A stretch of DNA of 52,781 nucleotides, from IMG/VR virus record IMGVR_UViG_3300048834_000156, positions 1-52,781 of that record; one strand, 5' to 3'. A program made the position numbers and the translations under genes. The notes beneath the pieces were generated by a model. The model saw nothing but the letters and a program-made list of their open reading frames with translations. It searched no databases and had not been told where the DNA came from. The stretch comes from a virus. Its lineage: Duplodnaviria > Caudoviricetes. Below, one piece after another: positions 1-52,781 of the stretch (the stretch's first letter is position 1; each line of letters opens with the position of its first letter).

Positions 1-127
1 CACAACACCCCACCAGAGATCGAACCTGTAGGAGCAGAGCATGCCGAGCCGTGAACCCGTACCCGCCGTGCAGCCGGTGCCGCCTCGGTACTCGCTGCTC
101 GTGGCGGCGCAGGTGCCAGAGGGTGCG
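1..127. repeat. Terminal direct repeat, copy 1 (identical to 52655-52781); probable circular-assembly overlap
   Basis: The first 127 nt match the last 127 nt. 127 is a common assembler k-mer size. The join restores capsid hexamer -> pentamer gene order. Confidence 0.9.
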
Positions 128-922
128 GAGCGTTGGCAAGGCGGCATGGCGTGGGCACCCGAGTGCGGCGGCTCGTCGGCCGGTGCCGCTGGCTGTGAGC
201 TGCCCTGGTCCGAGACCCGAGACCCTGCGCTCGGGACCGGTGCCGGTGGCATCGAAGAGGCTGACCCGTTCTACGTGTGGGCCTACGACACGTGCTCGAC
301 GCTCGGCGGTGCGTCCCGCGACTGGCAGGGCCGGGCCCGGCGTCGGCTCGAAGCATCGCAGTCGTTCCAGATCGCACGCGAGATGTGGGAGGGCGCGATC
401 GCACGGGACCAGGGCTCGCCGACCGGGTACCTGGCCGACGATCTCACGCTCGCCAGCTCCACGCCGGTGGCAGCGGCGAAGGTCGGTGTTCTCGAAGCGT
501 GGGCCGCGGAGTGCTCCGAGGGTCAACGGTCCATGCTCCACATGTCGCCGCACCTGTTCGGCCTGTACCTCGCTGCGGTCGGTTCTCCGGCCGTCACCGT
601 GTCGGGCTCGCTGGTCGTGACCGCGCTCGGGAACATCGTGGTCACCGACGCCGGGTACACCGGCCGCGGTCCGATCTCGCAGCCCGACGACGGCAAGGAG
701 TGGGCGTACATCACGCCGCTCGTGCAGATCCGGCTCGACGCCGTGGAGATCCTGCCGGGCTCTCTGAACGAGGCCCGCAACCTCGCCGCAGCGGTCAACC
801 GTCGCACCAACGACGTGACCGTGTGGGCTCAGCGGCTCGCCGCCTACCAGCTCGATCCGTGCTGCCGCTTCGGTGTCGGCACGGACGTCACCCGTCCCAC
901 CACACCAACCCCTGCAAGCTAG
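41..922 (+). CDS. Major capsid pentamer protein (second HK97-fold capsid protein)
   Basis: 293 aa; follows the capsid gene across the circular join. PPRYSLL..RWxGGxxW..PFxVxAxDxC..ARRRL pattern of Patience/Rosebush-like pentamer proteins. GGAG RBS. Confidence 0.75.
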   Translation: MPSREPVPAVQPVPPRYSLLVAAQVPEGAERWQGGMAWAPECGGSSAGAAGCELPWSETRDPALGTGAGGIEEADPFYVWAYDTCSTLGGASRDWQGRARRRLEASQSFQIAREMWEGAIARDQGSPTGYLADDLTLASSTPVAAAKVGVLEAWAAECSEGQRSMLHMSPHLFGLYLAAVGSPAVTVSGSLVVTALGNIVVTDAGYTGRGPISQPDDGKEWAYITPLVQIRLDAVEILPGSLNEARNLAAAVNRRTNDVTVWAQRLAAYQLDPCCRFGVGTDVTRPTTPTPAS

Positions 923-934
923 GAGCGACCACCC

Positions 935-1582
935 ATGGCCGAAGATTGTCTCCCCCAGGTACACGCCGTGCGGATGCGCCTCGCTGTGCTCGGCACCGAC
1001 GGTGTACCGCTGCCCGGACCCGAGAACCTGTACGTCTCGAAGGCGCTCACCACCGTGACGCTCGGCTCGAACGTCGCTGAGGCGACCGAGCTTGAGGAAC
1101 GGAACGGCTCGGACGAGATCTGCCTCAACTACACCGGCGTGCCGTCCCTCAAGAACGGCACCTTCTCGATCGAGCTGTGCCAGCCGGACCCGTACGCCGA
1201 GGCGATCCTCGGTGGCGGTGACGTGCTGACGGTCGGACCCGACGCGCCCGCTGGGTTCGCGATGCCCGCGCTCGGGCCGATCAACCGGCCCGGCATCTCG
1301 ATCGAGCTGTGGGCACACCGGATCCTGGACGGCGACATCGACCCCGACTACCCGTACGCGTGGTGGTCGATCCCGAAGGTCAAGAACCTCGTGCGGCAAG
1401 ACGCCAACATCAGCAACGAGGCGCACAAGCCGACGTACCAGGGCATCGGCTTGGAGAACCCGAACTGGTTCGACGGGCCGCTGAACGACTGGCCTGCGTC
1501 GTCTGACCGGTGGGCGCAGTGGGTCCCGTCGTCCACGGTCCCCGAACCGCAGTGCGGCTACCAGGCGCTCGTACCGAGCTGA
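935..1582 (+). CDS. Major tail (tube) protein
   Basis: 215 aa; E-rich 'ELEERNGSDEIC', 'SIELCQPDP', 'GISIELW', 'PYAWW', 'ENPNWFDGP..DWP' resemble actinophage tail tube proteins; position; followed by a terminator. Confidence 0.8.
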   Translation: MAEDCLPQVHAVRMRLAVLGTDGVPLPGPENLYVSKALTTVTLGSNVAEATELEERNGSDEICLNYTGVPSLKNGTFSIELCQPDPYAEAILGGGDVLTVGPDAPAGFAMPALGPINRPGISIELWAHRILDGDIDPDYPYAWWSIPKVKNLVRQDANISNEAHKPTYQGIGLENPNWFDGPLNDWPASSDRWAQWVPSSTVPEPQCGYQALVPS

Positions 1583-1636
1583 TACACCGAGCAGGCTCTG
1601 CCTGCTCCCGCGTGCCTGAACTGCGGTTCGGCACAA

Positions 1637-1670
1637 GCACCGCCCTCGTTCCACGGAGCGAGGGCGGTGC
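1637..1670 (+). terminator. GC-rich hairpin after major tail gene
   Basis: GCACCGCCCTCGTTCC-AC-GGAGCGAGGGCGGTGC inverted repeat. Confidence 0.7.
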
Positions 1671-1689
1671 CGCGCCTAGGCTCCCGAGC

Positions 1690-2499
1690 ATGCCTGTCGT
1701 AGATGGTGCCTCGCTCGACCGTCCTGGCGTGTGCACGCCGTGGGCCACGATCGCTGACATGCCATGCCAGACGTACGACATGGACGTAGCGCTAGCTGAG
1801 CAGGCATTGCAGTTCGCCTCGGACGTCCTGTACGAGCTGACCGGTCGGACGTGGCCGGGCGAGTGCCTCTCGACGCTGAGGCCATGCGCGCAGCGGGCAG
1901 CGCAGCCGGGGCACACCTGGTGGCCGGTCGGTGAGAGCCGCGGCTCGTGGGGTACGTGCGGATGCAACCGGGCAGCGCGGTGCGGGTGCTCGACGCTCTC
2001 AGAGGTCCGGCTCGCTGACCACGTGATCGAGGTGCTACAGGTTCGAGTGGACGGTGAGGTCGTGCCGCCGTCTGAGTGGATGCTCGACGAGCACCGCTAC
2101 CTCGTGGGGCTGCTCAAGGCCGACGGGTCACCGCGTGTGTGGCCGTGCTGCCAGCGGCTCGACATGGACGGCGACCAGCCGGGCACGTGGGAAGTGTCGA
2201 TCGTCCACGGCGGGCTGCCGCCTCGTGGCGGTGTGATGGCGTCGGCGTCGCTGGCGTGCGAGCTGCTCAAGGCGATGGGCCCGGATGCGAAGGGCTGCCG
2301 TCTCCCGAAGCGGGTCACGTCGATCACCAGGCAGGGGGTCAGCGTCGCCGTGCTCGATCCGCTGACGCTGTTCGCTGACGGGCTGACCGGGCTGCCCGAG
2401 GTGGACCTCTGGGTCTCGTCGCTGCTGGTGGGTCGGAAGCGTCGCCGTGGTCGGCTCATCATCCCTGGCCGCGGCCGGGCCCGGCACGTGCGCCGCTGA
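1690..2499 (+). CDS. Head-to-tail adaptor
   Basis: Cys-rich; 'ASDVLYELTGR', 'LACELLKA..CRLPKRVTSITRQGVS..GLTGLPEVDLW' typical of actinophage adaptors. Start reassigned to ATG 1690, 7 nt after TAGGCT. Confidence 0.8.
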   Translation: MPVVDGASLDRPGVCTPWATIADMPCQTYDMDVALAEQALQFASDVLYELTGRTWPGECLSTLRPCAQRAAQPGHTWWPVGESRGSWGTCGCNRAARCGCSTLSEVRLADHVIEVLQVRVDGEVVPPSEWMLDEHRYLVGLLKADGSPRVWPCCQRLDMDGDQPGTWEVSIVHGGLPPRGGVMASASLACELLKAMGPDAKGCRLPKRVTSITRQGVSVAVLDPLTLFADGLTGLPEVDLWVSSLLVGRKRRRGRLIIPGRGRARHVRR

Positions 2500-2520
2500 C
2501 AGGTTCCCCGCTCCCGTTCT

Positions 2521-2580
2521 ATACCGCGGTATGGAAGTGTGATACGGTGCAACCTGTGAACACGGCAACCACCCAAGGAG
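2521..2580 (+). promoter_or_regulatory. Palindrome ATACCGCGGTAT, -10 TACGGT and RBS ACCCAAGGAG
   Basis: Palindrome 2521-2532, -10 at 2543-2548, RBS 2571-2580; same cassette recurs genome-wide. Confidence 0.75.
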
Positions 2581-2588
2581 ACGCCGCC

Positions 2589-3002
2589 ATGAACACCACC
2601 GCTCACACACTCGACGACCTGCTCGTCATGTTCGACAGCGACACACCCGGCGCACGACTCGACGCTCTGCGGATCGCCCGCGACCTCGGACTGCGCGACG
2701 ACATGCGCGCCGTACTCGAAGCCCGTCGGGCAGCCGAAGCCCGAACCCGAGCCGCCGACGAGGCGTTTAGCGAGTTCTGCTACCGGCAGTCGCTGTCGAA
2801 CGTGCACCTGCAAGAACTTGCCGACAGCGGCGACCCGCAGGCACGGCAGGCGCAGATCCTGCTCGAACTGCCGACGATCTCGGACCGGATCGCAGCCAAA
2901 GGCTGGATGCACCGGTTCCTCAACGCCACACCCGACGCAGGCCGACCGTCGGACGCTCTGCGGGTCGTGGTGAGCGGCATGATCGCGGGGTACCCGGCAT
3001 GA
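2589..3002 (+). CDS. Hypothetical protein (moron-like, own promoter)
   Basis: ATG 8 nt after ACCCAAGGAG; 137 aa. Confidence 0.7.
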   Translation: MNTTAHTLDDLLVMFDSDTPGARLDALRIARDLGLRDDMRAVLEARRAAEARTRAADEAFSEFCYRQSLSNVHLQELADSGDPQARQAQILLELPTISDRIAAKGWMHRFLNATPDAGRPSDALRVVVSGMIAGYPA

Positions 3003-3166
3003 CGTACCTCTGCCCGATCTGCGAGAACGAGATGACCGACGACGAGGTGCAGAGCGGTGCGATCGCGCTTGTCGTGGACGTCGCCGCCAGCGACCGGCAC
3101 GACGTCGTGATCGTCGAGGCGCACGAGCAGTGCGCGCTCGACTCACCCGACCATCACGTGCGGTAG
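2999..3166 (+). CDS. Small Cys/His (CPIC...HxxC) hypothetical protein
   Basis: 55 aa ORF, MTYLCPICENE..., with ATGA overlap; below the ORF-track cutoff. Confidence 0.55.
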   Translation: MTYLCPICENEMTDDEVQSGAIALVVDVAASDRHDVVIVEAHEQCALDSPDHHVR

Positions 3167-3192
3167 CCTCGGCAGCGAGCAAGACCCGGAGC

Positions 3193-3228
3193 AGAGATCC
3201 CGGTTCCCTTCGAGGGGCCGGGATCTCT
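3193..3228 (+). terminator. Hairpin terminator, homologous to 36272-36309
   Basis: AGAGATCCCGGTTCCC-TTCG-AGGGGCCGGGATCTCT. Confidence 0.75.
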
Positions 3229-3235
3229 CGCGTAC

Positions 3236-3256
3236 ATACCGCGGTATAGGTAGTGT
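3236..3256 (+). promoter_or_regulatory. Palindrome ATACCGCGGTAT plus -10 TAGTGT for a probably leaderless glycosyltransferase operon
   Basis: Palindrome 3236-3247; TAGTGT 3251-3256; ATG 8 nt downstream; no SD. Confidence 0.65.
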
Positions 3257-3264
3257 CCTCGGCC

Positions 3265-4941
3265 ATGACCAACACCACGCGGTACACGATCATGTACGTC
3301 GGGAACTTCCGCCCGCCGCACTCCACCGAGAACCACGTCTCGCAGGCGCTCCGCAACATCGGCCACGACGTGATCCCGCTCCAAGAGGACGACGCAGCGA
3401 CCTGGGACACGCTGCGAGATGCCCGGCCTGATCTCGTGCTCTGGACCCGCACGTGGTCCCTGCCGGAGTTCGACCAGGTAGGCGTGCTCGACGAGCTGCG
3501 CGCCGCTGGTGTGCCGACGGTCGGCTACCACCTAGACCGGTGGTGGGGTCTGCCTCGTGAGCACCAGGTGCTCGATGAGCCGTTCTTCCGGTGTGACGTG
3601 ATGGTCACCGCCGATGGTGGCCACGACGAGATGTGGGACGCGGCCTGTGTCACGCACTGGTGGTTCCCTCCCGCGGTGCTCGCTGAGCAGGCCGTGCTCG
3701 GCAAGCCGGTCGCCCGTCGCCGGTACCCGGTCGGGTTCGTGGGGAGCTGGCACCGCTACCACCCCGAGTGGCCCTGGCGCACCGAGCTGATCCGGCACCT
3801 GCGCCGCATGTACGGCCGTGAGTTCGTGGCGTGGCCGCAAGGTGGACAGCCAGCGGTGCGAGGCCCGGCTCTGGCCGACGTGTACGCGTCGATCGACGTG
3901 GTGGTGGGTGACTCGTGCCTGGTCGGTGAGGCCTCCCGGTACTGGTCCGACCGCATCCCCGAGACGCTCGGCCGCGGCGGGTTCCTGATCCACCCCTACG
4001 TCGAGGGCATCGAGGACCACTACACCGACGGTGAGCACCTGGTGCTCGTGGAACCTCAGTCGTGGCCAGCGATGCGCGACGCGATCGAGAAGTGGCGGCG
4101 CGACCCTGACGGCCGGGCCGAGATCGCCGCGGCCGGGCGCGCGCACGTGCTCGCCCATCACACATACGAGCACCGCATGACCGAGCTGGTGGAGCGGCTC
4201 GAAGCGGCGCAGATCCTCACCCCGTTCGAGAAGCGGTCCGGGCCCGTCGTCGTGTCGAGCCGTGGGCTGTCCGCTTCGTTCGACCTGCGGCCAGAGAGCA
4301 CCGATGGCACCGTGGTGCGGGAGGTCTGGCACGAGAACGTGTACGGGCTCGAACCTGCCGACGTCGAGGGCAAGGTGGTGCTCGACGTCGGCGCGAACGT
4401 CGGTGCGTTCTCCGTGTGGGCCGCGCTGCACGGTGCGTTGAAGGTGATTGCCGTCGAGCCTGAGCATTCCAATGTCGAGCGGCTGTACCACCACATGAAG
4501 CGCAACGCCGTCGATCTGGTCATGTCGATCGCTGTGGTTGCGGTCAGCGAGGAGGTCGGACCCCGAACGATGACGGTCGTACCCGGCGAGCAGGGCGGAT
4601 CTCAGATGTGGCGGCACGGCCAGCGGCGGGCCGATGACGACCGCGGCAACACGATCGAGGTCGAGACGTGCACGCTTGGAGATCTCATCGCTGACGCCGG
4701 TGGACACGTGGACGTCCTCAAGATCGACATAGAGGGCAGCGAGTACGAGGTGCTCACGCACGCTGCGCAGGTCGGCACGCTGGCTCAGGTGGACCGGATC
4801 GTCGGCGAGTGGCACCCGTGGGTCGGCGACACGAGAGGGTTCGGCGACTGGTTCGCTGGGCTGCTCGACTTCGGTCGGCTCTCGATCATGGGTCATCCCG
4901 ACAAGGGCGGGCAGTTCGAGTGGAAGCGGTACGGGGCATGA
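3265..4941 (+). CDS. Glycosyltransferase (GT-B, CgeB-like) fused to FkbM-family methyltransferase
   Basis: N-half 'YASIDVVVGDS..YWSDRIPETLGRGGFLIHP..GRAHVLAHHTYEHR'; C-half SAM motif 'VVLDVGANVGAFS' and 'DVLKIDIEGSEYEV'. Confidence 0.85.
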   Translation: MTNTTRYTIMYVGNFRPPHSTENHVSQALRNIGHDVIPLQEDDAATWDTLRDARPDLVLWTRTWSLPEFDQVGVLDELRAAGVPTVGYHLDRWWGLPREHQVLDEPFFRCDVMVTADGGHDEMWDAACVTHWWFPPAVLAEQAVLGKPVARRRYPVGFVGSWHRYHPEWPWRTELIRHLRRMYGREFVAWPQGGQPAVRGPALADVYASIDVVVGDSCLVGEASRYWSDRIPETLGRGGFLIHPYVEGIEDHYTDGEHLVLVEPQSWPAMRDAIEKWRRDPDGRAEIAAAGRAHVLAHHTYEHRMTELVERLEAAQILTPFEKRSGPVVVSSRGLSASFDLRPESTDGTVVREVWHENVYGLEPADVEGKVVLDVGANVGAFSVWAALHGALKVIAVEPEHSNVERLYHHMKRNAVDLVMSIAVVAVSEEVGPRTMTVVPGEQGGSQMWRHGQRRADDDRGNTIEVETCTLGDLIADAGGHVDVLKIDIEGSEYEVLTHAAQVGTLAQVDRIVGEWHPWVGDTRGFGDWFAGLLDFGRLSIMGHPDKGGQFEWKRYGA

Positions 4942-5186
4942 GCAGCGGCCGGTCGTGTGTGAACTGCACCTTCGCTGCGATGGAGATGGACGACAACGGC
5001 CCGGCGATGGAATGCCATCGGCACCCGCCTGTGTCGCTGCTCGAACCGGTCAAGCCGCTCGACGACAGCGACCCGGAGCTGACAGCCGAGTACGAGACGC
5101 TCGTGCAGATCGAGCAGCCAGGTAGGTATCCGCGGGTCCGTGTCGAGGACTGGTGCGGCGAGTGGAAAGAGGTTGGGTCATGGTGA
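4938..5186 (+). CDS. Small Cys-rich hypothetical protein
   Basis: CxxC...ECHRHPP...YPRV..EDWCGEW, a common phage small-protein pattern; ATGA coupling. Confidence 0.7.
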   Translation: MSSGRSCVNCTFAAMEMDDNGPAMECHRHPPVSLLEPVKPLDDSDPELTAEYETLVQIEQPGRYPRVRVEDWCGEWKEVGSW

Positions 5187-6217
5187 AACTGGGGATGCTG
5201 GCACGGGCAGAGGACCGCGGGCTCGGGATCATGCTGTGGGAGTTCGCCCGGCACATGCGACCTGACCGCACATTGGTCGTGGACATGGGCGAGCTGGGCC
5301 GCGGGTTCCCGATGCACCTGGACCGCTACGACGAGCCGACCGTCACCGCGTTCGATGGGCAGCGCTTCACCGACGAGACGACGGTGAAGGCGTGGCTCGC
5401 CGGGCTCGACGTCGTGTACGTCGCTGAGACCTGGTACGACGAGCGATTCCCAGACTGGTGCCATGACCTCGGGGTCCGATGCGTGCTCCACGTGATGCCC
5501 GAGTTCTGGCGATGGGGACACAGGCACATGCCCGCGGTAGTCACGTGGGCTCCGACGTCGTGGCGGCTCTCCACGCTGCCGCCACGCACCCAGATCGTGC
5601 CGGTGCCGGTGCCGCTCGACAGGTGGCCGATGCCGGTCGTCTCTGACGGTGGGCCGCTGCGCGTGCTCCACGTCGCTGGCAAGCGGGCCGCTGGTGACCG
5701 CAACGGCACGACGCTGTTCGCTGCCGCGCTCGCCCGGACCTCTGCACCGATGCGGGTGACGGTCTCCACACAGGACGACCGGCTACCGCGGCTCGGACGA
5801 GATCTCGCCGGGCTCGACGTCGAGACGCGGATCGGTGGCGTCGGCAACTACTGGGAGCAGTACGCCGACCATGACCTGCTCGTGATGCCGCGCCGGTACG
5901 GCGGTCTGTCGCTCCCGGTGAACGAGGCCGCGGGCGCAGGGCTCGGACTGGTGCTCTCGGCGTGCCGCCCGAACGTGCACGAGTGGCCATGCGAAGCGGT
6001 CAAGGTCGATGCCCGCGGCGCGATGGCCACGCCTGCCGGGACGATCCCGTCGCATGCGGTCTCGACGCCAGCTCTGGCCCGGCTGCTGAACGACCTCGCA
6101 CGAGATCCCGAGCGGGTCGCTGGGCTGGCGCGCGCGGCTCGTCGCTGGGCTGTGTCGCGCTCGTGGACCGAGATGCTCCACGAGTACCGGTGCGCTCTTG
6201 AGGCGGCGTGCGAGTGA
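5180..6217 (+). CDS. Glycosyltransferase (GT4-like)
   Basis: 'DLLVMPRRYGGLSLPVNEAAGAGL' resembles the GT-B donor-binding segment; C-terminal 'SW' helix. Confidence 0.8.
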   Translation: MVKLGMLARAEDRGLGIMLWEFARHMRPDRTLVVDMGELGRGFPMHLDRYDEPTVTAFDGQRFTDETTVKAWLAGLDVVYVAETWYDERFPDWCHDLGVRCVLHVMPEFWRWGHRHMPAVVTWAPTSWRLSTLPPRTQIVPVPVPLDRWPMPVVSDGGPLRVLHVAGKRAAGDRNGTTLFAAALARTSAPMRVTVSTQDDRLPRLGRDLAGLDVETRIGGVGNYWEQYADHDLLVMPRRYGGLSLPVNEAAGAGLGLVLSACRPNVHEWPCEAVKVDARGAMATPAGTIPSHAVSTPALARLLNDLARDPERVAGLARAARRWAVSRSWTEMLHEYRCALEAACE

Positions 6218-7203
6218 AGATCGGCCGGTACGTCTCGATGCGCCACTACGCCGAGCACATCGACCCGGTGTGGTCAGCGTTGCCCGAGTCGGCCCGTGGT
6301 GTGGCGTGGGCTGCTCCTGGCGTGTCTCGTGGAGCAACAGTGCCAAACCACAACCTGTCGCCTGAGAACGCAAACCAGCCGATGATCGTGGCGTCGTGGC
6401 CTGATGCGGTCACGTGGCCGGTGCGGACGCGAGAGCTGATCTACATGGAGCACGGCGCAGGGCAGACCTACGCCGGAGATCCAGCGATGGCGACCGCGCC
6501 CGGCTGGTCCGGCACCCGAGACCCGACGCTCGAACGGGTGCTGCTGTTCCTCTGCCCGTCGGTGACTGTGGCCACCAGGTGGCGCGCCCGGTACCCCGGT
6601 CGGGCCGTGGCCGTCGGGTGCCCGAAGCTCGACGCATGGCATCGCCAGCCGCGCGGAGTACCGCGCGCACGGCCAGCCGTCGCGGTCACGTTCCACTGGG
6701 ACTGCCAGCTCGGACCCGAGACCCGCTCGGCGTGGCGTCACTACGACCGGCACCTGGCCGACCTCGCCAGATGGTGCCGGACGAACGACGTCGAGCTGCT
6801 CGGGCACGGGCACCCGCGCATGTGGTCCGTCATCCGTCGCCGCTGGGAGCAGCTCGGCGTCGAACCTGTCCAGCACCTCTCGACTGTGCTCAACCGTGCG
6901 CATGTGCTCGTGGCCGACAACACCTCCGCGGCGTACGAGTTCGCGTCGCTCGGTCGGCCGGTCGTCGTGGCCAACGCGCCGTGGTACCGCCGCTACGTCG
7001 AGCACGGGCTGAGGTTCTGGTCTCACCCGCCCGGCCGGATGATCGACCACGGGGCCGAGCTGGTCGGTGCCGTGGCCAACGCTCTCGCTGACCCTGACGC
7101 AGACCGCGAGATCAGAGACCACGCCGTCGCAGCCGCCTACCATGCGTGTGACGGCCGAGCTGCCGAGCGTGCCGCTGCCGCCATCATGGAGCTGATCGCA
7201 TGA
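6214..7203 (+). CDS. GT-B fold transferase (CDP-glycerol glycerophosphotransferase/TagF-like)
   Basis: 'YMEHGAG', 'VGCPKLD', 'GHGHPR', 'HVLVADNTSAAYEFASLGRPVV', 'DGRAAERAA' motifs. Confidence 0.7.
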   Translation: MKIGRYVSMRHYAEHIDPVWSALPESARGVAWAAPGVSRGATVPNHNLSPENANQPMIVASWPDAVTWPVRTRELIYMEHGAGQTYAGDPAMATAPGWSGTRDPTLERVLLFLCPSVTVATRWRARYPGRAVAVGCPKLDAWHRQPRGVPRARPAVAVTFHWDCQLGPETRSAWRHYDRHLADLARWCRTNDVELLGHGHPRMWSVIRRRWEQLGVEPVQHLSTVLNRAHVLVADNTSAAYEFASLGRPVVVANAPWYRRYVEHGLRFWSHPPGRMIDHGAELVGAVANALADPDADREIRDHAVAAAYHACDGRAAERAAAAIMELIA

Positions 7204-7694
7204 CGCACAACCCGAAGGCACCGTGGCCACGCCGCACGTCGCCCGTGGCAGACGTGCAGGATCCGAAGCAGGCGTTTGCCGACCGGGTGCGTCGCCTCGG
7301 TGGTGCCGACGACGTGGTGCAGATGGTGCTCGACTCGTGGGACGATCCCGACTGGACCGACCGGGATCAGGTCGTGTCGCTCTCCGATGAGGCGCTCGCC
7401 GCGGAGCTGGCCGAGATCGAGCGCGAGCACTACCGGCACACACACGATGAGGAAGAGGAAGCCGCCGAGCGTGCCGCGGCTCGCCTCGCTGCCCTTGTTG
7501 CACAGGCTGTGGACGGCACTGTGGACGAGGCGCTCGCGACGCTCGCCGAGCACGACAACGATCCCGAGTTGGCCGCGGCGATCCTCGCCGCCGAGCATCT
7601 CGCCGAGAAGCCGCGCAAGACCCTGGTAGAGCCGCTGACCGAGATCATCGAAGCGGCCACCGCACCCGAGAGCGACGACGGTGCCGAGGCCTGA
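7200..7694 (+). CDS. Acidic helical hypothetical protein (possibly virion-associated)
   Basis: 164 aa coupled ORF; C-terminal 'AEKPRKTLVEPL'. Confidence 0.6.
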   Translation: MTHNPKAPWPRRTSPVADVQDPKQAFADRVRRLGGADDVVQMVLDSWDDPDWTDRDQVVSLSDEALAAELAEIEREHYRHTHDEEEEAAERAAARLAALVAQAVDGTVDEALATLAEHDNDPELAAAILAAEHLAEKPRKTLVEPLTEIIEAATAPESDDGAEA

Positions 7695-8199
7695 GCGGAT
7701 CTACAACGTTGCCCGCGAGGCTCTAGAGATCGCTGTCGCTGCGCTCAACACGGCAGCGGCTGAGGCCGCGCCCGGCACACCAGAGGCCGCGGCGGTCGCA
7801 CCGGCCCGCCAGTACGTCAGCGATGGTCCGCTTGTGGCGTGGGACTGCGAGCAGGTGGTGGTCACCGTCGAGAACACGTTCGGGCACCAGGGCGACCCGA
7901 CCGCCGAGCGGTCGCTCGTGGACTGCCTGACCATGCGCGCCGTGACGCTCGGCATCTGGATCGTGCGGTGCGCGCCCACGATGGACGACGACGGCGAGCC
8001 ACCGCCGGCAGAGACGATCGACTCGAACGCTCTCGTCACGCTCGCTGACCCTGGCATCGTCACCGACGCGATCGTCTCGGCGTACAAGGCCGGTGCGTTC
8101 GGGTACGGGCTCGCCGTCGAGCAGTGGCAGGGCGTCGGTCCCGAGGGCGGTCTCGTCGGCGGTGTGCTCCGGCTGCGTGTCGATCTGACGGCGGTGTAG
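7681..8199 (+). CDS. Tail terminator / head-tail joining protein
   Basis: 'VAWDCEQVVV', 'IVRCAP', 'GPEGGLVGG' and gene order. Confidence 0.65.
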   Translation: MPRPERIYNVAREALEIAVAALNTAAAEAAPGTPEAAAVAPARQYVSDGPLVAWDCEQVVVTVENTFGHQGDPTAERSLVDCLTMRAVTLGIWIVRCAPTMDDDGEPPPAETIDSNALVTLADPGIVTDAIVSAYKAGAFGYGLAVEQWQGVGPEGGLVGGVLRLRVDLTAV

Positions 8200-8202
8200 C
8201 TC

Positions 8203-8652
8203 GTGGCGCTCGGCGGCTCGTTCGGTGGTCGGGTGGTCATGGACCCGTCGCAGGTGGCGCGGCTCATGTCCGACCCGAACCAGCCGGTCATGCGCGACAT
8301 GATCCGCCAGGGCACGCGGGTCAAGCGTGAAGCTCAGCGGCTCGTGGGCGTCTACAAGCCGCCACCGGCCGGGCCGCGGCGGGCCCGGAAGCCGGGCACC
8401 CTGCGTGACTCGATCGTCATGCGTGTCGTGCAGGACGGCGACGGTGCGGCGGTGATCGTCGGGTCAGAGGACCCGGTAGCGCTGATCCACCATGAGGGCA
8501 CGATCCCGCATCGCATCGTGGCGAAGAACGCACCGCTGCTCGTGTTCTGGTCCGGTCGAGCTGGCCGGGTGGTGAAGGTGCGTGCGGTCAACCACCCAGG
8601 CACCAAACCGAACAGGTACCTTGTGAATGCTCTCAGAGCGATCGAAACCTAG
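8203..8652 (+). CDS. HK97 gp10-like tail completion protein
   Basis: 'GTLRDSI', 'HEGTIPHRI', 'VNHPGTKPNRYL'. Confidence 0.75.
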   Translation: MALGGSFGGRVVMDPSQVARLMSDPNQPVMRDMIRQGTRVKREAQRLVGVYKPPPAGPRRARKPGTLRDSIVMRVVQDGDGAAVIVGSEDPVALIHHEGTIPHRIVAKNAPLLVFWSGRAGRVVKVRAVNHPGTKPNRYLVNALRAIET

Positions 8653-8669
8653 AGAAGGAACCACGCGCC

Positions 8670-9119
8670 ATGACCGATGCACCCGACTTCGCTGTCTCCA
8701 ACGAGGCCGACCAGGACCTGCCACCGATCCCGTTCTCGATCTCCGGTGTGTACGCACCGTCGAGCCAGAAGTCCGGCACATGGCGTGAGTCGTTCGAGGC
8801 GATGGCCCTGCCACCTGCGAGCATCGCAGCGAACATGGCTGAGATGTTCTTCATGGACGAGGCCTCAGGCCGACGCCAGATCAACCCGGCCGCGGTGACC
8901 GGGTTCATCCGCGACACTCTCCCCGAGGATGACTCGCGCCGGTTCATGAACGTGATCTACGACAAGAACAGGCTCGTCAAGATCGACGTGCTTATCAAGG
9001 TCATGGACTACCTGGTGGAGAGGTACACGGGTTTCCCTACTGGACGGCTCTCGCACTCTTCGCCTGGTGGTGGCACCACCGGCGATGGGTCGCCGGGGCC
9101 GCTCGGCTGGCAGGACTGA
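8670..9119 (+). CDS. Tail assembly chaperone (gpG-like)
   Basis: Upstream of tape measure gene; contains slippery G GGT TTC at 9029-9035. Confidence 0.8.
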   Translation: MTDAPDFAVSNEADQDLPPIPFSISGVYAPSSQKSGTWRESFEAMALPPASIAANMAEMFFMDEASGRRQINPAAVTGFIRDTLPEDDSRRFMNVIYDKNRLVKIDVLIKVMDYLVERYTGFPTGRLSHSSPGGGTTGDGSPGPLGWQD

Positions 9120-9340
9120 GACGGCCCGAGACGGGATCTCTGCCCGAGTGGGCAGAGATCACGCTCGCGCTTATGGTCCAGTCGTACGCGTCGCTCGGGC
9201 ACATAGACGCCGTGCTCGAAGCGCTCGACAAGGCTGCCGACAAGATCCGCGAGCGCATGCCCGACCCTGACGAGTGGGGGTCGCTGCCTTCGCAGCGTGA
9301 GAGCGCAGCGAAGGCAGAAGCGATGTTCGGACCGGCGTAG
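9029..9340 (+). CDS. Tail assembly chaperone -1 frameshift extension (gpGT-like)
   Basis: The -1 frame from the slippery site is open to TAG at 9338-9340 (GFPYWTALALFAWW...PDPDEWGSLP...AMFGPA) and fills the gap before the tape measure gene. Confidence 0.8.
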   Translation, partial: GFPYWTALALFAWWWHHRRWVAGAARLAGLRRPETGSLPEWAEITLALMVQSYASLGHIDAVLEALDKAADKIRERMPDPDEWGSLPSQRESAAKAEAMFGPA

Positions 9341-9364
9341 CCACCGCCGCCTAGGCTCCACTGC

Positions 9365-12184
9365 GTGATCGTCGGTGACGCATACGTCAAGATCAGACCT
9401 GACGGCCGCGGGTTCTCCGACGAGGCCGAGCGGTCGCTGCTCGGCTCGATGGGCTCCCTCGCCAAGAAAGCCGCCGTCGTGTTCGGGTCGGCGTTCGTTG
9501 CCGATCAGGCGGTGCGCGGCATCGCCGAGGCGGTCGGTCTCGCCTCTGATCTGAGCGAGTCGATGAGCAAGGCCGAGGTCGTGTTCGGCTCGGCGTCGGC
9601 GGCGGTCAAGGAGTTCGCCGCTGCTGCGCCTGACGCTCTCGGTCAGACCGAGGCTCAGGCGCTCGAAGCAACAGGCACACTCGGCAACCTGCTGCGAGCT
9701 GTGGGGCTCAGCGAGGAAGCGTCCGCGGATCTCTCGACGTCGATGGTCACGCTCGCCAGCGACCTCGCATCGTTCAACAACACCGAAGCGAGCGAAGCTC
9801 TAGACGCTCTACGCGCCGGGCTGGTGGGCGAGACCGAGCCACTCAAGCGGTTCGGCGTCAACCTCAACGAGAACCTGCTCAAGCAGAAGGCGTGGCAGCT
9901 CGGGCTCACGGACGGCTCGGGTGTGCTCTCAGCGAACGCGAAGGCGCAGGCGGCATACGCGCTCATCATGGAGCAGACGTCGCTCGCTCAGGGCGACTTC
10001 GCTCGGACGTCTGACGGGCTCGCCAACCAGCAACGCATCCTCAAGGCGAACGTCGATCAGGCGAAGGCGGCGTTCGGTGCTGGGCTGCTGCCGGTGCTCG
10101 AACGCCTCGCTCCGGTGGCCGGGGATGCTGTTCGCTCGCTCGCTCCGTTCCTAGAGCAGCTCGGCGCAGGGCTCGGCAACGCGGTGGCTGGCGCGGTCGA
10201 TGGCGTGACCGCTGCGATCGACGTCGTGGAGAGGTTCTCGGCGGCGTTGTCCGGGGTGAACGTCCCGGCGTCGATAGCGGTGGAGCTGGGCAAGATCTTC
10301 GGCTGGATGGAGGACAGCTCGCAGGTCGATGCGATGGCCACCGTGTTCGAGCGGCTCTCGACTGCTGGTGTGATCCTCACCGGAGCGCTGACGTCGATCG
10401 CTGGCGAGGTCACGACCCTTGCACCGTCGATGGAAGACCTCACCCGGATATGGACCGAGCAGGAGGACGTTCTACTGCCGCTCACCGCTGGCGTGGTCAC
10501 GTTCGTCGCTGCGCTCGGCACCTTGTCGCAGGTCAGCGGCGTTCTGTCGTCTCTACAGACCGGGTTCGCTCTGCTCGGCCCGGCGCTCTCGAAGGCGCTG
10601 GCACCGCTACTCGCCAACCCGGCCGGGCTCATCGTCGCCGGGATCGTCGCGCTCGGTGCTGCACTGTTCGTCGCGTACCAGAAGATCGAGCCGTTCCGTA
10701 ACGCCGTCGATGCCGTTGCTCGTGTCCTGCGAGACGTAGCGGTCGCTGCGTTCGATCAGGTCTCCGAAGCGGTCCGCAACTTCGGGCCCACGCTCGCCGA
10801 GCTGGGCTCGATGCTCTCCGGTGTAGGTGAGACCCTGCGGTCGTTCGCTGGGTCGGCCATCGACGCGGTGTCACCGTTCGTGGGGTGGGTGCAGGAGAAC
10901 GTGTTCCCGCTGTTCGCCGCGGTCGCTGACTTCGCCGACGCGCTGGGCGACAGGATCTCAGACGTTGCGGGCATCATCGCCTCTGTGGTCAGCACGCTCG
11001 CGCCGATCGTGCGGAAGGCGTTCGAGATCTGGTGGAAGGTCGTCGGGCCGCTAGTGACCGGCGTGCTCCGTCAGATCTGGAACACCATCACCACCACCGC
11101 CGCAGTTCTGACCGACGTTCTCGGCGTGGCGTTCGACGCGGTAGGCCTGATCGTCTCGACCGTGTTCAACGGGATCAAGGCCGTCGTCGAGTCGGTGCTC
11201 GGCACCTTGACGGGCGTGTTCACCGTGTTCGCCGGTGTCCTGCGCGGCGACTTCGGCAAGGTGTGGGATGGGCTACAGCAGATCGTGCGCGCGCCGCTCG
11301 AAGCGATCCTCGGGTTCGTGCAGTCCACGTTCGGCAACGTGCTCGACTTCCTCGGCACGCTGCCAGGTCGGCTGCTCTCGATCGGCTCGACCCTGTTCGG
11401 CGGGCTCGTGGACGCCATCGGCATCACGCTCGGCACCGTCGTCGGCGTGGTCACAGGTGCGTTCGGCGGGGTGCTCTCGTTCCTCGCAGGGCTGCCCGGC
11501 CAGATCGTCACAGCCGCGGGCGACCTGTTCGGGTTCATCGGCACTCAGGCGCTGAACGTCGTCACCGCGGTCGGTGAGACGCTCGCCTCGCTGCCGGGCA
11601 AGGTCGGTGAGCTGGCCGGGTCGCTGCTCACGCAGGGCGTCGAGCTGGGCAAGGCGGTGCTGAACGGCATCATCGCCGGGCTGTCTGGGCTCGCTGACCT
11701 CGCCGTTGGTCTCGTCGGTGACCTGACCAGCGCGGCCAAGGACATAGCGGGCGGGATAATCAACGCGCTCATCGACGGCCTGAACAGCGTCTTCCCTGAC
11801 GAGATCGGCCGTGTCGAGGTGGCCGGGTACACCGTGTTCCCAGGTCTGGACCTGCCAGACAACCCGATCCCTCGGGTCAAGCTCGCGCGCGGTGGCCGCG
11901 TCCGGGCCCGCGCCGGTGGCGTCGCCGCCACGCTCGCCGAAGCCGGGTTCGACGAGCTGGTCCTCTCCACGAACCCTGCGATGAGGCAGCGCAACGCCGG
12001 GCTACTCGCCGGTACCGGCATGGCTGACCCGCTCGTCGTGAACGCGATGATCGCTCGACTCGAAGCGATCGCCAACCGGCCGCGGGTCGGTCAGCTCACG
12101 CTCGCCAACCCCGGTCCGCCAGTGCGTCACGCGATGGACTTCCTCAGCGCGCTCGATGACGCCGAGTGGATGGAGAGCCTCTAA
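9365..12184 (+). CDS. Tape measure protein
   Basis: 939 aa, Ala/Gly/Leu-rich; 'IVGDAYVKIRPD' N-terminus, 'LASDLASFNN..GETEPLKRFGV'; periodic aromatic repeats. Confidence 0.95.
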   Translation: MIVGDAYVKIRPDGRGFSDEAERSLLGSMGSLAKKAAVVFGSAFVADQAVRGIAEAVGLASDLSESMSKAEVVFGSASAAVKEFAAAAPDALGQTEAQALEATGTLGNLLRAVGLSEEASADLSTSMVTLASDLASFNNTEASEALDALRAGLVGETEPLKRFGVNLNENLLKQKAWQLGLTDGSGVLSANAKAQAAYALIMEQTSLAQGDFARTSDGLANQQRILKANVDQAKAAFGAGLLPVLERLAPVAGDAVRSLAPFLEQLGAGLGNAVAGAVDGVTAAIDVVERFSAALSGVNVPASIAVELGKIFGWMEDSSQVDAMATVFERLSTAGVILTGALTSIAGEVTTLAPSMEDLTRIWTEQEDVLLPLTAGVVTFVAALGTLSQVSGVLSSLQTGFALLGPALSKALAPLLANPAGLIVAGIVALGAALFVAYQKIEPFRNAVDAVARVLRDVAVAAFDQVSEAVRNFGPTLAELGSMLSGVGETLRSFAGSAIDAVSPFVGWVQENVFPLFAAVADFADALGDRISDVAGIIASVVSTLAPIVRKAFEIWWKVVGPLVTGVLRQIWNTITTTAAVLTDVLGVAFDAVGLIVSTVFNGIKAVVESVLGTLTGVFTVFAGVLRGDFGKVWDGLQQIVRAPLEAILGFVQSTFGNVLDFLGTLPGRLLSIGSTLFGGLVDAIGITLGTVVGVVTGAFGGVLSFLAGLPGQIVTAAGDLFGFIGTQALNVVTAVGETLASLPGKVGELAGSLLTQGVELGKAVLNGIIAGLSGLADLAVGLVGDLTSAAKDIAGGIINALIDGLNSVFPDEIGRVEVAGYTVFPGLDLPDNPIPRVKLARGGRVRARAGGVAATLAEAGFDELVLSTNPAMRQRNAGLLAGTGMADPLVVNAMIARLEAIANRPRVGQLTLANPGPPVRHAMDFLSALDDAEWMESL

Positions 12185-12658
12185 GTGGACACGCTCGACC
12201 CGAGCTGCACGACCGGTGACGGTGAGGTGTTCGTCAACGGTGCGACCCTCCACCGGCTGGCGTTCTGCGTGCTCGACGCTTCACCGCTCGCCGACGGCAT
12301 CTACAACCTGCGCGGACAGAACCGGCTCATCCCCGGCGTGCCCGGCGAGCGCGCCATGCCGAAGCGTGCGACGACCACCGACTACGTGCTCCGCATGGTC
12401 GTGGACGGCCGCTACAGCGTGTCCACCGGCGCACCGATGCTCGACGAGATCCAAGGCCTACGGCTGGCGAAGGACTGGCTCAGAGGCAACCTGCACACGC
12501 CACCAGGTGGCACGAGCCAGCGCACGGTGCAGGTGGTGTTCCCGTGGGGCGGGTCACGGTCGTGCGCTGCTCACACGAGCATCGCGTTCGGGCAACGAGT
12601 CGGCCCGGTCCAGCGGGCGCTGCTCACGGTCAGTGTGCCGCTCGGGGTAGTCGCCTAG
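12185..12658 (+). CDS. Minor tail protein (distal-tail-like)
   Basis: Directly after tape measure gene; 'LRGQNRLIPGVPG'. Confidence 0.6.
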   Translation: MDTLDPSCTTGDGEVFVNGATLHRLAFCVLDASPLADGIYNLRGQNRLIPGVPGERAMPKRATTTDYVLRMVVDGRYSVSTGAPMLDEIQGLRLAKDWLRGNLHTPPGGTSQRTVQVVFPWGGSRSCAAHTSIAFGQRVGPVQRALLTVSVPLGVVA

Positions 12659-12669
12659 CATCCCGAGGC

Positions 12670-13932
12670 ATGTACCCGCACGCAGGCCGCTACGGCACCG
12701 ACTCGTTCGTTCGACCGTCAGGCCGACCGGTTCCAGCCGGAACCGCGGTGATGGTCTACGAGCGAGGCACGACCACGCTCGCTGAGCTGTGGACCGACCG
12801 AGACCGCACCTCCGCTGCACCGAACCCGGCAGAGATCGGCGAGCGCGGGAACTTCTACTTCTACGCCGAGCCCGGCATTTACGACCTGTTCGTGGAGAGC
12901 ACCACCGTGCGGGTGACAGCGGTGCCAGACCCGGCAGACACCGAGGGCGGCGGCGGTGGCGCGGTGGCGTCCGTGAACGGCCAGGTTGGCGCGGTGGTGC
13001 TCACCGCGCCAGACGTCGGTGCGGTGGCACCCGGTGACCTCGGGTCGGCGGCGACTGCTGACGTGACCGACTTCGCCACGGCCGAGCAGGGCACGAAGGC
13101 AGACACCGCGGTCCAGCCCGGTGACCTCGGGTCGGCGGCTACCGCAGATGCATCCGACTTCGCGAGCGCGGCGCAGGGCGGCAAGGCCGACACCGCCATT
13201 CAGCCTGCCGACATGCTCGCCGAGAACGTCGATTACCAGTACGACGTGGAGACCGTTCTGCCGGTCTCCACCGTGCTCGACCTCACCCGCAATGCGATCA
13301 TGGACCTGACCTCAGGCAAGGAGGACGTCGGGGTCGCGGCCGGTCGCTCCCTGGCCGGGCTACTCGCTGACCGCCCGTCCGCTGCGGGACTGTCCGACGG
13401 TGCCCGGTACTTCGCAGCCGACGACTCAGGTGGGCGTCTCTATGTGGCCCGCAGCGGAGCGTGGGCCGCTGCCGCGCCTCCTGTCGTTGGTGCCCGCACG
13501 CTGGCCGTGGCGAACCCGTCCTCGATCGCAGCGGTGTCGGTGGCAGCGAACGCTGTCCGGGTACCGGAGTTGACCACGGCCGCGTTCGTGATGCCGTCGT
13601 CAGGGACCGTGCTGGTGTTGATCCCGCCGCTCGGGATCACGGGCGCGGGCGCCGACGTCGACTTGACGACCGTGCAGGTTCGCTGGTCGACCAACGACTT
13701 CTCGTCGTCGCAGATCATCTATGAACAACAGGCGATAGGTAAGTCCGGTGCGCCGTTCTACATCGAATCTGTGTCGGGCGGCGCAGCCTTGCTGACCCCT
13801 GGTGGTGTTACGCCTCCGTCCGCTGGGGCGTCGGTGCGGGTCGGGATGTACCTGTCCCGGCCGGACACGTTCTCGATGACCGTCCTCAAGGTCGGGAACA
13901 TTCACCCGTTCCTCATGGTCCAGGTGTCGTAG
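12670..13932 (+). CDS. Tail fibre / minor tail protein with internal repeats
   Basis: 'VASVNGQVGAVVLTAPDVGA' fibre motif and 29-aa repeats; start reassigned to ATG 12670 after TAGCAT. Confidence 0.7.
   Translation: MYPHAGRYGTDSFVRPSGRPVPAGTAVMVYERGTTTLAELWTDRDRTSAAPNPAEIGERGNFYFYAEPGIYDLFVESTTVRVTAVPDPADTEGGGGGAVASVNGQVGAVVLTAPDVGAVAPGDLGSAATADVTDFATAEQGTKADTAVQPGDLGSAATADASDFASAAQGGKADTAIQPADMLAENVDYQYDVETVLPVSTVLDLTRNAIMDLTSGKEDVGVAAGRSLAGLLADRPSAAGLSDGARYFAADDSGGRLYVARSGAWAAAAPPVVGARTLAVANPSSIAAVSVAANAVRVPELTTAAFVMPSSGTVLVLIPPLGITGAGADVDLTTVQVRWSTNDFSSSQIIYEQQAIGKSGAPFYIESVSGGAALLTPGGVTPPSAGASVRVGMYLSRPDTFSMTVLKVGNIHPFLMVQVS
13021..13206 (+). repeat. 87-bp (29-aa) tandem repeat, about 2.1 copies
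   Basis: AVxPGDLGSAATADxxDFAxAxQGxKADT units start at 13021, 13108 and 13195. Confidence 0.85.
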
Positions 13933-14714
13933 TGCCCGAGTACGCGGCGCCCACAGCTGTGACCGCCATGTGGTCGACGCCGCACGTCGTCTACACCGAC
14001 GGCGGAAAGCCGTCAGGGCGGCCGGTGATCGCCATCCCCGGCTGGCCGATGAACACCACGATCCGCAGCTACCTCGACACCCCGAACGGACCGGGCGACG
14101 CCCAAGGCGTGATGATGACGCTCCTGGCGACAGGCCGCACCGTGATCGTCTCAGCGTCCGGGTCGTGCTGGGGGACCAACACCGACTACCCCGACGTGGG
14201 GGCGCTCGGCCGCGGTGTGATCGACTCGGCGATCACGCTCGCCGGGTCGCTCGGCTGTGACACCACCACCGTCGACCTGATCGGCGTCTCCCACGGCGGG
14301 TGCGTCGTCAGCAATTGGGCGTGGCGCAACCCGACCAAGGTCAACCGCATCTGGTTCCAAGCTCCCGGCTGGGACCTCTCCGACATCTACGACCGCGACT
14401 CCTACATCACCGGCCTCGGGCTGCCGTCGATCGCAGAGAACATGCGCGGCGTCTACGGCAGTGCCGACAAGACCGCTTGGCTCGCCGCCAGTGCCGGGGA
14501 GGACCCGCACCGCAACCTCGCCAGCCTCGCACCCATCGGGGTCCGGATCGCTGCCGTGTGCGCCACCAACGACGAGATCGTTGACTACGACGGGCTCGCC
14601 GCCGACCTCGACACCATCGGGGCGACGCTGACCACTCTCAGCTCCGGTGGACACTTCTTTGCCCGGACCGCTTCTGAGTGGTCTGATCTGGCGGCGCTCA
14701 GGTGGTTCGCGTGA
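13932..14714 (+). CDS. Alpha/beta hydrolase (esterase-like)
   Basis: Nucleophile elbow 'LIGVSHGG', acid 'NDEIV', His 'GGHF'. Confidence 0.8.
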   Translation: MPEYAAPTAVTAMWSTPHVVYTDGGKPSGRPVIAIPGWPMNTTIRSYLDTPNGPGDAQGVMMTLLATGRTVIVSASGSCWGTNTDYPDVGALGRGVIDSAITLAGSLGCDTTTVDLIGVSHGGCVVSNWAWRNPTKVNRIWFQAPGWDLSDIYDRDSYITGLGLPSIAENMRGVYGSADKTAWLAASAGEDPHRNLASLAPIGVRIAAVCATNDEIVDYDGLAADLDTIGATLTTLSSGGHFFARTASEWSDLAALRWFA

Positions 14715-15541
14715 GTTACGACGACGACGTGCTGGCGACTGCGCCTCTGGCGTTCTGGCCATCCGACGACGGGTCAGGTTCGACGGTCGTGGACGTCTCC
14801 GGCAACGGGTTCGACATGGCACCGGGGCCTGACTCTGAGCCGTGGCCGGTGTGGATCTCCGACGACACGTGGGGGTCGGTGCTCGACTTCGGGCAGTACG
14901 GGTGCTCGGCGCTGCCACCTGACGACGCGCCCACCGTGGCCGTGACGTTCGAGGCTGACCTCTCGTCTCATCCGGTCGATGTTGACGTGGACGAGTGGAC
15001 GATGGCCGGGTGGACGAGACAGCAGCCCGGCAACATCGGCGGCATCTGCGGTGCTGACTTCCCCGATGGCGTGTTCTTCTTTAACCTGGCATGGCTGAAC
15101 ACGTTCGAGATCGCCAACCTGTCTGCGAACCGTCCTGTCTGGAACGGGTCGGACTTCTACTACGCGACCGGTTCCAACTGGAACAGGACCGCATCGACGC
15201 TTATGGCTCCGGCCCTGCCGGATGACGTGTCGTGGCAGCACTTCCTGGTGGTGAACAGGTCGGCCCGCATGGAGATCTGGCAGAACGGCGTTCTGCTCAC
15301 CACCGACGCAACAGCTCAGACGCCGCAGACCTCGCCCGCCATCGGGTTCCGAGCGAGCGGGTTCGGTGCGTTCGCTCGCATGGCGATCTGGGACCGGGCG
15401 ATCTCCGAGGCTGAGATAGCCGTGCTCGCCACCCCGCCATCCCCGGTGCTGCCACCTGTGCTGAACACATGGGACGACTTCAATCGGGCAGACGGCCCGC
15501 TCGGGACGGCTACGCCGTCGGCGTTCGAGTGGGAGGCTTGA
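14711..15541 (+). CDS. Minor tail protein with LamG/concanavalin A-like domain
   Basis: 'PLAFWP.DDGSGSTVVDVSGNG', 'WQHFLVV..MEIWQNG', 'AIWDRAISEAEI'. Confidence 0.75.
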   Translation: MSYDDDVLATAPLAFWPSDDGSGSTVVDVSGNGFDMAPGPDSEPWPVWISDDTWGSVLDFGQYGCSALPPDDAPTVAVTFEADLSSHPVDVDVDEWTMAGWTRQQPGNIGGICGADFPDGVFFFNLAWLNTFEIANLSANRPVWNGSDFYYATGSNWNRTASTLMAPALPDDVSWQHFLVVNRSARMEIWQNGVLLTTDATAQTPQTSPAIGFRASGFGAFARMAIWDRAISEAEIAVLATPPSPVLPPVLNTWDDFNRADGPLGTATPSAFEWEA

Positions 15542-15544
15542 CCG

Positions 15545-17536
15545 GTGCTTCTCGGTACATGGGCGATCGACGGCAACTCGGCTGAGGTCACAGGGTTCGG
15601 CCCTGACGACCGGGCGATGGTGCTCCTAGAGACACCGGCTCTCGGCATCCCGCAACACACCGGCGCAGGCGTGACGCTCACGCTGCCGACCGGTACGCCT
15701 GGCTGGGGCGTGGGCATGTGTCTGCGCATGGACTCCGCAGGGTGGGGCACCGTCGTAGCCGTGAACGACGACGGCGACCTGATCGTGTTCCCGCACACCG
15801 ACGACGGGCCGCTCTCCGCGCTGGGGTCGGCGTCTGTCGATATCGGGCCGACGCCGCACACGCTGGCCGTGCGAGTCGTGGACGACCCGACCCTCGGGCC
15901 CAACAACATCATCGAGATGTGGTGGGACGGCGACCAGGTTGGCACGCTCGTCATGCCTCGCCCGTACGTCGTGGGCCGCAACGTCGGCTTGTTCGCATGG
16001 GACTTCGGCGGTGACGTCACCGCTGCTCGATGGGACGACCTCGGTGCAGAGCTGCCAGGTATCGACATGCCGTCTGTCCCTGCACCAGAGCTAACCGGTG
16101 GCGTCATGAACTGGCCGGTTCCGCCCGATGTGATCTTCGCGCCGTCGGTGCGTGCGCCTGACCTCACCGGTGGGTGGGCTCCGATCCCGCTGTGGTCCGA
16201 GCTGGGGCCGATCTTCCCGCCGTCGGTGGCTGCGCCGCCGCTGCTCGGCGGCGTGCACGCGACGTGGAGTGACACACCGGACCCGCCGCCGCTGCCCGGC
16301 CCGGACGATCCGCCGTGGCCGGACGGGTACCAGTTCGGCCCGCCACCGTCACAGCTACAGGTCGAAGGTCGGTTCGTGACTCAGCCGACGTGCCGCCCGC
16401 AAATGAACGGGCCGGGTACAGGTAGCTTCACGACCGAGCCCGAGACCGCACCGGCGCTCGGCGACGAGATCACCTACACCAGCGGTGGCGGTGCGGTGTT
16501 CACCGGGTACGCCGCGAAGATCTCGACCGTCTACATGAGCCGTGCCGAGGAAGCAGGGAACCTGGTGACGGTGACCACGCCGGGCATGCTCGGCGAAGAC
16601 TGGTCACGGACGGTCGTGTACCCAGACTTCGGGTCTGACGACCCGATCCGCACCGGGCAGCCGCCACAAGATGAGCGGGTCTGGGGCTGGCCCATGAACG
16701 GCCTAGTCGTGCCGGGGCTCACGTGGACCACCTCGGTCGGCGGTGACAACAGCCTGTATGGCACGCCGGGCGAGATCTTCCCGCCGCCCGACAACTGGCC
16801 TGATATCCGCTCTCGATGGATGTGGACCACACAGGTCGATGTGAAGTCACAGCCCGAGGGCTGGTGCTACTTCCGCAAGGCGTTCACCGCATGGCCCGGT
16901 GAGCACTCGCTGTTCGTCGCTGCCTACGACTACGCGCGGGTCTGGATTGACGGCGTGCTCGTGGCCACGTGCGACGTGCCCGGCGAACCGAAGCGCGTCG
17001 AGCTGCCCTTCGATTGGGACAACCACCTCATCGCGATCGAGGGCTACGCGTTCGGCGGCGGTCGAGCTGGCGTGCTGCTCTCGCTGCTCAAGCGCGACGC
17101 CGAAGGGTTCGGCGGTGTCGGCAACGGTGGCGAAGACCTGTTCAGCGATGCCGGGTGGAAGGCGCTCGAACGACCGGCGCAGTCGATGCGCTCGACCGTC
17201 GGGAAGGTGCTACGCCGTCTCGTGCGCGAAGCGGGCAAGCGCGGTGCTCCTGCTGGGGCATGGACGTGTTCGTTCACAGACGAGGCCGACTCGGCGGGCA
17301 ACGCGTGGGAGGCGGGCCCGGACGCTCCCCTACTCACGACGAAGGTCGGCATCACGTACATGGACGTCCTCGGCCAGTTCGCCGAAGCGCTCATCGACTA
17401 CCGGCCGCACCCGCGTGCCAAGGTGCTCGACGCGTTCGTCAAGGACTCCGTGCCCGCGTCGCACCCGGTGCCGTGGACCTACGGCGTCGATCACACGTCG
17501 GCCGACAGCTACGTGCTCGACGTAGCCTCAGGGTGA
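15545..17536 (+). CDS. Minor tail protein (tail tip/hub, carbohydrate-binding-like domain)
   Basis: 663 aa, Pro-rich linker, 'WCYFRKAF..AYDYARVWIDG'; in frame with the upstream gene. Confidence 0.7.
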   Translation: MLLGTWAIDGNSAEVTGFGPDDRAMVLLETPALGIPQHTGAGVTLTLPTGTPGWGVGMCLRMDSAGWGTVVAVNDDGDLIVFPHTDDGPLSALGSASVDIGPTPHTLAVRVVDDPTLGPNNIIEMWWDGDQVGTLVMPRPYVVGRNVGLFAWDFGGDVTAARWDDLGAELPGIDMPSVPAPELTGGVMNWPVPPDVIFAPSVRAPDLTGGWAPIPLWSELGPIFPPSVAAPPLLGGVHATWSDTPDPPPLPGPDDPPWPDGYQFGPPPSQLQVEGRFVTQPTCRPQMNGPGTGSFTTEPETAPALGDEITYTSGGGAVFTGYAAKISTVYMSRAEEAGNLVTVTTPGMLGEDWSRTVVYPDFGSDDPIRTGQPPQDERVWGWPMNGLVVPGLTWTTSVGGDNSLYGTPGEIFPPPDNWPDIRSRWMWTTQVDVKSQPEGWCYFRKAFTAWPGEHSLFVAAYDYARVWIDGVLVATCDVPGEPKRVELPFDWDNHLIAIEGYAFGGGRAGVLLSLLKRDAEGFGGVGNGGEDLFSDAGWKALERPAQSMRSTVGKVLRRLVREAGKRGAPAGAWTCSFTDEADSAGNAWEAGPDAPLLTTKVGITYMDVLGQFAEALIDYRPHPRAKVLDAFVKDSVPASHPVPWTYGVDHTSADSYVLDVASG

Positions 17537-18024
17537 TGTTCTCCACGACACGAGTGCTGATCCGATGGGCACGAGGGCTGATCTCCGTCGGCGACGATGG
17601 ACCCGAGCAGTTCGTAGAGATCGCCGGAGTGCAGGACTACGAGCAAGCCAAGCAGCTCGGCGAGGCGCTGCTCGAAGCGAGCAAGGGCACCCGGCAGACA
17701 CTCGCCGTGCAAGGCGGCGTATACACACCGGCGCAGCAACCTGGCGCGGCCTACGAGGTCGTGGACCGGATGGGCGTGTATCAGATCCAGTCCATAGCGA
17801 TATCGACAGACGACGAGGCGTACACGGTGGTCACTCCCGAGCTGGGAGACCCGAAACAGAAGCGGCTCGACGCGATCAACCGCAGGCTCGTGCGGGCGTC
17901 GGCTGGTGCGACGTCGGAGTTCGCTGCACCGGGCGCTCCGCGCCAGCCAGAGGGGCAGGGCATGGGCGGCACACCGCCAGAGTTCTCGACCACATGGGAC
18001 CGGGTGAGCGGGGGCAGCGCGTGA
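17536..18024 (+). CDS. Minor tail protein
   Basis: TGATG coupling; MFSTTRVLIRW...; tail module position. Confidence 0.6.
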   Translation: MFSTTRVLIRWARGLISVGDDGPEQFVEIAGVQDYEQAKQLGEALLEASKGTRQTLAVQGGVYTPAQQPGAAYEVVDRMGVYQIQSIAISTDDEAYTVVTPELGDPKQKRLDAINRRLVRASAGATSEFAAPGAPRQPEGQGMGGTPPEFSTTWDRVSGGSA

Positions 18025-18425
18025 CCGAGGTAAGCCCGCTCGATCCGACGCCGATCGAAGACCCGTGGTGGATACCGCCGCTGTGGCGAACGGCGCGCCC
18101 GTTCGCGCTGTCTCGGGTGACGGCGGCTCTCACGCCTGGTCTGGTGCCGTTGCCGTACGACCAGGAGTTTCGGGTTCAGGTCGTCATCGCACCGGACCCA
18201 GAGCAGCACATGGACGCCGGGTACTTCCCGATCGCCGAGCTGAAACTGAACGCCGTCGGGAAGCGGTCGGCGATCGTCGATATCCCGTGGCCGTTCGGTG
18301 TGCGCATGATCCCGGCAGGCTGGTGGGTGTGCTTCACGCACGACAAGAAGGGCGTGATACAGGACGTCTCGACGGAGTACCCGGTAGCGAAGCTGTCCGG
18401 TCGTCTCTACGGCTGCGATCTGTAG
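18021..18425 (+). CDS. Hypothetical protein (tail module)
   Basis: GTGA coupling; 134 aa. Confidence 0.6.
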   Translation: MTEVSPLDPTPIEDPWWIPPLWRTARPFALSRVTAALTPGLVPLPYDQEFRVQVVIAPDPEQHMDAGYFPIAELKLNAVGKRSAIVDIPWPFGVRMIPAGWWVCFTHDKKGVIQDVSTEYPVAKLSGRLYGCDL

Positions 18426-18440
18426 ACCTACACTCTCGGC

Positions 18441-18839
18441 ATGCCCGCATTCTTGCCGCCGTCGGCCCGTGACCTGTTCGCTGCTCGATGGATGACCGAG
18501 GACCACATCGTGGTGCTCTGCGGTGATGGGCACACGTTGAGCACCGCCACCGTCTACATGGACGAGCTGCTTGACGTGCTCAGCTCCGACGAGATGACCG
18601 GCGAGCAGATCGTGGGCAACGGTGTGTGTGACGCCGAAGACACGCCGGTCTCTGGCGTGGTGGCCGCGGAGACCGTGACGAGCATTCACATCGTGGAGGA
18701 CACGGGCGACCCTTCGACGTCGCCGATCATCTACAGCTCAGACATGCACACCGACGGCACACCGATTCTGAGGGTCTCGGACGGCAACGCGATCGTCGTC
18801 TCATGGTCCAACGGACCGGGCCGCATCCTGCAAGTCTGA
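18441..18839 (+). CDS. Hypothetical virion protein
   Basis: 132 aa acidic beta-rich ORF; TACACT 6 nt before ATG. Confidence 0.65.
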   Translation: MPAFLPPSARDLFAARWMTEDHIVVLCGDGHTLSTATVYMDELLDVLSSDEMTGEQIVGNGVCDAEDTPVSGVVAAETVTSIHIVEDTGDPSTSPIIYSSDMHTDGTPILRVSDGNAIVVSWSNGPGRILQV

Positions 18840-18885
18840 GAGCTATCACCGCGGCCCGGTAGGTCGTTCGCCTACCCTCTCGGGC

Positions 18886-19215
18886 ATGGACGCACACGCA
18901 CGGAACCGGCTGTACCTGGTCCTCACCACGCTGCAACCGCTGCTCATGTTCTACGGCCTGGCCGACGAGTCGCAGGCTCCGCTGTGGATCTCGCTCGGCG
19001 CAGCGGTGCTCGGCAACGGGCTCGCAGTCCTCAACGCCGACACGGCTCGGATCTGGCTCTACGGCGTCGCCGGAGCGGTGGCCACGCTCGTGGTTGCGTA
19101 CGGCCTGATCTCCGGCGCAGAGGCCGAGATGTGGCTCACCGTCCTGGCAGCCGTGCTCGGCATCGTCGGCACCGGCACCGCCGCGGTGACCACCCCGCCG
19201 ACTAGAGCCATCTAA
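18886..19215 (+). CDS. Holin (internally duplicated, about 4 TM helices)
   Basis: Two copies of R..LY.......L..YGL.....A..W....AAVLG; adjacent to endolysin. Confidence 0.75.
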   Translation: MDAHARNRLYLVLTTLQPLLMFYGLADESQAPLWISLGAAVLGNGLAVLNADTARIWLYGVAGAVATLVVAYGLISGAEAEMWLTVLAAVLGIVGTGTAAVTTPPTRAI

Positions 19216-19225
19216 GGGGCATCCG

Positions 19226-20080
19226 ATGCCCGAGGTCATCACCCGCGCCGAGTGGGGCGCGCGCTACGGGCGCGGCAACGACGTCTCGCACCTCGAACCG
19301 TGGGGCGAGATCGTCGTTCACACCGAAGCCGGAGCGGTCCGCAAACAGGACTGGCCGGTGCTCGACGAGCTGGCCGCGCTGAACCTCTCGCTCGATGAGC
19401 GCACGAAGATGCGAGCGATCGAGTCGTACCACTCGGCGACGCTCGGGTGGAACGGGTTCGGCTACTCGTTCGCGTTCTTCCCGGATGGGACGATCTGCGA
19501 GGGGCGCGGCTGGGGCCGGTCGGGCTCGCACACCGAGGGCCGCAACAGCACCGCGGCCGGGTTCTGCGTGATCGGCCACGGCGACCTACAGCCAGCGACC
19601 GGCGCGCAGTGGGCGTCGATGGCGTGGCTCATCGGTGAAGGCATCCGGCTCGGGCACGTGAAGCCGAACCCGAAGATCTCCGGTCACCGCAACTACTCCA
19701 AGAAGGGCAAGTCCTGCCCTGGTGACCTGATCTATCCGCACATCGGTCGGCTGCGTGGCATCACGGGCCCGGCTCCCATCATCACCCCGGAGGTACCAGA
19801 GATGGACGACGCAGAACGCCAGCTCATGCGAGACGTGCTCGACGCTGCCCGCGACGCCGCGGCTCAGGCCCGTGGCGCGGCGGTGTATGCGCAGGCGGTC
19901 GAGCAGCGGGTCACCCGCATCGAGACCGCGCTCAACATCGACGACGTGAACACGGTCCACGACGGCAAGAAGCCGTACCCCGGCCGGACGATCGCGTCGC
20001 TCACTCGCATCGAGAACGAGCACCTGCCCAAGCTCGGCGACCGGCTCGAAGTGATCGAGCAGCGTCTCGGCAAGAGCTAG
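19226..20080 (+). CDS. Endolysin, N-acetylmuramoyl-L-alanine amidase (Amidase_2/PGRP-like)
   Basis: 'ITRAEWGA', 'IVVHT', 'GWNGFGYSF', 'EGRGW..GSHT', 'GHRN', 'SCPG' Zn ligands. Confidence 0.9.
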   Translation: MPEVITRAEWGARYGRGNDVSHLEPWGEIVVHTEAGAVRKQDWPVLDELAALNLSLDERTKMRAIESYHSATLGWNGFGYSFAFFPDGTICEGRGWGRSGSHTEGRNSTAAGFCVIGHGDLQPATGAQWASMAWLIGEGIRLGHVKPNPKISGHRNYSKKGKSCPGDLIYPHIGRLRGITGPAPIITPEVPEMDDAERQLMRDVLDAARDAAAQARGAAVYAQAVEQRVTRIETALNIDDVNTVHDGKKPYPGRTIASLTRIENEHLPKLGDRLEVIEQRLGKS

Positions 20081-20376
20081 TGACCATCGACCTGGGGACT
20101 GCGGGCGCGATCGTCACGTGGTCGGTTGTTCTGTCTGGCGTGGTGGCTCTGCTCACCACGAAGCGGATGAGCGACCTGGTGGAGCTGTACCAGAAGCTGT
20201 TCGAGGGCAAGTCAGCAGAGAACGCCGAGCTGACCGCCCGGCTCGAACGGGTAGAGACGCAGCTCGCGTTCTATCAATCCGACTTCACGGCACAGCTAGC
20301 GGAGGGCATCACGAAAGCGATCGTGGACAGCGTCGAGCGCCACATCGGAGAGCGAGCACCTCATGAGCAGCACTGA
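20080..20376 (+). CDS. Membrane protein with coiled coil (lysis module)
   Basis: N-terminal TM segment followed by heptad-like region. Confidence 0.65.
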   Translation: MTIDLGTAGAIVTWSVVLSGVVALLTTKRMSDLVELYQKLFEGKSAENAELTARLERVETQLAFYQSDFTAQLAEGITKAIVDSVERHIGERAPHEQH

Positions 20377-20710
20377 GACCCCGATCGTGTCCGATGACGT
20401 GTTCCAGCACGTGAAGCGCATCGAGCGCTCGTACAGCCGTCTGCGTGGTCTGGCGTGGGCGCTCGGCATAACGGCGATCGCCGCGGTGCTGGCGGTGGTG
20501 TTCCTGTTCGGGCTGAACGCCGATCTCCGAGAGAACAAGCACGAGGTGGCGTGCAAGGATAACGCGATGGCCAGCGTGCTCGACGCGTTCGGCGGCGCAA
20601 TCCAAGCCGCGATTGCAGGTGACGCCGATGCTCTGCACGATTACAGCTCGCAGCTCGATCACCTCGGGTCGCTGCGGGACCTGTACGAGGACTGCCACGC
20701 ACGGCACTAG
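20363..20710 (+). CDS. Single-pass membrane protein (lysis module)
   Basis: TM 'LAWALGITAIAAVLAVVFLFGL'; two Cys in C-terminal domain. Confidence 0.65.
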   Translation: MSSTETPIVSDDVFQHVKRIERSYSRLRGLAWALGITAIAAVLAVVFLFGLNADLRENKHEVACKDNAMASVLDAFGGAIQAAIAGDADALHDYSSQLDHLGSLRDLYEDCHARH

Positions 20711-20739
20711 GTGACCTGCCCGCGGTCGGCGGGTATGGT
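20711..20739 (+). promoter_or_regulatory. Sigma70-type promoter with no downstream CDS
   Basis: GTGACC (20711-16), 17-bp spacer, TATGGT (20734-39). Confidence 0.6.
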
Positions 20740-20745
20740 GCTCTC

Positions 20746-20830
20746 GTTGCGTTGGCCGGTGTACGCCGTCCTTGGGAGCGCATCGAAGGACGAAGACCCT
20801 CGGGGTGATCCTCCGGGGGTCTTCGCCGTT
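20746..20830 (+). ncRNA. Candidate small RNA carrying anti-RBS UCCUUGGG
   Basis: Lies between a predicted promoter and a hairpin terminator; TCCTTGGG (20769-76) is the reverse complement of the repeated CCCAAGGA RBS. Confidence 0.5.
20791..20825 (+). terminator. Hairpin terminator
   Basis: CGAAGACCCTCGGGG-TGATC-CTCCGGGGGTCTTCG. Confidence 0.75.
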
Positions 20831-20891
20831 CCATACCGTGGTATGGTCCGCGGTGGTGGTGTCGATCGACGCTGCCGTCTGACCCAAGGAG
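20831..20891 (+). promoter_or_regulatory. Palindrome/promoter CCATACCGTGGTATGG and RBS ACCCAAGGAG
   Basis: Motif 20831-20846; RBS 20882-20891. Confidence 0.75.
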
Positions 20892-20898
20892 ACCAGCC

Positions 20899-21741
20899 AT
20901 GCAAGCGATGCCCGATGACCGCATCCCGCCCGAGCTAGCGCTCGACGTCGAGCCGTTCGATCTCGACCAGCTCGACCGGGCGGTGGAAGACACGCCGGAC
21001 CCGGTAGCAGCGTGGGCCGACGACGACCCAGACGACTACGAGCCCGACAAAGCCGCGGTGATGCGCTGGCACATCACCGACGACGAGGGCGCAGAGTGGG
21101 CCATGTCCCACGTGAACGGCATCTACGCCAACGCTCAGGCGCTCGCCGACCAGCGGGACGCGTACATCGCTCGGATCAACCGCCACCACGCCGAGGCCAT
21201 GAAGCGGCTCGACGCGCGCCGGCGGTTCTTCGAGCAGCACCTCATCCTCTACGCGGCGCAGTACCGGGCTCGTGACCCGAAGCGGAACAAGACGCTGCAC
21301 CTGCCGTCAGGTGTGGTCCGCTCTACCGAGACGCAGGCCAAGGTGGCGGTCGCTGACGATGTGACCGTGGCTGATTGGGCTCTCTCGCATCTCGAAGGCG
21401 ACCAGCACGAGGCTGTCGTGAAGACCACCACGAAGGTGATGCTCGGCGAGCTGCGCAAGGTGGCTGTGGTCGGGCAGCGTGTGTGGGGGCACGTGCTCGA
21501 CCTGTCGTGTGGGCACAGCGTGCGCATAGCGCTGGCCACCGAGGACGGCGAGAAGCTCGACCTTCGTGACGGGTACCCGTGCCGCGAGTGCGCGGACCCG
21601 CTCGACGGTGAGCCGGTGCGCGAGGTCGTGCGCGTCGAGGATCTGACCGAGCGTGTCGTCCGCTCGAAGGACACCGGCGAGGTGATCCCCGGCACCAGGA
21701 TCGAGCCCGGCGCGCTCACGTTCACGGTCTCACCGAAGTGA
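20899..21741 (+). CDS. Gam-like host-nuclease inhibitor with Zn-ribbon insertion
   Basis: 'WHITDDEGAEWAM', coiled coil, 'KTLHLPSGVV', C-terminal 'TGEVIPG'; inserted CGH...CREC. Confidence 0.75.
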   Translation: MQAMPDDRIPPELALDVEPFDLDQLDRAVEDTPDPVAAWADDDPDDYEPDKAAVMRWHITDDEGAEWAMSHVNGIYANAQALADQRDAYIARINRHHAEAMKRLDARRRFFEQHLILYAAQYRARDPKRNKTLHLPSGVVRSTETQAKVAVADDVTVADWALSHLEGDQHEAVVKTTTKVMLGELRKVAVVGQRVWGHVLDLSCGHSVRIALATEDGEKLDLRDGYPCRECADPLDGEPVREVVRVEDLTERVVRSKDTGEVIPGTRIEPGALTFTVSPK

Positions 21742-21893
21742 CCCGGCTCGGTGGTCTGGTAGCGGTCGTGCGTGCCGCTGCCCGGCCACCAGCGGGGCCG
21801 CGGCCGTTGCCGCCGCGCTGCTCGATCGAGCCACGCACCCATGTCCGGCCGCTACCTGCGGTGTACGACTGGACCCAAGAACCCGAGTCATAA
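21738..21893 (+). CDS. Small hypothetical protein
   Basis: 51 aa ORF with GTGA coupling that fills the gap exactly to the next promoter. Confidence 0.45.
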   Translation: MTRLGGLVAVVRAAARPPAGPRPLPPRCSIEPRTHVRPLPAVYDWTQEPES

Positions 21894-21927
21894 ACCGTGG
21901 TATGGTCCGCGGTCCCTACCCAAGGAG
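21892..21927 (+). promoter_or_regulatory. Motif AAACCGTGGTATGG and RBS ACCCAAGGAG
   Basis: Shares 20 nt (ACCGTGGTATGGTCCGCGGT) with the copy at 20835. Confidence 0.75.
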
Positions 21928-21937
21928 GAAACCTGTA

Positions 21938-23338
21938 ATGAGTGATCCGTCTGTGATCGACGCGGAAGCCCGCGAGTCGATCGACGAAGCGCCACCGGTG
22001 CGAGAGACGATCGACGCCGCCACCGGCGAGATCGTGCAGTACGACCAGAGGCCGCAACACGCAGGCATGCGTGAGATCGGCGGTACCGGGCTGCCGGTCG
22101 TGCCGATGCAGAACGAGCTATCGACCCTCGCTCAGATGGCGGTGACGATCTCCGCGGCGGCGACCGCGCCGAAGGCGTTGCAGGGCAAACCGAATGACGC
22201 GTTCATGGTCCTGCTGACGGCGCGAGACGTCGGTGTCGCGCTGACCACAGCGATCCGCGAGTTCCACGTGATCGACGGCAAGGTGACGCTCTCGCCGAAG
22301 GTCAAGCTGGCGATGGTCAAGCAGCAGAAGGTCGGCCGTGTGTTCCCGCACCAGCCGCCGCGGCCGATCCCTGACCCAGACGCCGAGGGCGGGTTCAGGT
22401 GGAAGCTCTGCGATTGCGGGTCTGACGGCGCGGCCAACGGCGACACGGAGGCGACATGGCATGCCGAGCGCAGCGACGAGCCGGGCATCTTGCACAGCTC
22501 GACGTTCACGATCGAGATGGCGCAGCGGGTCAAGGCGCGAGAGAACCAGAGGAACATCACGCTCGCTGAGAAGTCCACATGGCAGCAGTACCCCCAGCGG
22601 ATGCTGTCGTGGCGTGCTCTCGGGTACCTGCTCGATGACGTGTTCCCCGAGGTCGGGACCGGGCTCTACTCACCCGACGAGATGGGCGCTGTCACCGACG
22701 AGGACGGCGTGCCGCTCATCGACGTCGTGGGGTCCGCTGACCCGGTGCGTGGCACCCGTGCACCGGCCGGGCGACGCACCGCCGCAGCCGCGGCAGAGGT
22801 CGAGTACGCGAGCAAGGAGGCGATCGCCGCGCTCAAGGCCCGCATCGCTGCGATCTCCACGCTTCCCGAAGCGCGCGCGGCTCTGCTCTCGCTGTGGACC
22901 GCGACCCGCGAGGACGGCTCACCGACGCTGCCGCCCGTGGACCAGCTCGAAGCGCGCCAGCTCTCCCGAGCGGAGGGCATGGTAAAGAGCATCGAAGACC
23001 GCGCCACGAAGGGCGAGTGGGGCGAGTGGAAGCCCGCCACACAGCCCGAGGCGACCGGAGACGCCGCAGGTCAACCCGAGGCGACCGGAGACGCCGACGA
23101 TGCGCAGAGCGACGCAGGGACGCCGGACCCGCGTGTCGCTGCGGTGATCGAGACCGTTCGAGCCATGAAGCGACCAGCGATCGAGACAGAGCTAGAGGCC
23201 CGCGGGCTACCGAAGTCAGGGAACATGGACACGGTACGGCACCGCCTCGCTACGGCGATGCTCGCCGAGCACGACGACGGCCTACCGGCCGAGCCCGAGT
23301 TCCACGACGACAACGAAGGCAACGAGGGTGAGGCGTGA
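21938..23338 (+). CDS. RecT-like single-strand annealing protein with C-terminal SAP-like domain
   Basis: 'FHVIDGK', 'WQQYPQRMLSWRA..DVFPEV..GLYSPDEM'; 'IETELEARGLPKSGNMDTVRHRL' SAP pattern. Confidence 0.75.
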   Translation: MSDPSVIDAEARESIDEAPPVRETIDAATGEIVQYDQRPQHAGMREIGGTGLPVVPMQNELSTLAQMAVTISAAATAPKALQGKPNDAFMVLLTARDVGVALTTAIREFHVIDGKVTLSPKVKLAMVKQQKVGRVFPHQPPRPIPDPDAEGGFRWKLCDCGSDGAANGDTEATWHAERSDEPGILHSSTFTIEMAQRVKARENQRNITLAEKSTWQQYPQRMLSWRALGYLLDDVFPEVGTGLYSPDEMGAVTDEDGVPLIDVVGSADPVRGTRAPAGRRTAAAAAEVEYASKEAIAALKARIAAISTLPEARAALLSLWTATREDGSPTLPPVDQLEARQLSRAEGMVKSIEDRATKGEWGEWKPATQPEATGDAAGQPEATGDADDAQSDAGTPDPRVAAVIETVRAMKRPAIETELEARGLPKSGNMDTVRHRLATAMLAEHDDGLPAEPEFHDDNEGNEGEA

Positions 23339-24195
23339 GCGTTAAGGCTCTCGGGTGGGTGCTCGATCACTCGCCCGCCAAAGGCTCTGACCGGCTCGTG
23401 CTCATCTCGATCGCCAACCACGCCGGGCAGAACCCGGTCGGTGGCGCGTGGGAAGCGTGGCCAGGGATCGGCACCTTGCAACGAGAGGCCAGGCTCGACC
23501 GGGCTCGGACCGTGAACGATGCGCTCGCCCGGCTGGTCGAGGCTGGCCAGATCGAGCGGGTCGTGAACGGCGCACCCGATGAGCACATCCGCAAGGACCG
23601 CCGACCGAACCTGTACCGGGTGCTCATCTCTCACGGGGTGACGTGTGGCGACACCCGGTGCAGATGGTGCGGGGTGCCGTCCGACGTCACCCCGCCACCG
23701 GACGACGGGGTGACGCTTCACGCGCCACGGGGTGACGTCCTACCGCATCACGGGGTGACGTCCTGCGACGCTACGGGGTGTCGCGAAGCGTCACCCGAAC
23801 CATCATTAGAACCATCACTGAAACCGTCAGAGGAACCACAACCCCTGTCGCTGGCGCTCGGCGGCGATGCGGCGTTGGTGGCCGAGGTGGCGTTCGGTGA
23901 GTTCTGGAAGGTGTACCCGCGGCGGGTCGGTCCCGGCGCGGCACGCAAGGCGTGGGCGAAGGCGATCCGCAAGGCACCAGCTCAGCGGATCATCGACGCC
24001 GCGGCCCGCTACGCAGCCGAGACGCACGGTCGCCCGGTGGACAAGATCGCTCACCCAACGACCTGGCTGAACGGTGAGCGCTGGGACGACGAGCCCGGAG
24101 CGAACGCCGGGCCTCAGCGAGGCAAGCCGCCAGGTGGCGCTGGCGGTCCCGTCACGAGTCGCCGTGACGGACCCGAGGGTCGGGTGAGAGCGTGA
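23335..24195 (+). CDS. Replication initiator (N-terminal HTH, lambda O-like organisation)
   Basis: 'RLVLISIANHA..AWPGIGTL..LARLVEAG'; C-terminal 'FGEFWKVYPRR..ARKAW..HPTTWLNGERWDD'; precedes DnaC-like gene. Confidence 0.85.
   Translation: MSVKALGWVLDHSPAKGSDRLVLISIANHAGQNPVGGAWEAWPGIGTLQREARLDRARTVNDALARLVEAGQIERVVNGAPDEHIRKDRRPNLYRVLISHGVTCGDTRCRWCGVPSDVTPPPDDGVTLHAPRGDVLPHHGVTSCDATGCREASPEPSLEPSLKPSEEPQPLSLALGGDAALVAEVAFGEFWKVYPRRVGPGAARKAWAKAIRKAPAQRIIDAAARYAAETHGRPVDKIAHPTTWLNGERWDDEPGANAGPQRGKPPGGAGGPVTSRRDGPEGRVRA
23634..23797 (+). repeat. Iterons CGGGGTGACG; probable replication origin
   Basis: Exact direct copies at 23634, 23706, 23728, 23751; variants at 23670, 23774; inverted copies at 23685 and 23789 (partial). 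Confidence 0.75.
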
Positions 24196-24821
24196 AGCGG
24201 CTCACCCCGGACGAGATCGAGATACCGACCGTGGTGATCGGCCCGGCAGACGAGCAGATCGACCAGATGGCGACGGTCGCCGCTAGGTCTGGTCGCCGCG
24301 GCGACTGGATCTCGAAGGTGCCGCGCCGGTTCCGCGAAGCCCGGATCGAGGATCTCGGGTCGTGGCCGGGCCGTGACGATCTCACCGGGTGGTCACGAGC
24401 AGACCACCCGACGAACCTGGTGATCGTCGGGCCGGTCGGTGTCGGCAAGACGCACGCCGCCACCGCCGCGGTACGCCAGCACTTCGGCGACGGTGCCGAC
24501 CTGGAATGGTCACCGATCGGCGAGTTGCTGGACCGGCTCGACTGGCGGCGCGCTGACTCTCACCAGTACCTAGAGCGGCTCATGTCCGTTGAGCTGCTCC
24601 TGATCGACGATCTCGGCACAGAGCGAGCCAACGAGTGGACCGGCGAGCGGCTCTACGCCGTCGTCAACAGGCGTTGGCTCGCAGACCTGCCGACCATCGC
24701 AACATCGAACCTTGAACCCGAGCAGCTCGAAGAGGCGCTCGGCGAACGCACCTACTCACGTCTCGTCGGCGGCGCTCTCGTGCTCCGCATCGCGGGACAG
24801 GACCGGAGACGCACACAGTGA
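24192..24821 (+). CDS. DnaC/IstB-like helicase loader ATPase
   Basis: Walker A GPVGVGKT, Walker B LLLIDDLG, 'TIATSN', 'RTYSRL', 'GQDRR'. Confidence 0.9.
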   Translation: MKRLTPDEIEIPTVVIGPADEQIDQMATVAARSGRRGDWISKVPRRFREARIEDLGSWPGRDDLTGWSRADHPTNLVIVGPVGVGKTHAATAAVRQHFGDGADLEWSPIGELLDRLDWRRADSHQYLERLMSVELLLIDDLGTERANEWTGERLYAVVNRRWLADLPTIATSNLEPEQLEEALGERTYSRLVGGALVLRIAGQDRRRTQ

Positions 24822-25183
24822 AACCACACGACGACGACCACCACCCGCCCGAGTGCACATCGTGCGTGGACGGCATGCGCCAGGTGACGGACGCGTTCGC
24901 GCGTCAAGAGGCCGGGATCGGCCAGCACGAAGACGTCGGCCAGCTCGAAGCCGCCGCGGTGGCCACGATCGAAGCCGCCCGCGCCGAGCGTGTACCGGTG
25001 CCACCCGAAGCGCAGGCAGACCTAGACCGGTTCGAGCGGTACCGGGCCTTCCTCACGTCGGTGTTCCCGTGCCCGACATGCCGCCCGGCGCAGTTCAAGC
25101 GCTGGCGGAACGGCTGCTACCGGCCGAACCATGTGCGGCAGCGCTGCTCGCTCTGCACACCGAAGATGGCCGAGGCCCGGTGA
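24818..25183 (+). CDS. Cys-rich hypothetical protein
   Basis: CxxC, CPTC and CSLC motifs; coupled start. Confidence 0.65.
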   Translation: MKPHDDDHHPPECTSCVDGMRQVTDAFARQEAGIGQHEDVGQLEAAAVATIEAARAERVPVPPEAQADLDRFERYRAFLTSVFPCPTCRPAQFKRWRNGCYRPNHVRQRCSLCTPKMAEAR

Positions 25184-26460
25184 TGGAAGCCCGCTACATC
25201 GTTGGCTCATGCGTGGACGAGCTGCTCGCCATGCCGCCCGGCTCCGTCGATCTCGCCATCACGTCGCCGCCGTTCCTCGGCCTGCGCGACTACCTGGACG
25301 CAGACGATCCCATGAAGCCGTTCGAGCACGGCGCGGTCGGCACGCCGGTCGAGTTCGTGGACCAGATGCTCGACATGGTGGAGGCCGTCGGGCACGTGCT
25401 CGCACCTCACGGGTCGCTCGTCATCGAGCTAGGCGACTCGATGAGCGGCAGCGGCGGCGCGGGCGGCGACTACTACAACGCCGACGGGCTCCGAGCCGGG
25501 CAGCCGAAACCGCCGGGCTCAGCGAAGCTCGCTGGCATGGTCAAGGGCCGGTCACGTGCCGGTGACCCGGTGCCACGCAACAGGCCGCGGGACACCAGAC
25601 CCGGCCGCGAGGGAACGCCGAGCAGCTCGCCACCGCGGCACGAGCAGATGGGCGGCGCGGGCTGGCCGCTCCCGAAGTCACTCGCGCTCATCCCCGAGAT
25701 GCTCAGGCTCACGCTCGCCTACGGCGTCCAGCCCTACACCGGCCGCACAGTCGAGCCGTGGCGCGTCCGCAACGTGGTTCGCTGGTGCAAGCCGAACCCG
25801 TCCGTTGGTGACGAGGGCGACAAGTTCCGTCGCGGCACGAACGATGTGCTCATCGCCACCCGCGCGACCAACAGGTGGTGGGATCCGCTCGCCGCCCGCG
25901 GCCCGTCTCGCACAGAGCCGGGCAAGACGTCGCCGCTGCTCGACTGGTGGGAGATCCCGACGGGCGGCTACCCCGGCGCGCACCACGCCACGTTCCCGCT
26001 CGCGTTCGTCAGGCCGTTCATCGAGACCATGTGCCCGCTACATGTCTGCACCACGTGCGGCGAACCACGGCGCAGGGTCGTCAAGCGAACCGAGGACTAC
26101 GAGAACGCCAGAGGCGGCGGCGACCTGTACGGCGGTGCTGACGGCAACGACCGCGGCATCGGCCGCAACGGCGGGCAGGACGGCACCAAGAAGCGCGGGC
26201 TCGTGTCCGCTGACTACGAGCACGACTACTGGACCGACTGCGGCCACCACACATGGCGGCGCGGGGTGGTGCTCGACCCGTACGCCGGTACCGGCACCAC
26301 GCTCGCTGTAGCCAACGGCTGCGGCCGAGACGGGCTCGGCATCGACGCAGACCACCGGAACGTCCCGCTCGCCGTCGAGCGTGTGGGGCCGCTGTTCATC
26401 ACCGTGCAGGAAGGAACCGCTCATGCTGCCGCCACAAGCGCACACGATCACGCTCTCTGA
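25183..26460 (+). CDS. DNA methyltransferase (N4-C/N6-A, beta class)
   Basis: 'SVDLAITSPPF', 'HHATFP', 'VLDPYAGTGTT'; start reassigned to ATG 25183. Confidence 0.9.
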   Translation: MEARYIVGSCVDELLAMPPGSVDLAITSPPFLGLRDYLDADDPMKPFEHGAVGTPVEFVDQMLDMVEAVGHVLAPHGSLVIELGDSMSGSGGAGGDYYNADGLRAGQPKPPGSAKLAGMVKGRSRAGDPVPRNRPRDTRPGREGTPSSSPPRHEQMGGAGWPLPKSLALIPEMLRLTLAYGVQPYTGRTVEPWRVRNVVRWCKPNPSVGDEGDKFRRGTNDVLIATRATNRWWDPLAARGPSRTEPGKTSPLLDWWEIPTGGYPGAHHATFPLAFVRPFIETMCPLHVCTTCGEPRRRVVKRTEDYENARGGGDLYGGADGNDRGIGRNGGQDGTKKRGLVSADYEHDYWTDCGHHTWRRGVVLDPYAGTGTTLAVANGCGRDGLGIDADHRNVPLAVERVGPLFITVQEGTAHAAATSAHDHAL

Positions 26461-26665
26461 GTTCGAGGTGCTCCAAGCACTGATCGACGTCCACGACGCC
26501 GACGGGCGCGCCACGTTCCGGGAGGTGGCCCGCACGGTCGGCCGCTCGGTCTCGTGGACGTTCGGCGTGCTGGTCTTGTTGCGGCGTCTCGGGCTCGTCA
26601 CGTGGGAGCACGGCAAGACCGGCACACTCAGGCCTGCCGTTCGTATCGTGGCGTCAGACCTGTGA
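26423..26665 (+). CDS. Winged-HTH DNA-binding protein (LexA N-terminal-like)
   Basis: 'ATFREVARTVGRS..LRRLGLVTWE.GK..TLR'. Confidence 0.7.
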   Translation: MLPPQAHTITLSEFEVLQALIDVHDADGRATFREVARTVGRSVSWTFGVLVLLRRLGLVTWEHGKTGTLRPAVRIVASDL

Positions 26666-27000
26666 GAAGCCGGTCACCGCGCCACGCCGCCGAGGACGCG
26701 GCATACAAGGCTCTCCGGCACGAGCTGCTACCCGGCCCGTGCGAGGTGTGCCCGGCGCTGCAAGCCCAAGGGGTGCAGGTCCAGTGCGAGGGCACCGCCC
26801 ACGAGCTGCACCACCTCAGGAAGCGGTCAAGCTCCGGTGCGCTCGCCGAGCGGACGAACGTGCGCCGCTCGTGCTGGACCGGTAATCAGGCCGTCGAGCG
26901 ATGGCCAACCGAAGCGCGGGCCGCTCGGCTCGTCGTCCGTGAGGGCGACCCCGAGTGGGACTCGCTGTCATCCCGACTGTGGAGGCTGAACAACCTGTGA
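26662..27000 (+). CDS. HNH endonuclease-like protein
   Basis: CEVC...'ELHHLRKRSSSG..NVRRSC'; degenerate C-terminal motif. Confidence 0.6.
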   Translation: MRSRSPRHAAEDAAYKALRHELLPGPCEVCPALQAQGVQVQCEGTAHELHHLRKRSSSGALAERTNVRRSCWTGNQAVERWPTEARAARLVVREGDPEWDSLSSRLWRLNNL

Positions 27001-27434
27001 ACACCACCGATGAGCTGACCGGCGACCAGGCGCACGCCGAAGGGCTCCCGATCTCAGCGTGCCCGTACGCGCCAGCAGACACGAGCAGCGATGCCCACGA
27101 GTGGCGCAGGTCGTGGCTCATGGCAGAGGCGGCGCACCGACGTGGGATCGGCACGTACGGCGCGTCCGACGACGAGTACCGGCAGGCAGGTCTCAACCCT
27201 CCCGCCAGAACTTCGACCGGTGCGCCGGTGTGCTCGTTCGATCCGGCGCGGTTCGATGAGCTGGCGGTCATCCTCGGCCAAGTCGTAGACGCATGCGAGG
27301 GCGCAGCGCTCGCGGTGGCCAGGGCGGTCGAGTCGTTCTCGATCGACACGGCACCACTGATCCCGCACCGCCCCATGCCCGAGACACGGACCGACAGACC
27401 ACACCGGTGGGCGGTGCTGCCGCTCGTGCGATAG
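26997..27434 (+). CDS. Protein with N-terminal Rmf/CrpP-like motif
   Basis: 'GDQAHAEGLPISACPY......HEWRRSW'. Confidence 0.55.
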   Translation: MNTTDELTGDQAHAEGLPISACPYAPADTSSDAHEWRRSWLMAEAAHRRGIGTYGASDDEYRQAGLNPPARTSTGAPVCSFDPARFDELAVILGQVVDACEGAALAVARAVESFSIDTAPLIPHRPMPETRTDRPHRWAVLPLVR

Positions 27435-27443
27435 GGGCCGGTG

Positions 27444-27614
27444 ATGCCCGCTCCACAAGCAGCCCCGTTCTCGCTGGTCGTCACACGCCCGGACGGCAAC
27501 CAGATCACCGCAGGAGCAGAGACCGCCGACGTGCTCTACACCGCTCTCGTCAGGCTGGCACCGCACGTGCCGACCGACTCCACGTGGGAGGTCCGATGCC
27601 GCAAGGGTCGCTGA
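27444..27614 (+). CDS. Small hypothetical protein
   Basis: 56 aa ORF filling the gap; below track cutoff. Confidence 0.45.
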   Translation: MPAPQAAPFSLVVTRPDGNQITAGAETADVLYTALVRLAPHVPTDSTWEVRCRKGR

Positions 27615-27991
27615 CCGACGACGAACAAGCCTTCCAACAGAAGGTGATCCGCACAGCCCGCCGAGCCGGGTGGCGTCACCAGCACACCTACAAGGGCCGC
27701 ACCGGCAAGGGCGCGTGGCGCACCAACGCAGCAACCGGGTTCCCTGACCTGCTGCTCGTGAAGCGCGGGCGGATGCTCGCTCTCGAACTGAAGGCACCAG
27801 GCGGCGCGCCATCACCAGAGCAGCTCGCGTGGATCGAGCTGCTCGACACGATCCCCGGATGCACCGCCCGCGTGGTCTACCCGGCCGACTGGCCGTGGAT
27901 CATGCAAGCACTCACCACACCCGCACCGCGGTACCTAGACCGCGGTATGGTTCCACCACCCAACACCAACGAAGGAACAGACCATGACTGA
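27596..27991 (+). CDS. VRR-NUC domain nuclease
   Basis: 'EQAFQQKV', 'GFPDLLL', 'LELKAPGG..SPEQLAW' PD-(D/E)xK motif. Confidence 0.85.
   Translation: MPQGSLTDDEQAFQQKVIRTARRAGWRHQHTYKGRTGKGAWRTNAATGFPDLLLVKRGRMLALELKAPGGAPSPEQLAWIELLDTIPGCTARVVYPADWPWIMQALTTPAPRYLDRGMVPPPNTNEGTDHD
27925..27951 (+). promoter_or_regulatory. Tandem ACCGCGGTA motifs (14-bp spacing) with -10 TATGGT
   Basis: Cores at 27925 and 27939, upstream of ATG 27984. Confidence 0.7.
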
Positions 27992-28469
27992 TCTAGCCGG
28001 AGCTATGGCCGACGTCTCGCAGCTCTCGCAGTTCGACGGCAAGCCCGTCGTGCGCACCACGATCGCTGTGACCAACGCAGGCGACGGGCTCTCTGACGCG
28101 CTCGGCATCGACCCCCAGGAGTTCCACCACGGCGACACCGTGTACGTCGTCCTGGAGTGCGTCGTGTCGAAGGTCGCGCACGTGCCGATCGACAAGGACA
28201 CTCCCGGCATCCTCGTGCGGCAACACACGCTCAGAGCCGGTACCGGCACGATCGTGGACGAGTCGGTCGTAGCCGAACAGGTGCGGCTACAGGCCGAGAA
28301 GATCGAGACCGCCCGCCGCCACGCGAAGGGAGAGTTCACGCTCGACGAGGCCGCTCTACAGGCCGAGCACGACGACGGCCAGCACGCCGCCGAGCTACGA
28401 CCAGGCTGCCCGGACTGTGACGACGAGGCAGCAGCAGCGGCGGCAGAAGCCGAGGACGACGACAAGTGA
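27984..28469 (+). CDS. Hypothetical protein
   Basis: 161 aa, GAAGGA RBS. Confidence 0.7.
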   Translation: MTDLAGAMADVSQLSQFDGKPVVRTTIAVTNAGDGLSDALGIDPQEFHHGDTVYVVLECVVSKVAHVPIDKDTPGILVRQHTLRAGTGTIVDESVVAEQVRLQAEKIETARRHAKGEFTLDEAALQAEHDDGQHAAELRPGCPDCDDEAAAAAAEAEDDDK

Positions 28470-28702
28470 GGCGAGAAGCCACGTCACCCGAGGCGCTCGC
28501 GCTGCTCGATCGCCTCGGGTCCGTCACCTCAGAGATCGGCTCGACGTCGAAACACCTGGACGAGCTGCTCGCCGAACGGAACCGCATGTTCGTGGACCTG
28601 AAAGCGCTCGACGTCACACACCGAGAGATCGCCGCACGAGCAGGCATCACAGAGATGGCCGTTAAGAAAGCCATCGACAAGACCACCCGCACCCCGGTCT
28701 AA
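28466..28702 (+). CDS. HTH DNA-binding protein
   Basis: 'VTHREIAARAGITEMAVKKAI'. Confidence 0.75.
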   Translation: MRREATSPEALALLDRLGSVTSEIGSTSKHLDELLAERNRMFVDLKALDVTHREIAARAGITEMAVKKAIDKTTRTPV

Positions 28703-28737
28703 ACCGCGGTATAGAATCGCTGGTCCCACCCAAGGAG
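28701..28737 (+). promoter_or_regulatory. Motif AAACCGCGGTATAG, -10 TAGAAT and RBS ACCCAAGGAG
   Basis: Shares 19 nt (ACCGCGGTATAGAATCGCT) with the copy at 41974. Confidence 0.75.
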
Positions 28738-28747
28738 GACCCCCAGC

Positions 28748-30229
28748 ATGAACCCGACCGACGAGCAGCAGAACGCGCTCGACATGTTCCACTTCGGCGA
28801 CAACCTGGCTATCGAGGCCGGTGCCGGTACAGGCAAGACGTCCACGCTCAGGCTCATGGCCGACGGCACCAACCGCCGCGGCCAGTACCTCGCCTTTAAC
28901 CGGGCGATCGTGATGGACGCCAAAGCCAAGATGCCCGGCAACGTGTCAGCAGACACCGCGCACGCTCTGGCCATGCGCCAGGTCGGCAGGCTGTACCGGC
29001 ACCGGCTCGACGCATCCGCCCGCCAGCACTCCCGGCAGGTGGCAGCAATGCTCGACATAGGACCGCTCGCCATCTCGTACGGAGCACAGCGCAAGGTGTT
29101 GCAACCCGGCTACCTGGCCGGGCTCGTGCAACGAGCGATCACCGTGTTCTGTCAGTCGGCCGACGACACACCTGGCCGTGAGCACGTGCCGTACATCGAC
29201 GGCATAGACCTGCCAACCGTGGACGGTCGCCGCACCTACACCAGCAACAACGCAGTGCGAGACCACATCGCCGACGCCATCGCGAAGGCGTGGGCCGACC
29301 TCTCGAACCGAGACGGTCAGCTCAGGTTCAAGCACGAGCACTACCTCAAGCTCTGGCAGCTCTCAAAGCCGCGCATACCGGCAGACTTCATCCTCTTCGA
29401 CGAAGCGCAGGACGCATCACCGGTGATGCTCGACGTGGTGGCCAACCAGACAGACACGCAGCTCGTGTTCGTCGGTGACAGTCAGCAGCAGATCTACGAG
29501 TTCACCGGCGCGGTGAACGCTCTAGCGAAGGTGCCAGCAGGTCAGCGCACCTACCTGACCCGCTCGTTCCGGTTCGGTGAGCAGATCGCTGAGCGAGCGA
29601 ACCTCGTGCTCGGCGAGATCGGCTCACCGATGCGGCTCACCGGGAACCCGGCGATCCGCTCCACCGTCGGGACGCTCGACAAGCCGGGCGCGATCCTCAC
29701 CCGCACCAACGCCGCCGCAATGACCGCCGTGCTCGAAGCGCAGAAGGCAGGCATCCGCGTGCACCTCATCGGTGACGGCAAAGAGCTGGTCAGCTTCGCC
29801 ACCGCCGCGGGTCAGCTCATGGCAGGTGAGGACACATGGCACCCCGAGCTGGCGTGCTTCACCACGTGGGGCGAGGTCCAAACCTACGTGGCAGACGACC
29901 CGCAAGGATCCGAGCTGGCGCTCATGGTCAAGCTCGTGGACGACTACGGCGTAGAGACCATCCTGTCGGCGCTGCGCAACATGGTGGACGAGCGAGGCGC
30001 TGAGCTGGTGGTCTCGACGGCGCACAAAGCCAAGGGCTGCGAGTGGTCACGCGTCCAGATCGCCGACGACTTCCCCGATCCGCGTGAGTCGTTCGAGGCG
30101 ATGCTCGACCCGACGCTCTCGCACCCCGAGCTGAGACTCATCTACGTGGCGGTCACCCGAGCCCGCCATCGGCTCGACGTCGATCAGGTCCCGTACTTCG
30201 ACTGCGGCCCAGCCACGCGGGTCATGTGA
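28748..30229 (+). CDS. UvrD/Rep-like superfamily 1 helicase
   Basis: AGAGTGKT, DEAQD, VGDSQQQIY, SFRF, TAHKAKG.EW, YVAVTRAR. Confidence 0.9.
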   Translation: MNPTDEQQNALDMFHFGDNLAIEAGAGTGKTSTLRLMADGTNRRGQYLAFNRAIVMDAKAKMPGNVSADTAHALAMRQVGRLYRHRLDASARQHSRQVAAMLDIGPLAISYGAQRKVLQPGYLAGLVQRAITVFCQSADDTPGREHVPYIDGIDLPTVDGRRTYTSNNAVRDHIADAIAKAWADLSNRDGQLRFKHEHYLKLWQLSKPRIPADFILFDEAQDASPVMLDVVANQTDTQLVFVGDSQQQIYEFTGAVNALAKVPAGQRTYLTRSFRFGEQIAERANLVLGEIGSPMRLTGNPAIRSTVGTLDKPGAILTRTNAAAMTAVLEAQKAGIRVHLIGDGKELVSFATAAGQLMAGEDTWHPELACFTTWGEVQTYVADDPQGSELALMVKLVDDYGVETILSALRNMVDERGAELVVSTAHKAKGCEWSRVQIADDFPDPRESFEAMLDPTLSHPELRLIYVAVTRARHRLDVDQVPYFDCGPATRVM

Positions 30230-30474
30230 GCGTGGAAGCCACGAACGCTTTCTCAGGATCGGCGCGGGTGATCCACGCTTCACCGGTCCCACCGAACGCT
30301 CGCAGCTCCGGCCGCGGGTACGTGGCGCTGTGCGGCGCGACGGTCACGAACGTGACGACCCGCGCCTACCGGCCGACCACGCCGGGCGCGTGCCCGACGT
30401 GCACCGCTCAGATCGTCCGTGTCGTCACGCTGATCGAGATGCGCGGCCATGACTTCACCGAGTTCGACCTGTGA
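30226..30474 (+). CDS. Small Zn-finger-like hypothetical protein
   Basis: H..ALCG..CPTC; coupled. Confidence 0.55.
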   Translation: MSVEATNAFSGSARVIHASPVPPNARSSGRGYVALCGATVTNVTTRAYRPTTPGACPTCTAQIVRVVTLIEMRGHDFTEFDL

Positions 30475-30863
30475 CGCTCCACGCAGCACCGAGGCCGTGC
30501 ACCACGTGCCCGTACCGGCGCGACACACCGGCCGGGATCTGGCATCCCGACGAGTACCACAAGCTCGTCGCCTACGACGACGAGCCGGGCCCGTTCGAGA
30601 CGTTCCACTGTCACCAGGAGAACGCCACAGGCGTACCGACCGTGTGCCGCGGGTGGCTCAGCGTTCACCCCGACTCGGTAGCGGTGCGGCTGGCGATCGC
30701 GCGCGGGGCTCTCACCGTCGAGCAGCGGGACGCACCGCCGATGGTGGATCTCTACATCTCGGGCACCGAGGCCCGTGACGCCGGGCTCGCTGGTGTCGAG
30801 AACCCATCCACGGCAGCGCGGGTGGCGATACGCAGGCTCACACGAAAGGGCGCGGGACGATGA
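30471..30863 (+). CDS. Cys-rich hypothetical protein (DUF6283-like)
   Basis: 'PCTTCPYRRD.PAGIW..EY.KL..YD..FHCHQ..CRGW'. Confidence 0.65.
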   Translation: MTLHAAPRPCTTCPYRRDTPAGIWHPDEYHKLVAYDDEPGPFETFHCHQENATGVPTVCRGWLSVHPDSVAVRLAIARGALTVEQRDAPPMVDLYISGTEARDAGLAGVENPSTAARVAIRRLTRKGAGR

Positions 30864-32554
30864 CGACGCTAGAGCTGCGCGACTACCAGGAAGACGCGCT
30901 CCGGCGTGTGGCCGAGGCCGAGGCGCGTGGCGTGCGACGTCAGCTCATCGTCGCTGCGACAGGTCTCGGTAAGACGGTGATGTTCGCCACGCTCGCCGCC
31001 CGCCGTGGGCAGCGCACGCTCGTGCTCGTGCACCGCGACGAGCTGGTCTCGCAGGCCGTGGCCAAGGTCCGCGAGATCTGGCCAGAGGCGAGCGTCGGCG
31101 TGGTGAAGGGCTCAGAGAACCACGTACGCCATCACGTCGTTGTCGCCAGTGTGCAGACCCTCTCTCGTGCGAAGCGGCTCGCGCAGCTCAGAGAGCCGTA
31201 CGCCGGTGCATCGCTGCTCGCCAAGACGGACCCGTTCGGGCTGGTGATCGTGGACGAGGCACACCACGCCACCGCCGCCAGCTACCGCACCGTCATCGAC
31301 GGGCTCGAAGCGGGCACACCGGCCGGGCCGCTGCTCGTCGGTGTCACCGCCACCCCGGACCGCGGCGACGGCGCAGGCCTGCACGAGGTGTTCGGCGAGA
31401 TCGTCTCGAACCACGACATGCTGTGGGGCATCCGAGCCGGGTACCTCTCCGACCTCCGCGGCCTCGCTGTGCAGGTCAAAGGGTTCGACGCTGGTGCGGT
31501 CAAGCAGAACCGCGGCGACTACGACCAAGGGCAGGCCGGGCGGCTGCTCGATGACGCTGGCGCTCCGGCGCTGATCGTGCAGGCGTGGCAGCAGCACGCA
31601 GCCGGACGCCGGACGATCGTGTTCACACCGACGGTCGTGCTCGCTGCGCACGTCGCTGACGAGTTCCGCCGCGCCGGCATCCGCGCCGACGCCGTGAGCG
31701 GCTCCACGCCACTGGACGAGCGACGCGAGATCCTCGCCCGGTTCTCTCGTGGAGACCTGGACGTCGTAGCGAACTGCGCCGTGCTCACCGAGGGCTACGA
31801 CAATCCCGCGGTGGATTGCATCGTGGTCGCCCGGCCCACGAAGTCACGTGCGCTGTACGTCCAGATGATCGGCCGCGGCACCCGCCGCCACCCAGACAAG
31901 ACCGACTGCCTCGTGCTCGACGTCGTAGGCGCATCCGAGGACATGAACCTCGTCACCGTGCCGAGCCTGTTCGGCGTGAAGTCCAAGCAACGCCGCCAGC
32001 AGATGGCCACCGGCGACCGGCTGGTCTCTGATCTCGTGCTCGAAGACCGAGAGGAACAGGTCCGACTCGGCGAGATCGAAGCCGCTGAGATCGCCATGTT
32101 CCGAAAGATCCGCTCGGACGGCATCGCCTGGGTGCGTGCACCTGATCCACGGTTCCCCGAGATCTCCCGCTACCAGCGGTCGCTAGGCAAAGACAGCCGC
32201 GGCAGGATCCTGCCGACGGTTGTCATGGCCAGACTCAACGACCGCGAACCAGACCGGTGGATCGCAGGCGTGCAACACGACGACGGCCGCAAAGACGTGC
32301 TCATCTTCGACGTGACGATGGAGACCGCGCAGGGCGTCGCCGAGGACTACGTACGCAAACACGCCGTGTCGGTCGCGCTCGTGGACGCCAACGCCAAGTG
32401 GCGCAGCCGGAAGCCGTCGCCTAAGCAGCTCGCCGCCGCCGCCGCATGGCACCTGCCCGTAGACAAGGAGTGGACAGCGGGCGAGCTGAGCGAGCGACTC
32501 GATGAGCACATCGCCAAGATCCACGCCAAGAAAACCCGGAGGAAACAAGCATGA
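30860..32554 (+). CDS. Superfamily 2 DEAD/DEAH-box helicase
   Basis: LRDYQ, ATGLGKT, DEAHH, TATP, TEGYD, QMIGRGTR. Confidence 0.92.
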   Translation: MTTLELRDYQEDALRRVAEAEARGVRRQLIVAATGLGKTVMFATLAARRGQRTLVLVHRDELVSQAVAKVREIWPEASVGVVKGSENHVRHHVVVASVQTLSRAKRLAQLREPYAGASLLAKTDPFGLVIVDEAHHATAASYRTVIDGLEAGTPAGPLLVGVTATPDRGDGAGLHEVFGEIVSNHDMLWGIRAGYLSDLRGLAVQVKGFDAGAVKQNRGDYDQGQAGRLLDDAGAPALIVQAWQQHAAGRRTIVFTPTVVLAAHVADEFRRAGIRADAVSGSTPLDERREILARFSRGDLDVVANCAVLTEGYDNPAVDCIVVARPTKSRALYVQMIGRGTRRHPDKTDCLVLDVVGASEDMNLVTVPSLFGVKSKQRRQQMATGDRLVSDLVLEDREEQVRLGEIEAAEIAMFRKIRSDGIAWVRAPDPRFPEISRYQRSLGKDSRGRILPTVVMARLNDREPDRWIAGVQHDDGRKDVLIFDVTMETAQGVAEDYVRKHAVSVALVDANAKWRSRKPSPKQLAAAAAWHLPVDKEWTAGELSERLDEHIAKIHAKKTRRKQA

Positions 32555-33408
32555 CCCTCACCATCTGCGTGACGCTCGAACAGCCAGTAGCCGCGCTGGA
32601 ATCGGACCAGCCAGACGTGTGGACCGCAGGCTACGTGGCCGGTGTCCTGCGCGGCGTGGGGCTCGTCGTTCACGACACAGGCGTGAGGCTCGAAGCACCG
32701 GTCGGATGGGAGCACGTCGCTCGCACAGGTGAACCGGTGGCGGCTGTTCCGCCGCCGCCAGGGCGCGACACGATCCGCATGCGGGTGCTCGAAGTGCTCG
32801 CCGATGCTGGCGGCACGTGGCATGGCTCGGTCTCTGACCTGCTCCGCAGAGCAGGCGGCGCGACCGGCTCGTCATCGAAGGTCGGCTCACGGCTCGCTGA
32901 CGCCGGGCTGATCGAGGTGGACAAGCTCAACCACACGCAGGCCCGTGCCGTGCACCTCACCGACGACGGGTGGTCTCTGATCGGACGCCAGCGGCCAGAG
33001 ATCGAGATGCCAGACGCCGAGGTGGTGGAGCTGCCAGACGCCGAGATCCACGAGGACGAGCCGGTCGAGCTGCCAGACGCCGAGGCCCACGAGGGCATCC
33101 CGATCATCGGCCCGGCCGTGGACGAGCCGAGAGAGTGCGTCGGACATGCTGACGTCGAGGTCGTGTACGACCCGCCAGCCGAGAACATGCTCGACTCGAT
33201 CGAGGTGCCGACCGGGCTCGGCGTCCCGCTCGACGCACATGCCCGCCCGATCGGTGTACCCGCGTACGCGCAGGACTCACCCGAACGACTCGCACCTCCC
33301 GCGGGCCGCAAGTGCGTGCATTGCGGGATCTCGTCGGCAGAGTGCCGGGCCGCTGGCCTCGGTTGCTGCCCTGACTGCACAGGCAGGTTCCACCGTGAGA
33401 GACCATGA
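32551..33408 (+). CDS. Hypothetical protein with winged-HTH-like domain and acidic ELPDAE repeats
   Basis: 'RLADAGLIEV..VHLTDDG'; three (E)xPDAE repeats; C-terminal Cys cluster. Confidence 0.6.
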   Translation: MTLTICVTLEQPVAALESDQPDVWTAGYVAGVLRGVGLVVHDTGVRLEAPVGWEHVARTGEPVAAVPPPPGRDTIRMRVLEVLADAGGTWHGSVSDLLRRAGGATGSSSKVGSRLADAGLIEVDKLNHTQARAVHLTDDGWSLIGRQRPEIEMPDAEVVELPDAEIHEDEPVELPDAEAHEGIPIIGPAVDEPRECVGHADVEVVYDPPAENMLDSIEVPTGLGVPLDAHARPIGVPAYAQDSPERLAPPAGRKCVHCGISSAECRAAGLGCCPDCTGRFHRERP

Positions 33409-33781
33409 CCACGACGGCGAGCTAGCCCGCTACGGCGTGTGCCTCACCTGCGCCGACCACGGTGACACTGACGCTGCCGCCATCCCGTCGCCACCCGACC
33501 AGCTCTCGTTCGCTGACGCCGACCAGGACGGCGCACCGTACGACCGCACCCGAGACCATCTCAGGCTCTCAGCTCAGGGACAGCGGGTGCGCGATCTGAT
33601 CGCCGATGGCGTGTGGCGCACTCTCTCGGAGATCTCCGAAGCAACCGGCGACCCCGAGGCATCGGTGTCAGCCCGGCTGCGCGACCTGCGTAAGCCGAAG
33701 TTCGGTAGCCACCGGATCGAGCGACGACCCCGCGACCCTCAACAACCAGGACTGTGGGAGTACCGATGGACGACGAGCTAG
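33395..33781 (+). CDS. Winged-HTH DNA-binding protein
   Basis: 'WRTLSEISEATGDPEASVSARLRDLRK..GLWEYR'. Confidence 0.7.
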   Translation: MRDHDHDGELARYGVCLTCADHGDTDAAAIPSPPDQLSFADADQDGAPYDRTRDHLRLSAQGQRVRDLIADGVWRTLSEISEATGDPEASVSARLRDLRKPKFGSHRIERRPRDPQQPGLWEYRWTTS

Positions 33782-34170
33782 AGCACGACAACCAGCACAC
33801 ACCGCCCGGCTCGTTCTCCACGACCGAGGTGATCGAGGCCGCGGGGATCTCGTACCGCATGCTCGACGGATGGCGACGACGCGGGTACGTCGCACCGTCG
33901 CTGCGCCGCCGCTACACCGGCTCAGGCAACATGATCAGATGGTCACAGGCCGACGTCGATCACGTGCTGGCGATCGCCGAGCGGGTCCGCTGGGGCCTCA
34001 CACTCGAAGCCGCCGCCCGCACCAGCGACCCCGGCCAGGTGCCACCCGCCTACGATCCACGCCATGACCACGCCACGCCGTCTGACATACCGCCCGCTCG
34101 ACTCGCTGAAGGTCGCGAAGTGGAACCCGAAGGACCACGACTCGACTGCGATTGCTGGCTCGATAGCTGA
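33766..34170 (+). CDS. MerR-type HTH protein
   Basis: 'FSTTEVIEAAGISYRMLDGWRRRGYVAPS..GSG..RWSQADV'. Confidence 0.75.
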   Translation: MDDELEHDNQHTPPGSFSTTEVIEAAGISYRMLDGWRRRGYVAPSLRRRYTGSGNMIRWSQADVDHVLAIAERVRWGLTLEAAARTSDPGQVPPAYDPRHDHATPSDIPPARLAEGREVEPEGPRLDCDCWLDS

Positions 34171-35476
34171 GCACGGGTTCGTCACACCGTTCGTGGTGGA
34201 CGACCGCTCAGACCGTCTCGTCGCCGGGCACGGCCGACGAGACGAGCTGCTCAAGGCGAGAGCGGCAGGCGACGAACCACCCGACGGTGTGATGGTCGAT
34301 GACGCAGGGATCTGGCTCGTGCCTGTCGTTGAGGGCTGGCGGTCACGCAACGACGACCAGGCAGACCGGTTCGTCGTGGCCGACAACCGCGCCACAGAGG
34401 CAGGCGGATGGAAGCGCGACGAGCTAGCCACGAAGCTCGCCAAGTGGGCTGACCGCGACAAGCTCGACGGCACCGGCTGGTCACCGAAGGACGCGCGCGC
34501 CCTGCTCGATCTCGTACGGCCAGATCCACCAGAGCCAGAGCCCGAACCAGAGCCCGAGCCCGAACCACCTGCCGAGCCGGTCACCGTCAAGGGCGACGTG
34601 TGGCTACTCGGTCCGCACCGGCTCATGTGCGGCGACGCCACCGACGCAGCGCAGGTGGCGCGGCTCATGGGTGATGGTGGGCCGGTGAGCATCGGGTTCA
34701 CCTCCCCGCCGTACGCCAGCCAGCGCACCTACGACCCCGAGAGCGGGTTCGTGCCGATCCACCCTGACGAGTACGTCGAGTGGTTCCGCCCGGTCTCAGA
34801 CGGTGTGCGCGAACACCTGGCACCTGACGGCTCGTGGTTCGTGAATATCAAGGAGCACGCCGAAGATCTGGTTCGTCATCGCTATGTGCTCGATCTGTTC
34901 GTGGACCATCTCGATCGAGGGTGGCGGTACTTGGACATGTTCGTGTGGCCACGCATCGGGTTCCCGATCGACCCGCGCAACGCTGGCAGGTTCAAGAACG
35001 CGTGGGAACCGGTGATGCACTTCACGCTGAACCCTCACCACAAGTTCCGCCCGGAGGCGGTGATGGTGGACGGCGATGGTGCGTTCACCTACGACCCCGA
35101 GCGGAAGCTGCAAGGCAACCAGACAACAGGGTTCATCGGCGTCGGCCGAGACGGCGCGAAGCCGGGCAAGGTGTTTCCATCCAACGTCCTGCCGAACTTC
35201 GGTGTTGCTGCCTCTGGCACAGAGCACTCAGCCGCCTTCCCGGTCAAGCTGCCCGAGTGGTTCGTCCGAGCGTTCACAGACGAAGGCGACCGCGTGTACG
35301 ACCCGTTCGGCGGCTCCGGCACCACGATCATCGCAGCGCACAGGAACAACCGAGTCGGGCTCAGCATGGAGCTATCCGAGCGGTACTGCGACGTGATCTG
35401 CGAGCGGTGGCAGCGCACCACCGGTGAGCAGCCGGTGCTCGAACGCACCGGCGAGCCGCACGACTTCACCACCTGA
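34064..35476 (+). CDS. ParB-like domain-DNA methyltransferase fusion
   Basis: ParB-N 'NPKDH..SIAEHGF..VAGHGR..ADNR'; (EP)n linker; 'GDVWLLGPHRLMCGD', 'TSPPY', 'DPFGGSGTT'. Confidence 0.9.
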   Translation: MTTPRRLTYRPLDSLKVAKWNPKDHDSTAIAGSIAEHGFVTPFVVDDRSDRLVAGHGRRDELLKARAAGDEPPDGVMVDDAGIWLVPVVEGWRSRNDDQADRFVVADNRATEAGGWKRDELATKLAKWADRDKLDGTGWSPKDARALLDLVRPDPPEPEPEPEPEPEPPAEPVTVKGDVWLLGPHRLMCGDATDAAQVARLMGDGGPVSIGFTSPPYASQRTYDPESGFVPIHPDEYVEWFRPVSDGVREHLAPDGSWFVNIKEHAEDLVRHRYVLDLFVDHLDRGWRYLDMFVWPRIGFPIDPRNAGRFKNAWEPVMHFTLNPHHKFRPEAVMVDGDGAFTYDPERKLQGNQTTGFIGVGRDGAKPGKVFPSNVLPNFGVAASGTEHSAAFPVKLPEWFVRAFTDEGDRVYDPFGGSGTTIIAAHRNNRVGLSMELSERYCDVICERWQRTTGEQPVLERTGEPHDFTT

Positions 35477-35481
35477 TCCTG

Positions 35482-35545
35482 TTGCGGCGCAGGTTGCAAC
35501 CGCGGTATGGTTCCGGTCGTCAACCAACCCGCACCACCCAAGGAG
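35482..35545 (+). promoter_or_regulatory. Promoter with motif and RBS ACCCAAGGAG
   Basis: TTGCGG-18 bp-TATGGT; AACCGCGGTATGG 35498-35510; RBS 35536-45. Confidence 0.75.
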
Positions 35546-35552
35546 TGCAACC

Positions 35553-36239
35553 GTGTCGAACTACCTGCTCACCACCGGCCGCAACGGCGACAAGATCCAC
35601 CGGCCGACATGCAAGAAGGCGACCGCCAACGCTGCCGCCGTCGAGACCGACGACTACACCGCTGGCGACCCGGCCACCTGCTGCAAGCCGAAGCCGATCG
35701 ACGCTCCCGCCGCCGCACCGGCGAAGGCACCCACGAAGGCGAAGCCCGCCGCGGCGATGGCGACACCCGAGCCGAAGCCCGCCGAGCCGGTGGTGTACGA
35801 CGACCCGGCCGAGCGCCTCGCCGCCAGCCGCGCCGAGTGGAAGGCAGCCAAGGCAGCCAAGAAGGCCGGGCAGCCGATCCCGCCGACGCCGAACCTGGAC
35901 GCCATGAACGCCGACCACGCCGCGGGCAAGAAGTTCGCCACCAAGAAGCCGAAGGGCGAAGGCCGTCAGCGCATCGAGGTCACGGTGCGGTTCGTGCGTG
36001 GCCCGGAGCTGGACAAGCTGAAGCCGATGCCCGACTCGCAGAACAAGCTCTCGTCGGTCGCCTACTACCACACGCGTGGCGTGACCGGCTGGAACGAGAC
36101 CGGTGATGTGCCTCGCTGCACGACCGAGATGCTGCGCTCGATCCTGGAGCACCACGGCGTCACCAACCCGGAGCAGACGCCGTTCGAGCCGGTGCTGCTG
36201 GCGAACGGCACGTGGCTCGCCGCTGAGCCGCTGAGCTGA
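35553..36239 (+). CDS. Ala/Lys/Pro-rich hypothetical protein (single-gene cassette)
   Basis: GTG 7 nt after RBS; bounded by promoter and terminator. Confidence 0.75.
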   Translation: MSNYLLTTGRNGDKIHRPTCKKATANAAAVETDDYTAGDPATCCKPKPIDAPAAAPAKAPTKAKPAAAMATPEPKPAEPVVYDDPAERLAASRAEWKAAKAAKKAGQPIPPTPNLDAMNADHAAGKKFATKKPKGEGRQRIEVTVRFVRGPELDKLKPMPDSQNKLSSVAYYHTRGVTGWNETGDVPRCTTEMLRSILEHHGVTNPEQTPFEPVLLANGTWLAAEPLS

Positions 36240-36271
36240 GCTACCCTCTGACCCCGGAAGGGGTGCGAGCC

Positions 36272-36309
36272 CGAGAGATCCCCGGTTCCCACTGGCCGGG
36301 GATCTCTCG
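36272..36309 (+). terminator. Hairpin terminator, homologous to 3193-3228
   Basis: CGAGAGATCCCCGGTT-CCCACT-GGCCGGGGATCTCTCG. Confidence 0.75.
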
Positions 36310-36323
36310 CGTCCAAGACAGGT

Positions 36324-36387
36324 TTGCACCGCTCGCGAAACCGCGGTATGGTTTCGCTGTTCCAACAAACCTGATCCACCCAAGGAG
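36324..36387 (+). promoter_or_regulatory. Promoter TTGCAC-17-TATGGT with motif and RBS ACCCAAGGAG
   Basis: -35 at 36324-29, -10 at 36347-52, motif 36338-51, RBS 36378-87. Confidence 0.8.
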
Positions 36388-36393
36388 ATCAAC

Positions 36394-37371
36394 ATGCCTG
36401 CTTACTTCGACACCGGTTTCTCAGTTCGTCAGCCCATGTGGCATGGCCTCGGCACCGTGCTCGACGAGTACCCCGAGAACTGGGACGACGCTCGCCTCTC
36501 TGCCGGGCTCATGTGGGAACCGACCATCCGGCCCGTGTTCCACCGCAACGGCGACGAGTACCAGGAAGTCCCGAACCACCGGCTCGTCGTCCGCGACGAC
36601 ACCGAAGACGTGCTCGGCGTCGTGTCCGACGGCTACGAGCTGGTCTCGCATGGCGCTATGGGCGAGATCATCGAAGCGATCTCAGAACAGCCCAACGTGA
36701 AGTTCGAGACCGCTGGCAGCGTCCGCAACGGCGCTCAGGTCTGGGCGCTCGCATACGTCGATGAGCCCGAGGTCATCGAAGGCGACGACAGCGAGACGTA
36801 CCCGTTCCTCGCCCTGCTCAACAGCCACGACGGAACCGGCGCATGCAAGGTGATCTCGACCAGCATCCGCGTCGTCTGCTGGAACACCTACCGCGCCGCC
36901 GAGATGCAGGGCGAGCGCACCGGGCGGCAGTTCGTGTTCCGCCACACGTCGAGCGTCCACGACCGCATCGAAGAGGCCAAGCAGGCGTTGCGCGGCACCC
37001 GAGAGCAGCAGGCCGAGTGGCTCGCTCTCGCTGCCGAGCTGGCCAAGATGCCCGCCCGAGAGCCCGAGTTCCTCGCCTTCACCCAAGCGTTCCTGCCCGA
37101 CCCGACCGAGCAGGCCGGGCAGGTCGTCTCAGAGCGAGTGAAGAACAAGATCGCTCGCAACCGCGAGACCTTCCACAAGCTCTACACCGAGTCGCCCACG
37201 ACCGACGGCCACCGCGGCACAGCGCTCGGGCTGGTGGACGCCGCTGTCGAGTACCTGGACCACCTGCGTGGGTTCCGCTCGACGGACAGCTACCTCGGTC
37301 GCACGCTGCTGCGCCCTGAGCCGCTCAAGGCCAACGCGGTGGCGATCGCTCGTGAGGTCTGCACCTTGTAG
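36394..37371 (+). CDS. DUF932/DUF945-family (TIGR03299-like) protein
   Basis: 'VRQPMWHGLG', 'VLGVVSDGY', 'FETAGS..G.QVW', 'LNSHDG', 'IRVVCWNT', 'RHTSS'. Confidence 0.85.
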   Translation: MPAYFDTGFSVRQPMWHGLGTVLDEYPENWDDARLSAGLMWEPTIRPVFHRNGDEYQEVPNHRLVVRDDTEDVLGVVSDGYELVSHGAMGEIIEAISEQPNVKFETAGSVRNGAQVWALAYVDEPEVIEGDDSETYPFLALLNSHDGTGACKVISTSIRVVCWNTYRAAEMQGERTGRQFVFRHTSSVHDRIEEAKQALRGTREQQAEWLALAAELAKMPAREPEFLAFTQAFLPDPTEQAGQVVSERVKNKIARNRETFHKLYTESPTTDGHRGTALGLVDAAVEYLDHLRGFRSTDSYLGRTLLRPEPLKANAVAIAREVCTL

Positions 37372-37395
37372 CCTCAAGGCTCATAGCCCCAGGTG

Positions 37396-37430
37396 AAGCG
37401 CCCTCGGTCCCTCGTGGACCGAGGGCGCTT
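37396..37430 (+). terminator. Hairpin terminator
   Basis: AAGCGCCCTCGGTCC-CTCGT-GGACCGAGGGCGCTT. Confidence 0.8.
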
Positions 37431-37434
37431 TCCG

Positions 37435-37485
37435 TTCACGGAACCTCCATACCGTGGTATGGTTCTGTTCTCCTCACCCAAGGAA
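37435..37485 (+). promoter_or_regulatory. Promoter TTCACG-17-TATGGT with CCATACCGTGGTATGG and RBS ACCCAAGGAA
   Basis: Motif 37447-37462; RBS 37476-85. Confidence 0.8.
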
Positions 37486-37493
37486 GGAACCAC

Positions 37494-37802
37494 ATGGACA
37501 GCAAGATTCCCCGTCCACGACACGCACCCGCTGGGCCGGTCACGCTCGAACGCATCGGCCCGGACGCATGGCAGGCCGTCGGGCTCGACGGGTTCCGCTG
37601 GAACGTCTGCGCCTGCGCACGACAGGCGGCGTACTGCTCTCGCACCGGGATGCAACGCACGGTCGTGCGAGCCATCACGTTCGACAAGGGCGAGTGGCGC
37701 GACTGCACACCGGCCGAGCTGGACCACTGCACCGCCCACCCGGCCAACCACGAGCACACGCACCGGCCCGGCCTCGTGCGAGTCACGGCAGATGTGCGAT
37801 GA
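37494..37802 (+). CDS. Hypothetical protein
   Basis: ATG after conserved RBS; 102 aa. Confidence 0.65.
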   Translation: MDSKIPRPRHAPAGPVTLERIGPDAWQAVGLDGFRWNVCACARQAAYCSRTGMQRTVVRAITFDKGEWRDCTPAELDHCTAHPANHEHTHRPGLVRVTADVR

Positions 37803-38245
37803 GCCATCCCGAGATCCACGATGCTGAGCGGGTGGTGCTCGCCGCGGCAGAGCGGTGGCGCAGCGCTTCGAGCAGCTCCACGACGATGGCCAGGTCTCAG
37901 GACTTGATCGACGCTGTTGACGCGCTCACCGCAGCCAGGTCACGGCACCAGGTGCTCACCCCGGCGCAGCGCACAGCCGTGCTCGACTTCCTCGCAGATC
38001 TCGACGCGCACGAGATGGCCAGCCAGCTCGACAAGCCGCACGTCGTCGTCACCTTCGACACCGACCCGGTGAGCGTGATCCACCGCGGTGGCGCGGTGCT
38101 CCCGATCGTGCACGTCAAGGGCCCGTACCCGTCAGCGATCGAAGCCGATGCCGCTGCCGTGCTCATGGACGCCGACCTCAACCGCAGCAGCGACGAGCCG
38201 CCGTTCGTGTCGGTGACCGCTGTAGCTCACGAGGTGGACGAGTGA
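37799..38245 (+). CDS. Hypothetical protein
   Basis: ATGA coupling; MSHPEIHDAERVV... Confidence 0.6.
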   Translation: MSHPEIHDAERVVLAAAERWRSASSSSTTMARSQDLIDAVDALTAARSRHQVLTPAQRTAVLDFLADLDAHEMASQLDKPHVVVTFDTDPVSVIHRGGAVLPIVHVKGPYPSAIEADAAAVLMDADLNRSSDEPPFVSVTAVAHEVDE

Positions 38246-38355
38246 TCGCCGCGCACGACTACATCGGCCGCGGCGACTACGACCTGCACATCATGGCGGT
38301 GCTCGCTGTGGTGGCTCTCGTGCTCTGGCTGCTGACCCGCCGACGGGAGGCGTGA
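38242..38355 (+). CDS. Small membrane peptide
   Basis: 37 aa, TM + RRR tail, coupled at both ends. Confidence 0.5.
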   Translation: MIAAHDYIGRGDYDLHIMAVLAVVALVLWLLTRRREA

Positions 38356-38438
38356 TGTTCGTCGCTTCGCTGCTCATCACCGCCGCGGCAGGGTTCGCCG
38401 CCGTGGTCCTACTCGTACGACAGGAGACCGACCGATGA
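38355..38438 (+). CDS. Small membrane peptide
   Basis: 27 aa hydrophobic ORF, GGAGG RBS, coupled at both ends. Confidence 0.45.
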   Translation: MFVASLLITAAAGFAAVVLLVRQETDR

Positions 38439-38722
38439 CTTGCCTGAACGACACAGACGGCGACGGCGACTGCCACATCTGCCACCGCCTGCCTGACGGC
38501 TGCACCAGACGACAGCTCGCCGCTCTGCTCACAGAGCCCGAGCGTGAGGCAGCGGGACGGCTGCGAGCGTGGCTCGACGACGCCACCGAGCTATCCGCGC
38601 CGACCGGCCAGGCCGACGCATCCCGGTTCCACACTGCGTGGGTCGGCCGCAAGGACGAGCCGACGACGCTGTCTCTGCACGACCTGCGCGCCGTGCTCGA
38701 AGCGATCGAGAGGGAAGCATGA
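38435..38722 (+). CDS. Hypothetical protein
   Basis: 'CLNDTDGDGDCHIC' N-terminus; AGGAG RBS. Confidence 0.6.
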   Translation: MTCLNDTDGDGDCHICHRLPDGCTRRQLAALLTEPEREAAGRLRAWLDDATELSAPTGQADASRFHTAWVGRKDEPTTLSLHDLRAVLEAIEREA

Positions 38723-39210
38723 CCGAGGGGATCAGAGCTATCACGGTCCGTCAGCCGTGGGCTCGTGCGATCCTGTTCTACGGCAAGAACATCGAGAACC
38801 GCGGCTCCGGGTTCTCGAAGCGATACCGGGGTCCGCTGCTGATCCACGCCGCTGGCGCATGGTCAGAGCGTGGCGCTCTGGACACACGGGTCAGAGCGGC
38901 ACGCAACGAGGTACTCGTTCGAGCTGGCGGGCCCGGCTCGCTCGGACCGGTCCCGCCGTCCGGTGTGCGCTCAGCGATCATCGGTGTCGTGGACGTCGTA
39001 GATGCTCACGCAGCGTCGGGCTGCTGCGAACCGTGGGGCGAACGCACCTACACCGGCTCAGACGGCAAGGACGTGCTCGACGTCACTCACCTGGTGCTCG
39101 AACGGCCACGACTGCTGCGCCACCCGGTGCCGTGCTCTGGTCGGCTCGGGCTCTGGACACCACCCGCCGACGTCCTCGCCGAGGTCACCGCACAGCTCGG
39201 CGCACTGTGA
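38719..39210 (+). CDS. ASCH-domain protein
   Basis: 'AITVRQPWA.AI..GKNIENR..YRGPLLIHA', 'GRLGLW'. Confidence 0.85.
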   Translation: MTEGIRAITVRQPWARAILFYGKNIENRGSGFSKRYRGPLLIHAAGAWSERGALDTRVRAARNEVLVRAGGPGSLGPVPPSGVRSAIIGVVDVVDAHAASGCCEPWGERTYTGSDGKDVLDVTHLVLERPRLLRHPVPCSGRLGLWTPPADVLAEVTAQLGAL

Positions 39211-39434
39211 TGCCACCGGATCTGCCGCCCTGGCATCGCCAGAAGCCCGCCGAAGGGTTCGACCGCGACAACCCTCACGACACCGCGACCTGCACGTTCT
39301 GCGGGCCGCTCATCGCCTCAGAGGCGTACGAGCGTGGCCAGATCAGTGCAGGCACCGCGCAGACACACCTACCGCTCACCTCAGCACCCGATCCCAAACC
39401 TGGCCGAGACGGCTACGAAAGCGAGACACCATGA
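39210..39434 (+). CDS. Hypothetical protein
   Basis: TGATG coupling; H..CTFC. Confidence 0.5.
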   Translation: MPPDLPPWHRQKPAEGFDRDNPHDTATCTFCGPLIASEAYERGQISAGTAQTHLPLTSAPDPKPGRDGYESETP

Positions 39435-39742
39435 CCGACGAGACCGACCGCATCATGCCGATCATCGTGCACTGTCCTGCAGACAAGGCCGAGGAGATCT
39501 CCAAGATGCTCGCACCACTGGCAGGTGACTGTGGCGTGCTCGTGATCCCCGACGAGATGACCGCCGAGCGGCGGGTGCCGTGGGGCGACTGCTGGGGTCG
39601 CACGCTCGCCGGGGACGAGGCACCCATAACCGAACTGTTCAGGGACTGCACCGGCAACATCTGGGCGACCGTCAGTGACAGGGGAAGCCGCCGAAGCAGG
39701 CTCATCCCCGCATCTGACGGCAAGGTCGAGGTGCTGCGATGA
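39431..39742 (+). CDS. Hypothetical protein
   Basis: ATGA coupling; MTDETDRIMPII... Confidence 0.55.
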   Translation: MTDETDRIMPIIVHCPADKAEEISKMLAPLAGDCGVLVIPDEMTAERRVPWGDCWGRTLAGDEAPITELFRDCTGNIWATVSDRGSRRSRLIPASDGKVEVLR

Positions 39743-40068
39743 TCGCCGCACTGCTCATCGTGGTCGCGGTCGCCATGACGGTGGCCATCGGCCTGGCCAT
39801 CACGAAGACAGCACCAGCCGATCAGCCGCCACGCCGCACCCCGTACACGCCACCTGAGACCGTCCAGCAGCAGCACAAGCGCATCACCGACACCGCGCGC
39901 GCACGCCAGCCATGCGACTGCGCCGGAGAGATCGCCGAAGCCCTCGCACGCCGAGACTCGTGGCGCAACCGCGCCCACGAGATCCGCAGAGAGCGAGACC
40001 ACTTCGAGCAGCTCTGCCGAGACCACGGCATCCACACACCACCACCCGACAAGAACCTGCCACGATGA
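39739..40068 (+). CDS. Membrane-anchored hypothetical protein
   Basis: N-terminal TM, coiled C-terminus. Confidence 0.6.
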   Translation: MIAALLIVVAVAMTVAIGLAITKTAPADQPPRRTPYTPPETVQQQHKRITDTARARQPCDCAGEIAEALARRDSWRNRAHEIRRERDHFEQLCRDHGIHTPPPDKNLPR

Positions 40069-40187
40069 CCGACAACGACTGGACCACCCGAGCCGCCTAC
40101 ATCGCCGCAGCTCTCATCATCGCCGCGCTGACCACAGCAGCACTCACCATCGCCGCCAAAGCCATCACCGGGCTCTGGCATCTCTAA
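40065..40187 (+). CDS. Small membrane peptide
   Basis: 40 aa hydrophobic ORF, ATGA coupling. Confidence 0.5.
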   Translation: MTDNDWTTRAAYIAAALIIAALTTAALTIAAKAITGLWHL

Positions 40188-40204
40188 CCCGAAGGGACCA
40201 CGCC

Positions 40205-40837
40205 ATGCCCGGAGGCAGACCACCCAAACTGCAAACCATCGTCGCCACACTCGACGACGGCACCAAGGTCACCGCCAGAGACCGCATCATCCAAGTACTA
40301 CGCCTAGGCGGCTACGTCGAAACCGCAGCAGCAACCTGCGGCATCGACAAGACCACGATCTACGAGTGGCTCAAGGTCGGCGCAGCAGCCAACGACGCCC
40401 ACCACCGCCAAGGCACCCCGCTCTCCAAGCTCACCACCCACCAACGCAACTGCATGGAGTTCTCCAACGCAGTAGCCCAAGCACAGGCGCTCGCCGAGGT
40501 GGACGACCTCGCCACGCTCGCTGAGCTGGGCGCAGGCGGCAAGCATGTGCAGGTCCAAACCACGAAGCGCGACAAGGACGGCAACGTGCTCGAAGCGACG
40601 ACCCGCACCGAGGTCACGCAACCGAACGCCGCCGTGCTCATGTGGCGGTTGGAACGCCGGTTCCCTGAGAAGTACGGGCGGCGCAAGGTGGAGATCTCCG
40701 GCCCTGACGGTGAGGCGATCCCGGTCGAGGCCCGCATACCCGCCCTGGTTGCTCTGGCGCGCGCGCGGCTCGGCACCACGCCGGTGGACGCGCGCGCGGA
40801 CGATGTGCCCGAGGTGGAGACGGAGGTTGAGCCGTGA
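40205..40837 (+). CDS. terS: Terminase small subunit (putative)
   Basis: 'GGRPPKL', HTH 'ETAAATCGIDKTTIYEWL', 'WRLERRFPEKYGR..VEISGPDGEAI'. Confidence 0.7.
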   Translation: MPGGRPPKLQTIVATLDDGTKVTARDRIIQVLRLGGYVETAAATCGIDKTTIYEWLKVGAAANDAHHRQGTPLSKLTTHQRNCMEFSNAVAQAQALAEVDDLATLAELGAGGKHVQVQTTKRDKDGNVLEATTRTEVTQPNAAVLMWRLERRFPEKYGRRKVEISGPDGEAIPVEARIPALVALARARLGTTPVDARADDVPEVETEVEP

Positions 40838-41028
40838 TGCCACCGAAGCACCTACGGGTTCCGATGGCGTTCTGTGCGGTGTTCGTGGTCGGCGCGGTGC
40901 TCATGGCCGTGATGCTCGTGCTCGCCGTGCTGGCTCGTGACGCCATCGCCGTGGCTCAGGCGGTCATGTTCCTGGCCACGGCGCTGGCGGGCGCGGTGTC
41001 TGCCTGGTGCGAGGTGCGTCGTGGGTGA
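40834..41028 (+). CDS. Small membrane protein
   Basis: Two TM segments; coupled. Confidence 0.55.
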   Translation: MMPPKHLRVPMAFCAVFVVGAVLMAVMLVLAVLARDAIAVAQAVMFLATALAGAVSAWCEVRRG

Positions 41029-41287
41029 CACCCCGTACTGGTTCGTCTGCCCGGTGGCTCGCCGCTCGACGCGCCCGGACCCGAGCGGCCGGTCACGGTC
41101 GAGGCTCTGGCCCCCCGGTCACGACCGGATCGTCCGCACCGGCCGCACCCGCCCGAACCGGTCACGCCGCCGCGGGCAACGCACGCTCGACGTCGCCCAC
41201 GAGTACCGATGCTCGTGCGGGCACGTCGGGTGGTCCACGCACATCGACATGAGAAACTGCCCTCTGGCTGGTGATGGCGATGCATGA
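41021..41287 (+). CDS. Basic Cys/His hypothetical protein
   Basis: 'EYRCSCGHVGWS.H'. Confidence 0.5.
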   Translation: MGDTPYWFVCPVARRSTRPDPSGRSRSRLWPPGHDRIVRTGRTRPNRSRRRGQRTLDVAHEYRCSCGHVGWSTHIDMRNCPLAGDGDA

Positions 41288-41459
41288 CCCGATGTGGGAC
41301 GACCGCTGGCGGATCTCAGAGACCCGAGCCGGTGCACCACACAACCTGATCGCTCACCCGCTGCTCGTGCTCTGGCCGCGGCTCGGCGAGCTGGTCCACG
41401 ACTACACCGCCGAGGTCGTGCCAACGTGGCGCGCCCGCTGGCGACACAGGCGGCGGTGA
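41280..41459 (+). CDS. Hypothetical protein
   Basis: 'HNLIAHPLL..VHD.T' pattern. Confidence 0.55.
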   Translation: MHDPMWDDRWRISETRAGAPHNLIAHPLLVLWPRLGELVHDYTAEVVPTWRARWRHRRR

Positions 41460-41737
41460 TGGAAGGGTACGCGGCCCGGCCGTGCTCTGTCGTCGCTGGC
41501 ACGGACTGCGAAGCACCAGCCAACGGCACCCGCTCGACCCGAGGAACCTGCTACTCGTGCGGTGAGCCGGTGTGCCTGTCGCCGTGGTGCTCACGCATCC
41601 GGCCGTGGCCACGCCGTCGAGCCCGGATATGCCGAGTCTGCGACGAGCGCCAGGGGTTCTACGCCGACCCTGCCGCGCTGGTCGAGTACGACCGGGCTCT
41701 AGCTGCCGCCACCGGCGACCAGCCCTCATGGCTGTGA
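41459..41737 (+). CDS. Zn-finger-like hypothetical protein
   Basis: CYSCGEPVC...CRVC. Confidence 0.55.
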   Translation: MEGYAARPCSVVAGTDCEAPANGTRSTRGTCYSCGEPVCLSPWCSRIRPWPRRRARICRVCDERQGFYADPAALVEYDRALAAATGDQPSWL

Positions 41738-41985
41738 CCGGGTTCGCCGAACCGAGCGCGTGCAGAGTCGTCCGGCTCTCAGAGGACGCACCTTCACGCT
41801 GTGGCCGCGCCAGCTCGTGGACGATCGAAGGCGTAGACCCGACCGGGCTCGAACCGCTCACGACCGACGCCGCATGGAACTTCGACGACCGCCAAGAGGC
41901 AGAGTCGGAGATCGCATGGTTCTGCGCCTGGCATGGCCTGCCGCCTGGCCTCCCGGTCGTCGTCGTCACCCATACCGCGGTATAG
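41728..41985 (+). CDS. Hypothetical protein
   Basis: 85 aa ORF whose stop lies in the next motif. Confidence 0.5.
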   Translation: MAVTGFAEPSACRVVRLSEDAPSRCGRASSWTIEGVDPTGLEPLTTDAAWNFDDRQEAESEIAWFCAWHGLPPGLPVVVVTHTAV

Positions 41986-42008
41986 AATCGCTCAACCAAC
42001 CCAAGGGA
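41970..42008 (+). promoter_or_regulatory. Palindrome CCATACCGCGGTATAG, -10 TAGAAT and RBS ACCCAAGGGA
   Basis: Motif 41970-85; RBS 41999-42008. Confidence 0.75.
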
Positions 42009-42019
42009 GAAGAACCCTC

Positions 42020-42595
42020 ATGCTCATGTTCATCGACACCGAGACGCTCGGCCTGCACCCAGACCGGCACCCGATCTGGGAAGCCGCCGCGTGCATGTAC
42101 GACGAGACCACCGGCCAGGTCTTCTCATGGCACTCGTGGCAGGTACAGCTCACAGAGTCCGACCTCATGACCGCCGACCCGGTAGCGCTCGGGATCAACA
42201 AGTTCCACGACCGCTACGACCCGGCGCACGCCACCACGCCGGACGCGTTCTGCTGGCAGCTCGCCCACGCAGCATCTCAGACCGGTGCATCGCAGATCGT
42301 GTGGGCCGGTGCCGTCCCGTCGTTCGACGAAGAACGCATCCGCCGCATGTTCGAGGTCCACAGCGTGCCGGTGTTCTGGCACTACCACCTACTCGACGTC
42401 GAGACCCTCGCCATCGGGCACATCGAAGCCACCACCGGCGTCCGGCTCGACCTGCCGGTCTCATCGGACCTGCTGACCGAGATGCTCGACCTCAACGCAC
42501 CACCGACCGAGAACCGGCACACCGCCCTCGGCGATGTCGAGTGGGCCCTGGCCATGTACGAGGCCTGCCGCCCGACCGGCTCTGACGAGTCGTGA
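42020..42595 (+). CDS. DnaQ-like (DEDDh) 3'-5' exonuclease
   Basis: ExoI 'IDTETLGL', ExoII 'PSFD', ExoIII 'HTALGD'. Confidence 0.85.
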   Translation: MLMFIDTETLGLHPDRHPIWEAAACMYDETTGQVFSWHSWQVQLTESDLMTADPVALGINKFHDRYDPAHATTPDAFCWQLAHAASQTGASQIVWAGAVPSFDEERIRRMFEVHSVPVFWHYHLLDVETLAIGHIEATTGVRLDLPVSSDLLTEMLDLNAPPTENRHTALGDVEWALAMYEACRPTGSDES

Positions 42596-42810
42596 TCTAC
42601 GTCTCGCTAGCGCAGGCGCTGTGCATCGGCGGTGGCCTGCTCTACCAGGTGCCGGGGCGGTGGCCGAAGATCATCGCGCCGCTGCTCATCGTCGCCGGGA
42701 TCTCGTACATGTTCTTCACGGTGCTGATCCCGGCAGCGGCTTTTCTGGTGCTGTTCGCAGCGGTGTCCGGTGGCGTGTTCGTGCACGAGATCGAGAAGGG
42801 CACCCGGTGA
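42592..42810 (+). CDS. Small membrane protein
   Basis: Mostly hydrophobic 72 aa. Confidence 0.6.
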   Translation: MIYVSLAQALCIGGGLLYQVPGRWPKIIAPLLIVAGISYMFFTVLIPAAAFLVLFAAVSGGVFVHEIEKGTR

Positions 42811-42811
42811 C

Positions 42812-43087
42812 GTGGCCACCGTCCGCGTACCCGACGACCTGAACGAGATGCTCAAGGCTCGTGCCGCTGAGTGCGGGCAGAGCGTCACCGCGTTCGTGCA
42901 CGACGCCATCCGCGCCGCGCTCGACCCGGCACCAGAGCCCGCACCAGCTCCACCACCACCAGCTCGTACCCCGCCGCGGTCGAGCCTCAGCAGACCGAAG
43001 CGGGTTCGCTCGATCGTCTCTGGCTGCCCGCACCCTGTGAACCGCCGGATCGGTGGTGTCTGCGCCGTGTGTGGCACGAAGGTTTAG
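42812..43087 (+). CDS. Ribbon-helix-helix DNA-binding protein
   Basis: 'ATVRVPDDLNEMLKARAAECGQSVTAFVHDAIRAAL'; C-terminal CPH..CAVC. Confidence 0.75.
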   Translation: MATVRVPDDLNEMLKARAAECGQSVTAFVHDAIRAALDPAPEPAPAPPPPARTPPRSSLSRPKRVRSIVSGCPHPVNRRIGGVCAVCGTKV

Positions 43088-43174
43088 CATCGAGCGCACG
43101 ACCTTTCCCTAGGTCTGTTCCCGACACCGCCACCCGGCTCGTACTCGGCTGGTGGCGGTGCCGCGTTCTGAGCC

Positions 43175-43204
43175 TTGCACCCAGGTTCCATACCGCGGTA
43201 TGGT
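43175..43204 (+). promoter_or_regulatory. Promoter TTGCAC-18-TATGGT with perfect 16-bp palindrome CCATACCGCGGTATGG
   Basis: Palindrome 43188-43203; ATG 6 nt after -10 (leaderless). Confidence 0.8.
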
Positions 43205-43210
43205 GAGCGC

Positions 43211-43426
43211 ATGAGCACCACGCACACCCGCCGCCACGCTTCCCGCCCGTACACGGTGACCACGAGCACCGGTCGTCGGACCCGCTGCGCCACCGAGCGA
43301 TCCGCCTGCGCTGCTCTCGGACGCATGCTCGACCAGCCCGGCGTGACCGGCTCGATCGAGCGCTACGGCGAGACCGTCCTCACCGCGGTCGGCACCTCGC
43401 TCGGCTGGACTCGCACCACCCCTTAG
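43211..43426 (+). CDS. Small basic hypothetical protein (single-gene cassette)
   Basis: 71 aa; bounded by promoter and hairpins. Confidence 0.6.
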   Translation: MSTTHTRRHASRPYTVTTSTGRRTRCATERSACAALGRMLDQPGVTGSIERYGETVLTAVGTSLGWTRTTP

Positions 43427-43480
43427 ATCTGCTGGCCTCGGCCGGGGCTCCCGCCACCCCAAGAGCCGAACTAGCAGCCA

Positions 43481-43533
43481 GCAGCAGCCCGCCCGGCCAC
43501 CATCCCCCCCGGTGGCATGAGGCGGGCTGTTGC
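43481..43533 (+). terminator. Long hairpin before terL
   Basis: GCAGCAGCCCGCC..GCCACC-loop-GGTGGC..GGCGGGCTGTTGC. Confidence 0.65.
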
Positions 43534-43567
43534 GCGTCTCGGGTCAGGTTCTGGCAGCATGACCGGC

Positions 43568-45154
43568 ATGCCAGCTCGTGCGCTCCGTCCGGTCGCTGAC
43601 CCGATGGACGAGCTACGAGACCTCATCGCAGCCATGACCCCGGAGGATCTCGAAGCGTTCTGCGGCGGGCTCGACCACGCAGACCTAGACCTCGTAGAGC
43701 AGATCCTTACGACGCTGCGCCACGCCAGATGGGTGCCGCGCCCGCACCAGATCCCGCCGCCAGAGTCTGACCCGTGGGACGTGTGGCTGCTGCTCGCGGG
43801 TCGTGGAGCTGGCAAGACCGACGCATGCGCTCACGAGATGGACCGCCACGCCAAGGGCCCGCCGTGTTTCCCTGGCATCCCTGGTGGGCACCGCATGTCG
43901 ATCATCGCTCCGACGCTCGGCGACGCGTCGGACGCGTGCGTGCACGGTCCCTCAGGTCTCATGGCGCACAATCCGACCGTGGTCGAGCGGACCCGCAAGG
44001 GCGGCACGTTCGTCACGTGGCAGAACGGGGCCGAGGCCAAGCTGTTCGGCGCGTACACCAAGCAGGACGTCGAGCGGCTCCGTGCCGGTGGTAACCGGTG
44101 CTTCGTGTGGGTCGAGGAACTGGCCGCGTGGCGGTACCTGCGTGCCTGCTGGAACCACATGATGTTCGGCCTGCGGCTCGGACCTCACCCGCGGGTCATC
44201 GCGTCCACCACCCCTAAGAACCGGCCGCACCTCAAGAAGATCATCGCCGCCGAGACCACCGCGGTGAGCCGGGCGACCACAGACGACAACCCGCATCTCG
44301 ATGCACGGGTACGCGCCAAGCTGCTCGATGCATACGCCGGTACCCGGCTCGGACGGCAGGAGCTGCTCGGCGAGCTGCTCGAAGACGTCGAGGGCGCGCT
44401 CTGGTCTGACGAGATGATCGAGGTCTCTGGCCGGGTGGACGAGGCACCACGACTGCGCCGCATCGTCGTCGCTGTAGACCCGAGCTGGGGTACCACCAAC
44501 GACGAGTGCGGCATCGTCGTAGCCGGGGTCGGGTGGGACAAGCTCGGGTACGTCCTCGCCGACTACAGCGTCCGTGGCGGGCCTCGCATGTGGGCCGAGC
44601 GCGCCGCCGATGCGTACTGGTCGTTCAAGGCGGACAAGCTCGTCGCCGAAGGCAACTTCCAAGGTGAGCAGGTCCGGCTCGCCATGCGCCAGGTCGAGCA
44701 CCCGCAAGGCCCGCCGATGTTCGACCTCGTGAACGCGTCCCGCGGCAAGCAGCTCAGAGCTGAGCCGGTCGTGATGCTCTACGAACAGAGGCGGATCAAG
44801 CACGTCGGCCGGTTGCCGATGCTCGAACACCAGATGACCCATTGGGTCCCGACCGAGCCCGCGGAGGAGCACGACGACGACGAGGGCGAGGTCGTCACCG
44901 CCGCGGGTGCTGGCGAAGGCCAAGGCGGCGACGAGCACGAGGGCAACGAGGACAACCCCGAGACGGTCTCTAACTCACCTGACCGGGTGGACGCTCTCGT
45001 GTTCGCTCTCACCGAGCTAATGCTCGGCAACAGCGGCCCGGCGTCGGTGCGCCGCCCTGGTGGTGGCCAGCCCGCGCCACGTGGAGACAGCCCAGCACCA
45101 CGCAGGAAGTCTCCTGCGGTACGTCGTCCTGGTGGTGGCCGACCTCGGCGATAG
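43568..45154 (+). CDS. terL: Terminase large subunit
   Basis: 'LLAGRGAGKT', Walker B variant 'VWVEE', 'STTP', 'GTRLGRQEL', nuclease 'VAVDP', 'PDRVDA'; start uncertain (43517/43559/43568/43604). Confidence 0.92.
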   Translation: MPARALRPVADPMDELRDLIAAMTPEDLEAFCGGLDHADLDLVEQILTTLRHARWVPRPHQIPPPESDPWDVWLLLAGRGAGKTDACAHEMDRHAKGPPCFPGIPGGHRMSIIAPTLGDASDACVHGPSGLMAHNPTVVERTRKGGTFVTWQNGAEAKLFGAYTKQDVERLRAGGNRCFVWVEELAAWRYLRACWNHMMFGLRLGPHPRVIASTTPKNRPHLKKIIAAETTAVSRATTDDNPHLDARVRAKLLDAYAGTRLGRQELLGELLEDVEGALWSDEMIEVSGRVDEAPRLRRIVVAVDPSWGTTNDECGIVVAGVGWDKLGYVLADYSVRGGPRMWAERAADAYWSFKADKLVAEGNFQGEQVRLAMRQVEHPQGPPMFDLVNASRGKQLRAEPVVMLYEQRRIKHVGRLPMLEHQMTHWVPTEPAEEHDDDEGEVVTAAGAGEGQGGDEHEGNEDNPETVSNSPDRVDALVFALTELMLGNSGPASVRRPGGGQPAPRGDSPAPRRKSPAVRRPGGGRPRR

Positions 45155-45160
45155 ATGCTG

Positions 45161-45186
45161 TACCGCGGTATCGGTACCGCGGTACC
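45161..45186 (+). promoter_or_regulatory. Tandem TACCGCGGTA motifs (14-bp spacing)
   Basis: Cores at 45162 and 45176; the second lies in the perfect palindrome GGTACCGCGGTACC. Confidence 0.7.
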
Positions 45187-45213
45187 CTTGTGGTGACCGA
45201 CAGGGAGCGACCG

Positions 45214-45414
45214 ATGCCGCCCACCACCGACACCACCGCCGAGATGATCGCAGAGCACGAGATGACCGCTGCCGCGCTGCGCTGCGTGTTCGGCACAGAC
45301 GCGGACGAGATGCTCGCCCGGATCTCGTTCGCCTACAGCACCACGCTTCGCTCGTGGCGTGAGTGTGTCGATGCCGAGGTGAGCCGGGCGATCCGGCTCG
45401 GGTTCGGCCGGTGA
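45214..45414 (+). CDS. Hypothetical protein
   Basis: GGGAG RBS; 66 aa. Confidence 0.55.
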   Translation: MPPTTDTTAEMIAEHEMTAAALRCVFGTDADEMLARISFAYSTTLRSWRECVDAEVSRAIRLGFGR

Positions 45415-45602
45415 GCTGCCCGCGCATGCGGTCGCTTGATCGAGCGATGCGCTCGCCAGAGCCGCGCCCGTTCACTGAACAGATCGGGCTCTTAGTCGAG
45501 TCAGCGAACCACCTCGCGATGCACGGCTGGCGGTTCCCGCATGTCACCACCCCGGCGCGGGTGCGTGCCATGCTCACCACCGAGCTACGTCACCCGACGT
45601 AG
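45411..45602 (+). CDS. Hypothetical protein
   Basis: GTGA coupling. Confidence 0.4.
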   Translation: MSCPRMRSLDRAMRSPEPRPFTEQIGLLVESANHLAMHGWRFPHVTTPARVRAMLTTELRHPT

Positions 45603-45622
45603 GCACACAGGAGGAACCACGC

Positions 45623-45871
45623 ATGGCAGGACAGCTCTCTCTCGCAGCAGCGAAGGTGATCGGCCCTGACGGCGAGGTCGTCAGCCCTCGGGCTCAGGTG
45701 CTGGTTCGAGGGAACGTGCTCACCATGCGGTACGAGGGCCGGACCGAGACGCTCGACGGCGTGCAGTCCGTGCGCCAGCCGCGCCGCGGCGAGTTCGTGG
45801 TCCGGTTCCCTGACGCCACCGAGTACGTCGTTACCCGCATCGGCAGGAAGTGCGGTTCGTGCAGAGCGTGA
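45623..45871 (+). CDS. Hypothetical protein with C-terminal CGSC
   Basis: AGGAGG RBS; 82 aa. Confidence 0.7.
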   Translation: MAGQLSLAAAKVIGPDGEVVSPRAQVLVRGNVLTMRYEGRTETLDGVQSVRQPRRGEFVVRFPDATEYVVTRIGRKCGSCRA

Positions 45872-46221
45872 CCGGCCCGGCTGCTGCGCTGGTCGTGGAC
45901 GGGCTCGCCGTCGCCCGGCTCACACGGCTGGTCGTGCTCGACACGATCACCGACCCGATCAGGGACCGGATCATCGAAGCGGCGTACCGGCGCAGAGACG
46001 GCGGCTTCGAGCCGCTCGATGCCCTTGAGACGTGGACTGAGCGGGCGGTGGACGACAACGACCCGCCGAAGCTCGCCACACTGGTGACCTGCACATGGTG
46101 CACCGGTGTGTGGGTCGCTGCCGGTGCGGTGGTGGCGTCTCGGGTAGCTCCACGAGCGTGGCGCACGGTGGCCACCACTGCTGCGCTCGCATGGTGTGGC
46201 GGTCGGCTCGCTGAGCCATGA
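45868..46221 (+). CDS. DUF1360-like membrane protein
   Basis: 'RLTRLVVLDTI...LVTCTWCTGVWV'; commonly upstream of portal in actinophages. Confidence 0.75.
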   Translation: MTGPAAALVVDGLAVARLTRLVVLDTITDPIRDRIIEAAYRRRDGGFEPLDALETWTERAVDDNDPPKLATLVTCTWCTGVWVAAGAVVASRVAPRAWRTVATTAALAWCGGRLAEP

Positions 46222-46544
46222 CCGACGACGAGCTGCCCGAGCCGATGACGTCGGTCGAGTGCAAGCGGATCGTCCACGGCTCATGCCACCGCAAACAGCA
46301 GTACGACAACCTGAACCGGGCTGAGCGGGCCGCGGCGAAGCTGCGTACAGCCTCGCACCTCGTGGCCGGGTACCGGTGCCCGTTCGCTGGGCCCGCGGGT
46401 GACCCGCCGCACTGGCACGTTGGCAGACCACCGAGCGTGGAGACGGTCGAGCGCATCGCTCTGGCGATCAGGTGGCTCCACGATCACCCGGAGGACGCTG
46501 CACGCGGACCCTATGCTCTCGGGGATGCCACGCAGACAGGGTGA
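46218..46544 (+). CDS. Hypothetical protein (YRCP..WHVG motif)
   Basis: C..K..Y....A..AA...YRCP...HWHVG. Confidence 0.6.
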   Translation: MTDDELPEPMTSVECKRIVHGSCHRKQQYDNLNRAERAAAKLRTASHLVAGYRCPFAGPAGDPPHWHVGRPPSVETVERIALAIRWLHDHPEDAARGPYALGDATQTG

Positions 46545-48933
46545 CGAGAAGCCGAACGCCACGATCACAGCAGCCGCGACGCGGCTCAGGGTCAAAGACC
46601 CGGTGAAGGCCAGGAAGGATCTCGGCACGCGCCCTGAATGGCAGGACGAAGCGTGGAGCTACTACGACGCCGTACCGGAGGTGAAGCACTCCGTTCGGTT
46701 CACCGGGTCGGCCATGTCCAAGGTGCGGTTGCTGATCGCTCGCACGCCGCTCGAAGGTGAAGGCGCTGCACCTGTCCCTGTCACGCTCAACGGCGACACG
46801 CCAGCGACCGAGGTGGAACGAGCTGCTCTCGCCGAGCTGGACCGGCTCGGACTCTCGAACCGTGGCGGTGACCTGCTCCGCGAAGCGACCATGAACCTGG
46901 ACGTCGCCGGTGAGTGGTTCCTTGTCGGGTTCGACGAGGTTGGCAGCCCTGGCGACGAGGGCTACAAGCCAGAGACGTGGGAGGTGCACTCCGTCTCTGA
47001 GGTCTCATCGACCGCTGAGGGCACGTTCGTCTCAGACGGTCCGAACGACCTGAACAAGCGGAAGCTCACCGAGAACGACACATGCATCCGCATGTACCAG
47101 AAGCACCCGCGGTGGTCAGGGCTCGCGGACTCCGCTCTCGCTGGCGTGCTCGGCGAGTGCGCCGCCCTGGTGGCTCTGCACCACCAGCTCATGTCAGAGA
47201 CCCGCGCCCGGCACAACGCCGGTCTGTTCACGGTCCCGAACGAGCTGGACTTCGTAGGGCAGCGCACCGACGCCGCCGAAGACGAGGACGACGACAGCGA
47301 CCCGCTCGCCGAGGAGATCGAAGCGACGTTCTCTGAGCCGCGGGACAACAGCGACCACCCGAACGCCACCGCTCCCACGATCCTGCGCGGCCCGGCCGAG
47401 TTCCTCACACCGGAGTACGTGCGGTGGGTGGACACCGGGCGGCGCGCATCGACCGACCTAGAGAACCGGATCGAGGGCCGGGTGAAGCGGCTCGCTCGTG
47501 GGCTGGACGTCCCCGTCGAGGTCACGATGGGCTTGCAGTCCACGACCTACGCCAACGCTGAGCAGGTCGATCAGAACACGTGGGACGACTACCTCGAACC
47601 GCGGGCGGTCGTGATCTGCCAGGCGTGGACCATCGGGTTCCTGTGGCCGAACCTGCTTGACCTCGGGCTCCCGTGGGAGGCCGTGCGGAACGTCTTCGTC
47701 TGGTTCGATCCGTCCGACCTGCTGCCAGAGAAGGACCGGACCGCCGCCGCGGCCGAGGCTCTGGCGGTAGGTGCGATCGGGCTCCCGACGTACCGTGACG
47801 TCATCGGGTTCGGTGAGGAAGACGCGCCCGCGCCCGTCAGCGGTGAGTCTGATCTCTCGATCGACCGGGCTATGGAGATCGCTCGCATGGCACAGCAGCT
47901 CTACCTGGCGGTAGGGCCGCTGCTCACCGCCGCCGAAGCGCGCGCGATCCTCAAGTCCATCGGCGCACCAATCGAGGGCGACCTACCACCCGAGCCCGCA
48001 CCCGCCACCGACGAGCCCGCCGACACGGCAGCGGTCACCGCGGCGGCTGGGATCCCGGTCGGACGCCAGCTCATGGAGATCGACCGAGACCTACGGCTAC
48101 GGCTGCTCGTGCTCGCTGACGCTCAGATGACCCGTGTGCTCGAACGAGCAGGCAACAAGCTGCGATCGAGGTCCGCCGAGTTCCGTGCCCAGCTCCGACA
48201 CGTACAGCCGCGGCTCGCCGCTGCCACGCTCGGCAGGGAGGCGGTCACCGCTGCGATCTCCGAGGACGAGCTGCTCGATGCTGCGTTCGAGACCATGCGC
48301 GGCTCGTTCTTGGCGTGGGGTCAGACCGCGCAGCGTGAGGCGCTCGAACTGACCGGCCAGGTGGTTGGCGGGTTCTCGCTCGATGAGCGTGACGCGCTGC
48401 TGCTCCGACAGGCGCAGGATCTCGATGAGGCGTGGTTGTGGCTGAGCGACACGCTGCGCTCGCTGGCGTCGGCCCGGCTGTATGACCCGCTCGCCGGGCT
48501 CGACGGCGTGGGCGAGATGGCCGAAGGGCTCTCGATCCCGCCCGGCATGATCCGCGAGGCGATCGCACGAGCTGGCGGCGCGGCGGGGATCGAGACGCTC
48601 GGCACGAACGCGTGGGTGACCGTCGCTGACGCCGGTACCCGCCCGGTCGGTGGCATCGGCACGGGAGATCTAGTGCGAGGTGTGCTGCGGGACCACGGTG
48701 CGTCGATCGAGTCGTACCGCTGGGTCTACGGCCCGGCCGCGCGCTCGGCACCGTTCGAGCCGCACCGCAACCTGAACGGGAAGACGTTCGAGACGTTCGA
48801 CTCACCGGTGCTCAGGAACAGCTCAGGGTTCCCGCCGTTCGAGTTCTACATGCCCGGCGACCACAAGGGCTGCCTGTGCGACATAGAGCCCGTCATCATC
48901 GGGCCTGACGGTGAGATCACCGAGGACTACTGA
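46525..48933 (+). CDS. Portal protein fused to MuF-like minor head domain
   Basis: 'WQDEAWSYYDAVPEV', 'AGLFTVPNEL', 'RLARGLDVPVEV', 'WFDPSDL'; C-terminal 'YRWVYG..PH..LNG..PGDHKGCLCD'; start reassigned to ATG 46525. Confidence 0.85.
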   Translation: MPRRQGDEKPNATITAAATRLRVKDPVKARKDLGTRPEWQDEAWSYYDAVPEVKHSVRFTGSAMSKVRLLIARTPLEGEGAAPVPVTLNGDTPATEVERAALAELDRLGLSNRGGDLLREATMNLDVAGEWFLVGFDEVGSPGDEGYKPETWEVHSVSEVSSTAEGTFVSDGPNDLNKRKLTENDTCIRMYQKHPRWSGLADSALAGVLGECAALVALHHQLMSETRARHNAGLFTVPNELDFVGQRTDAAEDEDDDSDPLAEEIEATFSEPRDNSDHPNATAPTILRGPAEFLTPEYVRWVDTGRRASTDLENRIEGRVKRLARGLDVPVEVTMGLQSTTYANAEQVDQNTWDDYLEPRAVVICQAWTIGFLWPNLLDLGLPWEAVRNVFVWFDPSDLLPEKDRTAAAAEALAVGAIGLPTYRDVIGFGEEDAPAPVSGESDLSIDRAMEIARMAQQLYLAVGPLLTAAEARAILKSIGAPIEGDLPPEPAPATDEPADTAAVTAAAGIPVGRQLMEIDRDLRLRLLVLADAQMTRVLERAGNKLRSRSAEFRAQLRHVQPRLAAATLGREAVTAAISEDELLDAAFETMRGSFLAWGQTAQREALELTGQVVGGFSLDERDALLLRQAQDLDEAWLWLSDTLRSLASARLYDPLAGLDGVGEMAEGLSIPPGMIREAIARAGGAAGIETLGTNAWVTVADAGTRPVGGIGTGDLVRGVLRDHGASIESYRWVYGPAARSAPFEPHRNLNGKTFETFDSPVLRNSSGFPPFEFYMPGDHKGCLCDIEPVIIGPDGEITEDY

Positions 48934-48956
48934 CCGGCCGTGGGAGGCTAGAGACC

Positions 48957-50465
48957 ATGTTCACCATCCAGCAGAACGGCGACCAGTGGGAGGTGCGGCG
49001 CGGTGACGCGGTGCTCTCCACGCACAGCCGCTACGACGCGGCATTGGCGGCGATCGCCGAGCAGCTCGCCACGCTCACCGGCGCAGAGTCAGACGGCACG
49101 CTGCCGGAGCGGTGGCACTCCACCACCGGCATCGCGTTCAACGAGCAGCCCGACCCCGAGCGCGACTTCACCGAGTGCGAGTGGTCGTTCCGTGATCCTG
49201 CGGTGTACCGGCTGCCGCTCATGCTGCAAACCACCACAGAGATGGGCCACTTCGGTGCGGTGCTCGCCGGGTTCATGGACACGGTTAGCGCAGACGGCAC
49301 GCCGACCGGCTCGGGCGGGTTCTACGACACCGACGCCGGTCGGCAGTTCCGAGACCTGCTGCGCTCGGGTCGGTTCGGTGTGTCGGTTGACCCCGGAGAC
49401 CTTGACGTCGAGTGGGTGTGCGTCGAGATGGATGACGACGGATGGTGCGACGAAGGCAAGCTCGTGTTCCGTGCGTACCAGATCATCGGCCTGACCGGTA
49501 CGCCGTTCCCTGCGTTCGCCAACGCCACGATTGAGCTAGAAGGCGCGGCGACCCAACCTGACGCCGGAGACGACGACGAGGGCAGCGACGACGAGACCGA
49601 GACCGAGGCTGTGACCGCTGCGGCGACGCTCGCCCGGCCAGCGGTGGCCGACGTGACCGCCCGGTTCCCGATCCGCCCGCCCGCCGAGTGGCTCACCGAG
49701 CCCGAGCCCGAGCTGGGAGACCCGAGGCTCGTCGAGCAGCCGGACGGGTCGCTCGCATGCCCGCTCTACATCGGCGACGACGGCCAGGTGTACGGGCACC
49801 TGGCCAGGGTCGATCAGTGCCACATCGGGTACCCCGGTGAGTGCGTCACGCCACCGCTCGACGTCGGCGGGTTCGCTCTCGGCGTCACGGTCTGCGAGAA
49901 CGGCGAGCAGATCCCGACGGGACCGCTGATCGTCGGGTCAGACCACCCGGCCCGGTCCATGTCCGCACCCGAGGCGCTCGACTGCTACGCACACACCGGG
50001 CTCGCATGGGCCGACGTCGCCGCCACCGCTGGCACGTTCGGCACGTGGGTCGCCGGTGCGCTCCGACCGAGCGTCACCGATGAGATGCTGCGCGTGCTGC
50101 GCGGCTCGGCGCTCTCTGGCGACTGGCGTGAGCTGGACGAGATGCCCGGCTACCTGTCGCTCATCGCCACGCTCGCGGTCAGCACGCCAGGGTTCCCGAT
50201 CAGGCGCGCGCTCGTCGCGTCGGCTGGCATCGAGATCGGCGAGCAGCGGTTCGGTGTGCTCGTGCGGAACGGCCGGGTCGTCGCCGCCTCTGGTGCCGCC
50301 GTGGTGGCGTCGTGCTCGACGTGCGGCGGCAAGTCCAAGATCTCTGCACCGGACACGGCTGCGGACCTCGCTGCGATCCGGCACAGCCTCGCCGTGCTCG
50401 AACGCCGCACCCGCCACCTGACCGCCCCAGCGGCGGCGGCGCTGGCCGCGTCGATCCGCGGCTGA
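48957..50465 (+). CDS. Capsid maturation protease
   Basis: 'LPLMLQ..GHFGAV', 'GVSVD', 'PFPAFANA' protease domain; second domain 'VYGHLA..CHIG..GTWVAG..LSGDWR'; between portal and capsid. Confidence 0.8.
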   Translation: MFTIQQNGDQWEVRRGDAVLSTHSRYDAALAAIAEQLATLTGAESDGTLPERWHSTTGIAFNEQPDPERDFTECEWSFRDPAVYRLPLMLQTTTEMGHFGAVLAGFMDTVSADGTPTGSGGFYDTDAGRQFRDLLRSGRFGVSVDPGDLDVEWVCVEMDDDGWCDEGKLVFRAYQIIGLTGTPFPAFANATIELEGAATQPDAGDDDEGSDDETETEAVTAAATLARPAVADVTARFPIRPPAEWLTEPEPELGDPRLVEQPDGSLACPLYIGDDGQVYGHLARVDQCHIGYPGECVTPPLDVGGFALGVTVCENGEQIPTGPLIVGSDHPARSMSAPEALDCYAHTGLAWADVAATAGTFGTWVAGALRPSVTDEMLRVLRGSALSGDWRELDEMPGYLSLIATLAVSTPGFPIRRALVASAGIEIGEQRFGVLVRNGRVVAASGAAVVASCSTCGGKSKISAPDTAADLAAIRHSLAVLERRTRHLTAPAAAALAASIRG

Positions 50466-50478
50466 TACCTTCACGGCC

Positions 50479-50672
50479 AGGTCACCCAGGACACCGAGAA
50501 CCGGAACCACGTGGCCACGACGGTGGCCACGCCGGTCAGACAGCGAGGGTGAACTACCGGGCGCAGTGTCCAGCCTGGTAGAGCCGCCCACGATGGGATC
50601 ACCGCACCTGGATCGTGGGAGCAGCCCTAAGCGAAAGCGGTAGAGAGCACCGGCCGACGGGCCGGTGCTCTC
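50479..50672 (+). ncRNA. Candidate structured ncRNA with pseudoknot(s)
   Basis: -10-like TACCTT (50466-71), four stems, GGACAC/GTGTCC loop complementarity, 13-bp terminal hairpin; no credible ORF. Confidence 0.6.
50643..50672 (+). terminator. 13-bp hairpin
   Basis: GAGAGCACCGGCC-GACG-GGCCGGTGCTCTC. Confidence 0.75.
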
Positions 50673-50726
50673 GCGTTGTGCGCGCGTCGGGTGCGCGCGC
50701 ATGCGCGCTGTCCCTCGTGTCGTGTG

Positions 50727-50849
50727 CCTATGCTCTGACCCGAGCAGGTCCACACGTAGTGCGGACGTCTGGCCACCGGCTGCCAAGCAGCGGTGCCCGT
50801 GTTGGCTCCACGCACCACCACCACACCAACACGGTAAGGACCACATCTC
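50727..50849 (+). promoter_or_regulatory. Capsid promoter (CC-TATGCT) and structured 5' leader
   Basis: TATGCT 50729-34; hairpins at 50748-66, 50774-95 and 50797-834; TAAGGA SD 50835-40. Confidence 0.55.
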
Positions 50850-52607
50850 ATGGACGAGATTCTCGAACTGCTCGCACGCTGGAACGAACTGACCGACGAG
50901 GAGCGCGGCACGCTCACCGCGCTGATCCTCGCTGAGGACGCGCTCGCCGAGATCGACGACCTCGGCCCGCTGCTCGATGAGCTGCGCGCCACCGCCGAAG
51001 CGATCATCGAAGGCGAGGTGGACGACACCGGCCTTGCCGCGCTGGAGTTCCTCGCCGCCGCCGTGAACACCGTCTCGACCGAGATCGAGACCCGCGAGAC
51101 CGCCGACAGCGCTCGCGCTGAGCAGGCCCAGGCGCTCGCCGAGCAGATCCGCGGCAGCTCCACCGAGGGCGGTGACGACGACGATCCCGGCGAGGGCGGC
51201 GACACCGGCGACGACGGCGACGACGAGGGCGACGAGGGCGACGAGCCGGAGACCGTCGAGACCGACGAGCCCGAGGCCGTCGAGCAGCCCGAGCCGGTTG
51301 CTGCCAGCGGCACCCCGCGGGTTTCCCGTGTGGCCGCACGCCGCCCGCGAGCGGCGCAGCCTCGCCAGACCCAGACCGCCCGCGTGGCTCCGCTCGTCGC
51401 CTCGGCCGGTGTGCCCGGCGTCGCGATGGGTGCACGCCTCACCGACCCCGAGCGGTTCGGTCAGGCGCTCATGTCCACGCTCCGTGCGATGGGCTCGATG
51501 GCTCTCCGGCCCGGCATGCAGGTTCCGGTGGCCACCGCCTCGGTCGAGTACCCCGACGCTGGTTTCCTGGACAGCAACGTTCGGGGCAACAGCGCGAAGC
51601 TCGAAGCGGCGCAGGCCCTCGCCATCACCGCATCCGGTGGCATCTGCGCACCGCCGCAGCCGAGCTACGTGCTCGACTCGTGGAGCGTCGAGGATCGGCC
51701 GTTCCGTGCGTCGCTCCCCAACTGGGGTCTCGACCGTGGCGGCGCTCTGATCCCCGGTCCGATGCTGCTCGAAGATCTCGACGGGGCCGCTCAGACATGG
51801 ACCCTCGCCGACGACGAGGACGCGGCCACCGACCCCGACGTCCGTAAGACGTGCCTCCGCATGGACTGCGGCGACGACTTCACCGCCGTACCCGAAGCGG
51901 TGGTCCAGTGCCTGGAGATCGGCAACTGGAACGCACGCACCTGGCCGGAGCGGGTCGCCCGGTTCCAGCAGCTCGCCGACGCATGGACCAGCCGCTACGC
52001 CGAACAGAAGCTGCTCACCAAGGTCGGCGCGGAGTCCACCGCGGTGACCGTGCCCGGCAACCTCGGCACCGCTCGGGACATCCTCGCCGCGCTGGACCTG
52101 GCCATCGCCGCCATCCGCAACCGGCACCGCATGTCCCTCAGCACCCGGTTCGTGTTCGCAACCCAGGCGTTCCTGCTGAACCAGATCCGCTCGGACCTCA
52201 CCCGTGAGATGCCCGGCTCTGCTGCTGAGCGTCTCGCCGCCGCCGACGCGGAGATCGAAGCGTTCTTCACCGCTCGCAACGTGCGGCCCGTGTGGCTGCT
52301 GGACGGCGAGGTCGGCCAGCAGTTCGGCCCGCAGGCCGACGGCCCGCTGCTCGGCTGGATTCCGAACATGGTCGCGTACCTCTACCCCGAGAACACCTGG
52401 CAGTACGGCAACGGTGGCGAGCTGAACCTCGGTCTCGTCCGAGACAGCGACCTCAACAGCCGCAACGACTTCCAGTTCTTCAAGGAGTTCTGGGAGACCG
52501 CGTTCATGACCGGACCCGAGAGCTACCGGCTCTCGTTCTCGGTCTGCCCGTCGGGTGCGTCGGCAGGCACGGTCGAGCCCGTCTGCGTGGACTCGCAGGC
52601 GAGCTAG
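50850..52607 (+). CDS. Major capsid hexamer protein (HK97 fold, long N-terminal scaffold region)
   Basis: Helical acidic N-terminus, 'AITASGGICAP..SY', 'RGG', 'KTCLRMDC', 'WPERV', 'LNLGLVRDS.LN..ND...F.E.WE', 'CPSG'. Confidence 0.9.
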   Translation: MDEILELLARWNELTDEERGTLTALILAEDALAEIDDLGPLLDELRATAEAIIEGEVDDTGLAALEFLAAAVNTVSTEIETRETADSARAEQAQALAEQIRGSSTEGGDDDDPGEGGDTGDDGDDEGDEGDEPETVETDEPEAVEQPEPVAASGTPRVSRVAARRPRAAQPRQTQTARVAPLVASAGVPGVAMGARLTDPERFGQALMSTLRAMGSMALRPGMQVPVATASVEYPDAGFLDSNVRGNSAKLEAAQALAITASGGICAPPQPSYVLDSWSVEDRPFRASLPNWGLDRGGALIPGPMLLEDLDGAAQTWTLADDEDAATDPDVRKTCLRMDCGDDFTAVPEAVVQCLEIGNWNARTWPERVARFQQLADAWTSRYAEQKLLTKVGAESTAVTVPGNLGTARDILAALDLAIAAIRNRHRMSLSTRFVFATQAFLLNQIRSDLTREMPGSAAERLAAADAEIEAFFTARNVRPVWLLDGEVGQQFGPQADGPLLGWIPNMVAYLYPENTWQYGNGGELNLGLVRDSDLNSRNDFQFFKEFWETAFMTGPESYRLSFSVCPSGASAGTVEPVCVDSQAS

Positions 52608-52617
52608 ACACCACAGA

Positions 52618-52658
52618 TGTGACCGGGCCCGGCATCGCGTGGTCCGGGCCCGGTCACA
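52618..52658 (+). terminator. 15-bp GC hairpin between capsid hexamer and pentamer genes
   Basis: TGTGACCGGGCCCGG-loop-CCGGGCCCGGTCACA. Confidence 0.7.
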
Positions 52659-52781
52659 ACACCCCACCAGAGATCGAACCTGTAGGAGCAGAGCATGCCG
52701 AGCCGTGAACCCGTACCCGCCGTGCAGCCGGTGCCGCCTCGGTACTCGCTGCTCGTGGCGGCGCAGGTGCCAGAGGGTGCG
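52655..52781. repeat. Terminal direct repeat, copy 2 (identical to 1-127)
   Basis: Identical to the first 127 nt. Confidence 0.9.

What the first reader, a model, noticed from the sequence alone, without database searches (positions are those of the whole stretch)
20711..20830. Candidate phage sRNA antisense to the shared RBS of its own early genes (possible translational early-to-late switch)
Seen: after the lysis genes there is a promoter (GTGACC-17 bp-TATGGT), about 45 nt with no usable ORF, then a terminator hairpin. The predicted ~85-nt RNA contains UCCUUGGG (20769-76). This is the exact reverse complement of CCCAAGGA, found in the RBS of 7 promoter-proximal genes (2571, 20882, 21918, 28728, 35536, 36378, 37476; 7/8 match at 41999). 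One fold (UGCGUU 20748-53 with AGCGCA 20777-82) leaves the 8-mer largely unpaired; another (CGUCCUU/AAGGACG) hides it. This promoter has only the GGTATGG half of the palindrome, so it may escape the control placed on the target promoters. Inference: one RNA could block ribosome loading on all ACCCAAGGAG mRNAs while leaderless virion mRNAs are immune. Read-through late lysis transcripts would carry the same element. I know of no described system like this, but an 8-mer can occur by chance.
Basis: partly seen in the sequence, partly recalled or inferred. Interest (0 to 1): 0.85.

Follow-up and report, generated by a model that had tools for sequence, protein, structure and literature searches.

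The report
Conserved phage anti-RBS small RNA
Between the lysis genes and the first replication gene, this uncultured high-GC phage and its relatives carry a short structured RNA unit whose exposed bases match the ribosome-binding tag of the phage's own early genes, so it probably shuts off their translation, though no RNA has been observed yet.

Summary
TCCTTGGG occurs once on the coding strand (20769). Its complement CCCAAGGA occurs 7 times, always 6-12 nt before a start codon that follows a GGTATGG promoter motif.

Comparative data make chance unlikely. Four diverged relatives (L122, L123/L124, L127, L147) carry the same unit at the same place: stop codon, TAnnnT, a stem starting 7-9 nt later, the seed bulged out of a P1/P2 fold, then a strong hairpin. 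The stems differ in sequence but keep pairing: 24 of 34 pairs change on both sides, and 0 of 500 shuffles match that (fitted alignment).

The seed tracks the tag. L147 has tag CCCAUGG and seed UCAUGGG. The more distant L120 has tag GGGAAAGGAAC and a unique GUUCCUUUCCC in a terminator loop. In 4 of 4 comparable lineages, the longest match is to a distal RBS, not the adjacent one.

Against: there are no RNA data. The sites rank only 141-147 of 4,017 helices by energy. The W-type hairpin has no U-tract. Cis pairing with the Gam RBS is also predicted.

Verdict: a trans-acting anti-RBS sRNA (about 0.6). It is a new variant of a known kind. The proposed early-to-late timing is inference.

The parts
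20363..20710 (+). Last ORF of the lysis/late block (115 aa, no family match). Its stop codon TAG is at 20708-20710. The unit starts right after it.
   Evidence: Holin at 18886-19215 and amidase endolysin at 19226-20080 lie upstream.
20711..20739 (+). Promoter-like stretch. GTGACC (20711-20716), a 17-nt spacer, then TATGGT (20734-20739) inside GGTATGGT. This is the same -10 as the early promoters, but without the ACCGY/palindrome half.
   Evidence: A TAnnnT hexamer sits at the equivalent place in L122, L123/L124, L127 and L147, 7-9 nt before the first paired base. One search did not call it a sigma-70 consensus promoter.
20746..20784 (+). 5' domain of the predicted RNA. P1 pairs 20748-20753 with 20777-20782. 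A two-pair GG:CC helix pairs 20754-20755 with 20770-20771. P2 is the hairpin 20757-20760 with 20765-20768.
   Evidence: MFE and centroid agree. The same topology appears in L122, L123/L124, L127 and L147 with different stem sequences. The energy of this domain alone is not unusual in the window (z -0.11).
20769..20776 (+). Anti-RBS seed UCCUUGGG. UUGGG (20772-20776) is a 5-nt bulge on the 3' side, and CC (20770-20771) is weakly paired.
   Evidence: It is unique on the + strand. Unpaired probability is 0.91-0.98 for UUGGG, and the opening cost of the 8-mer is about 3 kcal/mol. It is the only conserved island in the unit apart from the Gam promoter and RBS.
20785..20831 (+). Strong hairpin that would be the terminator or 3' end. 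It has a 15-bp G+C-rich stem (20791-20805 / 20811-20825), loop GUGAU, and tail GCCGUUCC with no U-tract.
   Evidence: A hairpin occupies the same position in all relatives, and 11 of its 17 pairs change on both sides. One search did not list it as an intrinsic terminator.
20831..20847 (+). Early promoter of the Gam-like gene. It holds the palindrome CCATACCGTGGTATGG overlapping the -10 TATGGT (20842-20847).
   Evidence: It is one of 11 ACCGYGGTAT(G/A)G sites.
20883..20890 (+). Target tag CCCAAGGA in the RBS of the Gam-like gene (ATG at 20899). This is the adjacent target and the candidate cis partner.
   Evidence: Cis pairing with the seed is predicted on read-through RNA (P 0.99, or 0.53 with upstream context).
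2572..2579 (+). Target tag before an ORF of unknown function, 2589-3002.
21919..21926 (+). Target tag before the RecT-like gene, 21938-23338.
28729..28736 (+). Target tag before the UvrD-like helicase gene, 28748-30229.
35537..35544 (+). Target tag before an ORF of unknown function. The start is probably GTG at 35553.
36379..36386 (+). Target tag before the DUF932 gene, 36394-37371.
37477..37484 (+). Target tag before a 102-aa ORF, 37494-37802.
42000..42007 (+). Variant tag CCCAAGGG (8 pairs including one G-U) before the DnaQ-like exonuclease gene, 42020-42595.

Best explanation
The stretch 20732-20831 encodes a small structured regulatory RNA of about 85 nt. It would be made from its own -10 element, and it would also be carried as the 3' end of the late/lysis transcript.

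Its 5' domain holds the bases UUGGG(A) out as a bulge. These bases nucleate on the accessible CCCAA that sits just 5' of the Shine-Dalgarno GGAG in the leaders of about 8 promoter-proximal replication and recombination genes. Pairing then extends to 8 bp (UCCUUGGG:CCCAAGGA). This covers the ribosome-binding site and blocks 30S loading, probably with secondary mRNA decay or polarity.

The leaderless late mRNA (promoter at 43197) and genes with other RBSs would be untouched.

What is shown: the motif statistics, synteny, a conserved fold with compensatory changes, seed-tag co-variation between lineages, and predicted accessibility.

What is inferred: that the RNA is made, that it acts in trans, that it represses, and when it acts.
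For: 1. Uniqueness. There is 1 sense-strand copy of the 8-mer against 7 complementary copies, all in RBS position. Expected total is 0.79, and 0 of 100 shuffles reach 8.

2. Conservation. The unit lies between a non-homologous upstream gene and the Gam gene in L122, L123/L124 and L127 (Gam 43-47% identical), and in L147. Between the window and three of these relatives (L122, L124, L127; L147 was not in this comparison), the only collinear identical blocks in the intergenic DNA are the seed, the Gam promoter and the RBS.

3. Structure. All lineages show the same P1 / GG:CC / P2 / 3'-bulge topology.
- This topology arises in about 2% of flank shuffles per sequence: 22, 22, 17 and 25 of 1000. By that strict criterion it is met in 3 of the 4 sequences tested; L124 fails it because its bulge is shifted by one base (UGGGA instead of UUGGG).
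- On the model-fitted alignment of 5 sequences, 95.8% of cells pair.
- 24 of 34 pairs change on both sides, and 0 of 500 shuffles reach that.
- Slid controls pair only 40-50%.

4. Promoter. TAnnnT ends 7-9 nt before the first paired base in 5 of 5 W-type lineages. In the window's 188-nt intergenic stretch, TAnnnT occurs only 3 times.

5. Co-variation.
- In L147/G001 the tag is CCCAUGGAG (4 RBSs). The unique TCATGGGA sits in the homologous bulge, so the A-to-U change in the tag is met by a U-to-A change in the seed.
- In L120/G002 the tag is GGGAAAGGAAC. Allowing 1 mismatch, 9 copies are found against 2.43 expected, and 0 of 200 shuffles reach 9. Eight are sense RBS-like and one is antisense. 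That one lies in the loop of a U-tract terminator hairpin of a TATAGT unit just upstream of Gam (z -4.43).

6. Trans rather than cis. The longest contiguous helix to the adjacent Gam RBS versus the best distal RBS is 7 vs 9 in L122, 9 vs 11 in L124, 10 vs 12 in G001, and 9 vs 11 in L120. In the window it is 8 for all.

7. Accessibility. Mean unpaired probability of the tag in predicted leaders is 0.51-0.72.

8. Precedent. Chaperone-independent actinobacterial sRNAs pair through loops to RBSs (passages of PMC10470900). Actinophages make abundant ncRNAs of unknown function, one of them mid-genome (passages of PMC10986025).
Against: - No expression data exist. The phage is a metagenomic record with no known host.
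- With sRNA accessibility included, the 7 exact sites rank 141-147 of 4,017 contiguous helices on the + strand (net -9.8 kcal/mol). About 5 other start-region helices score better. Thermodynamics alone therefore does not single the sites out.
- The window's 5' domain is no more stable than shuffles (z -0.11).
- The consensus scan found no sigma-70-type promoter and did not list the hairpin as a terminator. W-type hairpins lack a U-tract.
- The CC of the seed is paired inside the sRNA.
- Read-through RNA is predicted to pair the seed with the adjacent Gam RBS in cis in 3 of 4 lineages: the window 0.99/0.53, L124 1.0, L127 0.69/0.41, L122 0.
- Two relatives have no unit. L121/L126 has a short intergenic region. 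L148 has neither tag nor antisense.
- The covariation count was made on an alignment fitted to the structure.
- The model built from L123+L124 finds the window (25.3 bits) and L147 (22.5 bits) no better than two probable false hits (24.1 and 23.4 bits).
- There are only 5-6 lineages, and they are related.
Confidence: 0.6

Rival explanations
1. Cis-only sequestrator. The element works only on transcripts that read through the hairpin, either from the late operon or from its own -10. On those RNAs it pairs with the Gam RBS about 105 nt downstream. Gam is then translated only from mRNAs that start at its own promoter, which lies between the two partners.
For: Folding of read-through RNA pairs the seed with the Gam RBS at P 0.99 (window), 1.0 (L124) and 0.69 (L127). 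The unit always lies directly upstream of Gam. Seed-tag co-variation is equally expected under this reading. W-type hairpins lack a U-tract, so read-through is plausible.
Against: In 4 of 4 lineages where targets differ, the adjacent RBS is not the best match. In L122 the predicted cis pairing is 0. A conserved P1/P2 scaffold and a conserved -10 at a fixed distance are not needed for simple sequestration. In L120 the seed sits in the loop of a canonical U-tract terminator, so most transcripts would end before Gam. This reading also does not explain why the non-SD part of the tag (CCCAA) is kept on 7 other leaders.
Confidence: 0.15
2. The unit is a structured 3' end of the late operon or a protein- or RNase-binding element. 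The conserved bulge would be a recognition site for a protein, for example a phage or host RNA-binding protein or a processing enzyme. Its complementarity to the RBS tag would be incidental or indirect.
For: The unit sits exactly where the late/lysis operon needs a 3' end. The structure is conserved. The energy ranking of RBS pairing is unremarkable. GGA-containing loops are classic protein sites (recalled, e.g. CsrA).
Against: It does not predict that the bulge sequence changes together with the RBS tag in L147 and L120. It does not predict that antisense copies are otherwise absent from the sense strand: CTCCTT 0 vs AAGGAG 13, and CCTTGG 1 vs CCAAGG 26, although codon bias also contributes to that. 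CsrA is not known in Actinobacteria (recalled).
Confidence: 0.1
3. The RNA is real but aimed mainly at host mRNAs, or at superinfecting relatives as an immunity function, rather than being a temporal switch for the phage's own early genes.
For: Most characterised phage sRNAs act on host genes or on immunity (sections 2 and 7 of the review PMC12197685). Lineage-specific seeds resemble the P1/P7 c4 heteroimmunity logic.
Against: The host is unknown, so host targets cannot be tested. No integrase or repressor was seen among the 20 window proteins scanned, but the scan was not exhaustive. The matching tags are in the phage's own genome.
Confidence: 0.08
4. Chance 8-mer in an ordinary terminator region, or a small protein-coding or minus-strand gene.
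For: An 8-mer can occur by chance in 52.8 kb. ORFs cross the region (GTG 20711, 75 aa; TTG 20772, 36 aa; minus-strand ORFs). On the minus strand the 8-mer reads as the RBS tag itself.
Against: The motif recurs at the syntenic site in 4 further lineages inside diverged sequence. No peptide similarity exists between lineages (best E 0.016 over 8 aa, in the promoter block). On the minus strand no start codon follows the tag in the window, L123, L127 or L122, and L124 has only an 11-codon ORF (read from the sequences).
Confidence: 0.04

Closest known systems
c4 antisense RNA of phages P1 and P7 (immI operon)
   Same: It is a phage-encoded structured RNA on the same strand as, and upstream of, its target. 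Loop sequences pair with complementary sites around a ribosome-binding site and block translation. The RNA and target sequences differ together between related phages (passage in the review PMC12197685; the heteroimmunity detail is partly recalled).
   Different: c4 acts on one operon (icd/ant) for immunity in temperate enterobacterial phages, and it is processed from the target's own transcript (recalled). Here one seed matches a tag on about 8 separately promoted leaders spread over the genome of an actinophage-like virus. There is no Rfam match at the gathering threshold anywhere in the window.
6C / B11 sRNA of mycobacteria and other Actinobacteria
   Same: It is a chaperone-independent sRNA whose unpaired loop bases pair with RBS sequences of many mRNAs and repress translation (abstract and passages of PMC10470900).
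   Different: It is a host-encoded, conserved family with C-rich loops against G-tracts. The window's only 6C match is 18.7 bits against a gathering score of 47, on the opposite strand, with E 2.6, so the unit is not a member. Here the seed reads a phage-specific tag (CCCAA + GGA) rather than a generic G-tract.
T4 RegB endoribonuclease and RegA translational repressor
   Same: These are phage functions that inactivate many of the phage's own early mRNAs through a motif in the translation-initiation region. RegB cuts GGAG in early Shine-Dalgarno sequences. RegA competes with ribosomes on about 30 mRNAs (passages of PMC3014915).
   Different: Both are proteins. Here the proposed effector is an RNA, and specificity comes from Watson-Crick pairing to an extended tag. 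No homology is implied.
P22 sar, lambda OOP and aQ antisense RNAs
   Same: They are small phage RNAs that repress phage genes post-transcriptionally by pairing (section 2 of PMC12197685).
   Different: They are cis-encoded on the opposite strand of a single target, so they are fully complementary. The unit here is on the same strand, has a short seed, and has many targets.
Highly expressed non-coding regions of actinophages (WC1 nc_1-3; D29, Kampy)
   Same: They are abundant intergenic RNAs of unknown function in phages of Actinobacteria. One lies mid-genome and is expressed late (passages of PMC10986025).
   Different: No mechanism, seed or target has been proposed for them in the passages read. 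Sequence relatedness to this unit was not tested.

Membership tests
Trans-encoded base-pairing sRNA that occludes ribosome-binding sites (functional class) | Discrete short transcript with its own start and 3' end | tested here: inconclusive
   A conserved TAnnnT lies 7-9 nt before the first paired base, and a conserved strong hairpin follows. No RNA data are available. The consensus scan is negative.
Trans-encoded base-pairing sRNA that occludes ribosome-binding sites (functional class) | Seed complementary to the translation-initiation region of several mRNAs | tested here: met
   8 bp to 8 RBSs in the window; 7-12 bp to 1-6 RBSs per relative.
Trans-encoded base-pairing sRNA that occludes ribosome-binding sites (functional class) | Seed conserved, or co-varying with targets, among relatives | tested here: met
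   The same seed occurs in 4 lineages. Matching changes occur in L147 (A/U swap) and L120 (a different 11-mer).
Trans-encoded base-pairing sRNA that occludes ribosome-binding sites (functional class) | Seed single-stranded in a conserved structure | tested here: met
   By prediction only. UUGGG is unpaired at 0.6-0.99. The topology arises in about 2% of shuffles; by that strict criterion it was met in 3 of 4 sequences tested, with L124's bulge shifted by one base.
Trans-encoded base-pairing sRNA that occludes ribosome-binding sites (functional class) | Seed-dependent repression of targets | not testable with these tools
   Needs reporter or toeprint experiments.
Rfam 6C (RF01066) | Match to the family covariance model at or above the gathering score | tested here: not met
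   18.7 bits against 47, on the minus strand, E 2.6. No family reaches gathering anywhere in the window.
P1/P7 c4 antisense RNA | Sequence/structure homology to the curated family (an Rfam family for c4 is recalled, not checked by name) | tested here: not met
   No Rfam family matched at gathering or at E up to 10 in 20650-20920, apart from the 6 weak hits listed.
P1/P7 c4 antisense RNA | Same-strand RNA upstream of its target, pairing through loops to the RBS region | tested here: met
   Geometry is shown. This is a likeness of working, not membership.
Cis-acting anti-Shine-Dalgarno sequestrator | Best complementarity is to the RBS on the same transcript | tested here: not met
   Adjacent versus best distal helix: 7 vs 9, 9 vs 11, 10 vs 12, 9 vs 11. 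In the window all are equal at 8.
Cis-acting anti-Shine-Dalgarno sequestrator | Co-transcription of the element and the RBS | tested here: inconclusive
   A strong hairpin and a promoter lie between the two. Read-through cannot be measured. Pairing is predicted if read-through occurs.
Intrinsic (factor-independent) terminator | G+C-rich stem-loop followed by a U-tract | tested here: not met
   In the window the stem is present but the tail is GCCGUUCC, and one search did not list it. In L120 the analogous hairpin has UGUUUUU.

The most novel reading that the evidence does not exclude
A family of uncultured actinophage-like viruses marks the leaders of its separately promoted early (replication/recombination) operons with a short address tag fused to the Shine-Dalgarno sequence. 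It encodes one structured sRNA, placed at the 3' end of the late/lysis operon, that reads this tag and shuts off translation of the whole early regulon.

The tag and the seed co-evolve, giving three different pairs seen here. The same RNA could therefore also set lineage-specific exclusion of superinfecting relatives.

This would be an RNA counterpart of T4 RegB/RegA. It would also be the first described phage sRNA with a multi-operon regulon within the phage's own genome.
Probability: 0.4. Interest if true: 0.85.

Novelty: new variant of a known kind. Interest (0 to 1): 0.72.

Why it matters
Phage gene timing is usually explained by promoters, sigma factors, anti-terminators and a few protein translational repressors. 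Known phage sRNAs mostly act on one phage gene or on host genes (sections 2 and 7 of the review PMC12197685).

A single sRNA that reads a tag shared by all early leaders would add an RNA layer of regulon-wide control. It would explain why bases that do not pair with 16S rRNA (CCCAA) are conserved next to the Shine-Dalgarno sequence. It would also suggest a function for some of the abundant, unexplained ncRNAs seen in actinophage transcriptomes (PMC10986025).

The co-varying tag/seed pairs form a natural set of orthogonal RNA repressors for Hfq-less, high-GC bacteria. The prediction is directly testable with reporters and compensatory mutations.

My searches and the review found no description of such a system. 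Subscription journals and supplements were not searched.

Tried and rejected
**Close relatives in cultured phages.** Megablast and blastn of the region, and tblastn of Gam, found nothing. tblastn of the terminase places the virus only loosely near Streptomyces phages, at 46-49% identity.

**Single-protein and pattern scans of viral contigs.**
- The Gam protein alone found nothing.
- The pattern GGTATGGT...CCCAAGGA gave 117+ single chance hits.
- TCCTTGGGA-N85-115-CCCAAGGAG gave 18 loci. All are chance: low GC or coding, with one copy of each motif.
- L120's Gam protein found only itself.

**Genome contigs.** The Gam alignment found no relative, so no prophage relatives were found.

**Sequencing runs.** None was listed for 18000-24000, and no RNA holder was listed.

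**Rfam.** Nothing reached gathering. Only sub-threshold noise appeared at E up to 10.

**Energy ranking.** Plain duplex energy of the seed region against 40-nt windows put no RBS in the top 25. With sRNA opening energies, the RBS sites rank 141-147 of 4,017.

**Alignments and models.**
- The MAFFT alignments A2 and A3 were not structural. RNAalifold on A3 missed P1.
- Model R1, built from A3, misaligned the 5' domain and was dropped.
- Model R2, built from L123+L124 only, was used instead.
- A7 (109 matches, mostly noise) was not used.
- L147 was left out of A8 because its E-value (0.021) fell below two probable false hits.

**Rejected readings.** A small ORF and a minus-strand gene were rejected (and reading). 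An inverted copy of a promoter-RBS module on the minus strand is not conserved in relatives.

**Relatives without the unit.** L121/L126 and L148 lack it. L125 holds no upstream DNA.

Full report
**What the window is.** The window is a complete IMG/VR virus record of 52,781 bp with 127-bp direct terminal repeats and 68% G+C. All convincing ORFs lie on the + strand. The order is as follows.
- Small terminase-like gene (40205), a leaderless gene at 43211, and large terminase (43517).
- Structural genes running across the record ends to about 18 kb.
- Holin (18886), amidase endolysin (19226) and two small ORFs ending at 20710.
- A Gam-like gene (20899), a RecT-like gene (21938), a DnaC-like loader, two helicases, a ParB-methyltransferase, DUF932 and a DnaQ-like exonuclease.

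The nearest cultured phages, by terminase only at 46-49% identity, infect Streptomyces. There is no nucleotide-level relative in the phage collection.

**The observation.**
- TCCTTGGG occurs once on the + strand (20769). CCCAAGGA occurs seven times. The expected total is 0.79, and 0 of 100 shuffles reach 8.
- All seven sites, plus the G-U variant at 42000, lie 6-12 nt before a start codon. Each follows a CCGYGGTAT(G/A)G motif by 20-45 nt.
- Twelve GGTAT[AG]G sites exist on the + strand. Eleven are preceded by ACCGY, which forms the palindrome ATACCGCGGTAT over the -10. The twelfth, at 20732, is not.
- Downstream of 20732 come 39 nt that fold into a stem (P1) enclosing a two-pair GG:CC helix and a small hairpin (P2). 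UUGGG sits as a 5-nt bulge (unpaired probability 0.91-0.98). A 15-bp hairpin follows.
- The consensus scan called no sigma-70 promoter or U-tract terminator here. ORFs do cross the region.

**Relatives.** Gam homologues at 43-51% identity exist. An alignment of them (A1) retrieved metagenome loci L122, L123, L124 (L123 and L124 are nearly identical) and L127. It also retrieved the distant loci L120 and L121/L126. A RecT-like alignment (A5) added L147 and L148.

Upstream genes include endolysins in L122, L127 and L120. The phrog_644 protein is shared by the window, L122 and L124, so the position after the lysis block and before Gam is syntenic.

In L122, L123/L124 and L127, the gene just upstream is not homologous to the window's. 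Even so, the intergenic DNA shows the same order of features:
- stop codon;
- GGTAnnnT;
- a stem that begins 7-8 nt after the hexamer;
- (U)CCUUGGGA;
- a strong hairpin followed by GCGUYCC;
- the early promoter;
- (A/U/C)CCCAAGGAG and the Gam start.

Between the window and these relatives, the only collinear identical blocks are the seed (11 nt), the Gam promoter and the RBS. No peptide similarity exists in any frame.

**Structure.**
- Every lineage folds into the same topology with different stem sequences.
- When the flanks are shuffled with the seed fixed, a bulged seed enclosed by a stem arises in 22, 22, 17 and 25 of 1000 trials. It is observed in three of four sequences strictly. In L124 it is shifted by one base.
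- A covariance model built from L123+L124 alone, with their MFE structure, recovered L122 (48 bits), L127 (28.7), the window (25.3, E 0.0063) and L147 (22.5, E 0.021) at the right places. Two likely false hits scored 23-24 bits, so sequence-plus-structure homology of the window to that model is borderline.
- On the resulting five-sequence alignment, 95.8% of cells pair and 24 of 34 pairs change on both sides. For P1 this is 7 of 9, for P2 5 of 5, and for the hairpin 11 of 17. None of 500 shuffles reaches this. Slid controls pair 40-50%.
- That alignment was fitted to the structure, which inflates the figures. The lineages are also few and related.
- The window's 5' domain alone is not unusually stable (z -0.11). 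Other lineages give -0.97 to -3.92.

**Seed and tag change together.**
- In L147 (whole record G001, 53,213 bp), four RBSs carry CCCAUGGAG or CCCAUGGGAGG. One unique TCATGGGA lies in the homologous bulge between the stop codon and the hairpin upstream of Gam. Relative to the window, the A-to-U change in the tag is matched by a U-to-A change in the seed.
- In L120 (61% G+C, Gam 37% identical), the tag is GGGAAAGGAAC. Allowing one mismatch there are 9 copies against 2.43 expected, and 0 of 200 shuffles reach 9. Eight are in sense orientation, of which 7 lie before start codons (6380 has none). One is antisense. That one lies in the loop of a U-tract terminator hairpin of a TTGGTG-17-TATAGT unit immediately upstream of the Gam promoter (z -4.43). 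This unit has a different architecture and may be an analogue rather than a homologue.
- L148 has neither a tag nor an antisense copy. L121/L126 has a short intergenic region and no unit.

**Trans or cis.** Read-through RNA is predicted to pair the seed with the adjacent Gam RBS: the window 0.99 (0.53 with upstream context), L124 1.0, L127 0.69/0.41, and L122 0. Cis sequestration is therefore possible. Several points favour trans action.
- The longest contiguous helix is with a distal RBS rather than the adjacent one in all four lineages where targets differ: L122 7 vs 9, L124 9 vs 11, G001 10 vs 12, L120 9 vs 11.
- A -10 at a fixed distance is conserved.
- A scaffold that presents the seed is conserved.
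- In L120 the seed lies inside a canonical terminator.
- A non-Shine-Dalgarno part of the tag (CCCAA) is kept on many leaders.

Because the unit follows the last late gene, late transcripts would also carry it as their 3' end. The idea that it turns early translation down late in infection is reasonable but unproven.

**What does not fit.**
- Energy ranking is unremarkable. With sRNA opening energies, the exact sites give -12.8 kcal/mol hybrid and -9.8 net, ranking 141-147 of 4,017 helices on the + strand. A few start-region helices involving stem bases score better.
- Target tags are moderately open, with mean unpaired probability 0.51-0.72.
- No sequencing run could be listed.
- Rfam has no match.

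**Literature.**
- I read the outline and sections 2 and 7 of a 2025 review of phage sRNAs, PMC12197685. It lists c4, sar, OOP, aQ, PreS, VpdS, 24B_1 and others. None has a multi-operon regulon in its own genome.
- I read passages of PMC10986025. They report three abundant non-coding regions of unknown function in the actinophage WC1, and similar ones in mycobacteriophages.
- I read passages of PMC10470900. They show chaperone-independent RBS pairing by B11/6C loops.
- I read passages of PMC3014915. They describe T4 RegB cutting GGAG in early Shine-Dalgarno sites, and RegA competing with ribosomes on about 30 mRNAs.
- For the bioRxiv preprint 10.1101/2024.10.31.621285, I saw only the abstract and outline.
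- Searches found no description of a tag-reading phage sRNA. Motif strings returned only unrelated eukaryotic primer hits.

**Verdict.** The element is a conserved, structured RNA-level feature. The best reading is a trans-acting anti-RBS sRNA (about 0.6), possibly with an added cis effect on Gam. The cis-only reading stands at about 0.15. The mechanism belongs to a known kind, RBS occlusion by an sRNA. The arrangement appears new: one seed, a regulon-wide address tag, co-evolving pairs, and placement at the end of the late operon.

Noticed in passing
window 2528, 3243, 20840, 21899, 27944, 28708, 35504, 36345, 37456, 41979, 43197: Eleven copies of ACCGYGGTAT(G/A)G lie upstream of genes. The core ATACCGCGGTAT is a perfect 12-bp palindrome overlapping the -10, and three sites have the full CCATACCNNGGTATGG. 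This is a candidate operator for a dimeric regulator of the early promoters. The regulator was not identified.
   Followed up: partly
window 43197-43213: The ATG at 43211 lies 6 nt after the last base of the TATGGT hexamer (43199-43204), so the ATG begins about 7 nt after it. This promoter probably gives a leaderless mRNA at the head of the packaging/structural block. It has no RBS tag.
   Followed up: partly
window, whole + strand: Antisense-of-SD words are almost absent from the sense strand: CTCCTT 0 vs AAGGAG 13, CCTTGG 1 vs CCAAGG 26, TCCTTG 2 vs CAAGGA 23. Codon bias (rare CTT, CCT, TTG) probably explains much of this. Avoidance of internal anti-SD words was not separated from it.
   Followed up: no
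window 27944-27986: One early-type promoter drives a gene (27984-28469) whose RBS is AACGAAGGAAC, not the tag. This gives a natural untagged control among the early promoters.
   Followed up: no
window 3253-4941: A 562-aa protein has an N-terminal part resembling glycosyltransferases of Streptomyces phages (about 31% identity) and a C-terminal part resembling methyltransferases. It sits in the virion-gene region and follows a promoter motif at 3243.
   Followed up: no
window 37395-37440: A second strong hairpin (AAGCGCCCTCGGTCC ... GGACCGAGGGCGCTT) is followed by TTCCGTTC and then an early promoter. This is the same hairpin-tail-promoter layout as at 20791-20847, but no antisense seed precedes it.
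   Followed up: no
L120 3420-3450 and 7800-7835: The early promoters of L120 share the palindrome GGGGTTGCAACCCC (containing TTGCAA) about 12-14 nt upstream of TAnnGT. The sRNA-like unit's promoter (TTGGTG-17-TATAGT) lacks it. This parallels the window, where the sRNA promoter lacks the operator half.
   Followed up: partly
L120 1636-1655: The window-type tag CCCAAGGAG occurs once in L120, before a gene in the lysis region (start 1653). L120's own antisense element matches a different tag.
   Followed up: no
L122 7878-7915: In L122 the hairpin's 5' arm reads CAAGGAGGCACC (RBS-like) and its 3' arm reads GGUGCCUCCUUCG (anti-SD-like). The 5' arm could also pair with the seed region (GGUGCCUUG). 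A possible alternative fold was not analysed.
   Followed up: no
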